Shown: positions 1-64,000, counted from the stretch's first letter. The stretch: 64,000 bases of DNA from an uncultured Nitrososphaerota archaeon (GCA_963799845.1 CAWCYI010000004.1:768001-832000), one strand, 5' to 3'. The notes: generated by a model from the letters alone, not told the origin. Made by a program: numbers and translations.

Positions 1-463
1 CTCGTCTCATTACCGGATTTGGGGTCCATGAAACGCTGACCTCGGAGTACTCTGTTTCCTGTCTTGAGAGCGCCATGAAGGAACACGGCAAACCTGCATC
101 GATCCTATCCGACCACGGAACCACGTTTTACACGATGGAATCTGAGAGGAGGGAGAAGGGGATGACAGAATTCGAGAGGTGTCTCTTGAAGCACAAGATA
201 AGATTCATCCTCGGAAGAGTCAACCACCCCCAGACGAACGGCAAGATCGAGAAGTTCTTCGACATATTCGAGAGTAAGATCAAGTGGTTCTCCTCGATAG
301 ATGAGTTCATGAAGTGGTACAATGAAGTGAGGCCTCATGGAGCCCTTGACCTCAAGACGCCAACCCAGGCTTACTACGAGAAGATGCCGCAGTTAGATGC
401 TCTTGAATATCCTTTGTCTATGGAGGTCTCCTGACAGATGCGAAATGATTTCTGGAAAAAACA
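1..463 (+). mobile_element. Right end of an IS481-family element; candidate terminal IR ~439-463
   Basis: Transposase stop followed by tgcgaaatgatttctggaaaaaACA; IS481 ends are TGT...ACA. Left end not visible. Confidence 0.6.
3..434 (+). CDS. IS481-family transposase, C-terminal part (rve/DDE integrase core); 5' end outside window
   Basis: Frame open from position 3; motifs ILSDHGTTF, HPQTNGKIEKFF, YNEVRPHGALDLKTP. Confidence 0.85.
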   Translation, partial: RLITGFGVHETLTSEYSVSCLESAMKEHGKPASILSDHGTTFYTMESERREKGMTEFERCLLKHKIRFILGRVNHPQTNGKIEKFFDIFESKIKWFSSIDEFMKWYNEVRPHGALDLKTPTQAYYEKMPQLDALEYPLSMEVS

Positions 464-877
464 GTCGCTTACCAATTTATCGTTTGACGAAATACGACTC
501 TAAACTCAATTATTCGAACCGGAAGTTGCTGTCACCATAAGATTGTGAAATTGTCGTTGTCAAATACGTGACGGTGAAGGCATCAATAGCCTTTTTCCCA
601 TGTATCCTAAACTGACGTAACCTTGCGATTTCAAAGAAGAAATGTCGATTCGCCTTTTTTTTGAAAGCTTTGAAAGATTTCTGCTTTTTTCTCTAATCAT
701 TGGACGTCTATGCGTAGCAAATAGGACACTCTACAGCTCCGGTGTCGGGTCGAGTTGAAGAAGAATATTAGTCGAAGCGTGAAATCGGTGTGCTATTACT
801 ATTACATGGTTGAAACTTGTATGTCATGGAAAACTATTTTTCTAGCAGTTCCCAAATTACCCCCTGCTGACGCTACG

Positions 878-1339
878 ATGTATTCTGATCTCTCGGACTT
901 GGATAGGAAGATGTTAAGATTGCTCCTTGATTCCGAGGGGAGCATGCCGACGCATGAAATATCTTTGAAACTCGATATGCCGATAAGCACAGTCCAGAGA
1001 AGAAGGAAGAGATTGGAGGAAGAATATCTCATCAAGCATTATTCGTTAGATCCTATGAAATTTGGGTATAGACGGATCGACCTTCTCATCTACACTGAAG
1101 GCGGCGAGACTATGAACGTCGGTAAGGAGCTGTTGAAGCATGAAGAGGTAACCTACGCTGCAAGAACCATCGGAGAACACACGATTGACTTGCGCGTCGA
1201 AGTATTCGTAAAGGACAACAGTATTTTGCTCAATCTCCTTGAAAATGTAAAAGCTATGAAAGGAGTTAGAGACGTAATCTGGACCGAAGTGATTGAGACC
1301 ATCGGACGGAAGAATCCCCCGAATCACATCGTTCTGTAG
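878..1339 (+). CDS. Lrp/AsnC family transcriptional regulator
   Basis: N-terminal HTH (LDRKMLRLL...ISTVQRRRKRLEE) plus RAM-like domain (IGEHTIDLRVEVFVKD); ATG 878 gives about the same length as the adjacent paralog. Confidence 0.85.
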   Translation: MYSDLSDLDRKMLRLLLDSEGSMPTHEISLKLDMPISTVQRRRKRLEEEYLIKHYSLDPMKFGYRRIDLLIYTEGGETMNVGKELLKHEEVTYAARTIGEHTIDLRVEVFVKDNSILLNLLENVKAMKGVRDVIWTEVIETIGRKNPPNHIVL

Positions 1340-1459
1340 CTAGTTTACTTTCAAAATTCGGCGTTAGACTCTTTCACACGAAAACGTCTTCAAGTTCTCC
1401 TAACAAAAAAACAGAATCCCAAATATTTATCTTGGGCATTTTTTTGATTTTGCACCAAA

Positions 1460-1918
1460 ATGGTTTCTCAGCTTTCAAAAGCTGATATGAAGATGCTGCG
1501 GCTTCTTCTAGACTCTGAGGAAAGAGTGTCCTCCGATGAATTATCCCGGCAGCTCAAAGTCTCGTTAGGTTCAATCCAAGAACGACGAAAGAAATTGGAG
1601 GAAACCTGTCTTATCAAAGATTATTCGTTAGATCCAACGAAATTTGGGCGGCGACGAATTGACCTTCTCATCTATACTGAAGGTAGAGATACAATGATCG
1701 TAGGGAAAGCGATGCTGAAACGCAAAGAGGTTACGTCTGTTACCAGAATGATCGGAGAACACACAATCGACCTACGCGAAGTATTTGTCAGAGATAATAG
1801 CAAATTACTCAATCTCATCGAGGAGATAAAAACTCTGAAAGGAGTGAGAGACGTGGTCTGGACTGAAGATGTGGAGACCCTTGGACGGAAGAATCTGACG
1901 AATTACATTGTAATTTAG
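1460..1918 (+). CDS. Lrp/AsnC family transcriptional regulator (tandem paralog)
   Basis: Collinear with 878-1339 (YSLDPxKFG.RRIDLLIYTEG, KGVRDV.WTE). Confidence 0.85.
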   Translation: MVSQLSKADMKMLRLLLDSEERVSSDELSRQLKVSLGSIQERRKKLEETCLIKDYSLDPTKFGRRRIDLLIYTEGRDTMIVGKAMLKRKEVTSVTRMIGEHTIDLREVFVRDNSKLLNLIEEIKTLKGVRDVVWTEDVETLGRKNLTNYIVI

Positions 1919-2137
1919 TTTAGTTGAAAAAAGTTCCCCGATTCATATCGGAACGAAAAATGATTTTACTTGCAATGATCCAGGTCTCGGGATTTTCGCA
2001 TTTTTTTCAATTTCTTTTTATTGTAAAATCGGCAGCGTAAATCCCCGTTCTGTTCACGAACCGGTTGTCTCTGGAATACAATTTGTCTGAATAGTCACCA
2101 CTAGAAATCAGACCACGCCAGCAGGACCAGTCGGCTG

Positions 2138-2458
2138 CTAAGCTATTTGCTGCGATTTATTGTAAGCAGAAAGTATTGAGATTATCTCTTCTTTGGTGAT
2201 TTTTAGAGTGATCAGATCACCGACTCCTTGAACGTGGGTAATTGAGATGGGAAGATTGTTCCGCGAAAGCATGGCACTCTCCATCCCAAGCTCTGTCTCT
2301 ATGTTTGCTTTGAGCTCGATGTATAGATGTGTGACCTGCCAGGTGTTTGGATCTAGAAGTATTTCCTTTGATTTGACTATTTTCCAGCCGTTTAACCCGA
2401 TTACATCTTTGTCCAATAATTCTTTTCCGAACATTTTCCCATCGGAATACATGTACAT
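2138..2458 (-). CDS. PRC-barrel domain protein
   Basis: ELLDKDVIGLNGWKI...EILLDPNTWQVTHL...HVQGVGDLITLK pattern. Confidence 0.75.
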   Translation of the reverse strand: MYMYSDGKMFGKELLDKDVIGLNGWKIVKSKEILLDPNTWQVTHLYIELKANIETELGMESAMLSRNNLPISITHVQGVGDLITLKITKEEIISILSAYNKSQQIA

Positions 2459-2721
2459 TCTTGCTTAAGAAGTTAAAGTTGTAATCGTTTCGCCTTTTCA
2501 GGAGATTTTTCCATTAAACTAATAAGAAAGAGTCGTTCCGAGAATTGGTGTTATCGTGTCGAACTACGGGATAGGAAGCATTAGAGAATTCCAACATTGA
2601 GTCGAGAAACGAAGAAGCTCTCGAGCAAGGGAAGATAGAGAAACAGAAGGAAACTAGGATAATAGAAAAGACCAACGAGCGTCTGAAGCAGCTCGTCCGA
2701 AACGACGACCTATACGAGGCT

Positions 2722-3081
2722 ATGGAGAATTTCCTTCTAGGCGATCCCGAGAACCAGATTCCCCAACTAGGAGTGCCGGCCGATATCATTGCAAAATGGA
2801 GCCAGCAACCAAACAAGGGGGTGAACCTAATGACACGCGCGGAGTATGAGACCGCTGCGAAAGTTGCCATTTACGAGCAGGATCCTAACCTGGTCAGGAA
2901 TAGTCTGGAACTTGCATCAAGCGTAACAAACCCCAATGACAGGCACGCTCGAATGCAGAAAACGATTCTGGACAATCTGAATGACGTAATTCGGATTGCA
3001 AGCGATTACTACAAGACAAAACAAAAGGTTACTTCAGAAGAAGAAGCCGTCATCGCTTCCGCTGCCTCAGATAAGAAATAG
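2722..3081 (+). CDS. Hypothetical helical protein; frame is open back to ~2575, true start uncertain
   Basis: Charged helical ORF; no in-frame stop between 2575 and 2722. Confidence 0.55.
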   Translation: MENFLLGDPENQIPQLGVPADIIAKWSQQPNKGVNLMTRAEYETAAKVAIYEQDPNLVRNSLELASSVTNPNDRHARMQKTILDNLNDVIRIASDYYKTKQKVTSEEEAVIASAASDKK

Positions 3082-3228
3082 CATTTTGAATTTGATCAGA
3101 TCATGTATTATTGACTTTGGTCATCAAATAGTGAAATCTGACTAGTCTAAGTCAATTTTCAGGCATTACTTGAATGGCTTATTTTCATAGTAGCTCATTG
3201 CCCACTAGAATCAATAGTGCATATCGAA

Positions 3229-3393
3229 TTGTCAAAGGACATCATTGAAGGAGAGAAGGACAAGATCAAAGGAAAATTCCGAGAAGCGGAGGGCAGAATA
3301 ACCGGCAGTCCAACTGAAGTAGTGGAAGGAAAATTGGAGCAAGAAAAAGGGAACGTGAAGAAGAAAATAGGGAAATTGAAATACGATCTATAG
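3229..3393 (+). CDS. CsbD family stress-response protein (54 aa, below ORF-track cutoff)
   Basis: TTG start; MSKDIIEGEKDKIKGKFREAEGRITGSPTEVVEGKLEQEKGNVKKKIG matches the CsbD pattern. Confidence 0.8.
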   Translation: MSKDIIEGEKDKIKGKFREAEGRITGSPTEVVEGKLEQEKGNVKKKIGKLKYDL

Positions 3394-3535
3394 ACCGATT
3401 CTAAGTCATCGTGTCCACTTCGCTCGCAGAAATTGTAGGATACCACAAGGCACACTGGATGAAACACATCCCTGCCTTATACACCATGGGGTTGCTGTTT
3501 CGAATTATACCATCTGATTAGCTGATGGAATAGAT

Positions 3536-3796
3536 CTAGGTTGATTTAGCGTGATCTGGCGACGGATTCGTCGACCGTTTCACACCTAATCCAAACCAAA
3601 AAGCTAGGCCCCAGACAGAAGCTCCAGCAAAGATTCCAACAAAATCGGCAACGGTGCTTGAGAGCAAAACACCTCCCAGAAAATGAAAGAGCGAAGTAAC
3701 AAAGACTCCCGATAATGTGAGCAAACAGAAACCGATGATAGCCGTCCGCCTATTCGGAGGTAATTTCTTCATGAATCCTCTCAGTTCTAATGTCAA
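3536..3796 (-). CDS. Small two-TM membrane protein
   Basis: Two hydrophobic helices flanked by basic residues. Confidence 0.5.
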   Translation of the reverse strand: MTLELRGFMKKLPPNRRTAIIGFCLLTLSGVFVTSLFHFLGGVLLSSTVADFVGIFAGASVWGLAFWFGLGVKRSTNPSPDHAKST

Positions 3797-4401
3797 AGCA
3801 ATTATGTTCTATACGAAGATATGTCGTTAGACCTCATATGAACGACTTTTGGTTTAGGCCCTGCTTACAAAAGGAAGAGGACGAGGGCATTACGCACGGT
3901 TAGTCATTGCGAGATCTAACCTGGAGAAAAAAGAATACTAGCATGCTGAACTTATGCTAGTTGCCGCGATCGTTTGATTCTCCCACTTTGGTATCCTCCC
4001 CTTCAATTTCCTCTACGTCTTTTTCGATTGAATCAATGTCTTCCCTTGTGGTAAGTACCAGCTCTGAAAGCTCAGAAGAGCTCGTTTCATGCCCTGTTTA
4101 CTGCGAATTGTAACAAGAGAAGGTGGAAGACGCAACGACTAATTGCTTTCCTACCATGAAGGGGGCAAATAATGCAAGGAAAATAAATGAAAAGACTAAT
4201 TCTCGAGAAATTGCCAACTCTTCTGCCGAGAAACCCGCTGACTGACCCATGAACGTTCTTGAGCAAAATTCTCGATTATCGGAGTAATTTGGGGTGAAAA
4301 TCCTTTTGAATCCAGAAAACTGGATTATTGGGAAATTATCAGATCCTTTCGATGCGATTTCCAAATTAATGAATCAGCATCAAATCGAAAAGTGAAATTG
4401 A

Positions 4402-5289
4402 ATGGCCTCCAATTCTATTCTCGATTCCGCTGGTAATACTCCGCTCATTAAACTTGCGGGGACCGCGGGGACACTTTTTGCAAAGGCAGAATTTCTCAAT
4501 CCGACCGGTTCCGTAAAAGACAGGGCCGCTGCAAGGATGATCAAGGTGGCGTTCGGAGAAGGCAGTTTGTCCAAAGGAAAAGAAATCCTGGATTCCAGTT
4601 CCGGCAACACAGGAATATCACTGGCAGCGTTTGGGGCATCGCTCGGAATCAAAGTGTCGATAGTCCTCCCGGAAAGCGCGAACATCGAGAGGCAGAAATT
4701 GCTGAGACTCTACGGTTGCAACATTATTTTTTCAGATCTGATGGAAGGCTCCGACGGAGCAATCGAGGTTGCAAGAGATCTTTTCTCGAAACAACCCGGG
4801 AAATATTACTACACTGACCAATACAGCAACGACGCAAACTGGCAGGCGCACTACTTCGGAACCGCGGAGGAGATCTGGAAGCAGACTTCTGGGAAGGTAA
4901 CGCACTTTATCTCCGGCGTTGGAACCGGTGGAACCGTCATGGGAACCGGAAAAAGGCTGAAGGAGCTAAACCGGGAAATCAAGGTCATAGCGATAGAGCC
5001 GGATGAGCCTTTTCACGGAATCGAGGGGTTGAAACACATTCAGTCGTCAATCAAGCCAAAGATCTTCAGTGAAAAATTCCCGGACGAGACGATCTTCGTA
5101 AAGACAGAATATGCGCAAAGAGAGGTCCTGAGACTCGCGAAGGAGGAAGGGATATTCGTGGGAACTTCGTCCGGGGCGGTCTCCTTTGCTGCAAGAAGAT
5201 ACGCATCGGCGGACAGCCTGATCGTCGCTATATTCGCGGATCAGGGCAGCAGGTATCTTTCAGAAAAGTACCTAGGTAATTCGAGATGA
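4402..5289 (+). CDS. cysM: PLP-dependent cysteine synthase (CysM/CysK family)
   Basis: KAEFLNPTGSVKDRAA (PLP lysine), SSGNTG, GVGTGGT; operonic with JAB and Ubl-E1 genes. Confidence 0.85.
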   Translation: MASNSILDSAGNTPLIKLAGTAGTLFAKAEFLNPTGSVKDRAAARMIKVAFGEGSLSKGKEILDSSSGNTGISLAAFGASLGIKVSIVLPESANIERQKLLRLYGCNIIFSDLMEGSDGAIEVARDLFSKQPGKYYYTDQYSNDANWQAHYFGTAEEIWKQTSGKVTHFISGVGTGGTVMGTGKRLKELNREIKVIAIEPDEPFHGIEGLKHIQSSIKPKIFSEKFPDETIFVKTEYAQREVLRLAKEEGIFVGTSSGAVSFAARRYASADSLIVAIFADQGSRYLSEKYLGNSR

Positions 5290-5774
5290 ATGCCGATTCA
5301 GCGCGTTCCGGTACGGACTTTAATCCTGCCGGGACAAGCGTGATTCTTCCAGATGCGGTTATTGCGGACATGCAGGCTCATGCATCCTCGACATATCCGG
5401 AGGAATGCTGCGGTTTGCTTCTAGGAAACTTCAAGGAACAGTCAACGAAAAAGCGAGTAATTGAGTCGAAGAGGATGGGTAACGTTTTTGTGAAAGAAGA
5501 GAGATATCATCGCTATACGATTGATCCCAAAGAATTCATGGGGGTCGAGAGCGAAGCAGAGTCGCGAGGTCTGGACGTGGTCGGAATCTACCACTCGCAT
5601 CCGAACGCGCCAGCAAAACCCTCGCAGTATGATATGGATCTTGCTTGGCCCACGCTCTCCTACATCGTAATCGAAGTCAGGAATTCAAAGCCCGTCGAAA
5701 CAAGAAGCTGGCTGTTAAAGGACGACAGATCCAAATTCGTTTTGGAAGAAATGAGGATAGAGAAAAAATGGTAA
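5286..5774 (+). CDS. JAB/MPN+ (M67) metallopeptidase, Mec+-like
   Basis: YPEECCGLLLG and GIYHSHPNAPAKPSQYD (E...HxH...S..D). Confidence 0.9.
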   Translation: MNADSARSGTDFNPAGTSVILPDAVIADMQAHASSTYPEECCGLLLGNFKEQSTKKRVIESKRMGNVFVKEERYHRYTIDPKEFMGVESEAESRGLDVVGIYHSHPNAPAKPSQYDMDLAWPTLSYIVIEVRNSKPVETRSWLLKDDRSKFVLEEMRIEKKW

Positions 5775-7222
5775 GAGTTCTAATTCCTACAGCATTGAGG
5801 CAGTACACCGAAGGCTCGAAATCCCAGGTCAACGTTAGCGCAGACACCGTTTCCCAGGCCCTTGCGAAGCTTCTCGATGAAAACAAGAAACTAGCATCGC
5901 ACGTCGTCGACGAACAGGGAAACCTGAGAAATTTTGTCAACATCTTCCTGAACAACGAGAATGTCCGCGACCTCGATGGGCAAGACATCAAAGTCAGGGA
6001 ATCCGACACGATTAGAATAGTTCCCGCGATCGCGGGGGGATCTCATCTTCAGGACAAAAATCGGTTCATTCCTGACATCGACGAGCGGAAGATCACGATT
6101 ACTCCGAAAGAGTACCGCAGGTACGGGAGGCACCTGATAATTCCCGAGGTGGGCATGGAGGGTCAGAGAAGGTTGAAGGCTGCGAAGGTCCTAGTTATTG
6201 GAACCGGCGGTTTGGGTTCTCCCAGTTCCCTTTACCTGTCAGCTGCCGGCGTCGGGACAATCGGCCTCATCGACTTTGACGTCATCGATGAAACAAACCT
6301 CCACAGGCAGATACTCTACACAGAAAAGGACGTGGGAAGATCCAAAGTCCAGACCGCCAAGGAAAGACTGCAGCTCGCAAACCCCAACACGATAATCAAG
6401 ACATACGAAGAGCCGCTGAGTTCGGAAAATGCTCTAGAAATTTTCAAGGGCTACGACGTCATCGTTGACGGCACGGACAACTTTCCCACGAGGTACCTGA
6501 CAAACGACGCATGTGTTATTTTGGGCAAGCCGAACGTCTATGCGAGCATCTTTCGCTTCGAGGGCCAGGCAACAGTGTTTGATCCGAAAAACGGAGGCCC
6601 CTGCTACAGATGTCTGTACGCAAGGCCGCCCCCTCCAGGATTGGTTCCGTCGTGTGCCGAAGGCGGAGTCCTTGGTCTATTGCCGGGTCTCATCGGTCTG
6701 ATCCAGGCAACCGAGACAGTGAAACTAATCCTGGGTAGGGGAGAGCCACTCCTGGGTAGATTACTGGTTTACGACGCTCTGTCGATGACGTTTGATGAGC
6801 TCAAGATCAAAAAGAATCCAAAGTGCCCAGTCTGCTCGGCAGATCCGGAAATCACCAGCCTGATTGATTACGAGGCGTTCTGCGGCATCCAGAAAGAGCC
6901 GGACATCGCCTCAGTGCTACCGAAGCAGTTGAGCGAGGAAATCAAGAATGGGAAGAAGGTCATGCTGCTCGACGTTCGAGAACCTCACGAATGGGACATC
7001 GTCCACATCGAGGGCTCCAAGCTTATTCCGCTGGGAGATCTCGCCGAAAGGGTAAATGAGCTCGACTCCGCAGACGATATCGTCGCGTACTGTCACATTG
7101 GCGGAAGGAGCGCCAGAGCCACCGATTTCCTCAGGAGCCTCGGTTACAAGAAAGTGCGAAACCTCGAGGGCGGCATCGAAGCGTGGGCAGTGGAAGTAGA
7201 TCCATCTTTGCCACGGTACTAG
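5768..7222 (+). CDS. moeB: Fusion of MoaD/ThiS/CysO ubiquitin-like domain, MoeB/E1 adenylyltransferase and rhodanese (MoeZ-like)
   Basis: Ubl 5768-6040 ends IVPAIAGG; then RYGRHL, GTGGLG, DGTDNF, CYRC/CPVC zinc sites; C-terminal DVREPHEW...YCHIGGRS rhodanese. Confidence 0.9.
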   Translation: MVRVLIPTALRQYTEGSKSQVNVSADTVSQALAKLLDENKKLASHVVDEQGNLRNFVNIFLNNENVRDLDGQDIKVRESDTIRIVPAIAGGSHLQDKNRFIPDIDERKITITPKEYRRYGRHLIIPEVGMEGQRRLKAAKVLVIGTGGLGSPSSLYLSAAGVGTIGLIDFDVIDETNLHRQILYTEKDVGRSKVQTAKERLQLANPNTIIKTYEEPLSSENALEIFKGYDVIVDGTDNFPTRYLTNDACVILGKPNVYASIFRFEGQATVFDPKNGGPCYRCLYARPPPPGLVPSCAEGGVLGLLPGLIGLIQATETVKLILGRGEPLLGRLLVYDALSMTFDELKIKKNPKCPVCSADPEITSLIDYEAFCGIQKEPDIASVLPKQLSEEIKNGKKVMLLDVREPHEWDIVHIEGSKLIPLGDLAERVNELDSADDIVAYCHIGGRSARATDFLRSLGYKKVRNLEGGIEAWAVEVDPSLPRY

Positions 7223-7569
7223 TAAACTCTCGAGCCCAGAGGCGCGTCATCCTCCGTCGCAAGCAGTATGATCCCGCCGTCAGCGTCTGCGACTCCGAGT
7301 ACAAGAACCTGCGAAACAAAATTGGCGATCTTTTTGGGCGCAAAATTTACGACGGCAATGATCTTGCGTCCAACGAGATCTTCTTTTGTATATCGCCGGG
7401 TAAGTTGAGCACTAGAATTTTTCAGGCCGATTTCTGATCCGAAATCAATCTTCAACCGGTACGCCGGTTTTCTTGCTTCGGGGAAATCTCTGGCTTCGAC
7501 AATTCTTCCAACGCGCATGTCAACCCTTTCAAATTCTCCGTAAGCGATGCTCGGTTGAACCAAGATCAA
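7219..7569 (-). CDS. csaA: CsaA tRNA-binding/export chaperone
   Basis: DMRVGRIVEA...PAYRLKIDFG..IG.KNSSAQLT...VVNFAPKKIANFVSQVLVLG. Confidence 0.9.
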   Translation of the reverse strand: MILVQPSIAYGEFERVDMRVGRIVEARDFPEARKPAYRLKIDFGSEIGLKNSSAQLTRRYTKEDLVGRKIIAVVNFAPKKIANFVSQVLVLGVADADGGIILLATEDDAPLGSRVY

Positions 7570-7613
7570 ACGAACAAGTCGGAATTTCAGCGGTATAAAC
7601 TATTTTTCGTCGG

Positions 7614-8039
7614 TCAGCGCAGTTTGCTCTGCCAGTCGGCCATGTCCTGATCGTTTGCTAGCTCCTCAAGAGCGCTGTGGACCTTCACCTTCAATCGCTC
7701 GTTCAGGTAGACCGCGTACATCTTGTGGAACCCAATTGCAAACATGACGGCCGAGCTTACGAGCAGCGTAACGGATGTCACGTCGAAGAAATTCGCGAAC
7801 TGCTCGTTTTGAAGACTGATAATTGATTGAACAAGGTTCATCGCCTGCGAGAGGGCAAGAATGACGATCCCTCCCACTATGGATTCAGGTCCGTCCTGCG
7901 TCATCATGATCATGACCTTCATCTTGCGTGCGAGCCGGGTAAGTCGGAATCCGTAATAACCGGCGATGGCAAACGAAGCAAGAGCAAGAACGTATAGAAC
8001 CGATGTTAGCGGAACTAAAATCATTGCCTCAGAATTCAC
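7614..8039 (-). CDS. Three-TM membrane protein
   Basis: Three hydrophobic helices; resembles 32082-32483 (GYY..R+.R and IGF...Y). Confidence 0.7.
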   Translation of the reverse strand: MNSEAMILVPLTSVLYVLALASFAIAGYYGFRLTRLARKMKVMIMMTQDGPESIVGGIVILALSQAMNLVQSIISLQNEQFANFFDVTSVTLLVSSAVMFAIGFHKMYAVYLNERLKVKVHSALEELANDQDMADWQSKLR

Positions 8040-8375
8040 ACTTTGAGAGACGAAAAGTTGCTTCTGGACTTAAAGGACTTATGAACTCTGGCTTCTAGAC
8101 TTTCGAGTGTACTAATTCGTATGATGAAACTACTTTGCCGTTTTCCATATTTCTTCGCTAAGTATTTTGCTGAATAATCAGCTCCTCCACATTAGGGGCA
8201 AATATTTTCATGACGTGTTTTGCTTCCGTCATGTACTTGTTGGTACAAAATTTCGTCGGGATTATTTCAGACGGCTCCACCCATTTGTCGGGGCGAACTC
8301 TCGGAAATGTTCTAGGTAATATCCGGTGCAGGTATATATCTGCCTTAGAATCGGGATGATTATTTGCGGCATTAG

Positions 8376-8666
8376 TTGTTCGTGATTATAGGGAACGATC
8401 TGGTTCTTTATTGGGTGTCGATCTTGAGCTTGATCGCGCTCATCTGCATGGGAATCGACAAGTCATCCTCGAAACTACGCAAAAAACGGATCAGTGAAGC
8501 AACTTTCTGGTTGCTTTCTCTTCTAGGAGGATTTCCGGGGGTTATTTTAGGTGGAATTCTTTTTCACCACAAGACATCGAAGCCAAGTTTCTGGCTACCC
8601 GTAGCGGTCTCAGCTTTTCTGTGGCTTTCTCTACTATTCTCAGTTTCGGGAATTATTCAGCTGTGA
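8376..8666 (+). CDS. DUF1294 family membrane protein
   Basis: MGIDK.S......RISEATF.LLSLLGG.PG...G..LFHHKTSK. Confidence 0.85.
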   Translation: MFVIIGNDLVLYWVSILSLIALICMGIDKSSSKLRKKRISEATFWLLSLLGGFPGVILGGILFHHKTSKPSFWLPVAVSAFLWLSLLFSVSGIIQL

Positions 8667-8864
8667 AATAGAAGATCCGTGCCGTCCCCGTTTTCTCGTA
8701 CAGACGAATATTTCCTCGGTCTTTAATGAACAGGTATAACACACGATCGCTGGTGTGGCATTCCGAGTTTGGTCTCCCCTCACTATGAACACGCTGTCGT
8801 ATTCGCGGACTGGAGAGCCGCAACCTGCGCAAGTTTTCTTGCCGATTGAAATCAAATCTTGCAC
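8640..8864 (-). CDS. Small zinc-ribbon protein
   Basis: CAGC...CYTC pair; short overlap with the convergent DUF1294 gene. Confidence 0.4.
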   Translation of the reverse strand: MQDLISIGKKTCAGCGSPVREYDSVFIVRGDQTRNATPAIVCYTCSLKTEEIFVCTRKRGRHGSSISQLNNSRN

Positions 8865-9033
8865 GGTGATAATCGAAATAATGGAATATTAATCCAATGA
8901 GAATCAATCTTATGCTACGGCGGTACTAAACCCACATTCACGTCTACTGCTCTAATTCATGAACGTGTGTTCAGTACCATTGCTTCACAAATTGCTTAAG
9001 CGCTAACGACTTCAGCAATACGGAATTCACTAC

Positions 9034-9465
9034 TTGGGCGTCAATAGCGACGATTCTCTGAGTCATGGAACAGTCCTGGTCCCGAGAGTGGATGTCAATT
9101 CAGGCCTTATTAGAAAGAACTCGCTATTCGGTCGCATTTCCTCTTATGAGTTTTCTTTACTCGCACTTTTTTCTTGCACGGTAGTCTTGAGCGTCACTGA
9201 TCTCCTTACCACGACGATGGCGTTGCGCGATGGACTGCGCGAAGGAAACGTCGTGCTCCTAGGCGTAGCATCGACAATGAGATTAAGTTTCTTTCAAACG
9301 ATTGCCACTACAAAACTCGGATTCATCGCTGGAACTGGAGCGCTGTCATTTCTCGGAATCAAATCCAATTTGCAAACCACGAGGAATATCGTGTTTGGAT
9401 CTATGGTTGCATTCGTAGTCTTGCTTCTTGTGGTCTCTCTGAATAATTTGATTTTGATTGCATGA
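9034..9465 (+). CDS. DUF5658-like membrane protein
   Basis: DLLTT.MAL..G.REGN...K.........NN signature, three TM helices. Confidence 0.65.
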   Translation: MGVNSDDSLSHGTVLVPRVDVNSGLIRKNSLFGRISSYEFSLLALFSCTVVLSVTDLLTTTMALRDGLREGNVVLLGVASTMRLSFFQTIATTKLGFIAGTGALSFLGIKSNLQTTRNIVFGSMVAFVVLLLVVSLNNLILIA

Positions 9466-9676
9466 CCGAGTCCTGAAATAATTCTACGGATTTCAGACCA
9501 ACATAGCTCGTTCGTATCGATGCTGATGCATATCTGGTAACCGATCCTGGCGGTTATTGAGAAAATCTCAACTATAACGAAAATTATTGGCTTCAGTCGA
9601 TTTAGCGTGACTGATGTTTCATTGCAAAAGAAGCATTAATACCTGCTATCCCTGCCAACATAATTGGGATAAGAAC

Positions 9677-9934
9677 TTGACCCAAAGCGACGACGACTAT
9701 GAGATTGAAAAATACTCAGAGGAAGTCAGGACGTATGAAGATCGTCGTATCACAACCGAACTTTCAAAACTTTACCGCGATCTAAAAGCGATGAATGAAG
9801 ATGATGAGATCACTCCTGAAGCAGATGAAAGGAAGGAAAAGATTTCGAAAGAAATAGAGATCACTAAACGAAGGATTGGTGTCCTGGAACAAGAAATTGG
9901 ACGAAGAAAGAAAGACGGTTCATGGATCTGGTAA
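9677..9934 (+). CDS. Hypothetical coiled-coil protein
   Basis: TTG start; highly charged heptad-like composition. Confidence 0.55.
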   Translation: MTQSDDDYEIEKYSEEVRTYEDRRITTELSKLYRDLKAMNEDDEITPEADERKEKISKEIEITKRRIGVLEQEIGRRKKDGSWIW

Positions 9935-9981
9935 TCTTTACGACTCCATCATCTAGTTCAAGATTTCTAAACCGATTTGAT

Positions 9982-10549
9982 TTGCCAGATCTTACTCGCT
10001 GCAGGTGGTCTCTTGGCGATCCATTGCTAACAGAGTATCATGACAAGGAGTGGGGCACTCCTGTTCACGAAGACAACCTCCTATTCGAGTTCCTTGTGCT
10101 CGAGGGAGCTCAGGCAGGTCTTCAGCTGGCTAACTGTTTTGAAGAAGCGCGAAAATTATCGGGAGGCATTCGATGGGTTTGATCCCAAAAAGGTTGCGCG
10201 ATACGACGCAGTCAAGATAGACACGTTATTGAAAGACAATGGGATAATCAGGAACAAGTTGAAAATCAAATCGTCTGTGGAAAACGCCAAAAGATTTTTG
10301 GCAGTCGAGAAGGAGTTTGGAAGCTTCGACAATTATATCTGGAGATTCGTAAACGGAGAACCGCTGAAGAACAGTTGGAGCTCGCTCGGACAGGTCCCCG
10401 CAAAAACGGCAGAGTCCGATTCAATGAGCAAAGATCTCATTAAACGGGGTTTCAGATTCGTCGGATCGACGATTTGCTACTCGTTCATGCAGGCAACCGG
10501 ACTTGTCAACGACCACGAAACTTCTTGTTTCAGGTATTCGCAGGTTTAG
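9982..10549 (+). CDS. tag: DNA-3-methyladenine glycosylase I; one-base frameshift at ~10123, probably a sequencing error
   Basis: RC.W.....YHDKEWG...LEGAQAGL continues in the next frame as SWLTVLKKR...IIRNKLKI...FVGSTICYSFMQATG.VNDH...CF. Confidence 0.9.
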
Positions 10550-10557
10550 ACCATCGA

Positions 10558-10842
10558 TTATGTGAAACTGCTCAGCTTTCCTCGCCAGACGCCCGACGTG
10601 AGAACATATTTCGGATCCCTGCCCTGAAGCTCCTCTTCGATGAGTTCTAGTTCGTCAAGCGTCCTTCTCATGGCTTCGATATCCTTTGTCTTCTCTTTCA
10701 GATCGTTCGGCCTTACAACTTTCATCTCATCAAGAAATCGATTCAGCCAAGAAATGTCAGACTCCACCTTGCTCATCAGCTTCTTGGTTTCCCAGTGTTT
10801 TATCCTCTCCTTGTATTCCGCATCGTCCAAGGTCTTTCGCAA
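10558..10842 (-). CDS. Hypothetical coiled-coil protein
   Basis: Charged helical ORF with no competing gene. Confidence 0.55.
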   Translation of the reverse strand: MRKTLDDAEYKERIKHWETKKLMSKVESDISWLNRFLDEMKVVRPNDLKEKTKDIEAMRRTLDELELIEEELQGRDPKYVLTSGVWRGKLSSFT

Positions 10843-11088
10843 TTTGATCAGAGGAGACTAATGCGGATTGAAAAAATTAGTCGATGAAATCTGGTTACAT
10901 CGGATTGGCCGGTAGTACGTATCAAACTAAAACTGTTACGCCACGAGAGCAATGATTCGAAATCGAGAAGAATCCATGATCTATCCTTCTCTCATACCAC
11001 TTGGTAGAACAGAGCGAAAAAAGGTTGTACATGCCCGAAAAACTGTATAGTTAAACATGCCAGGACATATCCTCCTATCAGATGTGTC

Positions 11089-11448
11089 ATGGCGCAACAG
11101 CTTATCGAGTCTAGACCTTCCGATTTATTCCTGAATAATCGATTGTATGGATGGCAAAAGCAGACAAGCGTCGAGGTTTTGCCGGCTTTGCCCCTGCGAA
11201 GAAAATCTGGAAAGCGTGCAATTCGCTCACAAGACGAAATCGAGGCGGCTATTCTGGATTCTTGCCGGACTCCTATCGTTCAGCACTGGATAATGGTGAA
11301 GGCAAGACTAGGCTATGACACTTTTTGGAAGCACATGAATCTCCTAATGATCGCCGGTCTGATGGAAGAGACGAGCGATGGGAGCAAGACCCTCTACCAG
11401 ACTAACGCCAAAGGGCTGGATGTCCTCGGCCGACTTGCCCTAGAGTAG
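11089..11448 (+). CDS. Archaeal winged-HTH regulator (HTH_45-like)
   Basis: RS..EI.AAIL......IM.KARL......HM..L...GL........Y.T..KG..VL. Confidence 0.75.
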   Translation: MAQQLIESRPSDLFLNNRLYGWQKQTSVEVLPALPLRRKSGKRAIRSQDEIEAAILDSCRTPIVQHWIMVKARLGYDTFWKHMNLLMIAGLMEETSDGSKTLYQTNAKGLDVLGRLALE

Positions 11449-12106
11449 TCAAATCCGTTTTCTTTAGGTTAAGTTTCTTCCAGTATTGAAGTGTGTAGTC
11501 CCGGGACTCGAAGGCTGCCGAATACGATCGTTTCAAGAAAAAATCGCATCCTGAAGTTTCAAAAATACTTCATGACGTCTTGCTGTTTCTGTATCAACGA
11601 GGGCAGTTCGGTTTCAACATCCTTTTTTGGTTTCCTTCGGAAGAAGTGAGAGAGTAGCGTTTAGAAAAGTGTTGCAGAAATATTTCAGAAGCATGGAATA
11701 TCTCCGCCGAAACCAGGACCTTTGCTTGACCAAGTCGTTGACTACTCCGAACTTTTGATAGCATTCGGAATGAGTTTGCTCAAAGACGAAACAATCGAAT
11801 TTCAAATGCCAGCTGACGCGAGGTAAGTTTGGAGGGACATCGCGTTACTCCATGAGCCATCATACAGGTCTGCGGACATTCTCAGGGGGGGTGTCTGATG
11901 AGATGAGACGGTAATTTGAAAAATTGCAGAGTCCCTCAAGACGGAAGGGTGATGGTGAGATGGCGAGCTTTTGTCTCGACGCCTAAATGAAGTTCAATGC
12001 GTGCATCATTAAACCGGATCGTGGATTCACTTTTCGGCTTCTGTCGCTTAATGCATAATTGATTTAATTTGAAGAGGAACTTTCCTGAATCCAAGGAAAT
12101 CAAAAA

Positions 12107-13180
12107 TTGCCATCCGACACAACTTATGATGCAGATACGGTAGCAAGAATGGATGAAATGGCTGAAAGTGAAAAGATCGCAGCGATAATGCGAGCTGCAA
12201 GGCCCCAAGTCTCAGTGATTGGAGTCGGCGGCGCAGGCTGCAACATAGTCTCCTGGGTCAAGGAGAAGAAGGGCGGCATCTCCGGCGCGAAATTGATCGC
12301 GGCGAATACTGATGCGACGCACCTCAGCATAATCAAAGCGGACCGACGGATTCTGCTCGGCGAGAAGACAACTCGTGGAATGGGAGCAGGAGGGTACGCG
12401 GAGAGAGGTGCTGAAGCTGCTAGAGAATCAATCGAGCAGGTCAAGAAAGACACCGCAGGATCTAACATCATTTACGTTGCAACGGGACTTGGAGGAGGAA
12501 CCGGAACCGGAGCTTCGTGGGTTATTGCCAACGCGCTTCGACCGATGGGCGCATTGATGATTGGAGTCGTTACTCTTCCCTTTGCTGTTGAGAGATTCAG
12601 GTTCCAGAGCGCGAAGGAAGGACTACAGAAATTGAAGAGCTTCTGCGACACCGTCGTTGTCATCGACAACAACCGACTGGCGAAAGTCGCGGGCGACCTT
12701 CCACTCAAAGAAGCGCTAGGAGTTGCGAACGAGCTCGTGGGCGAGTTTGTCAAAGGAATCACCGAGACAATTACCACGGCGAGTTTGATCAACATCGACT
12801 TTGCGGACCTCAGGGCGATCATGGAGAAACGAGGAATTGCAGCTATCGGAGTCGGTGAGTCCACAGGCGATTCGAGAGTAGAGAGAGCCGTTCAGATGGC
12901 GCTTGACGCTCAGCTGCTCGATATCAAGGATGCCACGAAGGCCTTTGGTGTACTGATCCATGTCTCTGGTGGAGACGACATCACTCTAGACGAAGTTACC
13001 CAAGCAGGGGAGATGGTCACGAGATCTCTTCCGGCAAAGGCACGAGTTGTCTGGGGAGCCAGAGTTGACCCCACTTTGCAAGGAAAGGTCAGGGTCATGG
13101 TAGTCCTCACAGGTGTCGAGAGCACTTTTGCTGCGGAAAAAAGCGGCTCGATATCCCGGATGATCAGATCGAGATCCTAG
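12107..13180 (+). CDS. ftsZ: Cell division protein FtsZ (start may be ATG 12149 or 12158)
   Basis: VIGVGGAGCN, ANTD, GMGAGG, GLGGGTGTG signature, T7 loop LINIDFADL, VVWGAR.D...VMVVLTGV. Confidence 0.95.
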   Translation: MPSDTTYDADTVARMDEMAESEKIAAIMRAARPQVSVIGVGGAGCNIVSWVKEKKGGISGAKLIAANTDATHLSIIKADRRILLGEKTTRGMGAGGYAERGAEAARESIEQVKKDTAGSNIIYVATGLGGGTGTGASWVIANALRPMGALMIGVVTLPFAVERFRFQSAKEGLQKLKSFCDTVVVIDNNRLAKVAGDLPLKEALGVANELVGEFVKGITETITTASLINIDFADLRAIMEKRGIAAIGVGESTGDSRVERAVQMALDAQLLDIKDATKAFGVLIHVSGGDDITLDEVTQAGEMVTRSLPAKARVVWGARVDPTLQGKVRVMVVLTGVESTFAAEKSGSISRMIRSRS

Positions 13181-13279
13181 TAAACTGAGATCGGAGGCAC
13201 GCGCAACTCGCGTGCTTTTCGAAAACTCGGGTGGCGTCGTTGTTTCAGGGGACACCCTGCAACTGAGATTTGATTTCCA

Positions 13280-13777
13280 ATGCTGGAAGAAGAGCAGAGT
13301 CACAAATCGACAAAGCAGAAGATCGAGGCCTGGCTTGAAGCCGAAGGAATCAGTTTCGAGCCGGTTTCGGACTTTAACGCATATTTTCACATCGCCGCGA
13401 ACCTGAAGAATATGCAGGTGCACTTGAGCGGGCCGAAGGTTCGGAAGGGCGTGCTCGCGGTCCAGGCGGTGGCATCGCTGGACGAGCAGCAACTCTGGAA
13501 GGCAAACCAGATCAGCCCCGAGGACAAGCGCTCAATATTCATCTCGCCATTCTCCAAGCTCGATCGGTCGGAATACCACTTCATGCTCCAGGAAGATTTT
13601 ACATCCAAGAGCTGGCTCAGGATACAGAGAACTCTGTACATCGAAGACATCTCCAGGACGAGCGTACTCCGAGAAATGAAAGAGCTCGACGTAAAGTTCG
13701 TTGCGGTGAATTATGATCTGAACGAGGCGCTCGACATCGCGCCGAAAGCCGTGCCGGAAGAGACGATTTACAAGTAG
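13280..13777 (+). CDS. DUF2299-like protein
   Basis: KIEAWL..EG......D.NAYFH N-terminus; IQRTLYIEDISR C-terminal part. Confidence 0.55.
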   Translation: MLEEEQSHKSTKQKIEAWLEAEGISFEPVSDFNAYFHIAANLKNMQVHLSGPKVRKGVLAVQAVASLDEQQLWKANQISPEDKRSIFISPFSKLDRSEYHFMLQEDFTSKSWLRIQRTLYIEDISRTSVLREMKELDVKFVAVNYDLNEALDIAPKAVPEETIYK

Positions 13778-14402
13778 TGAATTCGGAGTTTTGAGCTCTG
13801 ATTGAGCCACAGATAGCCCCTTCAAAGTGTGCGTCATTTTCGTCGAGAATGGTTGTGACCGATATGTTATTTCCGACAGCAGAAAGAATGTGCATGGAGC
13901 CATTCAGTCCGATCTCGGCTTTGGTTAAGATCAGAAGGGATAAGCAGGAAAATAGAAAGCCGACTGTCTAATTATTTCCAGTGAATTTGCAGCGGCCGGA
14001 ATGTCCTTCATCATCAATGCATTGAACAGTTTTTCTATAAATCCTAGTAACATTTCTGCACCTAGGTTTCCCACTTTCGTTCAGGGTTGTGTACTTTATT
14101 TTGAAAATTCTAGGCTTGAACGAATTATTCTCTTCTTTCTTCATTGTCTCATTCTACAGATTGTAATCTCCAACGGGTAGGCTCGCTTAACATTCTACCT
14201 TGCTTGCCTAGGCGGAGATTTCATTTTACCGAACTAGATTCTTCTCAATCATGTATTTTAATGTGAAAAGGATCATTATTCTAACATTGGAGCGCATCGA
14301 ACTGGGTGTCTTTCCTGAGAAAAGCAGGAGATCGGTCAATAGAGGCTTTCAGGCTTTTCCGGAGTTACTCTCCTTTGTGAGCAGACTTGGCGATTTTCAA
14401 AT

Positions 14403-15005
14403 TTGATAAAAGAATGGATACACAAACTGAGATTACGCTATACTGGGCTTTTCAAAATAGGGACGTTTGGAATCAGTTCAGGATTGGGCTTCCTAGTTGC
14501 AGAGACCATCTTGACGATTGGTGTTCTGTTGATCTTCGGAAGCATCAAAGTGAAAACCGCAGTGTATTCGTCTCCCGTGCTCCTGGCACTTGACATATTC
14601 GCACTCAGCATCGGTGTTACTGTGTCTTTCTTCATCAACCAGACATCTTTCAAATGGGCCGACTTAATTGACCCGACGGGAGCTCTCTTTACGCGGTTGT
14701 TAAGATTTCAACTGGTATCGTGGGGAGGTAATGCGTTCATAATAGGTGTTCAGCTGCTACTTTTGAAGGAGTTTTCGATCTCTCCATCGGTTGGAAATGT
14801 TATAGGAGCTTTAGTGACTTTTCCCCTCGCATATCTATTCTCGATGCGGTATGTGTGGAAAAGTTCGAACGCGAGAAACGTCAAAGGGAACATTAAAGGC
14901 ACTACCTCTGGAAAAGCAATGACCTGCCAAAACTGCAGTCATCCTCTCCCTTCTAAGGTACTTCAGTTAAGAAGAAGGAGTTTCAGAGGCAACTTCTCGT
15001 TTTGA
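14403..15005 (+). CDS. GtrA family membrane protein
   Basis: FG.SSG.GF.V.E, SFFIN...F, RLLRFQLVS.GG, GN.IG....F...Y..S..YVW. Confidence 0.75.
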   Translation: MIKEWIHKLRLRYTGLFKIGTFGISSGLGFLVAETILTIGVLLIFGSIKVKTAVYSSPVLLALDIFALSIGVTVSFFINQTSFKWADLIDPTGALFTRLLRFQLVSWGGNAFIIGVQLLLLKEFSISPSVGNVIGALVTFPLAYLFSMRYVWKSSNARNVKGNIKGTTSGKAMTCQNCSHPLPSKVLQLRRRSFRGNFSF

Positions 15006-15006
15006 C

Positions 15007-15336
15007 TCAAACCTCTGGCAAGAGCTTGAGATCTTCTTTGATCGAGACGTACTGTCTCAGGAGCATGAATCCCTTTTCCGTGAGCTTGTAGAGTCTTTTT
15101 CCATCACTGTCTTGAGAAACCACTAGTCCCTGAGTTTCGAGGTCTTTGATGTACCCCTGCATCACTGTCCACGACAAGTTAGCCCTATACATTATGTGGG
15201 TTGGTTTTTCAGCACCGGCCCCGATCGCTTTGACGATGTCGCAGTATGTTTCCATCTTGGATCGTCTGTTGAGTTGCTGCTGGCGTGGTTGCTGAGTCTG
15301 AGTTGTCTGTCCTTCTACTAGAGATGTGGTTTCCAA
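15007..15336 (-). CDS. Archaeal winged-HTH regulator (HTH_45-like)
   Basis: RRSKME.Y.DI..AI..G..KPTHIMYRANLSW......I..L...GLV.......Y.LTEKG. Confidence 0.9.
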   Translation of the reverse strand: METTSLVEGQTTQTQQPRQQQLNRRSKMETYCDIVKAIGAGAEKPTHIMYRANLSWTVMQGYIKDLETQGLVVSQDSDGKRLYKLTEKGFMLLRQYVSIKEDLKLLPEV

Positions 15337-15664
15337 TTCTGAGTTCTACTCCTGTCCTTTTCGATTATATCGTCAATAGATGTTCCCGGAATATATCCTT
15401 CCAAGCACGTTTTCGATAAGATAATTCGGATAGCTTCTGGAATTCGGCAACATTTCACTAAGATTTGAAATTCTCCGAGAAATTCGAACGAGCTGATCTC
15501 TGAGAAACATTTTCCCAAAACTACTGCTGAACAAGTCCGTAATTTAAGAATGAAAGGAAAATTCTAGAAAAGTTGAAGCTCAGCTCGATGGTTGCATCTG
15601 GCGAAGTTTCAACTCGGGACAGTTTTTGGCTCAAGCGCTAGTTGCAGAGCTTTCTAGAATCGCT

Positions 15665-16360
15665 CTAACCTGAAAACGCAAGTATGGATAACCCATTGGG
15701 AGTGAACGCGAGGCTGTGATAAGTCCTGTCGTGTTCTGTACCTCTCAACTTTTTGACGACAAACCTCGTTCTCATCTCCATTGATTCCGTCACGTAACTT
15801 TCGAGCTGGAAAATCCCGTCAGCCACAAATTCTTCTACGCCGGTTTGACGCGGTGAGTTTTTTGAAAAGTGCCTGGAGGCAGTCATCAAAGTTGTTATTC
15901 CCTCGCGCTTTAGCGTCTTGTATATCAGGTGCATCATGAAGGTATAATCGAACTTTTCCCCAGTTCCACTGAGAAAAGCCGTCAAGGAATCCACCACAAG
16001 TCGTTTGCCCTTGATCTCGTCCAATGCTTCAAGAAGAACCTGTATGTTTGAACTGAGGCCCCGTCCCTCAAGGGCTTCGAGGTCCAGCAGTTTCAATTTT
16101 TTCTTTGCCTCTAGCGCAGACAGGTCAAATCCAAATTTCATCATGTTCCTTTTGAGACTGCGGATGTCCTCCTCAAACGTAGCAAAGACCGCCGGCTCAT
16201 CCATCGTCAGAGCAGCGTTGTAAACAAACTCACATGAGAAAATAGTCTTGCCAGTACCCAGCCCGCCGATCAAGAGAACAAAATCTCCACGTTGCAATCC
16301 GCCCTGAATCATGGGGTCTAGACCTGGAATCCCAGTAGGAACGCGAGCGTCTTGATTCAA
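15665..16360 (-). CDS. KaiC-like single-domain ATPase 1 (alternative ATG at 16399)
   Basis: PTGIPGLD, Walker A GGLGTGKT, FEE, Walker B LVVDS, EEFVADG, KLRG. Confidence 0.9.
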   Translation of the reverse strand: MNQDARVPTGIPGLDPMIQGGLQRGDFVLLIGGLGTGKTIFSCEFVYNAALTMDEPAVFATFEEDIRSLKRNMMKFGFDLSALEAKKKLKLLDLEALEGRGLSSNIQVLLEALDEIKGKRLVVDSLTAFLSGTGEKFDYTFMMHLIYKTLKREGITTLMTASRHFSKNSPRQTGVEEFVADGIFQLESYVTESMEMRTRFVVKKLRGTEHDRTYHSLAFTPNGLSILAFSG

Positions 16361-16609
16361 TTCTAGCGATGCATCTCCTGAGCCTACTAAAAAATACATT
16401 GTTTAGGCTGCCAGCTCAGAGTGATCAGATTATTTCAATTGAATGGGAAATTCCTCAAAAGTGTAGTGCAAGTCTGAAGCACGGCTCCTTTTTGCTTAAT
16501 ACAATTTGAGACCATTTTTTCATTTTGATGCCCATAGAGATGCGGACAATAGGGTACTGTCGGTACTCGAAATCCGCGGGCAATCTTAGGGGAGACGTGT
16601 AAATCTCCC

Positions 16610-17485
16610 ATGCAAACAACGGTCGTTACTTCCAATCCCGCTTTTAGGGAAATCGTTTACGGCGGGCATTTGCTGGCCCTAGGGACCGCTAGCATCGCAG
16701 CGTCGAGTGCGATCATTCTTGGTCGTACTCCCAGCTTAATTCTCCTCGTTATGGCTTACCTTTTTTCTTACGGAGCTTACATGCTGAATAGAGGCTCCGA
16801 AGTAGCGCAGGACAGCGTCTCCGATCCCGCGAGAACAAATTACCTTCAGGGCCGCAGCAGATACCTGATGGTGATTTCCGGTCTCTGTTTCGGGATCGGA
16901 TATCTTCTAGCCGCGACCGTTAATTTGGTTTTTCTCGGTGCACTGTTGATCCCGCTCGTTCTAGCGGTTACCTATACCATCGGTTCGAAAAAACTGGTGT
17001 CGTTAATCGGCGCAAAACGACTCAAAGAGAAACTCCTCGTGAAAAATCTCGTCATCTCCTTTGGGTGGTCGCTCATTCCAGTTCTTGTTGGACTATATTA
17101 CAGGAGCGTTCCGATATTTCTCCTTGCGTTCGCTCCTTACATTTTCTTCAGGCTGATGTCGAACACTGTCTTCTTCGACCTACGCGACGTTAGAGCAGAC
17201 AGTGAGTTTGGGGTTCGAACTATCCCCGTTGTTTATGGAACCGGGTTAGCTTACAGGTTGATGACAATATTCGATTTTGTCTCCGCTGCTTACATCCTTC
17301 TGCTAGTCACATTTCGCCTATTTCCAACATTCACCCTTGTCATGATCTTGCTCCCCGCGTACTCTTTGATCTATAGACGGATCTCTCAGAGTCCTGGCGC
17401 AAATCTTGGATTGTTGTGCGATTTAGTCGCCGATGGTGAATACCTCCTATGGGGGCCCTTATTGTTCTTTGGAAAAATTATCTAA
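16610..17485 (+). CDS. UbiA-family membrane prenyltransferase
   Basis: Multi-TM; variant first motif NRGSEVAQD...P.R; RLKE..LVKN; second motif FDLRDVRAD...GVRTIPV. Confidence 0.85.
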   Translation: MQTTVVTSNPAFREIVYGGHLLALGTASIAASSAIILGRTPSLILLVMAYLFSYGAYMLNRGSEVAQDSVSDPARTNYLQGRSRYLMVISGLCFGIGYLLAATVNLVFLGALLIPLVLAVTYTIGSKKLVSLIGAKRLKEKLLVKNLVISFGWSLIPVLVGLYYRSVPIFLLAFAPYIFFRLMSNTVFFDLRDVRADSEFGVRTIPVVYGTGLAYRLMTIFDFVSAAYILLLVTFRLFPTFTLVMILLPAYSLIYRRISQSPGANLGLLCDLVADGEYLLWGPLLFFGKII

Positions 17486-18503
17486 GCTTGATAATCGGCT
17501 TCAAGGACGCCCCGTTGACCTAGATACTATTATCCAAAAATACCGCCTTGCCATTGAGAAGGCGATAAAGGAGACCGACCTAATCCAAGGGTCTCCCCTT
17601 AGCAAGGAAGCGAAGATAGTTATGGAAGCAGGTGGAAAGAGGCTTCGACCGGTACTCGTCCTTATGGGCTGCGAAGCAGTATCGGGTCAGTTCGAGACGG
17701 CGATACCCGCGGCGATGGCTTATGAGCTGGCGCATGAAGCATCCTTGGTGCAGGATGATATTTTCGATAACTCCGATTTGAGGCACGACAGGGAAACTGT
17801 TCACAAGCGGCAGGGGCTCATTATTGCGGTCCTCGTTTCCGATCTTATGATTTTCGAGATTTTTACTCAACTCGCAAAATACGAATCTTCGGAGCTGACG
17901 AAAGCCAAGCTCGCGAAATTGATGACGTACATTTCAAGAGCGGCAAATCTCACAATAAAGGGCGAGTTTCTTGAGGCAAAATACGCGACCAAATCAAGCT
18001 TTTCTGAGGAAGAATACCTTGAAGTTGCAAAGCTGAAGACTGGTTCGCTTCTTGCGGCAACGGCGGCTTCGGGTGCCCTGGTGGGTGGCGGAAGCGAGAA
18101 TATCGTCGACTCTATGTATCAGTTTGGACTGAACCTCGGAATCGCCTTCCAGATCAGGGATGACATCCTTGATGTCAGCGGAAACCAGGCGCAGCTCGGA
18201 AAGCCGGTGCTCAAAGATCTTCAAAACAACGTCTGCAATATAGTCTTGATCAACGCGCTCGAAAGAGGGGACGCGTATCATAAGAGCCAGATCAATTCAA
18301 TGCTTTACAAGAAATGGTTCGCTATGCCTGATGTCCAGAGCCTTCAGAGTTTGCTGAATGAACTGAAAGCCGTGGAATATGCTTCGAGCCTCGCCGAGAG
18401 ATATACCTCACTGAGCAGAGAATGCTTGGCGTCATTACGAGAATCACCTGTTAAGGATAAACTTCTCGGCCTGACCTACGCACTTGAGACGAGGAAAATC
18501 TGA
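17469..18503 (+). CDS. trans-polyprenyl diphosphate synthase
   Basis: GGKRLRP, FARM DDIFD, KTGSL, SARM FQIRDDILD, GKP..KDL; TTG start overlaps the ubiA-like stop. Confidence 0.9.
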   Translation: MEKLSKLDNRLQGRPVDLDTIIQKYRLAIEKAIKETDLIQGSPLSKEAKIVMEAGGKRLRPVLVLMGCEAVSGQFETAIPAAMAYELAHEASLVQDDIFDNSDLRHDRETVHKRQGLIIAVLVSDLMIFEIFTQLAKYESSELTKAKLAKLMTYISRAANLTIKGEFLEAKYATKSSFSEEEYLEVAKLKTGSLLAATAASGALVGGGSENIVDSMYQFGLNLGIAFQIRDDILDVSGNQAQLGKPVLKDLQNNVCNIVLINALERGDAYHKSQINSMLYKKWFAMPDVQSLQSLLNELKAVEYASSLAERYTSLSRECLASLRESPVKDKLLGLTYALETRKI

Positions 18504-18566
18504 CCCAAATGATAAAGATAAATGTGATAGAAGCGTCCGGCGTGCAAGGGAGACTCTGACAAGGTC

Positions 18567-19253
18567 TTGAGCGAGAGCACACTGTTGAAAGCGGATAGAA
18601 TACCGACCGGGATAAATGGACTGGATGGGCTGATCCAGGGGGGACTGATGCGAGGAGATGTTCATCTTATTACCGGGGGCCCCGGGACGGGAAAGACGAT
18701 CCTGGCATCGCGATTTGTTTTCAATGCCGCCAAGAATCTAGGGGAACGAATAGTGTATGCGACATTTGAAGAATCTTCGGAATTTTTCAAGAAAAATCTT
18801 GCAAAGCTTGGAACCGATTTTTCCTCTCTCGAGAAGGAAGGAAAAGTCAAAATTATCGATCTTGAGATCCTCCGGGGAAAAGGTTTGGAGTCGAACATAT
18901 CATATGTAATTGAGCTCGTAGCAAAGGCCAGAGCTTCGATTCTGGTGATAGATTCGCTGACCGCGCTTTTACTTGCGTGCGAGACTCAGTTTGAGCAGAG
19001 GACTTTCATGAAAACGGTTTACAAATCGCTAAAGGCAAAAGATGTGACCACCGTGATGACCGTCAGTCTTGATGAGGACGGTACGGTCGGTTCGGAGGGC
19101 TTCATGTCGGACTCGGTGATGTTTCTAGAAAATTGGGTTGACAAGAATCAGTTCAAGACGAGATTCCTCATTCAGAAGATGAGGGGAACTGATCACAGCA
19201 GGAGATATCACAGTTTCACGCTTGGCCCAGACGTATCGGTATCCAGGTTTTAG
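18567..19253 (+). CDS. KaiC-like single-domain ATPase 2
   Basis: PTGINGLD, GGPGTGKT, FEE, LVIDS, KMRG. Confidence 0.9.
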   Translation: MSESTLLKADRIPTGINGLDGLIQGGLMRGDVHLITGGPGTGKTILASRFVFNAAKNLGERIVYATFEESSEFFKKNLAKLGTDFSSLEKEGKVKIIDLEILRGKGLESNISYVIELVAKARASILVIDSLTALLLACETQFEQRTFMKTVYKSLKAKDVTTVMTVSLDEDGTVGSEGFMSDSVMFLENWVDKNQFKTRFLIQKMRGTDHSRRYHSFTLGPDVSVSRF

Positions 19254-19262
19254 ATTGATGCG

Positions 19263-20690
19263 ATGGCTATCAATTCGGCGGCACTCGTTGTTCCAGCAAT
19301 AGACCTCGGTACACTCATTCTAACTGCTCTGTCAGGATATTACGTATCCAGGCAGAGCACTACACTTTACAAAGAAGTTAAGACGCTCCTTCTGTACGTC
19401 CATGTTTTCTTTGGTGGAGTGCTCGTCCTTGAATTCATAAGAAACTTTGTTCCGACCGTAACCCCGTATTCGCAGACAGCCATTATTTTCATGGATATCT
19501 ACACCATCCTCGGAACTAGCTTTATCCTCTGGGATGTCCTGCTGCTGATGACCGTTGGCGCGGCGGTATACATCAAACCTGAAGGTCAGGGATTAAGAGA
19601 ACTTCTGGTCGCGATTATTCGACGGAAAAATACCGGGGTCGTCTACATGATAGTTGCCGCGTTCGTTCTCGGATCCGATATCTATCTCGCATTTGTATCG
19701 CCGTTCACCATAGTAAGTGTCCAGAACATTGCGGGAATCACAGTTTTATCGACACAGTTCGATCCCAGTTATTTGATTCTTGTTCTAATTGTCCTTCTGC
19801 TTTTCCTGACTTACCCTACGACGTTGTTCATTCTCGCAAGAATGAAGACGAAAGACAAATCTGTCCGAAGAGCTCTACTTCTGTTACCAATCGTGTGGAG
19901 CGGAATCGGAGTAGACCTCGTAATTTTCAATGGTTTCTTCCTCTCGGAGGGACAAGATTACGTAGCGGTAGGATATCTCTTTGCTTCGATAGCCTTCGCG
20001 GTGACCGCAACTATTTTCAGAAGGGCGTCCTTATTATCTGGATTCTTCGGTCCTATCTCGGATTTGCAAATTAAGACATCGACACCGACGTACCCGTTTT
20101 CGAACTCGATCAAGATCGATCCTCAAACCCTGATCGGGCGAACCTTTCTATTTTTGACAGATCCTTCAACACCGTACGAAAGGGTGGTCGATGATCTCTG
20201 CATCGAGCTCCTGTCGAACAAGTGCTACGCGTTCGTATTTACCTCAAAGCGGAGTCCAATACAGACCTCACTATCAAAAGTAAAAGGAGTCAGGTATTAC
20301 ATTTTGACTTCCTCTGTATCCTACCCCCGAGGGACCGACGTACCCGACGAAATTCTGGTTCCACAGAATGATCAGGCCATACTTCTCGACATCATTCAGA
20401 AAACTATTCAGAACGATCCGGAATCGAAACTGGGAATCATTTACGACAACATTTCAGATATGATCCTGTCCTCCAGCGTTGAGAGTGCTTACAAGTTTCT
20501 GAAACAGGCAAACGAGATAATCGATCCGAAGAGAGTCATGGCGATGTTTCTCTTTACTCCTGGAGCTCACGATGACCGGACAGTAAACTTGGTGAAAGCG
20601 CTCTTCGCAAATCACATCGCGATGAACAAGGATGTTCCGCAACTAGCTGAGATAGAATGTACTTTGCAGCAACTCGGCGTTTCGAGCTGA
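19263..20690 (+). CDS. Seven-TM membrane sensor fused to a DUF835 (inactive KaiC-like) domain
   Basis: Seven hydrophobic helices, then a P-loop-less domain with IIYDNISDMIL...AYKFLK...AHD......VKALF; true stop may be 20655. Confidence 0.75.
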   Translation: MAINSAALVVPAIDLGTLILTALSGYYVSRQSTTLYKEVKTLLLYVHVFFGGVLVLEFIRNFVPTVTPYSQTAIIFMDIYTILGTSFILWDVLLLMTVGAAVYIKPEGQGLRELLVAIIRRKNTGVVYMIVAAFVLGSDIYLAFVSPFTIVSVQNIAGITVLSTQFDPSYLILVLIVLLLFLTYPTTLFILARMKTKDKSVRRALLLLPIVWSGIGVDLVIFNGFFLSEGQDYVAVGYLFASIAFAVTATIFRRASLLSGFFGPISDLQIKTSTPTYPFSNSIKIDPQTLIGRTFLFLTDPSTPYERVVDDLCIELLSNKCYAFVFTSKRSPIQTSLSKVKGVRYYILTSSVSYPRGTDVPDEILVPQNDQAILLDIIQKTIQNDPESKLGIIYDNISDMILSSSVESAYKFLKQANEIIDPKRVMAMFLFTPGAHDDRTVNLVKALFANHIAMNKDVPQLAEIECTLQQLGVSS

Positions 20691-20909
20691 GCCGCAGACA
20701 GGTAAAACAAGCTGTTTCAATTGAACAGAGCTTGATTTATCACCGTCAGCCGAACAGTGATCTTTTTCACCGTTAGGTCGAACAGAACCGAATTTTTTCT
20801 ATATAAGGATCAATGAGAGGTAGTATATGAAGAACTGTAGAAAACAACCCGAGTCAAGAAACAGGTTGCTCCTTGTTAAAGCGCGTGATTATTTATCACG
20901 GTAAGAGAA

Positions 20910-22013
20910 TCAGTTTTCGACTTTGGCGCTCTGGGCTTCCAGAGCTGGCGTCGGCGACTGCATCTGCAACAGTCTCCAGCCGCGCTCGCGGTCGTAGAGC
21001 TCATCTGGAACGTTGAGGAATTGAGTCTTCGTGGGATCTAAGATTATCATTTCTTTCTTCGTGGCAAGAAGGGAAGTATATGTGTCAAGGTACGACACTG
21101 TCTCGTGGAAATACTCCAGCGGAACATCCATGAATGCGAAATAACCCCTATTCTCAAAAGCGGCTTCAAGCAAAGTAAAGGGAATCTTGTTGCAAAGTTT
21201 TCTCACTGAATTCAGCTCCTCGGGTTCCAGACCCTTGAAAATTACGGCAATCTGCATTATCTCGGGAGTTCTGCCCGCGACCAGTCCCTTCGTCCAACGA
21301 ACGTTATTTCCGAGAATGAGCTTGCCCTTCTGAACGTGCTCGGCGTAGTGGTATCTGATCGTTCTCGCGTTTGCTCCCAGATTCTTTGCTATCTTCGAGG
21401 GGCTTATCGTGGGATCCTCCTGCATGTACCTCAGGATTTTCGTGTCGATATAGTCCACCTTCGCATCAGTGTTTACCAGGTGCGACGTCGGTCCCATCTC
21501 TGTCTGGGTCATGTCTACCCTCTTCCAATCGACCTTCCATCTGCCGCTGTCCAGGTCGAAGAATTCCGATCTCATGGGAGGGTACCTTATCCACGAGATC
21601 TCGGTGGACTCGAACTCATCGACCAATCCGAGGTTTTGCAATTCAGTTATCGAGTCGAGGTACTTTTTCTTGAAGCGGTTAGGCAGTGCGTACAGGCAAA
21701 CATATTTTTCCTGTCCCATGACCTTGCTGATGAGAATCAGGTAACTAGCACGATCGAGCCAAGTCCTACCGGCGTTCTGATCAGGCTTTACGACCAGCAT
21801 CCCCATCGTGAATCCAAGTTGAGCATAGTCAATGTTTACAAGAATGCCTAAACCAAGTTTGCCCAGCTGCTTGTTGACTTTATACCGGACTGTTTCCGCA
21901 CTAAGTCCGGTGAGTCTCGCGATGAGGGAATAATTTGAAACACCAACTTGCCTGATCGTTTCTATCAACAGGTACTCTGTGGTGCGGGATATGCCACCGC
22001 CGCTATCAGACAA
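20910..22013 (-). CDS. Lrp/AsnC-like regulator with two HTH units
   Basis: NYSLIARLTGLSAETVRYKV and DYIDTKILRYMQ.....SKIAKNLG..ARTIRYHY. Confidence 0.75.
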   Translation of the reverse strand: MSDSGGGISRTTEYLLIETIRQVGVSNYSLIARLTGLSAETVRYKVNKQLGKLGLGILVNIDYAQLGFTMGMLVVKPDQNAGRTWLDRASYLILISKVMGQEKYVCLYALPNRFKKKYLDSITELQNLGLVDEFESTEISWIRYPPMRSEFFDLDSGRWKVDWKRVDMTQTEMGPTSHLVNTDAKVDYIDTKILRYMQEDPTISPSKIAKNLGANARTIRYHYAEHVQKGKLILGNNVRWTKGLVAGRTPEIMQIAVIFKGLEPEELNSVRKLCNKIPFTLLEAAFENRGYFAFMDVPLEYFHETVSYLDTYTSLLATKKEMIILDPTKTQFLNVPDELYDRERGWRLLQMQSPTPALEAQSAKVEN

Positions 22014-22239
22014 TTGGGTAAAGACATAGTTTAGGTCATGAAGGGCGTATAAATCGAAAATGAAGTCGGGATACAGATCCAGACTAGGCTTTTGATATAT
22101 ATCGCCAAATCATATTATGCTCTAAGAAATTAATTTGCCGTTTTATCTCAAAGTGGAGACTAGCGTTGTGGGAAAGATGACAACAGAGATAACTACGCAG
22201 CGCGATATTTCTACCATTACTCTGGTTAGTGCTTAATCA

Positions 22240-22989
22240 TTGGAAACAAAAGAGCAGCAGCAGTTCCCTTCATTTGCTAACGTACTGAAGCCGAGTGCCG
22301 GCGTTCGCATCCCCACCGCGATACCCGGACTGGATCCGTTGATTCAGGGAGGTCTCAACCGCGGGGATTTCATTCTCCTGTCTGGAGGAGTAGGCGCAGG
22401 CAAGACTACATTCTCCTGCCAGTTTGCTTACAACGGAGCGACGTTCCTCAACGAGCCCGCGGTGTTTGCAAGTTTTGAGGAAGATTCGCTCAGTCTGAAG
22501 CGAAATATGCTGAGATTCGGCATGGATCTTGAAACTCTCGAAAGAGACGGGAAGATCAAGATCATGGACCTCGAGATCCTCGAAGGTCAGGGGATGGGCT
22601 CAAACATGGAGGTATTGCTCAGCGCTCTGGACAAGATTCAGGGGAAGCGATTGGTCGTTGACTCGCTCACCGCGTTCCTCACCGGCGCGAAGGACAAGTT
22701 CGATTACAGATTCCTGATGCACCTGATCTACAAGACTTTGAAACGGGAAGGGGTCACGACGATGATGACGATAAGCAGGATGCAGAACGATAGCCAGATT
22801 CTCGGCGTCGGTCTGGAAGAGTTTGTCGCCGACGGTATTTTCCAGCTCGAGAGCTACGTGACTGAAACGATGGAGCTGAGGACGCGGTTCTTGGTCAGGA
22901 AACTCAGGGGCTGCGATCACAGCCGGAAGTATCACTCAGTAGCCTTTTCTCACGAGGGCATCCAGATTCTACCCTGGTCGTCGTCCTGA
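22240..22989 (+). CDS. KaiC-like single-domain ATPase 3 (close paralog of ATPase 1)
   Basis: GGVGAGKT, FEE, LVVDSLTAFL, MHLIYKTLKREG, EEFVADGIFQLESYVTE, KLRG shared with 15665-16360. Confidence 0.9.
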   Translation: METKEQQQFPSFANVLKPSAGVRIPTAIPGLDPLIQGGLNRGDFILLSGGVGAGKTTFSCQFAYNGATFLNEPAVFASFEEDSLSLKRNMLRFGMDLETLERDGKIKIMDLEILEGQGMGSNMEVLLSALDKIQGKRLVVDSLTAFLTGAKDKFDYRFLMHLIYKTLKREGVTTMMTISRMQNDSQILGVGLEEFVADGIFQLESYVTETMELRTRFLVRKLRGCDHSRKYHSVAFSHEGIQILPWSSS

Positions 22990-23314
22990 GACATCCGCTC
23001 AGCTAAATTTTCAAGCCGCAGAGCTAGCCTTGCGTCTCCCCACAGGATTTCGGGTACGTGCAAAAGACCTGCGTACCTCAATGACGTCCAAAACCGATGT
23101 GCTCTAAACAGAAATATTGAAACCAAGCTGTTGTTGGCCAGCAGACCTTGAAACGATCTCTTCGGTACCCAGAATTGCACCGTTGCGCACACGTGCAAAA
23201 TTCGCATAATAAATCAATGAAAGTGAAACTATTGGCTTTAGGAAGTTAGTTAGGTCCACAGGTACGAGAAGAAGACCTGGATCAGTATGCCCTAAAATAT
23301 CGTGAAAAATGCAC

Positions 23315-25912
23315 TCATACTGGAGAAGTCAGTGCAGTGGATTCCAAGACTCCCTGATCCGTGGTCAAAGTAATCAAGTAATGCTGATTTGTGTTCCAAG
23401 AAAATGAAGTCAGAGGAGCAGATAACTGCTCACTGGGCCCCAGCTCGAAATCAAAACTTCCGATTACTCCTAATGCCGAGGAATTTGTGTCATAGTGCAC
23501 TAAGGTGGCAGAGACGGTATTGTAGATGTACAGACTGATCAGATGGACTGCGAACGGACTGTTATTAACAGCCGTAATCACCGGGATCGACGCGAATCTG
23601 ACGTTGAAAGGGCTGGAAGAGCCGCTTGTCCACACCGCCCCGCTGCCTCCGTACGTTGATGACAGACCCGCAATGGAGGTCTCCGATGAACTCACGGTCT
23701 GGATCGAGCTCCACGAATTGCCGAAATTCGTGCTGTAAAGCGTGGAAAGGGTGGTCCCCGAGCCGTAGAATACGATGAGTGTCTCGGATGGTTCCTGGGA
23801 GATTGAAGTCAACCACCCCGAGCTTGAGCTCTGAAGTTGCGTTTCAGACGATGTTGCTGAAGCGCCGTTCGCAAAGCTCCAAAAATTAACCGTACCCGAT
23901 ATAACCCCAGTACTACCTGAAGCTAATCCTACAAAATATAGAGTGTTGCCGATCGCCGTTGCTGATGAGGAGAAGAGCATGTAATCTGACGATGGCGAAA
24001 CCGGACTTGACCAGCTTGCACCAGTTGTAGTCGTAATAACGTTGACCGCAGCTGTTACACTGCCCTCTCCGTATATTAGGGCAATGCCATTCGAGAGAGG
24101 TACAAGAATCGGTGTAATGTCCGCTGGCTGGGGGGAGATGTCGTCTTCCTTCGCCCAAGAGCCCGATGAATACTTCCAGACTTCAATGTGCGCATTGGTT
24201 CCGTCGTTGGTGTTGAGGGCTACCCAGACGTTTCCGGAAGAATCGGTGACTATCGAATCGTAGGAACTAACCTTGTTCGTCGTGGACACTGTAGTCTGCG
24301 AGATCGCCCAGTTAATTGTTCCACCGGATTGTAGTGCCCCGTATCGCCAAGAGAATGACGCGCTCTGTTTCGCTGCATCTAAAACGTAGTAAAAGGTGTT
24401 CCCGCTGACCCAGATGTTGAAATTGTAACCGTCGGTAGAATCGGCGGATGAAGTCAAGATAGTCTCACTGCTCCAGACCGACCCGTCGGCCGAGGTGCGA
24501 TAACCAATGTTTGTGCCGTCGCTGTAGAACGCCCACCACAATCCCTGTGAGTAAACGAGCTTGTGTTGAAAGTCGTAAGAAGTAGCAGTGCCCGTGGTGA
24601 CCAGTGCAGCGAAGCTCGTGCTCGGCATGACACCATTCGGCGGGTAGAACCGGGCCCTATTCCAATTGAAATAGATACTGACGGCTGAAGAGCCACCTAT
24701 CGCTCCCAGATAGAGGTGAGTTGCTGCGCTGAGTGGGTTGTTTGTTTCTGTGGCAGTATAACCACCTGTCGTTGAATAGAGCTGGGGAGCATCATACGCG
24801 CTCCACGAGGTCGAGCTCGTCCCTGGGTAAGTCACACTGCCGTACACCCAAGTTCCCGCCGCTGGCACTGCTCCTGCTCCATTTACAGGGATTGTCACCG
24901 CGCCAGAGATGTCGTAAGCTTGGAAGAAATAGTCACTACCAAATCCCATACCCATGCCGATTCCATTGTTCGTACCCGATGCCGTTGCTGCGTTCATCAG
25001 TCCTGTGACGCCTGTTCCATCAGCTGTATCTGCGGCTAGTGCAAAGCTCGACTCTGTAATTATTCCTACATTGCTCAAAGCTGTATTGAACACGAAGGCA
25101 GGGGCATGAGCACCGGAGGTGCCAGAGATTTGAATTGCGTTTATAGTTGCTCCTCCCGGCCCGATAACGCCAGTTGCCTTTGCTACCGTCAGTCCGGCAT
25201 AAACTGAAAATCCCGAGGTCGCCGTATTGCCGTTGAAATATGCCGCAAAGACACTGGCTCCGTTATCATATTGGCCGTATGTCGCTGACAAACTTGGGGC
25301 CTCTCCCCAGTAGTTGTCATCGAAATTGGTAGATGTAGGTTGGAAGACCATGTATATTATGAGTGTCCCACCACTTGCTGATATCGATGATGTCAGTTTG
25401 ACCCAGACGGTTGCTGACGTCGCTGCTGTTGTACAGGAAGGAGTACACGATTCCAGCCAGGCAAAAAGTTGAGTATTGCACGCGTAATCCTGGCAGAATC
25501 TTATGTTGCCCAAGTTGGAAGCCTCGATTGTTGAATCCGAAGATGGATTGAAAACTATCATTTGTTGAAAAGTCGTTGGAGTCGCGGACGTCTGACTATT
25601 CGTTATCGTTATAGGGATGTAGGCTGACTGTGACGATGATGTCGTAATTGTGTTCGCACTTGCCCCAAAAGTTAGCTGTGAAATGTCAAGTGAAGTCTGA
25701 TCCTGCTGTTGCACTGAGTGATCGTACTGCAGCAACTTAGAGTTGTAGTTATTGTAATATCCGAAAATCGTGGTAATAGTTGTCAGCCCTAACATTAGGA
25801 TAAGTACGAAAATGAGAGTGCCGATTACGGTCGATACGCCCGATCTTCTATTGCCAAGAGCTCTCCTGTGAAAGTGTTTTTTCCTTGATAAAATGGGGCT
25901 AGATGCTTGCAT
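23315..25912 (-). CDS. Large adhesin-pilin: class III signal peptide, DUF2341-like module, BNR/propeller-like region, pilin C-terminal strands
   Basis: NRRSG|VSTVIGTLIF; NLGNIRF...WLES...WVKL; S.DG..WS and STNFGNSW Asp-boxes; C-terminal YLITLTTDQG. Confidence 0.75.
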   Translation of the reverse strand: MQASSPILSRKKHFHRRALGNRRSGVSTVIGTLIFVLILMLGLTTITTIFGYYNNYNSKLLQYDHSVQQQDQTSLDISQLTFGASANTITTSSSQSAYIPITITNSQTSATPTTFQQMIVFNPSSDSTIEASNLGNIRFCQDYACNTQLFAWLESCTPSCTTAATSATVWVKLTSSISASGGTLIIYMVFQPTSTNFDDNYWGEAPSLSATYGQYDNGASVFAAYFNGNTATSGFSVYAGLTVAKATGVIGPGGATINAIQISGTSGAHAPAFVFNTALSNVGIITESSFALAADTADGTGVTGLMNAATASGTNNGIGMGMGFGSDYFFQAYDISGAVTIPVNGAGAVPAAGTWVYGSVTYPGTSSTSWSAYDAPQLYSTTGGYTATETNNPLSAATHLYLGAIGGSSAVSIYFNWNRARFYPPNGVMPSTSFAALVTTGTATSYDFQHKLVYSQGLWWAFYSDGTNIGYRTSADGSVWSSETILTSSADSTDGYNFNIWVSGNTFYYVLDAAKQSASFSWRYGALQSGGTINWAISQTTVSTTNKVSSYDSIVTDSSGNVWVALNTNDGTNAHIEVWKYSSGSWAKEDDISPQPADITPILVPLSNGIALIYGEGSVTAAVNVITTTTGASWSSPVSPSSDYMLFSSSATAIGNTLYFVGLASGSTGVISGTVNFWSFANGASATSSETQLQSSSSGWLTSISQEPSETLIVFYGSGTTLSTLYSTNFGNSWSSIQTVSSSETSIAGLSSTYGGSGAVWTSGSSSPFNVRFASIPVITAVNNSPFAVHLISLYIYNTVSATLVHYDTNSSALGVIGSFDFELGPSEQLSAPLTSFSWNTNQHYLITLTTDQGVLESTALTSPV

Positions 25913-25937
25913 TTGTCGTTTACCTGTACAGAATAGC

Positions 25938-28457
25938 CTAGCTTGGGGAAGTTAGAGTCGAGGAAAAAACTACTCCCTGATCTGTTGTTACGGTGATGAT
26001 ATAATTCTGACTTGTAGTCCAAGCAAATGAGCTAAGAGGGATTGACATAGTTTCGCCAGCCCCTATCTGATTATCGAAACCAGCGCTTACTCCGGGCGCA
26101 GAAGAATTTGTGTCGAAATGAACTAGGGTATTAGTAACAGTGTTCAAAATGTACAAGCTAATCATGTGGACTGCGAACGGACTGTTATTGACGGTACTAA
26201 AAGTCGGAATCGCGGCAAATCTAACGTTGAAGGGACTAGAGCTCCCACTCGTCCAGAGTGCAGCACTTCCCCCTTCTGCAGAATTGACTCCAGTGACCGA
26301 TGTCTCGGAAGAGCTGATAGTTTGAATGGATGACCAGGTCGTACCAAAGTTGAGACTGGAGAGCATGTACAGATTCGATCCAGCTCCGTAAAATACAACA
26401 AGCGTTTTCGAAGGCTCTTCGGATATCGAAACCGACCAGCCGGAAGTAGTTCCCTGTAACTGTGTTTCGGACGATGTAGAACCCGCCCCACTGGTAAAAG
26501 TCCAAAAATTAAGAGCCCCAGTAGTCGCCCCAGCACTACCTGAGGCCAGTCCGGCAAAATACACAGTGTTTGTGATCGAGTCCGCTGAAGATGAAAACAA
26601 TGAATAATCGGATGGAGGTGAAACCGCTGCGCTCCAGCTAGAGCCCGTAGCACTCGTGATTATCCTAACGGGGGCGGTTACACTTCCTTCTCCATAGATC
26701 AAAGCAACCCCTGATGAGAGCGGAACTAGCATCGCCATCTCGTCAGTTGAAAGCGGAGAAATGTCATCGACTTTGCTCCACACTGCCGCGGAGTATCTCC
26801 AAACTTCAACATGAGTATTAGTACCATCATTAGTATTTAGGGCGACCCAGACGTTCCCGAAAGAATCCGTTGCCATCGAGTCGTAGGAATAAACAGTGTT
26901 TGTGGTGGTGACTGTCGTCTCCGAAATCGTCCAGCTAATCGTCCCTGAACTCTGGAGGGTTCCATAACGCCACAGGAAGGATGCACTCTTGCCATATCCT
27001 GTCAAAACGTAATATATCGTGTTGCCACTTGTCCATATGCTGAAGTCGTAACCTTTCGTTGAATCGGTCGATGAACTGACTGTCGTGGGGCTGCTCCAGA
27101 CTGAACCATCCGGAGACGTTTCGTACGCGATGTTTGTACCGTCACTGTAAAACGCCCACCACAACCCTTGGGCATAAACTAGTTTGTTCTGCGCGCTGTT
27201 CGAGGTCGCGGTTCCAGTGGGAATAACTAATGCGGCAAAGGCGGTTGTCGGCATGACGTTGCTAGGCGGATAGGCTCTCATTCTCGCCCAGGTGAACGTG
27301 CTGCTTGACTGAACTCCGTTTGGTTCTCCAATATAGATACCATAGTTTGCAATCGCAACCCCGTTGTTACTCCCCGTATAGGTGTTCCCGACGCCGTCGC
27401 TGAAGTATTGTGTAGCCGTTGCGGACCAGGTGACTTGCCAAATCCCTGCGGGGAATGACGCTTGGGCGGTCGTGTGAAGGTTGGTATGGGTACCTGAAGC
27501 CTGATACGTCATGTGATCGTCGCCGCTGGCCCAATTTAACGAATAGCCAGAGTAAAGAGCAGTAAAACTGTTGGTACTTTGTGTGGTTGCAACTCCGAGA
27601 ATCGAATTTCCGCTAGCGGTATAGGTTTCAGCGACAAGTGGGTACGTCTGAGTAGCGGACACTATGAAGCCGTAACCCGCACTCGTAGTGAGAGTGACTG
27701 TCAGACCGTTGTTCACCGTAATGGTTGCTGAACTCGTGATTGATGTCCACTTGGCGCTTAATGAGCTACCAGCAAAATTATCGTAAAACGTGAAGACGTT
27801 GGCACCGTTGTCATATTGGCCATACGTACCGGAAATGCTCGGGGCCTCGCCCCAGTAGTTGTCATCGAAATTTGTGGTAGTGGGCTCGAATACCATATAG
27901 ACTATCAGAGTTCCACCGCTTGCCGCTATCGAAGATGTTAATTTGACCCAGGCGACGGCAGACGTTGCGGAGGTCACACAAGAAGGCGTGCACGATTCCA
28001 ACCAAGCAAAAAGCTGCTTAGAGCAAAAGGTATCTAGACAGAATCGAATGTTTCCCAAATTCGAGGCCTCGTACGTTGAATAGGTAGAGGGATTGAAGGT
28101 AATCCTCTCTTGGAAAGTGGTCGGTGTTCCAGATGACTGACTATTAGTGATCGTGATCGCGACGTAAGCTAAGGATGCGCTGGTTGAAGTTGCAATCGTA
28201 TTTGCACTCGCCCCAAATGTAAACCCGGATATCGAGAGAGAAGTCTCGCCTCTCTGGAGGGCCGACTGATTGTACTGGAGGAGCTGAGAGTTGTAGCTAT
28301 TGTAGTAACTGAATACAGCCGCAATTGTCGTTAGTCCGGTGAGCAGGATTAGGACGAAAATCAAAGATCCGATTACGGTGGAGATACCCAGTCTGCGATT
28401 CTTGGACCGAAATTCTTTCGGCTCGGCTTCATAGGTCACACGGCTAAGCCTTGGCAT
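25938..28457 (-). CDS. Large adhesin-pilin, tandem paralog
   Basis: KNRRLG|ISTVIGSLIF; same architecture as 23315-25912. Confidence 0.75.
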   Translation of the reverse strand: MPRLSRVTYEAEPKEFRSKNRRLGISTVIGSLIFVLILLTGLTTIAAVFSYYNSYNSQLLQYNQSALQRGETSLSISGFTFGASANTIATSTSASLAYVAITITNSQSSGTPTTFQERITFNPSTYSTYEASNLGNIRFCLDTFCSKQLFAWLESCTPSCVTSATSAVAWVKLTSSIAASGGTLIVYMVFEPTTTNFDDNYWGEAPSISGTYGQYDNGANVFTFYDNFAGSSLSAKWTSITSSATITVNNGLTVTLTTSAGYGFIVSATQTYPLVAETYTASGNSILGVATTQSTNSFTALYSGYSLNWASGDDHMTYQASGTHTNLHTTAQASFPAGIWQVTWSATATQYFSDGVGNTYTGSNNGVAIANYGIYIGEPNGVQSSSTFTWARMRAYPPSNVMPTTAFAALVIPTGTATSNSAQNKLVYAQGLWWAFYSDGTNIAYETSPDGSVWSSPTTVSSSTDSTKGYDFSIWTSGNTIYYVLTGYGKSASFLWRYGTLQSSGTISWTISETTVTTTNTVYSYDSMATDSFGNVWVALNTNDGTNTHVEVWRYSAAVWSKVDDISPLSTDEMAMLVPLSSGVALIYGEGSVTAPVRIITSATGSSWSAAVSPPSDYSLFSSSADSITNTVYFAGLASGSAGATTGALNFWTFTSGAGSTSSETQLQGTTSGWSVSISEEPSKTLVVFYGAGSNLYMLSSLNFGTTWSSIQTISSSETSVTGVNSAEGGSAALWTSGSSSPFNVRFAAIPTFSTVNNSPFAVHMISLYILNTVTNTLVHFDTNSSAPGVSAGFDNQIGAGETMSIPLSSFAWTTSQNYIITVTTDQGVVFSSTLTSPS

Positions 28458-28950
28458 TTGTTACCACCGTATTGCCTAACTGCGTCGCTATGATGAAACT
28501 GTACGTCGTGCCAACGTCCGGGGTAAAGGTAACCGCGATAATCTGGAATGATCCAGAGTTGATCTGCTTTGTGGGAGAGAGGGTATAGGACAGAACAAAT
28601 TTGCTTGCCGTGACATTAGTGATGTAAACAGCGGCAACTATTGTCGGGTTCACTCCATCGTTTCGAACGTACAGATTCACGCCGAGCTTCGATCCAGTTT
28701 CGTTGAACGTTACTTGTTCTACTACCACCCTTTCAGACAGAGCATTTGCTGAATTACCGAACAGATTGGACAAATTCGAACCCAGTCCCGAAAACCCATT
28801 CGTAGCATAGGCAAAGATCGTGGCAGAAAGTCCGACAACTATGACGATCATCAGAAGGGAAGCGATTATTTCGCTGATTCCTTGTTTCTTTCTTCTGCGA
28901 GTTCTATTCGAGATTTCAAAATAGCCTGATCTCGAATATCTTCCTGTCAA
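28444..28950 (-). CDS. Archaeal type IV pilin
   Basis: RRRKKQG|ISEIIASLLMIVIVV; LYVRNDG; YSFIIATQLGN. Confidence 0.85.
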   Translation of the reverse strand: MTGRYSRSGYFEISNRTRRRKKQGISEIIASLLMIVIVVGLSATIFAYATNGFSGLGSNLSNLFGNSANALSERVVVEQVTFNETGSKLGVNLYVRNDGVNPTIVAAVYITNVTASKFVLSYTLSPTKQINSGSFQIIAVTFTPDVGTTYSFIIATQLGNTVVTNAKA

Positions 28951-29006
28951 GACTCAGATCTCAAAGGAAGCAGCCTTTCGTCAAATATATAGCTGCCAGC
29001 GTCTGT

Positions 29007-29226
29007 CTAGTAGGTTGGAGGACCGGGCTCTTTCAGGGAAAAAACAGAAATTCTGTCGGCACCGCACTTCTTGCATTTCATAGTCACTAAGATTCCGTTT
29101 CGACCCTGCTCCTCAGCTCTTTCTCAGCTTCCAATCGTGCGAAGCGAGCAAAATTTCGTAGTCTAGGAAATTTTTGAGGTTTCGTGGTTTAGTAAATGAA
29201 CAAACTGTACTTGATAGGGACCCCAT
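29007..29226 (-). CDS. Small putative zinc-binding protein C-x20-HDW-x18-CxxC; one-base frameshift at ~29125
   Basis: MGSLSSTVCSFTKP...ASHDWKL joined to ERAEEQGRNGILVTMKCKKCGAD; same ligand spacing as 34567-34839. Confidence 0.6.
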
Positions 29227-29355
29227 GTTTTTGAGTTTACTGGGAGACAGATAAACCAAGTGAAGCTTGAATCTGTACTAGCAACATCGATTTAGAGCAC
29301 TAAATTCTGATCGCGAAAACGTGACTGTCGGTTTGCTTTGAGAATTGGCTCGATT

Positions 29356-30376
29356 CTAGTGGAGCGTAGCGGTTATCGAACCACCGAATTCGATTGACGG
29401 CGCAGGCCAAAGAACATTGTAAGTCCCATCGAGGGTCAGACCTTTCGGATCTGACATCGAAAAGGAGCCTATCGACGAAAATCCGGTTTCAAGACACGTT
29501 CCAGGAAGACCTACAGGGGAGCAATCTATGGTGCCTGTAGTGGGAATCGTGGAAGTGCCTTGGAATCTACCGTTCGAGTTGAGCGAGCTAGGAGTCATTC
29601 CGACTAGAGCAATCTGACCCTTGTCATTCGCTGTTCCGGTCACGTAATTCTCGTCTGTCGCTATTTTCTGAGTAAAACTTCCTGAAACCGCAGTTGATTT
29701 TCCAATTGTACCCGTTAGGGTTCCGGCTGTCTGGACACCGTCCCAGTGAGTCATGGCGTGGTTATAGGTTGCGACGACGAGTAGCGATCCGTCCAAAGAT
29801 GATATCACTATTGGTGCACCGAAGGGATTCAACGCTGCGTCCTCGATTAAGAGAGTAACATCGTATTTCGGAGAAACGTTGGAATCGAGCTGGACTCTAA
29901 GGTGTCCGCTTGCGACAAAGTACGCAGGAATTTCACTCGTATCACTTGCAAGACAGACTCCCTGTGACGGTGTAAGACGGGAAACACACTGCCGGAATGG
30001 AGCTGCTTATGGTTGTGTGAACTCTCAGGTCGATCGTTCTGCCGTCTGCAGTCGTGCCCTGGAGTTGAAGTTTGAAGCTTCCTTTAGTTGAAAGACCGTT
30101 TACATCTGCTGAAAGATTGTAATTGACGCTAGTCCATGTGACATCAGATAACACGGGAGTCGAGATGTCTGAAGCAAGTCCAAGAACTCCACCAGACATT
30201 GTCCAATGCTGAGGACCTGCATCTGTGATCCATCCATCGGAAATGGTAAGAGCAACCGGCTGTGCATTCGTTGAAGCGGTTGCGTTGTAAGAATCAGCCC
30301 TAACGGTAATCGGGCTTGCGAATAGCAACAGTGCCAATATCGATAAAGTTGCGATTAACACAAAACTTGTTTTCAA
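29356..30376 (-). CDS. Secreted beta-rich hypothetical protein; one-base frameshift at ~29957
   Basis: Sec signal peptide (MKTSFVLIATL...VRA); ORFs 29942-30376 and 29356-29832 join via CLASDTSEIPAYF. Confidence 0.7.
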
Positions 30377-30759
30377 AACGGTTTCACCTACTCTACTCTA
30401 GTTTGTAAGAAATACATTTCAGGGCCAGCTTACTTTAGCAAGTTTGCCAGATTCCAAGTACCGATATTAGAGAAGCTTTGAAAGCGGTAATGCATACTAT
30501 CGTAAATCGAATATCAAAATAGGGTAATTGAAAAGATTTTTGGCTATTTTGGCGCTCAAAGTTTTTTCAGGACGTCTTTCATATAAAACAGGGCAAGAAA
30601 CGAGCCGTTCTGAGCTTACGAGCTTGAAACGAGCTGGCCGAATTGAACAGAGTTTGAACGTAGTCTTCGGCCCAAAAGTGCTCACGTGCGCAGAAACGCA
30701 GAAAATTTTGGCTTTGTTCGGTCAAAGGGTGTTTTAACCTTATGTTCGGATTTGGGTGT

Positions 30760-31026
30760 TTAGTGTGCCATGAATAACAGATAGTAAGACCACATTACAG
30801 TCTCAAAGATTATAGTCCAGATTATTCCGAAGATCAAGAGATGTTTTGCTTCCTTCCTGTTTCTACTTTCGATAAAGACATAACCAAGGATTCCGCCAAC
30901 AATTAACAGAAAGAAAGGAAGAAGATACCAAACCCAGCCAATTACTTCAGGAATTGGCTTCCCGCAATTAGAACAAAATCGTGAAGCTGAATCTTTGATA
31001 TCTTGACCACAGTGATCGCAAAACAA
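30760..31026 (-). CDS. Zinc-ribbon domain membrane protein
   Basis: MFCDHCG....FCSNCG followed by WYLLP....GGI.GY and two TM helices. Confidence 0.85.
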   Translation of the reverse strand: MFCDHCGQDIKDSASRFCSNCGKPIPEVIGWVWYLLPFFLLIVGGILGYVFIESRNRKEAKHLLIFGIIWTIIFETVMWSYYLLFMAH

Positions 31027-31056
31027 AGACTATAACTTTGAAAAAACTGTGGGATT

Positions 31057-31260
31057 TTAGTCTTTCTTGCGTAACGATTGTTCGAGTAATTCTAGCCATT
31101 TGTTTTCAATCGGGATTCCAGCTCTTTGAGCCGGAGTTTGTCCTTCTAATGCAGAGTGCGGTTTCGCAAAGTTATAGTGGATTCTTTGACCTTCAGCGAT
31201 CTGAGATTTCCAGCTTTTCCATCCACGCTGTACTTTGATTCTTTCTCTCAGAGTACCGTG
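31057..31260 (-). pseudogene. DDE transposase C-terminal remnant (archaeal IS6/integrase-like)
   Basis: Start-less frame HGTLRERIKVQRGWKS...HYNFAKPHSALEGQTPAQRAGI..NKWLELL. Confidence 0.75.
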
Positions 31261-31722
31261 AGCGTCGATATATAGAACTTCAAGATACTTGATTCTGAGA
31301 ATCTTGAGTTACCTTCGTTTGGATGTTTCAGACTCCTCGCTGCGGTAGCTAAGGCTGTCCGAGGAGCTTGACGGTCTTTACCTGTGCTATGCGAACTGAT
31401 TCAGGATTCCCTGCTTTATAGAAAGGAACCTTAATCTCTTCGTAAAGAAGCGTAAAATTCTATTGTGTAATCTCTTATTTCTATTGAGAATCAACCTATT
31501 TCCTGCATTCATCTAATTTTTCACTTTTCCCAATTAGTATCGAACGCTCATCCTTGAAAAACCTTTACACGCCCTGATGTAATTTGGTTGCACAGTCTGA
31601 CAAAAAAAATCCTGATAGAAATAATAGAATTCGGTGGTCTGAAATCTAGCTCCGATATTAGGTTGCTGAAATCCATCGTCGATATAAAGAACGGCAATTT
31701 AGTCTTTACAGAAACTTTCTAT

Positions 31723-32050
31723 TTGTCGGTAGTAGTTCACGACTCTCATTCTCATGAGGACATCCTACAATGCGTAGACGCTGGGATTGATGTTTTTGGG
31801 ACTACGGTAAAAAATGTGATCTATTATCGCTTTGAGACTGTATTCAATTTGAAGAGGACTGACATCGTGAGAAAGCCCGAAGCCTTTTCTGAATGCTTAA
31901 GGAGTTTCTTTGGCGAAAGGGCATTTCACGTAGAAGCTGCAATCGTCAGCTGCGATTATTGGAAAACTCCATTTGACGGAAGTTAATTTGTCCGATAGTT
32001 CAGTCCGCGCTATTGTCGAAGCAAGAAAGCTCGTATGGTCGGAAAAATAA
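31723..32050 (+). CDS. DUF3227/NitrOD5-like small protein; one-base frameshift at ~31947
   Basis: VFG..VKNVIYY.FE....L...DI..KPE.F...L...FG.....VE..I; continues AAIIGKLHL...VWSEK* in the shifted frame. Confidence 0.65.
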
Positions 32051-32081
32051 AACATCGAAATTGAGAGGTGAAAAGTAAAGC

Positions 32082-32483
32082 ATGATAGGTATAGTTCAAC
32101 TGATAACAGCAATTGCAGCAGTTTCAACCCTTGTAATCGGGACAATCGTGGTCTGGATCTTGATGGGTTACTACTCAGTAAGAATCCTCAGAAGCTTCAA
32201 GGGTGGGTTGTTGAGCAACGGCTGGAAATACATCTGCATTGCCGTGCCATTCCTAATCTTCGGACAATTGGCGACTAGCATGAGCGGCTCGGATTCAATC
32301 TCTGTGACCCTGGAGCAAACTTTCAAAGTCCTTGGCGCATCTCTTTCCCTGATAGGAGGCATCATGATCGTCATAGGGTTTAGGTCGCAGTACAGAATAT
32401 GGAATCCGAAGGGAATGAAATCTGCTCCAACTACTGCTGAGCAAGAACCAGTTTCCCAACAGGTAGTGGCCAAGACTACCTGA
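32082..32483 (+). CDS. Three-TM membrane protein
   Basis: GYYSVRILRSFKGGLL..GWKYI...; resembles 7614-8039. Confidence 0.75.
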   Translation: MIGIVQLITAIAAVSTLVIGTIVVWILMGYYSVRILRSFKGGLLSNGWKYICIAVPFLIFGQLATSMSGSDSISVTLEQTFKVLGASLSLIGGIMIVIGFRSQYRIWNPKGMKSAPTTAEQEPVSQQVVAKTT

Positions 32484-32667
32484 CGGACTAGACTCAAAAT
32501 GTCAGGACGGTCCCGCAGTTGATGCCTGACCGACCCTTCTACTACCACCCCCTTCCTTTGTACACACATGGGAACTAGTATAAAAAAGGTGAAAATATGT
32601 GCTCTAAAAATTTATGTGCCTGTCGTTCGACGCGGGAGTCCTAACCTGTTGAAAGGATTTGCGAAAT

Positions 32668-33102
32668 CTAATGATTCAATTTTTCGACAGCAGCCTTCGG
32701 CTCTATTCTCTTAATCCTCGGAATCCGATCGTAAATAGAGTCGGTTGAAATAATCGTGTGATCGGGATCTGCGAGGAGACAGGAAGCTGCATGGTACGCA
32801 TCGAACACGGAGGCAATGTCGTAAGTCGCAATCAGAGACAGCGCGAGAAGATCTGTGTCAGTCGTAGTTGACGGCCACTCAATGTTTTTGATACGTGTGA
32901 GGGCTCCGATTCTAGATAGTGCCTCCTGCGGGGTGCTCCCACTTCTATCCAATAGATAATAGAGTTCGTGCAGCGATTCTCTGCAGGTATAGACGGTTCC
33001 AAATTTTCCATTCTGAACCGCGCGGAGGAATTCTTCAGCAGTTTCTTTGAGCCAGTCCTTTTCCTTAATGTGGGCAAACAATATGTCGGTTTCTATGAGC
33101 AT
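32668..33102 (-). CDS. vapC: PIN-domain toxin (VapC family)
   Basis: LIETDIL, ESLHEL, FDAYHAA, IISTD..YD. Confidence 0.85.
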   Translation of the reverse strand: MLIETDILFAHIKEKDWLKETAEEFLRAVQNGKFGTVYTCRESLHELYYLLDRSGSTPQEALSRIGALTRIKNIEWPSTTTDTDLLALSLIATYDIASVFDAYHAASCLLADPDHTIISTDSIYDRIPRIKRIEPKAAVEKLNH

Positions 33103-33138
33103 GCTGATTGCGAACTCCAAAAGAGAGGGTCGTTTTCG

Positions 33139-33402
33139 CTAAATCTGTTTTCTACGTCTCGCTCCAGAAACAGCGTCCCTTGCGGCATTTTCCTCCGCCA
33201 GAGCTCCCAATTTGCCGTTTCTCTCTCTGGCTTTCATCCATCCGCCAGAGGTGGAGAGAGGATCCGGCGGTATGGGTATTCCCAGAAAATACGAATCCAC
33301 GTCAATTATTACAACTGTGCTCCCTGGCTCGGCAATTTCCCTGGAAAGCTTTATTCTCCCCCGATCATCAACTTTTGATATCTGTGCCACTTTCTTCCCC
33401 AA
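33139..33402 (-). CDS. AbrB/MazE-like antitoxin
   Basis: KVDDRGRIKL; directly upstream of the PIN gene. Confidence 0.75.
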   Translation of the reverse strand: MGKKVAQISKVDDRGRIKLSREIAEPGSTVVIIDVDSYFLGIPIPPDPLSTSGGWMKARERNGKLGALAEENAARDAVSGARRRKQI

Positions 33403-33597
33403 TTATGAGAATTATCCCCGAGGTAAATATCTTTCTCCGTGGAGGAGATACCGTTCTAGACGACCTCCGCCCTGAAATGAGCCTGAGGCCGGAATAATGG
33501 TTAGAAGCTGCATTGAACTCGGCGTTTCGAGGTTAATATTGCCAGAAGAGCTTGAAGCGAGTTGTTTCAATCAGACAGAGATCATTCTTGACTTTGC

Positions 33598-34017
33598 TCA
33601 GCCGATGAAAATAACTCCCTCAAGTCCCTTGAAATGTGGGTCTCCGCTAATGACTTGCGCTCTACGCGACCGGCCTGTGGCATAGACGACCGAATCTGCG
33701 ATGGGCCAGTTTCTGATCCTCTTCTTCATGAGAAAATCAATCTGTCCTGCTTCCAAGCTCAATGCCATGTCAAGCGGCACAACTTGTGATACCGATTCGA
33801 TGAACGCAAAGTGTTTCTGCATTTCTTGTTCACTCCTCCTACCTGCTTCAATCTCTCTCAAGTACCATTTTCTGAGTTCGACGATGACAATTGATGGGGT
33901 AAAAGAATGGCCGCCGTCGATGTACTCCTTTGAAATCTTTCCCGACTTGGAACCGATCAAATACTCTACCCAGGCATAAGTGTCGATTACGAATTCGCCA
34001 CTAGAGCTTGTGTTCAA
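33598..34017 (-). CDS. vapC: PIN-domain toxin (VapC family)
   Basis: VIDTYAWVEY, TPSIVIVEL, IADSVVYA, SGDPHF. Confidence 0.9.
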   Translation of the reverse strand: MNTSSSGEFVIDTYAWVEYLIGSKSGKISKEYIDGGHSFTPSIVIVELRKWYLREIEAGRRSEQEMQKHFAFIESVSQVVPLDMALSLEAGQIDFLMKKRIRNWPIADSVVYATGRSRRAQVISGDPHFKGLEGVIFIG

Positions 34018-34198
34018 GCTCCAGTTCCCGCCTGAACGGCCTCGATCCTTTGCAGGATCCAAATAGTGATTCCGGCATCCGGGACTCTTTCTTTGCCAAT
34101 TTTCCTATGACCTCGTCATAGCTTTTAAGTCCCATTTCATTTTTGAGCTTCTCTAATAGACGTCGCGTTTCGTTGCTTATCTGAACTGTCGTGGACAT
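34001..34198 (-). CDS. VapB-type (RHH-like) antitoxin
   Basis: MSTTVQISNETRRLLEKLK....SYDEVI...SLFG; overlaps the toxin start. Confidence 0.8.
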   Translation of the reverse strand: MSTTVQISNETRRLLEKLKNEMGLKSYDEVIGKLAKKESRMPESLFGSCKGSRPFRRELELEHKL

Positions 34199-34495
34199 TG
34201 CTATAGACCTATAGTTATAGGCTTATAACGATTATTCCTCGGGCCCTAGAACCTGGCTCCACACTTCTCAAAATCAGAGGTACGGATCTCAAAGGATCAT
34301 CGTCTATTGTCGTGTGAATCTGGAATTCCTCGGTGATACATCTCTAATAGCATCTTTTCACGGGTAGTGTCAGATGATTAAGTTGACTTTTCTTGGAAGG
34401 TTCCAGATGTCTGAGAAGCTCGTCCCGTCGCCGAAGAAGGAAAATGGCTGTGTCTTTACTCCGCTTGAAATCTGACAATTTGATTTGAGGCTTGT

Positions 34496-34531
34496 AAAGG
34501 ATCGAAAAACAGAAAAGGATCGAAAAACAGA
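34496..34531. repeat. Perfect 18-bp tandem duplication (aaaggatcgaaaaacaga x2)
   Basis: Read directly from sequence. Confidence 0.85.
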
Positions 34532-34566
34532 AAGGCCTTTATCGGAGATGTAGTCTAACAAATGAT

Positions 34567-34839
34567 ATGATGTCCGAAAAGCAAAGTGGAGACAGCGGAT
34601 GTCTGAATCCGCAGAGAGTTATTTCGGGTAGCAAAGACGAAATGGCAAAGATGTTTGGAACGCATGATTGGGACGTCGACTCCGGGAAGCCTTATGGCGA
34701 GGGCGGAGTGGTCATTCACTATAGCTGCAAAAGATGCAATGCTGAAGGATACTCACTTGTGACTACAAAGGACTCGCCGACTTCCAAAATGATCGAGAGA
34801 AGAATCTTGAACCCGTTCATGGAATCGACACGTCTCTGA
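34567..34839 (+). CDS. Small putative zinc-binding protein C-x20-HDW-x18-CxxC
   Basis: GCLNP...THDW...SCKRC; homolog at 29007-29226. Confidence 0.65.
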   Translation: MMSEKQSGDSGCLNPQRVISGSKDEMAKMFGTHDWDVDSGKPYGEGGVVIHYSCKRCNAEGYSLVTTKDSPTSKMIERRILNPFMESTRL

Positions 34840-34960
34840 GATTGAATCCTCCCAAGCACCGCGTCTGAACTTAGCTTCCAGACAATTACCTGCCGTCGAC
34901 GTTTCTAGTAAACAGAATGTATTTTGTCTTGATTACAATATGTAAAATATCGAATGGGCA

Positions 34961-35191
34961 TTGTCGGAAGTCGTAAGTGTAAGAATAAAGAAAGAGACGA
35001 AAGATACGCTCGAACGCAATGGAGTGAATATCCCGAATGCAGTCCGCAGTTATCTCGAGGAACTTTCCTTGAAGGTTCAGAGTCGTAAAAAGGCAAATGA
35101 ACTTCATCAATTGATTGAGAATAAGGTCAGGCCTTCAAGGAAAGGATCTGCGGTATCAAGCGTGAGAGAGGACAGGGATCGTGAGCACTGA
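34961..35191 (+). CDS. VapB/RHH antitoxin; cognate toxin truncated
   Basis: MSEVVSVRIKKETK..LE..GVN....VR.YLEEL...SVREDRDREH overlapping a GTG-STEFFD stub. Confidence 0.8.
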   Translation: MSEVVSVRIKKETKDTLERNGVNIPNAVRSYLEELSLKVQSRKKANELHQLIENKVRPSRKGSAVSSVREDRDREH

Positions 35192-35385
35192 ATTTTTTGA
35201 CATTCTTTCCCCATCGACCGAGAAATCAGAGAATGGAAGCTTTAGATGATATTGCCAGTAAAAGCAAAATCACGGAGAAGGACACATTGGAGTTAGGCGA
35301 CGCCTTGAAAAGAGATCTCGCTGCACGATACAAGATTGCCATGAGGAGAAGGCATGGCAGTTGAAACTAGTGGTCGATTCAATGG
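35181..35385 (+). pseudogene. TA debris: PIN N-terminal stub, antitoxin C-terminal half (35233-35364), second PIN stub MKLVVDS (from 35361)
   Basis: MEALDDIASKSKITEKDTLELG..LKR stop overlaps TTG-KLVVDS, the usual antitoxin-toxin junction. Confidence 0.6.
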
Positions 35386-35392
35386 GGGCGAA

Positions 35393-36785
35393 TTATGACG
35401 ATGCGAAATATATCTGGGAAGTTGTTCCACTGGTGTACGCCCAGGCCGCGTAGCAGTTAGTGCCGAAGCTGGATAGGGCAAACAGCGTTATGTCGTAGTT
35501 TCCCGCAGCTACTCCCTTTGCGTTGTTGCTGATGTTAATCGGCGAGCTCCATGTAGCCCCGCTGTTCCCGCTGTATGAAATATATGCATGCGATACCGAA
35601 CTTGATCCCACCGCTTGACCCCACAGCAGGAAAACGTTGACTCCGTCAGAGGTGAAAAGGTGGCCGTAAGCCGCTCCCCGGGTTGAAAGAGCCGCATTTG
35701 CTTCTACAGGCGTGCTCCAAGTCGGACTGTTGGAAGCGACATTGGTCGCCGATGTAACGTACACCGCTCCGTTGGCAAGAGAGCGAAACGTCGTGAAAAT
35801 GTTCGTCCCGAATGCAACGTTTTGCGGTTCCCAAGTGTCCTCCTTCAAGTTCCCGCTCAAGATCTGTACTGGTCCCCAGGTCTTCCCGCCGTCCGTGCTC
35901 GTCACTCCGCCGTCTACGTAACGAACACCCGGTGATGTGCTGTTAGCCTCCCACGTCACAAAAACAAGATTTCCACTGGCCGCAACCCACGGCTCGCGTC
36001 CTTCATTGGGAAATGGTGAGTTGAATACGATAGTCGGCGCGCTCCAAGTTAATCCATTGTCGTAGCTTGCTTCAAAGTACACTCCATCTGCCGTAACGTA
36101 GGCATTACTTCCAGAGGCAACTATCTCTTGCTCTCCGCGCGACGACGGATTGAGCTGGATAGGAGCACCCCATGTCGCGCCGTTGTTATTACTGACGCTT
36201 ACTGCAATGCATCCGCCTCCCGCGTTCGAAGAACACCCGGTAGTCTGGAACCAAGTCATGTACAAGTTTGACCCAGATGCTGCGACAGCAGGAGTAATTC
36301 CTCCCTCGGGTACTAACTTGAGTTGTCTTGAAGCTGACTCCGTTGTTTGTACTTACGGCCGCAAAGATTTGTAATCCGGTAGATCCGACGGCCTGCGCCC
36401 ACGAGATTAGGACAGTACCGCCCGCAACGGATTGATTTTGAGTAAACATGACGGGAAATTGTGTGGTGTGCCCAGGATTGCTGATCTTCAGTGCGGCCGA
36501 AGTAAGGGGTGGAACCCAAATCTTACCGCCATCGGAGCTTGCCCTGAAAAACAAACCGCCGCTACCTTCGGTCCAAGCAACATACACGTTGTCTCCGTTG
36601 CTGGAAACGGCCGGCTCGGTTGCTTTTCCGGAATCGTGGCTCAGGTTAACTGCACTGCCGAACACCGGCGTTCCTGCCGCATAGGTAGTTGGAACAGCGA
36701 CAGACGGTACAACGAGCAAAACGAAGCAAGACAAGACGGCCGCGATAATGCAAATCTGACGATTCATGAATTGAAACGTTCTCAT
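35393..36785 (-). CDS. Secreted BNR/Asp-box (sialidase-like propeller) protein; one-base frameshift at ~36309
   Basis: Signal peptide; repeated S.D/N.G.TW boxes, each with VAASG..VYV.W blades; two ORFs join at VST/EGGITPAV. Confidence 0.8.
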
Positions 36786-36839
36786 ATTTTCTCCCAGCGA
36801 CTCCTGCGAAAGAAAATTGTCGGAAGTATTTACGCATTA

Positions 36840-37071
36840 ATGAAGAATAGGTAGGGAAGAGATCTTTGTAATTTTAAGGTGAAGAAATCATCTGATTTTC
36901 ATGTAATAGACAAAGGAACTCCCAAACACTTCCTCAGAACCGATCGGACAAGGAAGCTCAGTCCAGAGATTTGGAGCCGCTAGTTCCGCCCGAATTGAAC
37001 CTTTCCATCCGCGCAGGCGTGACGGCAAACATTCGAAACAGAATATTTGCATCGATGAACGTGAGCGACAT
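36840..37071 (-). pseudogene. Decayed VapC/PIN toxin
   Basis: MSLTFIDANILF start just after the antitoxin, stop after 37 codons; downstream extent uncertain. Confidence 0.6.
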
Positions 37072-37077
37072 GGTCGT

Positions 37078-37353
37078 TTATTTCCACTGATTCCTTATCT
37101 TTAGTTCTAATTCTCTCGGCTTCATGCGCTCGTACTCCTTCGATAACAGGGACGAGGCCATAAGTATGGAATCCCCCCTCTTGACAATAGAATGAGACAT
37201 TGAACGCTGTGCCCTGAGATTTTGAGTTCCGAGTCTTATCGCTTCTCCGAGACAATCCGTCTCGCTCTTGAAATCGAGTTCCTTGGAGAGGTCTTTCAAC
37301 TCGTCTTTGAGACCCTTGTCGATAGTAGTCCAGACCTTCACGGTTCGAGGCAT
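37078..37353 (-). CDS. RHH/CopG-type antitoxin
   Basis: KVWTTIDKGLK.EL..L..ELDFKSE.D...EAIRLG; precedes the PIN remnant. Confidence 0.7.
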   Translation of the reverse strand: MPRTVKVWTTIDKGLKDELKDLSKELDFKSETDCLGEAIRLGTQNLRAQRSMSHSIVKRGDSILMASSLLSKEYERMKPRELELKIRNQWK

Positions 37354-37802
37354 TTTTTCACTTTGACAAAAGTTGACAAATGGCAACTTCTAAAGCTTGC
37401 CAATGCAAACTTAACATGTCGTCATAGGCCAAATTTCATTGAGAGCGAGAGAATGATTACCCAGCGCAATGGCACGGTTGTCAGATAATTTAGACTGTAG
37501 TTCTTCTGGTACTGCGAGATAAGATGCTTTCATCGCTCCCGGATGAATTTCCAATTATTGAAGCGTTAACTTATTCCATCAATTCTATTGGTCGTAGATC
37601 GTCAGAGTATTATCAGAGGACCCTAGCCTAAGTCAAGGATTATTAGATTTCATTTCTCATTTGTAACAAAAGAAAAATTGTGCCATTATTGTGCGACTAT
37701 CGTGCTAGGAAATGGACGCTCGAGTCATCGTTACTCCATCGGATAATGCGGTAGGTCACCTTGTAGGAAAATGGTAAAGTAAGGCCTAATGTTAGTAAGA
37801 GT

Positions 37803-38033
37803 GTGAGTAAGTTGTTCCAGGTACGAATCAAACGGAAGGGACAGGTGACTATCCCTTCAGTGCTCAGGTCAAAACTTGGCATGGAGGAGGGAGCGCTCCT
37901 CGAAATCAAAGAAGAACAGGGCGCAATCGTGCTTCGGCTCACTCCTCGGTTGAAGGGTGGAAAGGTGGTCGGCGAAAAAGAGCATGCCCAAATCATCCGT
38001 GAACTCGATGAGTTGCGGAGAGACTGGCGTTGA
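37803..38033 (+). CDS. AbrB/MazE/SpoVT family antitoxin
   Basis: RIKRKGQVTIPSVLRSKLGMEEG..L. Confidence 0.9.
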   Translation: MSKLFQVRIKRKGQVTIPSVLRSKLGMEEGALLEIKEEQGAIVLRLTPRLKGGKVVGEKEHAQIIRELDELRRDWR

Positions 38034-38270
38034 CGGGCGTTGCCAACACACGGTTATTGCTTACGTTGGAGTTTCCATCCACTGAGGAGACCAAAAAACG
38101 GTTGATTTAGTCAAAAAAAGATTGTAAAGCATCTACTTGCTTCCACAATCAGTCTGGCTGAATTCATCCAGATAGCAGGGGTGAGGATGGGTGAGGTAGC
38201 TGGGTGGGTCGATTAGGGCACGCCCACCTTTGACGAAGGAATCAAACTGTCGGGGATCATATTCTGAGCT
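38030..38270 (+). pseudogene. Decayed VapC/PIN toxin
   Basis: TTG overlapping the antitoxin stop, MTGVANTRLLL (first catalytic Asp replaced by Asn), then stops/frameshifts; LLASTISLAEFI remnant. Confidence 0.6.
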
Positions 38271-38330
38271 TCGACAATCCTCATCAATCCGAGATATATG
38301 CTCTAAACAGTTTTTCGGAGTTTCACTTAC

Positions 38331-41300
38331 CTAATGGCGCGTGTAGGTCGGTTTTATCGTAGTCGCACCGGTTACAGTACCAGAAGTGGTACCCGATGCT
38401 GTCCACGTGTGGCTGCCCGAGTGAATGGAGGAGGGAACCGACCAGGTCGTCCCAGCATCGAGCCAGTAACCTGTGGGCGTTGTGGTTAGACTTTCGTGGA
38501 CTGTGTGTCCGAATTGCGTGCCCGTGAGCACCACCGAGCCGACCGGGGGAGTCCCGCCCGAGCTTGTAAAGCTCGCCGTGACGAGATACTGGTGGTAGTA
38601 CACGAACTTCATGCTCGCGCCTGGGGTGAGGTTTATTCCGCTAGTAGCTTGACTGGTATCCCACCTCTGAGACGACGAGCCTACGATTGGGTTTGTCACG
38701 CTCCATGAAGAGCGTCCATCAAACCAGTAGGCAGTAGATGTTGTAGTCAAAACTACCCCTGTTGGGAGGCCATATTGATTCGTGGTGAACTTCGGGGCTG
38801 TCGGTGAGCCGCCTCCGACAATTGAGTAGGATAGAGTTACCCTGAACTGTTCCCAGTAAGTTGTGGTGAATGCCGTGCAGGTACCTGAGGCGCACGTGGT
38901 TGTCTTGATTGAGCCAGCGCCACCCGCGAAGACGTATCGGTGAGTAGATCCCGCGTTTGGTGCAGTTATCGTTATGGTGCACCCGCCGTTCGCAGTTACA
39001 GTAACGGCTTTACCGTTGCCCGATATTGATGTCGGTGATACGCCGCAGCCCGAGAGTGTAAACGTAGCAGTAGTTATGCCGGCACCTGGATTGCCCAGTT
39101 TGAGGGTTATCGACAACGTGACCTTCGTACTTCCCGTAACTGTCAGTGAGAAGGTTCCGGAGCTCGATGAGTGACTAGAGTCACCAGGATATTTCGCCGT
39201 AATTGTCTGGGTTCCGGATGCGCTTGGAGTGTAGGTGACCGAACATGCCGCTACTCCCGTCGAAACTTGGCTCAGAGTGCAAGTCGTTGAACCGAAGGTA
39301 CCGGAGCCTGAGGAAGAGAATGTCACCGTTCCGGTTGGTGTGATTAGAGTCCCTGACCCTGTGTCGGTTACCGTTACTTTGCACGTGACTGGAGAACTTA
39401 CCGTGGTCGATGATGGAGTGCAAGTCACCGTTACCGAGGTGGTCCGAAGAGTAGCGCTCTGAACGACAACGGTAGCTGTATTGGATGTAACATGAGCTCC
39501 CGTCACGTCAGTGACGATCAGCTCGAAGGTCCATGTGCCCGTTATGGTCGAACTGGAAGTTGTGAACGAATAGGTTGGAGAGTTCGCTCCAGAGATTGAA
39601 GAGAAAGTACCTGGACCCGGGAGCTTCCTCATACCACTGGTACGTGTAAGGCGAGGTTCCAGTTGTGACTGCAGTTGATGACAACGTTGATGTCGTGCCC
39701 TGAGTCACGGTGCCAGGAGACGAGGAAACTGTGGGGGCGACTAGGGCAGGATTGACCGTGACTGTAAGTGCACTGGAAGCTGTGCCGTCCACAGAATCTG
39801 AAACCTCGATGCAATAACTGGTAGTTGTGGACAAGGCAGCGGTTGTGTAGATGTCGGAAGATCCGGTCTGCATGATGGTGCCGGTGCACCCTCCGTCGTA
39901 GAAAGTGTAGGAGTAAGCATCAGAACCGCCCGTTGCCGTGGCCGTTATTGTTGAGGTCTGTCCAGAGTCAATCGTCGAAGGCGATGCAGAAACTGAGACT
40001 GACAGAGCAGAGTTAACTGTGACGGTCACCGTGGTTTGGGCAGTACCACCAAGCGAGTCTGTTGCCTTGATGCAGTAAGTCGTGGTAGTTGACAACGCAG
40101 CCGTTGTGTACTGGTCTGATGAAGAACTCTGCAATGCGGTGCCACTACAGGTAGCAGCGTAGAAAGCATAGGTATAGCCGCCTGATCCTCCGGATGCTGT
40201 GGCAGTAATTGTTGATGTCTGTCCGGAATCGATGGCAGTTGGAGAGGCTGAAGCTGTCAATGAAAATGCACCGTTGACAGTTACTGTGACTGTCGTCTGA
40301 GTGGTACCTCCCAGAGAGTCGGTAACGGTGATGCAGAATGTGGTGGTCGTAGATAATGCAGAAGTTGTATAGACATTGGAGGAGCCGCTCTGTAGTGGGC
40401 TACCACTGCAGGTCGAGGCGTAGAAAGCGTATGTGGTATAGGTACCTGATCCTCCTGTTGCCGTAGCAGTAATCTTCGATGTCTGTCCAGAGTCGATTGG
40501 GGAGGGCGAAGCTGAAGCAGAAAGCGACAGTGCAGGGTTGACGGTGACGGTGACCGTGGTGGGATCTGTGCCTTCAAGGGAGTCGGTCACCATGACACAG
40601 TAAGTCGTCGTAGAGGTCAGGGAGCCTGTCAAGTAGGTGTTAGACGATGTGGATTGAAGCGGGGTACCAGTGCAACTGGTGCCGAAGTAGAACGCATATG
40701 TGTAGCCGCCCGAACCACCCGACGCTGTAGCAGTAAGTGTGGAAGTCTTGCCGCTGTCAATGATGGATGGAGAAGCCGAAGCTGAGAGTGACAGAGCTCC
40801 GTTGATTGTTACTGTTACGGTCGTGGAAGCCGTGCCGCCTAATGAATCGGTGACCTCTACGCAATAGGTCGTTGTAGAGGAGAGATCAGGAGTAGAATAG
40901 GTGTTGGATGCGCCTGTCTGCAAAGTGGTGGTGCAGTCCATGAAGACGTATGTTGTGTAACTGCCGGAGCCGCCAGTTGCAGTCGCCGTGATGGTAGAGG
41001 TCTGGCCGCTGTCAATCATGGACGGTGAAGCAGAAGCTGAAAGTGTCAGTGCACCGTTTACTGTGACACTTGAAGAATTGGAAGTGGCCGTGCCGCCGTT
41101 CGAGTCTGTCACGGTGACAGAGACGGAGTAGGGGCCCGGAGTGGTGGATGTCACGGTGCATGTAAGCGAGGAGGATGTGCAGCCAGAGGCTACTGTCAAT
41201 CCGGAGGGGACTGACCAGGCGTAGCTATTACCACCGGAGCCACCGGAAGTGGTGATCGTGAACAGTGCACTGGTGACACCGTCAGCGTCGATCGCTGCAG

Positions 41301-44300
41301 ACGTGGGAGCAATGGAGATCATCAGGACAGAGCTGACTGTGACACTCGCAGAATTGGAAGTGGCCGTGCCGCCGTTCGAGTCTGTTACAGTCACGGAGAC
41401 CGAGTAGCTTCCTGCTGTTGTGGATGTGACTGTGCACGTTATACTGGAAGAGGTGCATCCAGACATCACCGTGAGTCCTGCATATGACCAGGCGTAGGAA
41501 TTGCCACCGGAGCCGCCGGTTGTGGTCAGAGTGAACGTCGCACTCGTTACCCCATCAGCGTCGATTGATGCAGTCGATGGTGAAATCGAAGCTGTGAGTG
41601 TTGAGCTGACCGTCACGGTAGCTGTATTGGAAGTAGCAGTACCACCGTCAGAGTCCGTCACAGTGACTGAGACTGAGTAGCTACCTGGAGTCGTCGAGGT
41701 AACCGTGCACGTTGTACTGGAAGAGGTGCATCCGGATGATACGGTGAGACCGGAGCCGAGAGTCCAGGCATAGACGTTTCCACTGGAACCACCTGTGGTG
41801 GTAAGTGTAAATGCGGCACCGGTTACACCATCAGCATCGATTGATGCAGTCGAGGGTGAAATCGATGCGGTGAGTACTGCATTAACAGTCACTGTTGCTG
41901 TGTTCGAAGTAATCGTACCACTGTTGGAGTCAGTTACAGTCACGGAGACGGAGTAGCTGCCTGCGGTTGTGGATGTGACCGTACAGGTCAGGTCGGTGGA
42001 GCCGCATCCGGATGATGCAGAGAGACCGGAGCCGAGCGTCCAGGAGTAGGAGTTTCCTCCGGAACCGCCTGAAGTGGTTAAAGTGAACGTCGCGCTCGTT
42101 ACACCGTCAGCATCGATTGAGGCAGAAGATGGACTAATTGAAGCAACGAGAGCTGCACTAACTGTCACAGTCGCAGTGTTGGAAGTAGCAGTACCACTGT
42201 TGGAGTCTGTTACAGTTACAGAAACTGAGTAGCTGCCTGCGGTTGTGGATGTGACCGTACAGGTCAGGTCGGTGGAGCCGCATCCGGATGATGCAGAGAG
42301 ACCGGAGCCGAGCGTCCAGGAGTAGGAGTTTCCTCCGGAACCGCCTGAAGTGGTCAGAGTGAACGTCGCGCTCGTAATGCCGTCAGCATCGATTGACACC
42401 GTCGAGGGTGAAATGGAAGCGGTGAGAGCTGCACTAACTGTCACAGTTGCGGTGTTGGATGTTACGCTACCAGCGTCAGAGTCTGTTACAGTCACGGAGA
42501 CCGAGTAGCTTCCTGCTGTTGTGGATGTGATTGTGCATGTTGTACTGGAAGATGTGCATCCTGATGACGTGGTTAGACCTGAGCCGAGTGTCCACGAGTA
42601 GACATCGCCACCAGAGCCACCTGTCGTGGTCAGAGTAAATGTGGCACTCGTTACACCGTCGGCATCGATCGATGTGGAAGATGGACTAATGGAAGCGGCG
42701 AGAGCTGCACTGACCGTCACTGTGGCTGTATTCGATGTAATCGTACCACTGTTGGAGTCTGTTACCGTTGCAGAGACGGAGTAGCTTCCTGCTGTCGTGG
42801 ATGTAACTGTGCACACCAAGTCGGTGGGGCCACATCCGGATGATACAGTGAGACCTGAGCCGAGAGACCACGAGTACTGGTTACTACCGGAGCCGCCCGA
42901 AGTGGTCAGAGTAAAAGTGGCACTTGTTACACCGTCGGCATCGATTGACGCACTTGATGGACTGATAGAAGCGGTTAAAGCTGCACTTACTGTCACTGTG
43001 GCTGTATTGGAAGTAGCAGTACCACCGTTGGAGTCCGTCACAGTCACTGAAACTGAATCGGTACCTACCGTTGTGGATGTGACAATGCATGTTGTACTGG
43101 AAGAAGTGCATCCAGAGCTGACAGTCAGGCCAGAGCTCAAAGACCAAGAGTAGGAGTTCCCTCCGGAGCCACCAGAAGTTGTGATAGTAAACGTTGCGCT
43201 TGTGACACCGTCGGCATCGATTGACGCCGTCGAGGGTGAAATGGAAGCGGTAAGAGCTGCACTTACTGTCACTGTGGCTGTATTGGAAGTGATAGTACCA
43301 CCGTTGGAGTCTGTTACCGTGACAGAAACCGAGTAGCTGCCGGGCGTCGTTGATGTGACCGTACAGGTCAGGTCGTTGGGGCCACATCCGGATGATACGG
43401 TGAGACCTGAGCCGAGAGACCAAGAGTAGGAGTTCCCTCCGGAGCCGCCCGAAGTGGTCAGAGTGAACGTCGCACTCGTAATGCCGTCAGCATCGATTGA
43501 TGCAGTCGATGGACTAACCGAGGCGGTGAGAGCTGAGTTGACGATCACAGTCGCAGTGTTGGATGTTATGCTACCACCGTTGGAGTCCGTGACAGTCACG
43601 GAGACGGAGTAGCTTCCTGCGGTCGTTGATGTAACTGTACAGGTCACGTCGGTGGGGCCACATCCGGATGATACGGTGAGACCTGAACCGAGAGACCAAG
43701 AGTACTGGTTACCACCGGAGCCACCGGAAGTGGTCAGAGTGAACGTCGCACTAGTTACTCCATCAGCGTCGATTGATGCAGAGGATGGACTGATAGAAGC
43801 AGTGAGTGCGGAGCTGACAGTCACTGTGGCTGTATTAGAAGTTACAGTACCACCATTAGAGTCTGTCACAGTGACTGAAACTGAGTAGCTTCCTGCTGTC
43901 GCGGATGTGATTGTGCATGTTGTACTGGAAGATGTACATCCGGAGCTGGCACTCAGGCCGGAGCTCAAAGACCAAGAGTAGGAGTTACCTCCGGAGCCGC
44001 CCGAAGTGGTCAGAGTGAACGTCGCACTCGTAATGCCGTCAGCATCGATTGATGCAGTCGATGGACTAACCGAGGCGGTGAGAGCTGAGCTGACGATCAC
44101 AGTCGCAGTGTTGGATGTTATGCTACCACCGTTGGAGTCCGTGACAGTCACGGAGACGGAGTAGCTTCCTGCGGTCGTTGATGTAACTGTACAGGTCATG
44201 TCGGTGGAGCCACATCCAGATGATGCAGAGAGACCGGAACCAAGAGACCAGGCGTACGAGTTCCCTCCGGAGCCACCAGAAGTTGTGAGCGTAAAAGTCG

Positions 44301-47300
44301 CGCTTGTGACACCGTCAGCATCAATCGAGGCAGAAGATGGACTGATCGATGCGGATAAAGCTGCACTGACTGTCACGGTAGCTGTATTCGAAGTAGCAGT
44401 ACCACCGTTGGAGTCCGTCACAGTCACTGAAACTGAATCGGTACCTACCGTTGTGGATGTGACAATGCATGTTGTACTGGAAGAAGTGCATCCAGAGCTG
44501 ACAGTCAGGCCAGAGCTCAAAGACCAAGAGTAGGAGTTCCCTCCGGAGCCACCAGAAGTTGTGATAGTAAACGTTGCGCTTGTGACACCGTCGGCATCGA
44601 TCGATGTGGAAGATGGACTAATGGAAGCGGCGAGAGCTGCACTGACCGTCACTGTGGCTGTATTCGATGTAATCGTACCACTGTTGGAGTCTGTTACCGT
44701 TGCAGAGACGGAGTAGCTTCCTGCTGTCGTGGATGTAACTGTGCACACCAAGTCGGTGGGGCCACATCCGGATGATACAGTGAGACCTGAGCCGAGAGAC
44801 CACGAGTACTGGTTACTACCGGAGCCGCCCGAAGTGGTCAGAGTAAAAGTGGCACTTGTTACACCGTCGGCATCGATTGACGCACTTGATGGACTGATAG
44901 AAGCGGTTAAAGCTGCACTTACTGTCACTGTGGCTGTATTGGAAGTAGCAGTACCACCGTTGGAGTCCGTCACCGTGACAGAAACCGAGTAGCTGCCAGG
45001 CGTCGTTGACGTGACCGTGCATGTTGTACTGGAAGAGGTACATCCCGATGATGCAGAGAGGCCTGAGTCGAGAGCCCAGGAGTACAGATTACCACCGGAA
45101 CCACCAGAAGTTGTCAGAGTGAAAGTCGCAGTGGTTACACCGTCAGCATCAATCGAGGCAGAAGATGGACTGATAGAAGCAGTGAGTGCGGAGCTGACTG
45201 TCACGGTAGCTGTATTCGAAGTGATAGTACCACTGTTGGAGTCTGTTACAGTCACGGAGACTGAATAGCTTCCCGTCGTTGTGGATATGACCGTGCAGCT
45301 CGTGTCAGAAGAGGTGCATCCAGACATCACTGTGAGTCCTACATATGACCAGGCGTAGGAGTTACCACCGGAGCCACCTGTCGTGGTTAAAGTAAACGTC
45401 GCACTCGTGACACCGTCAGCATCGATTGATGCAGTCGATGGGCTAATCGATGCAGTGAGTGCTGAGCTGACAGTCACTGTGGCTGTATTAGAAGTTACAG
45501 TACCACCGTTGGAATCCGTTACAGTCACGGAGACTGAGTAGCTGCCAGGCGTCGTTGACGTGACCGTGCAAGTCAGGTCAGAAGAGGTACATCCGGAGCT
45601 GACAGTCAGACCGGAGTTCAAAGACCACGAGTAAGAGTTACCACCGGAGCCACCTGTCGTGGTTAAAGTAAACGTCGCACTCGTGATACCGTCAGCATCG
45701 ATGGAGGCCGTCGAGGGTGAGATCGATGCAGTAAGAGCTGAGCTGACGATCACAGTCGCGGTGTTGGATGTTATGCTACCACCGTTGGAGTCGGTTACAA
45801 TGACAGAGACTGAATCGGTGCCCGTTGTTGTGGATGTGACGGTGCAGCTTGTGTCAGAAGAGGTGCATCCAGACATCACTGTGAGTCCTACATATGACCA
45901 GGCGTAGGAGTTACCACCGGAGCCACCTGTCGTGGTTAAAGTAAACGTCGCACTCGTGACACCGTCAGCATCGATTGATGCAGTCGATGGACTGATCGAT
46001 GCGGATAAAGCTGCACTGACTGTCACGGTAGCTGTATTCGAAGTGATAGTACCACCGTTGGAGTCTGTTATAGTGACAGAGACGGAGTAGCTTCCTGCGG
46101 TCGTGGATGTGATCGTGCATGTTGTACTGGAGGAGGTGCATCCTGATGATGGAGCTAATCCACCGTACGACCACGAGTACTGGTTACTACCGGAGCCGCC
46201 TGTTGTGGTCAGAGTAAAAGTGGCACTCGTTACACCGTCTGCATCGATAGAGGCCGTCGAGGGTGAAATGGAAGCGGTGAGAGCTGCACTGACTGTCACG
46301 GTAGCTGTATTGGAAGTGATAGTACCACCGTTGGAGTCTGTTACAGTCACGGAGACGGAGTAGCTCCCAGGCGTTGTTGACGTGACCGTACAGGTCAGGT
46401 CAGAAGACGTACAGCCGGATGATATGGTGAGACCGGAGCTGAGAGACCAGGCATAGGAGTTCCCTCCGGAGCCACCTGTCGTGGTTGAAGTGAACGTCGC
46501 ACTCGTAATGCCATCGGCATCGATTGATGTACTTGATGGGTTGATAGAAGCGGTTAAAGCTGCACTTACTGTCACCGTGGCTGTATTGGAAGTGACTGTA
46601 CCACCGTTGGAGTCCGTGACAGTCACGGAGACGGAGTAGCTTCCTGCTGTCGTGGATGTGATCGTGCATGTTGTACTGGAAGAAGTGCATCCAGACATCA
46701 TTGTGAGTCCTGTGTATGACCATGAGTAGGAGTTACCTCCGGATCCACCAAAAGTTGTAAGAGTGAGTGTCGTACTCGTGATGCCATCAGCATCGATCGC
46801 TGCAGACGAGGGAGAGATCGAGATCGTTAGGGCAGAGCTTACAGTGACAGACGCACTGTTGGAAGTGGCCGTTCCTCCATTCGAGTCGGTGACTGTGACA
46901 GAGACCGAGTAGCCGCCGGAAGTGGTGGAGATGACGGTGCAGGAGATCGAAGCAGAAGCGCAGCCGGAGGATACGGTCAATCCGGAGGGGACTGACCACG
47001 CGTAGGAGTTGCCGCCGGAGCCACCGGAAGTAGTGATCGTGAAGGTGGCGCTCGTTATGCCATCAGCGTCGATCGCTGCAGACGAGGGAGAGATCGAGAT
47101 CGTTAGGGCGGGAGAGACGGTGACCGTCGTGGATGAGGTAGCCGTATCGGAGAGAGAGTCAGTCACCTGGACACAGTAGATATCGGATGCCGGTCCTGTC
47201 AGTGCAGGAGTAGTGTAGGGGTTGGATGTCGAGACTGAGCCCCCGGAGGGTGGACACACACCAGAGTACCACGCGTAGGTGTAGCCGCCGGAGCCTCCTG

Positions 47301-50300
47301 ATGCTGCAGCAGTAAGAGTGGAAGTCTGGCCGTTGTCGATGGTCGCCGGAGAAGCCGAGGCCGTAACTGTTAGGGCAGCGTTAACGGTCAGATGCAGCGT
47401 GCCAGAGCTCGCTTGGTGTGTGGCGTCGCTTCCAGGCACATAAGTCGCTGTTATCGTGAAGCTGCCAGTGGAGCCCGATGGGGTGAAATTGAAAGTGCAG
47501 CTTCCAGAGGACAGGGGTGTGCAGTTGGCAGGGAAGCCGGTCGGTGCTCCGCTGAATGTGACAGAGCCAGTTGCGGCTGTACTGTAGGATCCGTCGTTGT
47601 TGGAAACTGTAACTGTGCAGGAATCTGATACACCGCTGACCGCCGGGTTATTCGTACAGCTCAGCGTAGTCGTCGTGGCGGTTGAGATTGTAAGGCTCGT
47701 CGTGCCGGAGCTTGTGGTAAGGCTTGTGCTGCCGGCGAAGGTCGCCTTCAGCGCACTGTAAACTCCCTCGCTTCCCGCCGTCGGAGTGTAGCTGAAACTG
47801 CAGCTTCCTGAGATAATGTTGCAACTCGACTGGAATGTGGAAGGAGCGCTGCTGAACGTAACTGTGCCAGATGGAGAGGACGGAGCTGCTGGGAATTGCG
47901 CAACCAAGTCCGTCATACATCGAGTACTGCCTCCCGTCTCAGCCATGCTGAACGACTCGCTGGAACTTGCAGTCGCTGGATTCAGATGGCCGGCATATCC
48001 AACATTTCCAGTCCCGTAGTCATTGGAAAAGCCGGATGGCGCTGTATTGATGTCGCGAGTGCTACCTCCGCTGCTCTCGCAAACTGCTCCAACTCCAACC
48101 AAGAAGCTGTTCGCTGAAACGGCCATAGAGCTGGTAGACAATGTCTCTGGATTGCTGCAAGCGGTCGTGCAGCTGCCGGGAACCGACGAAATTCCTGCCG
48201 TAGTTGCTCCGCTTAATTCGTACGCTTCCACAACCGAGGCGCTTGGGCTTGCGGAAAGGGTAACGGTAATTTTGTCGCTCCCTCCTGGAGATTTGACTGT
48301 TGCGTAGTAGACTGTGCTGTACGAACAGCTTGTACTAGCAGTGTTAGAGGCGGAAACAACGTTTGCCTGCGTGAAGGTGTCAGACAACTGATCTGTAATG
48401 CTAGAAACAGTTGCACAGGTTGAACTCGTACTCGTGGTACCAATTGCAATTACGATGATTTGTCCTGTCGTCAAAGTATAAGTTGGCGTGCAAGAACTTG
48501 CGGTACTGCTGCACGCAGTATTTGGGAATCCCGAAGAAATTGATACTGATGAGGGCGGTCCACCTGAAACACTAACTGTGCAGGATGTGCTTCCTGACCC
48601 TTCGATCAGCGACGCCGGGCTGCACGAAACATTGGTAGATGTCGAATATATGGTAAGACTGGCTGTTCCAGAACTGCCGCCGTTGTTAGAATCACCGGAG
48701 TATGTTCCGGTTACCGTGACCGCACCAGCGGTTGAACCGGTTGTGGTAACACTGCAACTTCCACTCGAAAGAGTGCATGTTGTTGGACTAAAAGTAACGC
48801 TTCCAACTCCAGATTGACTCCATGTGATAGTTCCGGTCGGGGAATGTCCGGTTACCGTAGCTGTGCATGTTGAGGCAGTACATGAAACCGCTGTAGTTGT
48901 AGAGCCCACAGTTATTGAAAGTGCTGATGCCGTCCCCGAGCTACCTATGTTATTTGTGTCACCAGAGTAAGCGGCCTGAGGAGTAACGCTCCCTGTGGTT
49001 ACTCCGGTCAGAGTCACCGAACAGCTGAGCTGGAGATCCGGATAAACTGCAAGTCGAGGATGAGAACGAGACAGATCCGGTCCCGGATTGGGTCCATGTC
49101 ACTGTTTCGCTAGTGACTGTTCCGTAATTTCCAGTCACCTTGGCGGTGCAGGTCGAGGTTGCTCCAACAGCAAACGAAGTTGGTGTGCATGTAACAGCTG
49201 TCGAGGTTATTGCCTGAGTTACCGTGATTGACTGCGTGCCAGAGCTTCCAGCGTTAGCGGAATCTCCAGCGTACGCGGCCATAATAGTGGGACTTCCCAC
49301 ACCGGTTCCGGTGACTGTAGATGAACACGAGCCCGATGAAAGAGCGCATGTAGTGGGGGAGAATGACGCGCTTCCCGTGCCGGCCGATTGCGACCAACTA
49401 ACGGAACCTGTTGGAGAGCTTCCCGCAACCGTAGCTGTGCAGCTTGTAGTGGTACCTGCTACAATTGAGCTGAGAAGTGCAGCTGATCGAAAAAGTGGTT
49501 GCCCCGATTGTGAGGGTGGTCGATCCTGTACTACCGAGGTTGCTCGAGTCGCCTCCGTACGTTGCAGTTAAGGTCGCTGAACCTGCCGTTGAGGCTGTAA
49601 TTGTGCCCGAGCAGCTTCCTGCCGCAAGAGTGCACGTATTGGATGAAAACGTAACAATGCTGGTAGGGCTCTGAGACCATGTTATTGTTCCGGTGGGGCT
49701 TGCTCCGGAAACAGTGGCAGTGCAGGTCGTACCGGTGCAGGACACCAAGACGCTGGTTGAAGCTTTCGTTATCGAAACTGTGGTGGAACCGCTGCCCGGG
49801 GCATTGTTGCCGTCACCAGGATAGGACGCCGAGATTGTCACGCTGGTTACAACAACGTTGCCAGTAATGGTTACCGAGCACATGCCTCCTGCGAGTACAC
49901 ATGTTGTGCCGGAGAAACTGACATCTGCCGAGGGACTAGCTGTCCAAGAGATCAAGCCTGTCGGGGAGTTTCCAGTGACAGTTACAGTACATGTACTTGA
50001 GGAACCATCCTGGAACGGGGTGGGGCTGCAGGAAACGGAAGTCACGGTGTTCGACCTGAATGTTGCCGTTATTGTACCTGATCCGGTAACCTCCATGGTA
50101 GTACTCGCTGCGGTCGTGCTGGAGAAGCTTATTGCGCCGGTGGTCGTTGTTGCGCTCCACGAGTAGAAAGTGTAGCCGGAATTCGCGGACGCAGCTATGG
50201 CGTCAGCTGAACAGATCGTAGAACAGTAGTTGAAGTAAGCGGGATTCGAAGCAGGAGTGGTGACCTGCCCGGAACTGGTCGGTGTTACAGCAAAAGAAAT

Positions 50301-53300
50301 CTGGAACTGATCTTGGAATGTGACCGCAGTTTCGCTGTTCCCTCCGGTTGTAGGTGTGAAAGTGTTTGTGTTTGTCGCCATCCACTGCTCAGTGGACGAT
50401 CCTGTTGCTGCAACGGGCGACGTCACGGTTACTGTTTGGTCGTAATCGGACCAACCCTCACAATTCTGGTTTGTTCCTCCGCTTCCTGTAGCGCTTATTG
50501 AACAGATATTAGTACCTGTGGCGCCTGCAACTGTTCCTGTCACTGGAACGCTGAAAGCAGAACCAGAGTTCGGCGTAGTCGGCGTTAGTCTAAAGGTATT
50601 TTCAAGCTCGTAATAGTAAGTTTGGGAGAACGCGTTGCATGGCGCCGTTCCGCAAGTTGTAACACTAGTCGTAGTCACTCCACCGCTGAACATGTAACGT
50701 GTATTCGCTCCAGTCTGTCGGAACCGTGATGGTAATTGTGCAGCTGGGGGTAGCGGTAACCGTCTGAGCAGCGCCATTGCCCGGGATTGACGTCGGAGTA
50801 ACCGAACAGCCTGAAAGTGTAAACGTAGCAGTACTGCCGGCTGCGACGGTTAGAGTGATCGATTGTGTGACCGAAGGATTAACAGTGTAAGTAGCAGAAG
50901 ATACTATCGAAGCGCCCCCGGAGTAAACAATGACGGAGTAAGTACCTGGCGCGGTTCCACTTGGTATCGTGACTGTTGTTGCTGAAGGAATCGCTCCGCC
51001 ACTGCTTGAAGTAAACGTTCCAGTTGAACCTGTAACGCAGGCAATCGAGGAGGAACTGGTGCTCAAGCAATCACCGTATGAAGTACTATCTGCATAGTTC
51101 GCGCCAGTCAGCGTCGTAGTTGAGCTCGAGAATCCTGAGGTAGGCGAAAGAGTCAGTGTAGCTGCCGAGTTAACCGTGAAGGCAGCAAAAGTCACAACCG
51201 TGCTTCCAGAGTACACCAATACAAAGTCTGATCCGGCAGCTGTTCCACTGGGTACGGTTATCGTCGTCCCTGAAGGAATCGAGGTGGTCGTAGTAGTGAA
51301 GCTCGATTCAGAAGCCACTATACAGCTCGATGTGGAGGTTGAGCTCGTGCTAAGACAGTCGCTGTATGTTGTCAAGGTTGCGTAGTTCGATCCAGCAAGA
51401 GTTGTGACCTGACCTGGCGGACCTGTTGTAGGTGTAAGCGTGAGGGAGATGACGCTGAAAGCCGCTGACGCCAGGATCGAACTAGTGCCTGAGTAGACGA
51501 TCACGAAATCATTTGCCGCGGCGGTGCCGCTTGGGACTGTGACTGTTGCACTTGAAGGTATTCCTCCAGAACTAGTGGAGGTGAACGTTCCTGTAGAGCC
51601 CGAGACACATGTAACAGAGCTCGAGCTGGTGCTCAAACAATCATTGTATGAAGTACTCACTGCGTAGTTTGTGGTGGAGCTGGAGAGCGAAATGACTTGT
51701 GTCGGAGGACCAGAGACAGGAGCTACAGTTAGAGTGGCCGCTGGATTGACGGTGAATGCTGCTTGGGAGACAATCGAGATCGATCCGGAGTATACGATAA
51801 CGAAATAACTGCCTGAAGAGGTTCCGCTCGGAACTGTCAATGTTGTACTGGAGGGTATAGCCCCGCCGGCACTGGAAGTGAAAGTTCCTGTCGTTCCAGT
51901 AACACATGTCACGGAAGTTGAACTCGTACTGAGACAATAACCATAAGACGTGCTATCCGAGTAGCCGGTACTGGAAGTACTGAGAGTCACGACCTGCCCG
52001 GGTGGACCAGTGGTGGGGGTTACAGTCAGTGTTGCTGTAGTAACTGTAAACGCGGCCCAAGATATGACCGTCGTTCCGGAGTAGACTAACATATAGTCTG
52101 ATCCTGCAGTTGTCCCACTTGGGACTGTCATAGTAGTTCCTGATGGAATCGAGGTGGTCGTAGTAGTGAAGCTCGATTCAGAAGCCACTATACAGCTAGA
52201 TGTGGAGGTTGAGCTCGTGCTAAGACAGTCGTTGTATGTTGTCAAGGTTGCGTAGTTCGATCCTGCGAGAGTGACTACCTGTCCAACTGGTCCGGACGTG
52301 GTAGTAAGCGTCAAAGAGATAACGCTGAAAGCCGCTGACGCCACGATCGAGCTGGAGCCTGAATACACAATAACGAAATCATTTCCAGCCGCTGTCCCGC
52401 TCGGTACTGTCACTGTTCCTGACGTTATAGTCCCCGAAGCGCTGGAGGTGAAGGTATTTGTTGATCCGCTGATGCAGCTCGCTGTTGAAGTTTGACTGGT
52501 ACTCAAGCAATCATTGTATGAAGTGCTAATCGCGTAGTTCGATCCCGAAGCTAAGGAGATGACCTGCGTCGGAGGTCCCGTTGTTGGGGTTATCGTAACG
52601 GTAGCTGTCGGGTTAACTGTGAAGGAAGCTGAAGAGACCACTGAGCTCGAACCAGAGTACACTATAACGAAATCGCTACCAGATGCTGTTCCACTTGGGA
52701 CCGTAACTGTTGTGGCGGAAGGAATCGTTCCAGTGCTACTCGATGTGAAAGATCCCGTTGAACCAGCGATGCATGCCACCGAGGACGAGCTGGTACTAAG
52801 ACAATCATTGTAAGATATTGAATGCGCGTAGTTTGAAGTAGTAGTACTCAAAGTAATTACTTGTCCGGGCGGGCCCGATGTGGGAGTTGCCGTCAGAGTT
52901 GCCGCGGCGTTGACAGTAAATGCCGCGGTAGAGGTAATCGTAGTGCTTAGGTAAACGATTACAAAGTCATTCGCGGCCGTAGTTCCACTCGGAACTGTGA
53001 CTAGCGTGTTGCTTGGAATAGTTGTACCAGCCCCCGTGGCGAAAGTAGATGTCGAACCAGAAACGCAGGAGATGCTGCTCGAGCTGGTGCTCAAACAATC
53101 ACTGTAAGTTGTTCCTGTTGCATAATTTGACCCGGTAAGCGTAATGACCTGCCCTGGTGGACCGGATGTAGGAGCGAGAGTAAGAGTGGGTGCGGGGACA
53201 GCTTCCACCGCGTCGACGATTTCCGTCCACTCGGCACCTGGACTAGTTCCGAAACTTACAGTTATTCCTGATTGAGTTGTGCTCACTATCTCGTCTTCTG

Positions 53301-54402
53301 CAGCTATTCCTTGGCCTGTTTGATCATGAGCACTCCCGACGAGGGTAAAGGGAGATGATGCAGTTTCCAAAGTGGTACTGGCGACTCCTACTAATCCGAC
53401 AATAATGTCATTGGTATTAGCTGTCGATACGCCAGTTACGGTGGGGGCTCCGCTAGATGAGTGGCCGGTCAGCAAACTGTTTGCAGTGAAGTCAGCATCG
53501 AATGGTGAAGCCGTATTCGCTCCTGTGATTCCGAAAGCGTAAATGTCGTAAGTAGAAGTACCTGCCATCGTTGCTGTAATCGTAAAGGTTGCCGCGGAGC
53601 TGGTAATGGCATAATACTCCTCAACACTTTCCGAATTATGTCCCGTCGCACCACAACTGGATGTACTACATCTCCCCGTATAGGTGAGATGAGTGCTTAA
53701 GCTATCGGTTATTGAAGAAACTAAATTGTTACTAGCAGATGAAATGAATACTATTATGACATCACCTGCCGCGCAGGTAATTGACGCGGTTGTGACTGTA
53801 GTACTGGTAGCGGAACTACCAAATCCTTGGCAGGCGGTATCCAGTCCGAGACCCGAATCAGTGAATGTAGTCTCTGCTGTGTTGGTTCCGTCAGTAGCGA
53901 CCACGAAATAAAGGTGGCCCATTACGATTAACTGATAAGTTGTTGTGAAGGCCCCCGTACTATTTGCGAACACAGACCAAGAATAAGTTGAGTTGTCAGG
54001 ATTCGTCAAAGTCAATGAGACATTGGCGTCAGGACTGAAGTCGCTGCCGTAGATAGTCACTAGGCTTCCAGGAGGGTAATCGGCTTTATTCGTCCAGATC
54101 TTCGCATTCGAATTAGAAAGATCAGGAAATTGAAGATTTGATGGAGCCAAAGCCGCAAGAATACCGGTCTTGATAGTGCTCGGACTCGTCGCGCTTTGCG
54201 TAGCCGCATTCGGAACAATTACAAACGAGGGGCTAGCTGTAGCTTGATTGGACACGGGGGTCGTCGATGTACCAGTGAACGCCCCAATTCCCGCGAAAGC
54301 AAGAAAAGTCACGATTGAGGAAGAAACCAGTAGGATCGCGACTATGAGCGATCGAGTCTTGTCGGACCTTGGCTTCTCGAAGGAGACGAACTCAAAGGCC
54401 AA
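38331..54402 (-). CDS. Giant Ser/Thr-rich multi-Ig/PKD-like surface adhesin, ~5,350 aa once four one-base frameshifts (~50713, ~49472, ~49027, ~39612) are removed
   Basis: ORFs 50665-54402, 49398-50777, 48959-49300, 39508-49017 and 38331-39632 join mid-domain; one N-terminal hydrophobic segment; tandem Cys-paired beta domains. Confidence 0.8.
41055..47110 (-). repeat. 22 tandem coding repeats of ~273-276 bp (91-92 aa PKD/Ig-like IDADG unit)
   Basis: 22 IDADG motifs counted; consensus ASISPS.ASIDADG.TSATFTLTT.GGSGGN.Y.W...C....C.VTST..GSYSVSVTVTDSNGG...SNTATVTV. Confidence 0.9.
50875..53195 (-). repeat. Eight tandem ~95-100 aa repeats (PTSGP.GQV.TL...NY...Y..CLSTSS...C...IP...VP.GT..G..FVIVY)
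   Basis: Counted in the 50665-54402 translation. Confidence 0.85.
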
Positions 54403-54581
54403 TTTTGATGTTCTCTCCGAATGATACGATCGTCCAGCACTTCGAAAAATAGGGCAAAAGGGATCCTAGATTCTTATCAGTATGGATCAATAATCTGGTC
54501 ACGAAATTAGTACGCCAAATCTATGAAACCTGTTCTTAAACTAGACATACAATAATCCGATATATCTTAGGGCAGCAACCG

Positions 54582-54605
54582 ATATCTATCGTAATCCGAT
54601 ATATT
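54582..54605. promoter_or_regulatory. Candidate operator ATATCTATCG-N5-CGATATATT upstream of the giant adhesin
   Basis: All 19 non-spacer bases identical to 62435-62458; dyad core TATCG-N5-CGATA; extra half-site at ~54553-54565. Confidence 0.7.
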
Positions 54606-55194
54606 CGCCGAAACAGAGACCAAGAGTCAGAATAGCATACTAAGGATGTAAGATTCTTCATCCTTTTCAAAGTGGAGCTGCAAGAGATTCCGATAGCTCG
54701 CACATATCGGTTTATCCAATATTGGAGAAAAATGAGCATCTTCTTACTGAGACGTTTTTTAGGGGATAACGATTTACTACCATAGTAGTAATACCTTATT
54801 GGAGCTATTACCATTTCTTCGTTTATTTCCTGAGTTTTCATTCCGGCCCTCTCAGAGGCCGTATTCATAATCGATGGCGATGCAATAATCTGGTTAAGAT
54901 AATCGTGGCTGGAAAGGGGGTGGTAGCATGTTTGATTGTGTTCGTACTGCGATCCTGACGTATGGTGCTTGATCCGCCCAAGACAATAAGATGCGTCTTT
55001 GCAAATTTGACGTCAGAAGGTTCGGTCCTCAGACAATGACACAAACTGAATGATATTTAGTCGGTATTCGGTCAAATTCTTACAACAATCGTTGTAATAA
55101 AGAATTAAGGCGTAAGTGCGAGTGAGTGCCCTAATTTCCATCGTATCGTTCTAGCTTAAGCTTTTTCCCGGGGCGGTCGAATCACGCGCGAAGA

Positions 55195-57504
55195 TTAGAG
55201 GTGCACGAAGAATTGACATACGAAAACAGTGATGATGCTGATTGCCACGAGGAACGTGGCGTGCTTGAACCCGTCAGAGACGTTGAGCTCACCCATCTTC
55301 CCGGCGACGAGTCCCATGATCCAAGCCTGGAAGATTGATGCGGTAAGAAGGACTCCCGTGGCAGCGTTCGTGACCGGAGAGACAAACGGAGCGTTGTTTC
55401 CGCCGGTCGCGATGGATAGACCGGAGCCCGCGAGAAGACTCACCATCAGCGCGGTCGTGACAACTACCAGGACTGCTCCGATGTATGGGACTATGATGTA
55501 GGGCCTTACCTGCGACTTTCTTTCACTATCTAGAATCCGGTTCTTTTCAGTGAACTCTGCAAGCGTTTCAAACATCTCGGGCGAGCCGCCCCCGACCTCG
55601 ACAACTTCCAGGAGGAGGAATGCCATCGCCTGCGTCAGCCAGCTGTGGACGGAATTTTTGAAGTTCTCAAGGACTCTCCTGATCGGAATCCCCCAGCTCA
55701 GTTGATGGGAGATCTTCTTGACGTGCACCGACAGACCATCATAATTCCGGTTTGCGAGCTGCTGAATTGTCCTCTCAGGTGCAAGGCCCGTCTTTCTTAC
55801 CTCGGAGATGTCACGCAGAAAATTCGATAGGCGTGACTCGACAGCTCTCTTTCTCCTACTGTGAATTATGCTGATCAGCATGGCGGGAGTGCTTATGATC
55901 ATCAGGGAGATGCCTAGCTGAAGATATTCGGGGATGCCCAGAGGCAGCAAGAAGAACAGAATGCCGACAGGTACGAACCCGAAGAACACGTAGTATGGTT
56001 TCTTGTCCATGAAGGGCTCCTTTATCTGGGCTCCGTCTATCACGGCGATGAAGGCGATTGAGATGGCAGGCACCAGGACAACTGAAAAGAGGAGAATCCA
56101 CGTTGGGCTGATCGACTGGGAGCTCTTTCCGATGAGGTTCTCCGTCAGGTAAATTATGAATAGCGAAACGCCGGTGACAACGGTCGCGATAATGTAACTC
56201 TCGGCAAGGGTTCCTATCATATCGGAGACGGACTTTGACTTGATTTCCCGATAGGCGAAAATCTCCCTGAGCTGAGCTTCGAGGTAACTCTGCACGTTCC
56301 CCCCCACTTTCAACACTGAAAGATATCCGCCGAGGAAATCGGCAAACTTGCGGTTGGGGTTGTTGTGGGCGGCCTTTTCCAGCGCGGAGATGGGGTCTTT
56401 GCCAAAGAGGTCAATATCCATGATGATTCGTCTTGCTTCTCTCGCGCCAGCGGGGAAGAGTTCCCCGACGCTAGCTATCCTCTTTATCGCCGTGAAGGGT
56501 GAGACTCCTCCCGACGCTAGAACCGTGATGTAGCCCACGAGGTAGGGGAGCTCGTTATCCAGAGCAGCGCTACGTGAATTTGCGTTGATTTTTGGCAGGT
56601 TGATCGCGAGGAGCGTAGGGAGGATGAGCAGAAGAGGTAAGAATAACGACTCTAGGAAATAGCCCATTGTATACATGAAGTACATCAGGATCGCAATGAC
56701 TGGGACCATAACGATCGTTACAAAGAAAGAGACTGAAATTATCCCCTCAGGAGTGGCGGAGAGGTTCGACCTTTGGATTTCCTCCCTCATGTTCGGAATC
56801 CTATCGGCGAGAAAGTTGGTGGGAGCTCGCGTGATCCTTATCGCAAATCTGAGGAGGTGCTCGAAGGGAGAAACATGCTGCTCCTTTGGCAGGCCGTAAG
56901 GTGATGGCCGCTGAGGAACTTTTTTCTTCTTTTCCTCTTCAACTTGGGTCTGTCTAAACATTTGCTCCTGTTCCGTCACGAGCTGCTGGCGCTGCGACGA
57001 TGTGGCCATTTCTCTCTGCAAAGGAGGAGGACCAATCGCAGGCTTTGATTTCGACATGATGGTATCCTGCTTCCGACCGTCAACTCGCTCGTCAAAGGAG
57101 GGGGACAGATAATACTTCAGTCCGAAGGCTACGATTGCGAACAGAACGACTGATACCCCGAGCCCGAGGAAGAAGAGTGCGAGGACACCGCCTGAGTCGC
57201 TGAAATTTATTCCGTAGCTCCAGGGAAAATAGGCCGTTACGCTATTAAGCGACTTGAACACTTCGAGGAAGTAAAAGTCGTAGACGAGAAGAGAAACGCC
57301 CGCAACCAGAACTAAAGTTATGACGATAGCTAAAATTAGAGCGAGGCGTCTTGGAAACCATGTTTTACTAAACACATTCCTATTACCGGCTCTACCATCT
57401 TCTTGGCCATCGCTTTCCGATATTGGGTCGTTTTGGCGAATGGAAGACGAGTTTCCGTCGTTGGTCTCCTTCCTTTGAAAAATGCGGTCGATGAGGTTTG
57501 TCAT
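55195..57504 (-). CDS. Type IV pilus platform protein (TadB/TadC, FlaJ-like; two T2SSF domains) with extra N-terminal TM region
   Basis: ELPYLVGYITVLASGG, FG.DPI.ALE, FLRDISEV.KTG..P, EVGGGSPE, GLVAGKM.E....GFKHA. Confidence 0.9.
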   Translation of the reverse strand: MTNLIDRIFQRKETNDGNSSSIRQNDPISESDGQEDGRAGNRNVFSKTWFPRRLALILAIVITLVLVAGVSLLVYDFYFLEVFKSLNSVTAYFPWSYGINFSDSGGVLALFFLGLGVSVVLFAIVAFGLKYYLSPSFDERVDGRKQDTIMSKSKPAIGPPPLQREMATSSQRQQLVTEQEQMFRQTQVEEEKKKKVPQRPSPYGLPKEQHVSPFEHLLRFAIRITRAPTNFLADRIPNMREEIQRSNLSATPEGIISVSFFVTIVMVPVIAILMYFMYTMGYFLESLFLPLLLILPTLLAINLPKINANSRSAALDNELPYLVGYITVLASGGVSPFTAIKRIASVGELFPAGAREARRIIMDIDLFGKDPISALEKAAHNNPNRKFADFLGGYLSVLKVGGNVQSYLEAQLREIFAYREIKSKSVSDMIGTLAESYIIATVVTGVSLFIIYLTENLIGKSSQSISPTWILLFSVVLVPAISIAFIAVIDGAQIKEPFMDKKPYYVFFGFVPVGILFFLLPLGIPEYLQLGISLMIISTPAMLISIIHSRRKRAVESRLSNFLRDISEVRKTGLAPERTIQQLANRNYDGLSVHVKKISHQLSWGIPIRRVLENFKNSVHSWLTQAMAFLLLEVVEVGGGSPEMFETLAEFTEKNRILDSERKSQVRPYIIVPYIGAVLVVVTTALMVSLLAGSGLSIATGGNNAPFVSPVTNAATGVLLTASIFQAWIMGLVAGKMGELNVSDGFKHATFLVAISIITVFVCQFFVHL

Positions 57505-57529
57505 GAGAAAATTAGGGCGTGCCTCCCAT

Positions 57530-59209
57530 CTAGCTAGAAGCGGGGGACCCCGGCGCTGATCCGTTTGCATTGATCTTGTCAAGAACACTCTGCGGGTCGT
57601 TGTGGTACTGCGAAAGGACGGTCGAAATATCGACGAAGTTTCGCATGTTTTTCGACACAAGGTATTCGAGCACCCGGGCCCTGTTCCTGATCTCGTCCAA
57701 GATCTGATCCATTGTCTTTCCTCGATCCTGGGCGAGCTGGCGGAGTTTCACGCTGTTCTGAAGGAAATTTTCAAATTTGTCGGTCTGAGGGTTCCACGTG
57801 AACGTCCTGACAAAGTTGTCCGCGTCAATTATCTCGTCTATCGAAATCAGGCGCCTTGCGATCTTCGGAGCATCCGGATTCGATGAGTTGGAGAGCAAAA
57901 CCCTCCTCACCGTGTAAACGAAGTCTAGAAATGGAATGAATGCCGGCGCAACGTCCATCGGTTTGGAGATAAGTCTCTGGAAAGCGGACTGGGTATCGTC
58001 CCCATGTATCGTCGCGAGACCGCCGTGGCCCGTTGACAGAGCCTGGAATAGTGCGTACGCTTCTTCACCACGAACCTCGCCCACAACCAGAACATCCGGA
58101 CGCATTCTCATGGCCGTCTTTACAAGACCGAATAGAGAAATTTCTCCGAAGCTTGTTTCGGTCAACCCGTAGCTCAACCGGGAGACCATCGGGGTCCAGT
58201 TGGTGTGATGAACGTTGATTTCTTGGACCTCCTCGATTGTCACTAGCTTCGATGTGGGATTGATCGTTGAGAGCAGAGAGTTGAGGAACGTGGTCTTGCC
58301 GGACGCGGTCGCCCCGACGACCAGGGCGGCCGCTCTGTTTTCTATTAGCAGCCACGAATATGCCCCTGCGAGGTAGTCGATCATGCCTAATTTGATCAGG
58401 TCGACGAATGTCATCGGGTCCTCGCGGAACTTTCGGATGGTAAACGATGAGCCAAGAGGCGTGACTTCGGTGCGAAACGTGACGGTTAACCTGTGCTTCC
58501 CGGGGAGAGTTGCGTCCACGATTGGAAACGCGGTACTGATGTGCTTGCCCGAGATGTGGACGAGCCTTACTACGGCATCGTCGAGTCTTTGGTCTCTTCC
58601 GAACACCAGATTTGTCTCGAGGTTTTCGTACTTGCGGTGGTAGATGAAGACGGGCCTCGCGGCCGAGTCAAGGGTAATGTCCTCTATGCTCGGGTCCCTC
58701 ATCATTGGGTCAAGGGCTCCGAAACCGACCATGTCCCTCTCAGCGTAGTAGAGAAGCTTGGCCCATGAGATTGGAGTCTTTGACTTCTTTGTTAGGCGGT
58801 AGCGGTTTGCAGTTCTCAGCGCCTGCTCCGAGAAATATTTTCTCAGGTTATCTCCAGCTTTGGGCGCTTCGATCTCGACCTCGAGTGCAGCAATGATTTT
58901 GGTGTAGAGGTCAGTCTCTTCGGGTGTCAGTGGAGTCTCTTCCACGAAGTACATCGGTAACCTCTTCTGGGGGTTTTCTGCGATCACGGCATAAGCAAAC
59001 GGCGCGAGTAGAGGGTACTTCTCAATCGTCCTAAAATTAGGCGGCATTCTCAAACCGATGAGAGGGCCCTCGATCTCTTCTTCGACAAGTCCTCTTGACC
59101 TCTTCTTGGTCTCTGGCTGTACAGTTAGGGCGCTTTGAGTTGTGGTAGTAGTCACTGAATTTGTTTTCACAGATCTTGAAAATGGATTTTGCATGGTTTC
59201 CTGATTCAC
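57530..59209 (-). CDS. Type IV pilus assembly ATPase (VirB11/FlaI/TadA family)
   Basis: DPSIEDI, FTIRKF, Walker A GATASGKTT, TIEE..E, RMRPD..VVGEVRG.EA, TGH...TIH. Confidence 0.95.
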   Translation of the reverse strand: MNQETMQNPFSRSVKTNSVTTTTTQSALTVQPETKKRSRGLVEEEIEGPLIGLRMPPNFRTIEKYPLLAPFAYAVIAENPQKRLPMYFVEETPLTPEETDLYTKIIAALEVEIEAPKAGDNLRKYFSEQALRTANRYRLTKKSKTPISWAKLLYYAERDMVGFGALDPMMRDPSIEDITLDSAARPVFIYHRKYENLETNLVFGRDQRLDDAVVRLVHISGKHISTAFPIVDATLPGKHRLTVTFRTEVTPLGSSFTIRKFREDPMTFVDLIKLGMIDYLAGAYSWLLIENRAAALVVGATASGKTTFLNSLLSTINPTSKLVTIEEVQEINVHHTNWTPMVSRLSYGLTETSFGEISLFGLVKTAMRMRPDVLVVGEVRGEEAYALFQALSTGHGGLATIHGDDTQSAFQRLISKPMDVAPAFIPFLDFVYTVRRVLLSNSSNPDAPKIARRLISIDEIIDADNFVRTFTWNPQTDKFENFLQNSVKLRQLAQDRGKTMDQILDEIRNRARVLEYLVSKNMRNFVDISTVLSQYHNDPQSVLDKINANGSAPGSPASS

Positions 59210-59224
59210 TTCGCTTTTTTTCGA

Positions 59225-61370
59225 TTAGGTGTAGGTGAATATGGCATAGGCGTAAATTGTCGTCCCGATGTATACGAGCACATAGTACGTTCCCGCCGCT
59301 CCAACCGTCGGGGCGGCAAAGGTTGCACCCGCTGGAATCGCTCCCGTCGCAGTCGAAGTAAAGCCTCCCGTTGCTCCGTTGCACGCTATGGTTGGGGGAG
59401 CTGCCGGTCCGCTCATGCAAACGGTGTACGCCGTACTCAGCTGCAAAGCCCGACCCGGAAAGGGCAACAGATCCACCAATCGTGTGTGAGTACGTTGCCG
59501 GGTTAATGTTGAGCGTCGGGGGAGGAATCGTGAATGTGTCGGCGACTATTGGGGCTTGTCCCGTTGGGTAAATCACGACATAGTATGTCCCATACGTTGT
59601 TGCAAAAATGCTCGGGACGGCAACGCCAGTTCCGGTTGGAATTGTGCCAGTAGTGCTTGACGTGAACGTCTGAGCGGTGGTGGCACAAGTAACTGTAGCT
59701 GATGTGCTACTGAGACAGAAGTTGTAAGCGATTGACTTCCCGTAGCCTATTCCCGACATCGTGATCGTAACCGGCGCTGAAGATTGTGTCGGATTAATCG
59801 TTAACGTTACAGTTACTTGGAAGGGATAGAACGCTGTAACTGTCGTTCCCGTGTACACTATGACATAATCATTCGCATATTGCGTTGCCGAGCCTACAGT
59901 GAAACTGACACCATTTGGTATTGATCCGCCGGTTGTTGTTGTAAAGGCACACGTTGAAGAAGGTGTACAACTTGTGGTGGCACCAGCAACGCATGAAACA
60001 GTCGTCGAACTGCTACTCAGACAGTAGCTGTAACTAGCAGGGCTCGGCTTGTAACCAATGCCTGAAGACAAATCAATAACAGTAAGGGGTGGTCCTGAAG
60101 TGGGGTCTATTGCCAGAGTTGGATTCGATTCGAACAGAGAAGAAATGTAAGGCAGATCTTGCCCGTAATTGGGGGGGCTGCTGCTGCTGCTAACGTAAGT
60201 CAGGCCGCTCACGACCGGGTTAGTGTACTCCCATCCGCTCGTCAATACAAATCCCGCCGTACTGAGGTAAGGAGTGCTGCTCTCTGCTGAAGAGGGAGGC
60301 GTTTGTATCTGGCTACCCAAGGTGGAGCTGAGAGTTTGACAGTTAGAAGTTGGTGGGTTCTGACCTGCCCCGTACGAATCGACGACGCAACTATTGGCAG
60401 CAAAATAGATCGTAGTGGGCACATTGTAGGCTAATGGAATGGGTGTGTATTGATTCAGGATTTGCGTCGTCACGCCGCTTGATGAAGTGCTGACTATGTA
60501 CCAGGGTATGAACGCTGCGGGAGTGCTTCCGCTTTCCGCACCCGAAAGTGACGTTGGCGCTTGGTAGAGTACTGTGAACTGATCGAGAACTATTGACTTC
60601 TGATTAGGATTCAAATCGGTAACTTGGACGGAGAACGCTATGGGCCCTGCCTGGCAGAGACCTTCGGGATCGTCTGAGTCATAGTCTCCACAGCCCTGAT
60701 CATCACCAGAAGGAGGTTTCACTACCACTTTGGTAATAGGGATAATTGAAGCACTGGCTCCGAGCGATGGAAAACAGTATCCAGAATTCCCAGAACCTGA
60801 TAAACAACCCGAGGTTACCACACTATAGTAGTCGTAGCTGCTGAAATTCATCAAGAGGTCTCCAACCGTGCCAGCCACAACGGCCTGAGGTACCACAGTT
60901 GTCGTCGGATAGATAATCTCGTCAACAGTTCCAAGACTGGATATCGCTTTTATCCAAACCGTATAGATCGAGCTACTGCTGGCGTAGGTGAAACATGCTC
61001 CACCACATGGTACGTTTGCAGTTCCACTAGGGTTTATACCGACAGCTGGTGAGATCGCATCAGTCTGCAAAACAGTGTTGGTTGACTCGTTTCCGACGAC
61101 AATTTCCACTATGCTAATCGAGGTAGGGCCTGTATCTGTAACGTTCGCCGTCAATTTGGTTGAGCTTAGGTTTCCGGCAACTGTGAAAGACTCCTCGGCT
61201 GCCTGCAGATTCAATAGTGCTCTTTGGTTTGTGGCCTGCTCGGTAAACGTGAAGTAAGTTGCGATTGTAGAAAATATAATCGCAAAAATGATGACGCCAC
61301 CAATGATAGTTGATACCGCTTTCTTTTTTCTGGAAGTTCTGCCTAAATTCTTCATTAATTTTTTTAACAA
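59225..61370 (-). CDS. Large minor pilin/adhesin with three C-terminal Ig-like repeats; one-base frameshift at ~59438
   Basis: RKKKA|VSTIIGGVII class III signal; 59225-59479 frame completes the third repeat. Confidence 0.8.
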
Positions 61371-61379
61371 GTTTTATTT

Positions 61380-61916
61380 TCAACCAGTTACTTGATAGTC
61401 ATAGTTTGTACCATACTGCCCGGTCACTACGACTGAGACAATTGTCCCCTTTGCCACTCCACTGCTGCAGCTACCTGAGGAGGTATAAGTAGCTCCACTG
61501 AGGCTGCCAGAGACACCAGTCAGAGATATAGATTGCAATGAGTTAAGCGTCCCAGCGCTAAGCGTCCATTGAGGGGCGGAGCCGGTCACTGAAATCGTGC
61601 ATGTCCCATACGTGATTAGGATCGCTGCAGCTATCGTGTTTTTCTGTCCGCTGTTGAACACGTACAACGTTATCGCACTCCACGGCGCGGTTCCACCCGA
61701 AAAAGTAGAGGCAACGATCTCAAATTTTTCGGCAGTCACGTTGAAGTAACTATTTTCCGAACTTAGGGCGTTCGAGTTAGCCCAGACCCAAGCGACCGAC
61801 CCGATAACAACCGTTATGGCGACAAGAACAATCGTCGCTATGACTTCGCTGATTGCAGATCTATTTCTGCGCCTGCGGACTCTTAGTTTCTTTGGCTGCG
61901 TCATTGTGGGTATCAT
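61380..61916 (-). CDS. Archaeal type IV pilin
   Basis: RRRRNRSA|ISEVIATIVLVAITVV. Confidence 0.9.
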   Translation of the reverse strand: MIPTMTQPKKLRVRRRRNRSAISEVIATIVLVAITVVIGSVAWVWANSNALSSENSYFNVTAEKFEIVASTFSGGTAPWSAITLYVFNSGQKNTIAAAILITYGTCTISVTGSAPQWTLSAGTLNSLQSISLTGVSGSLSGATYTSSGSCSSGVAKGTIVSVVVTGQYGTNYDYQVTG

Positions 61917-61944
61917 TTATCCTGGCAAACTTTCGTTTCGCTTG

Positions 61945-61992
61945 AGAGAGGAGAAAAGAAAAAAGGGGGGAGTCGCTTAATTTTTGAAAAAT
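61945..61992 (-). terminator. Oligo-T/pyrimidine tract after the first pilin gene
   Basis: Minus strand has a C-run followed by T-rich tracts just after the stop, typical of archaeal intrinsic terminators. Confidence 0.5.
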
Positions 61993-62391
61993 CTAAACGG
62001 CGACTGCTACACCGGTGATGGCTTGTCCGTTCGACAGTGTGATGTCGAAGTTGTAGTTATTTCCTGAAGTTACGGCTGTACCTACAGTGCACGTTCCTGA
62101 ATATACACCCGTAAATGCTGCGTAGGTGCCAGTACATGCTCCGTTTACAGTGACAAGACTTACAGTCACTTGAGAGCTGGCCGGATTATCCAAGGAAAAG
62201 GCGAATGTAGTAGGTGCTGTCAGGGTTGCTGACTTCAATGATACCGTGTTGGCATTGGCGCTGAACAGACCGAACGCGAACACACCAACCACGAGTGCCA
62301 GTACTAGGGCAACCGCGATGAGTATGATCGTAGCGATGACCGGACTGATTCCTTTCTTCTTTCGTTGTCTCAGACGTGAGATGGAAACCAT
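61993..62391 (-). CDS. Archaeal type IV pilin, probable major pilin
   Basis: RQRKKKG|ISPVIATIILIAVAL; smallest pilin, first in operon, followed by a terminator. Confidence 0.9.
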   Translation of the reverse strand: MVSISRLRQRKKKGISPVIATIILIAVALVLALVVGVFAFGLFSANANTVSLKSATLTAPTTFAFSLDNPASSQVTVSLVTVNGACTGTYAAFTGVYSGTCTVGTAVTSGNNYNFDITLSNGQAITGVAVAV

Positions 62392-62434
62392 AGGCGCCTA
62401 AATCTAGATCTGGAATCCTTAAACCTTCCGATGC

Positions 62435-62458
62435 ATATCTATCGGCATACGATATATT
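62435..62458. promoter_or_regulatory. Candidate operator ATATCTATCG-N5-CGATATATT upstream of the pilus operon
   Basis: Matches 54582-54605; lies just upstream of a minus-strand TTTAAG TATA-like box about 30 bp before the pilin ATG. Confidence 0.7.
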
Positions 62459-62657
62459 TGTTGGAGGTTTCCTCTTTTGGCGAAATAGTTATGCACTAGA
62501 ATTCGCTTAGAGGTGCTATTCATTTATTTCCGGATTCGTGTATCTAAAAGCGTCATATCGCGAATAAATAGGGAAGAATCTGAATTCCGATTCCATATTG
62601 GCTCTCTTGATCGGAGATAATGCTTCTTTGATTCGCACGATAAGGAAATCGAATAAT

Positions 62658-64000
62658 ATGAAAACTAAGATCGAATCTTCACAGAGGATTAAGGTCTCGG
62701 CTCGCAGAAGGAATGCAGCTGTTTTCGTTATCTTTATTTTTGCCTTGTCGACGTTGATTGCCCTAATTGGATTCCCACTCTTCAGCTAGTAGTGCGTCAG
62801 CACCTTCTGCCCCCTTCAACGAGGGCATCAGCCTACTTGCGAGACCTCCAATCCTCCCTGCGGATGGCGGCGTATATTCGTCTCTAGTTTTGCAGTTTGA
62901 AAATACTACATCTTCTGTACCTATTATTCCGAGTGTGAACATAACCGTGCAGCTGACATCTTCTAGTCCACAGACGGGGACAGTCCCTCCGAGCGTTCTG
63001 TTCCCTGCTGGACAGACATTCATCACCGTTCCATTCAAGACGACAACGTCACCAGGAAGTACCACGGTAAGCGCATTTGCCAGCGGATACGAACCCGCAA
63101 ACTTGATTGTTAATACTCAGGAGCTTGGCGGAATCCCGGTCGCGCTTAATGTTTCTGTTACCCCCAATCAGATTCCTCCAGACAAAAGTTTCCAAGCGAG
63201 TGTAGTTGTTCAAGCCAGAGATTCGTTTGGAAATCCTGTGAAATTGGCTTCCAACCTGGTCGTGACACTGTCATCCTCAAATTCCCAGATAGGAAGTGTT
63301 CCCAGCTCGCTGACAATTCCGGCGGGTCAGAGCTTTGCCACGACCACATTTTCACCGAGTTTTCTCGCCGGGAATTCGGTGGTGACAGCCTCAGCATCCG
63401 GCTATCTTTCGGGTTCGGCATCAGTGTCTACCGTAGGTCCGGTACCGCGCCGATTGGTGATATCTATAGCACCCGCCCTCTTGTCCGATGCCAAGGGCAC
63501 CAATGCAACAATGTCTATTCAACTTCAGGACAATAACAGCCAGACGCCGGCTCTCGCCGCTTCTCCCGTCAACGTCGTTGTCACATCGAGCAACGATAGT
63601 GTGGTCCAACCGGAAAACACAGTTGTTACCATCCCCGCTGGTTCAACGTATGCCACGACAACTTTGGTCTCAGAGGGCGATGCCGGTTTTGCAAACGTAA
63701 CCGCGTCCGCCCAGGGATTCGTGAAGGGGTCAGCGCTTGTGACCACGAGCGCGCCCGGTAAAAAACCCAACAGCCTAGTCTATCTATTTTGTTCCCAATA
63801 CTCTGCTCCCAAATGACCGGAGTTACAACGGTACTGTCGTTGTCGAACAGCAGGAAGCGTTTTCAAACGGAAGCGTCATCCCCGCGGTGTCTACTAACTC
63901 TACTTCAATTTACGCAAGGTCATCGGACAACGCAACGATGCAGGTCAGCGGCGCGACGATGAATATCACTGCAGGATCCACCTACGTATCGATGGATGTG
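62658..64000 (+). CDS. Large secreted Ig-like repeat protein, runs off window; one-base frameshifts at ~62784 and ~63779
   Basis: Signal peptide in the 62598-62789 frame; repeats P..LP.D....VVQ.....P.......V.L.SS....G.VP....IPAG; frame resumes IYFVPNTLLPND. Confidence 0.75.

Follow-up and report, generated by a model that had tools for sequence, protein, structure and literature searches.

Within the 64,000-nucleotide stretch of DNA analysed here (the window), which derives from an uncultured Nitrososphaerota archaeon, a gene cluster was confirmed at positions 15007-22989, with its open reading frames where the first-pass annotation had placed them:

15007-15336, minus strand: wHTH regulator (HTH_45), 109 aa (PF14947, 70.4 bits)
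15665-16399, minus strand: KaiC_A, single-domain KaiC-like ATPase, divergent from the operon (PF06745, 170.7 bits)
16400-16609, no strand assigned: divergent promoter region (alignment of six same-genus/family intergenic regions)
16610-17485, plus strand: divergent UbiA-superfamily prenyltransferase ("N-R type"), 291 aa (PF01040, 55.5 bits, cut-off 34.2)
17433-18503, plus strand: trans-isoprenyl diphosphate synthase (IDS), 356 aa, overlapping UbiA (PF00348, 205.8 bits)
18567-19253, plus strand: KaiC_B, operonic single-domain KaiC-like ATPase, 228 aa (PF06745, 157.2 bits)
19263-20690, plus strand: putative 7TM receptor with a C-terminal iKaiC (DUF835/DUF7504-like) domain, 475 aa (AF2 model, Foldseek)
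20910-22013, minus strand: predicted tandem Lrp/AsnC-fold regulator ("HTH24"), 367 aa (HTH_24, 38.1 bits; HTH_AsnC, 34.8 bits)
22240-22989, plus strand: KaiC_C, KaiC_A paralogue, divergent from the regulator (PF06745, 174.8 bits)

The genes from UbiA to the 7TM protein form the tight co-directional unit that had been claimed, in gene content as well as in spacing. If IDS starts at the ATG at 17433, its gene shares 53 nt with UbiA (17 nt if the start is the TTG at 17469), and the gaps are 63 nt between IDS and KaiC_B and 9 nt between KaiC_B and the 7TM gene. The three KaiC genes are indeed present here but are peculiar to the genus of the window, other species having one or two. Three of the 18 KaiC-family matches of the genome fall within these 7.3 kb, and the gene set is found again in 30 species loci (see below); the clustering of KaiC and prenyl genes thus exceeds chance. 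An anti-phage defence system was considered and rejected, the only PADLOC matches being weak and partial ones to an HTH or a P-loop (E 4e-6 to 8.5e-4).

All three KaiC proteins match PF06745 at 157-175 bits. Walker A, the EE pair and Walker B are intact in aligned KaiC_A, KaiC_B keeps GGPGTGKT, FEES and VIDS, and G-G-P-G-T-G-K-T, F-E-E and D-S-L-T-A are conserved across the KaiC alignment, so that the KaiC proteins of the module carry intact ATPase motifs. They are not circadian KaiC: scores against the NCBIfam KaiC models are far under the cut-off and there is one domain only. In another locus of the same genus (L028), the KaiC_A orthologue matches KaiC_C at 66%; elsewhere, a single divergent KaiC is about equally similar to KaiC_A and KaiC_C.

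UbiA passes the PF01040 cut-off (55 bits also in a whole-genome search), and its sole PDB sequence match is chlorophyll synthase (E 0.002). None of the NCBIfam models came near its cut-off, the best being PRK13591 (48.6 of 238); the named subfamilies DGGGPS (PRK12882, 21.7/296), MenA (19.1/277) and ChlG (20.0/313) scored lower still. Identification as DGGGP synthase, MenA, heme O synthase or chlorophyll synthase was therefore rejected, as no NCBIfam equivalog cut-off was reached. The first motif reads N60-R61-x-x-E64-x-x-x-D68 and is conserved in orthologues; relative to N-D-x-x-D-x-x-x-D, Asp is exchanged for Arg at position 2 and for Glu at position 5, where one orthologue keeps Asp. The second motif, D190-x-R192-D193-x-x-x-D197, is invariant in orthologues. 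With motif 2 intact and motif 1 conservatively altered, the variant UbiA is probably active. No gene for making an acceptor is conserved in the module among the species loci compared.

IDS is a trans-isoprenyl diphosphate synthase, as indicated by its PF00348 match (205.8 bits) and by both DDxxD motifs, FARM (DDIFD at residue 108) and SARM (DDILD at 243), which are intact; the "RRG" after FARM is R-H-x in most orthologues. From UbiA motif 2, FARM and SARM, both enzymes look catalytically active. In archaeal type I GGPPS, elongation is halted at C20 by a large aromatic side chain five residues ahead of FARM (position -5), a rule that reportedly stems from the mutagenesis work of Ohnuma and Nishino. 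Archaeal C20 synthases carry an aromatic residue where the IDS of the module has small Ala/Ser: the closest solved structure, P. horikoshii GGPPS (1wy0, E 5e-41), has Tyr at the position of Ala, and the genome's own GGPPS-like copy has Trp. Ala at -5 and Ser at -4 were found in all 25 IDS with a detectable first motif (26 examined). Identification as a C20 GGPP synthase was rejected on this basis and on NCBIfam GGPPS/IdsA scores, which all lie below their cut-offs. Because the Ala/Ser pair is invariant, the product is predicted to be longer than C20, and such a long chain would be bound to the membrane, which argues against a diffusible signal.

The two enzymes are not the genome's sole prenyl enzymes but accessory ones. 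The first-pass annotation would have counted a lack of other such enzymes against its proposal, but housekeeping copies do lie elsewhere: six UbiA genes are present, the five besides that of the module being two heme O synthases, a DGGGPS-like, a MenA-like and a fused one, and three of the four IDS genes lie outside the module. Of the other UbiA copies, heme O synthase scores above its cut-off, and the DGGGPS-like and MenA-like ones match their models far better than the UbiA of the module does.

The 475-aa protein gave only sub-threshold Pfam matches (DUF835, 19.4/33.1; DUF7504, 24.6/27; DUF7090, 21.3/27), some orthologues having precomputed matches to PF24336, PF23365 or PF05763. Its AF2 model (pLDDT 85.5, pTM 0.69) has seven long TM helices and a RecA-like C-terminal domain, for which Foldseek retrieved FlaH (4yds, E 4.7e-4), KaiC (7s65) and PH0284 (2dr3); the earlier description as "7TM-DUF835" is thereby borne out. 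FlaH, the closest structural match, is an accessory subunit of a membrane machine. At the Walker A position the domain reads D-P-S-T-x-Y-E, the P-loop being lost, and the modelled fold marks it as a probable inactivated KaiC-like domain (iKaiC). For the 7TM part, Foldseek finds a weak resemblance to bundles of the rhodopsin/GPCR type (E 1e-4 to 4e-3; target TM-score 0.3-0.56). Related fusions combine the same 7TM with MEDS, and the same iKaiC with MEDS, HTH_45 (as in P0139) or VWA. Its fold without P-loop and its recombining domains give the 7TM-iKaiC protein a signalling nature. A second 7TM-iKaiC and KaiC pair is encoded elsewhere in the genome without prenyl genes; therefore, the receptor family does not need prenyl genes nearby. 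In the receptor tree, linked and unlinked paralogues are not separated.

For the regulator encoded at 20910-22013, the second repeat is above the cut-offs for HTH_24 and HTH_AsnC, and residues 178-316 match the PDB profile of the Lrp/AsnC protein PH0140. The AF2 model (pLDDT 79.6) comprises two HTH+beta-alpha-beta units, and the top Foldseek match is the tandem Lrp-fold NirDL (4ch7, E 6.5e-10), followed by single Lrp/AsnC regulators. What had been called a double-HTH regulator does have two HTH and is more exactly modelled as two HTH+RAM units in a tandem Lrp/AsnC fold, with a ligand-binding Lrp/RAM fold and predicted DNA binding. Most species have it at the head of the operon, usually on the same strand as UbiA and immediately before it; here, it lies downstream and is convergent. 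Most species loci also have a homologue of the wHTH regulator, within the module or flanking it on one side or the other. In the promoter region, a conserved element, GAAGCnnGnCTCC, at 16476-16488, shortly before a TATA-like TTAATA (about 16497-16503), may serve as a promoter element; the leader holds a GGTACT-GTC-GGTACT repeat. GAAGCnnGnCTCC has one exact site in the window, and with one mismatch 4 sites were found versus 4.5 expected, which equals chance. At the promoters of other loci, the exact motif occurs in close relatives of the window only.

The survey of conservation covered 30 Nitrososphaeria loci at species level, with UbiA identities of 50-74%; counts are over testable loci. The linkage, on which the first-pass proposal had been made to depend, is kept in relatives: IDS adjoins UbiA in 29/29 loci, a KaiC of the A/C type (the divergent KaiC) lies at most 4 kb from UbiA in 29/29, 7TM-iKaiC is present in 25/25 and the Lrp-like regulator in 25/27. 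The operonic KaiC_B is present in 18 of 25 and missing in seven. Linked loci come from three or more families and also from a second group at order level. Even where protein identity falls to 42-59%, gene order and spacing persist amid changing flanks. With 14 window proteins as queries, only module genes, and no flanking genes, were matched in this survey. The parts also remain paired through rearrangements (L042, L053/L063 and the window's genus). In L042, UbiA directly precedes a 7TM-iKaiC paralogue of its own, with IDS-KaiC-7TM-iKaiC 4 kb away. In L036, the most divergent instance (UbiA 43%), KaiC adjoins UbiA, IDS is found 4.7 kb off, next to a gene for a V4R-domain protein, and 7TM-iKaiC was not found by tblastn. 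All instances save one distant case belong to one class, and the relatives carrying the module are not independent samples. The module occurs in 14 of 41 relatives, in two of five members of the sister genus and in none of 80 from the family best represented in the class sample, a distribution that also speaks for accessory enzymes; host assemblies are from soil, peat and groundwater and represent non-ammonia-oxidiser-type Nitrososphaeria. These genes thus appear to constitute a conserved, portable module of seven gene families, with the likely core operon (tandem-Lrp regulator)-UbiA-IDS-(KaiC)-7TM-iKaiC and a divergent KaiC and small wHTH regulator alongside.

The neighbours at 23315-25912, 25938-28457 and 28444-28950 have class-III-type signal peptides at their N termini (read by eye). 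The adhesin-pilin genes noted earlier beside the module are thus real as pilin-like proteins in this genome, but their adjacency is kept in only one of nine compared loci (L035), where two pilin-like paralogues were the only non-module matches. A link of the module to pili, as first proposed, is not conserved, pilin adjacency being no feature of the 30-locus survey.

The gene cluster suggests a signalling circuit around a special, so far undescribed membrane lipid. From the established gene content, catalytic motifs, folds, P-loop loss of the receptor, accessory status and linkage, we infer each of the following steps and the nature of the product. IDS would extend an allylic diphosphate past C20, and the N-R-type UbiA would move the chain onto an acceptor within the membrane, giving a specialised, non-diffusible prenyl-lipid. 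The 7TM domain of the receptor would read this lipid, or a membrane property changed by it, in the same cell; the active KaiC ATPase(s) would receive this information from the inactive KaiC-like domain, and the Lrp-type and wHTH regulators would control transcription, of the operon and perhaps also of other targets. A cis-acting lipid-coupled KaiC circuit of this kind, with feedback on the operon from a receptor that perceives the prenyl-lipid or its effect on the membrane, is the best reading of the module, and we favour it tentatively; the direction of information flow is not given by gene linkage. Against it weigh the second receptor/KaiC pair without prenyl genes, the mixing of linked and unlinked paralogues in the tree, the seven loci that lack KaiC_B, the divergent L036 and the R-H-x after FARM in most orthologues. 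That the dedicated prenyl-lipid is the ligand of a GPCR-like 7TM domain and iKaiC gates KaiC, which would make this the first archaeal lipid-signal circuit, seems unlikely; if true, a receptor-to-transcription pathway would consist wholly of KaiC-family parts, with the ligand synthase in the same operon.

The same conservation evidence equally fits a homeostat of the DesK-Des type. In it, 7TM-iKaiC/KaiC would sense another cue (temperature, pH, membrane thickness or redox), and the prenyl enzymes would be the controlled genes, their product a structural or protective membrane lipid that is itself not sensed. The second 7TM-iKaiC/KaiC pair without prenyl genes is as expected of a general sensor family, the variable presence of the module within the sister genus (g2; 2/5) fits niche adaptation, and the likely long chain suits a membrane constituent. 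However, regulator, enzymes, ATPase and receptor form one co-directional, closely spaced unit in most species, and therefore sensor and output would be induced together, a pattern seen more in autoregulatory loops than where a constitutive sensor controls a separate target. We regard such a homeostat as somewhat doubtful, and no evidence presented here separates it from the lipid-coupled circuit. The layout with synthase, receptor, relay and regulator in one probable operon is also that of an autoinduction loop. A lipophilic signal might then leave the cell, be sensed by the 7TM receptor of neighbours and perhaps control piliation, in line with the pilin-like adhesin genes next door in this genome. 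A chain of more than C20, as predicted from Ala -5/Ser -4, would be too hydrophobic for free diffusion, though; the 30 species loci share no export gene within the module, and the pilin genes seldom accompany it. Quorum sensing is thus less likely than the cis-acting circuit and, on the whole, quite improbable.

Alternatively, KaiC_B and 7TM-iKaiC, instead of forming a signalling chain, could be membrane scaffold and ATP-driven regulatory subunits that act directly on UbiA and IDS, for example, in assembly, substrate channelling or post-translational control. The tight, probably translationally coupled gene order (the overlap and the 63-nt and 9-nt gaps), the direct pairing of UbiA with a 7TM-iKaiC paralogue in L042 and the similarity of iKaiC to FlaH are consistent with such a complex. 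Across loci, though, the module keeps two DNA-binding regulators, the 7TM and iKaiC domains recombine elsewhere with sensor and HTH domains, and the second receptor/KaiC copy has no enzymes, so that we consider the complex very unlikely. The confinement of the instances to one class apart from one distant case, in relatives that are not independent, would also be seen if the prenyl pair had been captured beside an ancestral KaiC island and co-inherited since, without any functional link. Against this, order and spacing survive divergence to 42-59% identity despite changing flanks, and the parts stay paired through rearrangements; mere co-inheritance is therefore the least probable explanation, and a slim one.

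Several known systems share features with the module. In Bacillus subtilis, DesK-DesR and the des desaturase form a membrane-state feedback loop, and there, too, a multi-TM sensor and a regulator are encoded beside a lipid-modifying enzyme. In contrast, the module lacks a histidine kinase and a response regulator, so that the relay would be KaiC/iKaiC and Lrp/wHTH; its enzymes would make a prenyl-lipid, and sensor and enzymes share one operon. In the autoinduction operons agrBDCA and luxI/luxR, the genes for making a signal stand with those for its receptor and regulator. The module likewise unites biosynthetic enzyme(s) with a membrane receptor and a transcription factor, which suggests positive or negative feedback, but there is no homology to any component, and the predicted long-chain prenyl-lipid is unlikely to be freely diffusible.

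Pairs of IDS and UbiA are known from archaea, such as geranylfarnesyl-PP synthase for methanophenazine in Methanosarcina, and DGGGP synthase. The module likewise has a medium-chain trans-IDS beside a UbiA-family transferase, and the weak best NCBIfam matches of UbiA are archaeal prenyltransferase models (the models include GFPS_Meth and PRK12882/12884). However, scores are far below the family cut-offs, motif 1 is N-R-x-x-E-x-x-x-D, and the housekeeping DGGGPS-like and MenA-like genes sit elsewhere in the genome. Microbial rhodopsin genes cluster with those for carotenoid/retinal synthesis, whose enzymes make the lipid cofactor of the rhodopsin; here, too, a 7TM protein is encoded with isoprenoid enzymes. 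Unlike rhodopsins, it has no Pfam rhodopsin match, its TM7, as seen in the sequence, lacks Lys, and no PF00494 match indicative of a carotenoid pathway was found in the genome (86.7% complete).

The closest parallel lies within the KaiC family itself. Archaeal KaiC-like ATPases with inactivated KaiC domains (DUF835, MEDS) have been proposed to be "signal transduction hubs" (Makarova, Galperin & Koonin, 2017, as relayed in PMC5847659), iKaiC/DUF835 and MEDS being signalling output domains according to the same account. No mention of such a hub linked to UbiA and IDS was found in the full-text literature searched, a body outside which the 2017 KaiC survey and its supplements lie. As in the hubs, as far as the account in PMC5847659 goes, a single-domain KaiC is encoded beside a membrane sensor with an inactivated KaiC-like domain, together with wHTH regulators; unlike those hubs, that of the module sits in one operon with a dedicated UbiA and IDS.

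All open reading frames claimed by the first-pass annotation were recovered where it had placed them in the window (G000:C4:768001-832000), whose genome is G000 (archaeal assembly, 4.6 Mb, 9 contigs, 86.7% complete).

Genes of the module (window positions, strand; IDS, trans-isoprenyl diphosphate synthase; iKaiC, inactivated KaiC-like domain)
15007-15336 (-): wHTH, HTH_45 by profile search
15665-16399 (-): KaiC_A, KaiC by profile search
16610-17485 (+): UbiA, UbiA-family protein by profile search
17433-18503 (+): IDS, polyprenyl synthase by profile search
18567-19253 (+): KaiC_B, KaiC by profile search
19263-20690 (+): 7TM-iKaiC, 475-aa membrane protein; only sub-threshold DUF7504, DUF7090 and DUF835 matches in its C-terminal third
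20910-22013 (-): HTH24, HTH_24/AsnC-type regulator by profile search
22240-22989 (+): KaiC_C, KaiC by profile search

The UbiA and IDS genes overlap by 53 nt (17 nt if IDS starts at the TTG at 17469), and the gaps that follow in the operon are 63 nt (IDS to KaiC_B) and 9 nt (KaiC_B to 7TM-iKaiC). A further small HTH_45 wHTH gene, 11089-11448(+), lies ∼3.5 kb upstream of the module wHTH, and an FtsZ/tubulin-family gene, 12107-13180(+), is also found upstream of the module. Elsewhere in the window are a fused ThiS-ThiF-rhodanese protein of 525 aa at 5645-7222(+) and a single 3169-aa ORF at 39508-49017(-), in a GC-enriched stretch (0.53-0.56) whose GC skew is strongly positive.

The module is real, conserved, and accessory. 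Conservation of the linkage in relatives, a check proposed by the first-pass annotation, was borne out: IDS adjoins UbiA in 29 of 29 testable loci. An UbiA orthologue was present in 14 of 41 related genomes, a count that includes G000 and a second genome, G001, on which the conclusions do not rest although the related-genome tallies include it; by rank, it was found in 5/6 genomes of the genus, 8/12 of the family, and 2/5 of the sister genus. In a class-wide sample of 151 genomes, four had it, G000 among them (one further family, 3/9; the largest family, 0/80). A scan limited to one genome for each species found 32 UbiA loci, 30 of them in MAGs of Nitrososphaerales, Nitrososphaeria or Thaumarchaeota, or with uninformative titles, at 50-74% identity. 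When these loci were searched with 14 window proteins and only those with enough flank were counted, 7TM-iKaiC lay within the cluster in 25/25, a KaiC of the A/C type in 29/29, a Lrp-like regulator in 25/27, and KaiC_B in 18/25. The most frequent arrangement is a KaiC gene divergent from a co-directional series of regulator, UbiA, IDS, optionally KaiC_B, and 7TM-iKaiC, with the wHTH gene alongside; the window's genus carries a rearranged form, in which the regulator is downstream and the divergent KaiC is duplicated. In one locus (L042), the gene directly after UbiA is a 7TM-iKaiC paralogue of its own, and an IDS-KaiC-7TM-iKaiC group lies apart from it. In one species (L055, 10644-14476), a 4.5-kb insert with a MoxR/CbbQ-type AAA ATPase and a 563-aa ORF on the opposite strand separates KaiC_B from 7TM-iKaiC.

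None of the flanking window genes (GtrA-like, FtsZ, DUF2299, a small pilin-like ORF, and two large pilin-like proteins) recurs in the 30 loci. The module genes do, which indicates that the module travels as one block between different contexts. The first-pass annotation had drawn attention to adhesin-pilin neighbours; pilin-like genes indeed adjoin the module in the window, but the adjacency is not conserved, a relative of the large proteins lying near the module in one locus alone (L035) of a separate nine-locus comparison. The genes in question encode two paralogous ∼850-aa proteins, 23315-25912(-) and 25938-28457(-), and one of 168 aa, 28444-28950(-). All three have class-III (type IV pilin-like) signal peptides, with N termini reading R-R-x-G-[IV]-S-T-V-I-G and then a hydrophobic helix, or K-K-Q-G-I-S-E-I-I; one has a weak DUF2341 match. 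They are likely pilin-like adhesins.

The first-pass annotation would have been undermined if the module enzymes were the genome's only prenyl enzymes; G000, in fact, has six UbiA-family and four IDS genes. The other UbiA genes are two heme O synthases above cut-off, one DGGGPS-like, one MenA-like, and one 460-aa fused form, and the UbiA and IDS of the module are accessory. The module UbiA scores above the Pfam cut-off and passes no NCBIfam subfamily model; its sole PDB sequence match is chlorophyll synthase (E 0.002). Its second Asp-rich motif is invariant, whereas the first reads N-R-x-x-E-x-x-x-D instead of the usual N-D-x-x-D-x-x-x-D, a sequence variant (N-R type) that marks out an uncharacterised UbiA subfamily. 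The IDS has both DDxxD motifs and is nearest to archaeal GGPP synthases (1wy0, E 5e-41). The residues before the first Asp-rich motif of such synthases predict product length. Ala/Ser occupies positions -5/-4 in 25/25 sequences with the motif detected (26 examined), where 1wy0 has Tyr and the GGPPS-like paralogue of G000 has Trp, and by that rule the product of the module IDS is predicted to be longer than C20. After this motif, R-H-[DNGS] replaces the usual RRG in most module IDS orthologues, a few having R-R.

More distant loci also place UbiA next to a KaiC gene. In L036 (2407-11313, genome G029), the cluster takes a divergent form: UbiA is 43% identical, convergent with a KaiC gene and divergent from a CruF-like "carotenoid biosynthesis protein" (PF04240); its IDS is 4.7 kb off, beside a 482-aa V4R-domain protein, and no 7TM-iKaiC was detected there. 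The PF04240 gene makes a carotenoid or bacterioruberin-type pathway a lead only; in G000, the PF04240 genes are >100 kb distant from the module, and a search for phytoene synthase was negative in a genome 86.7% complete. In L067 (7977-12748, an Aenigmatarchaeota MAG), a geranylgeranyl-reductase-like gene lies between two UbiA genes that resemble the window's subfamily in their N-R motif and in a C-terminal D-x-x-A-D-G-E, and a KaiC gene is next to them; only 2 of the 61 genomes sampled from that class have UbiA of this kind. A defence system was rejected (PADLOC matches weak and partial only), and an amoA search gave no match, an uninformative result as the control genomes were blank as well.

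On the sensory side, the AF2 model of 7TM-iKaiC (input alignment of 23 rows; pLDDT 85.5, pTM 0.69) has seven long transmembrane helices, a TM4-TM5 beta-hairpin, and a C-terminal alpha/beta domain. Foldseek matched the latter to FlaH (4yds), KaiC (7s65, 7v3x), and PH0284 (2dr3), and the helix bundle weakly to 7TM proteins of the GPCR/rhodopsin type. In the receptor family, the alignment has D-P-S-T-x-Y-E at the P-loop position of KaiC, which identifies the C-terminal domain as an inactivated KaiC; KaiC_A, KaiC_B, and KaiC_C retain GGPGTGKT, the Glu pair, and Walker B. HTH24 (367 aa) has a tandem Lrp/AsnC fold: residues 178-316 match PH0140 in a PDB profile search, and in a structure comparison with its AF2 model (pLDDT 79.6) the top match was NirDL, a tandem Lrp-fold protein (E 6.5e-10), ahead of many Lrp/AsnC regulators. 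The receptor family comprises 469 representative clusters at E<=1e-3 and 205 at E<=1e-30, and the named matches of its 7TM part are all "hypothetical protein" from Nitrososphaerota. The same iKaiC type is elsewhere fused to MEDS, HTH_45, and VWA, and the same 7TM to MEDS, fusions that favour a modular role in signalling and link the wHTH family with iKaiC. G000 has just two family members; the second (G000:C4:1530407-1532949; L069, 8407-10949) is 44% identical, precedes a 292-aa KaiC, and forms with it a pair divergent from five ORFs without Pfam matches, with no prenyl genes nearby. A receptor tree did not separate linked from unlinked copies, and its deep forks were without resolution. A complex prediction for KaiC_B and the iKaiC domain (residues 285-465; score 0.00, mark 0.32, run without controls) speaks neither for nor against contact.

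Upstream of the TATA-like box, GAAGCnnGnCTCC is conserved in close relatives, and the promoters of more distant loci lack it. As an operator motif it was rejected, being absent from the second divergent intergenic region and matching chance in the 1-mismatch count. A bacterial-type promoter and terminator scan, not applicable to archaea, gave counts equal to the shuffled expectation. The sequencing runs listed as covering 15600-23000 were four DNA runs of one soil study, with no RNA run among them.

With gene content, motifs, folds, accessory status, and the persistence of the linkage established, we infer that the module couples KaiC-based signalling to specialised prenyl-lipid synthesis. IDS would make a polyprenyl diphosphate longer than C20, which the N-R-type UbiA would join to a putative acceptor in the membrane; the 7TM receptor of the same cell would sense that lipid or its membrane effect, its iKaiC domain would modulate the KaiC ATPases, and the Lrp-type and wHTH regulators would adjust the operon. 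This circuit is proposed tentatively, as the likeliest of the readings considered. Gene linkage is silent on the direction of information flow. In a rival reading, which we consider rather unlikely, the sensor responds to a different cue and the prenyl enzymes are just what it regulates.

The diffusible quorum signal of the first-pass annotation, perhaps controlling piliation, appears improbable: the chain predicted for the IDS product is long, the module has no conserved exporter, and its adjacency to pilus genes is not conserved. That the KaiCs and 7TM-iKaiC serve as a scaffold or as ATPases acting directly on the enzymes is a similarly doubtful, slightly weaker candidate. Co-inheritance without function is very improbable.

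KaiC-like ATPases are regarded as the chief native hubs of archaeal signalling, and we know of almost no input signal or output for them. The module offers a defined, testable case, with a compact gene set, a 7TM sensor, two candidate transcription factors, and the genes for making a probable membrane ligand. Soil Thaumarchaeota are abundant and uncultured, and their lipids serve as environmental biomarkers. Both the N-R UbiA subfamily and the IDS with its predicted >C20 product occur in these archaea; should the product prove to be a new lipid, it could affect the reading of soil lipid records and bear on their membrane adaptation. The concept of KaiC/iKaiC signalling hubs is published, as passages of PMC5847659 cite and summarise. 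A full-text literature search did not find such a hub joined to a dedicated UbiA and IDS pair, which may be listed in an arCOG neighbourhood table, such as those of the 2017 KaiC survey; PMC5852551 has KaiC and prenyltransferase terms in unrelated passages, and the genomics paper on Gagatemarchaeaceae contains nothing on KaiC or UbiA. The parts of the module belong, with caveats, to known families. As a whole, it has functional analogies in DesK-Des, the agr and lux operons, IDS plus UbiA carrier pathways, and rhodopsin-retinal clusters.
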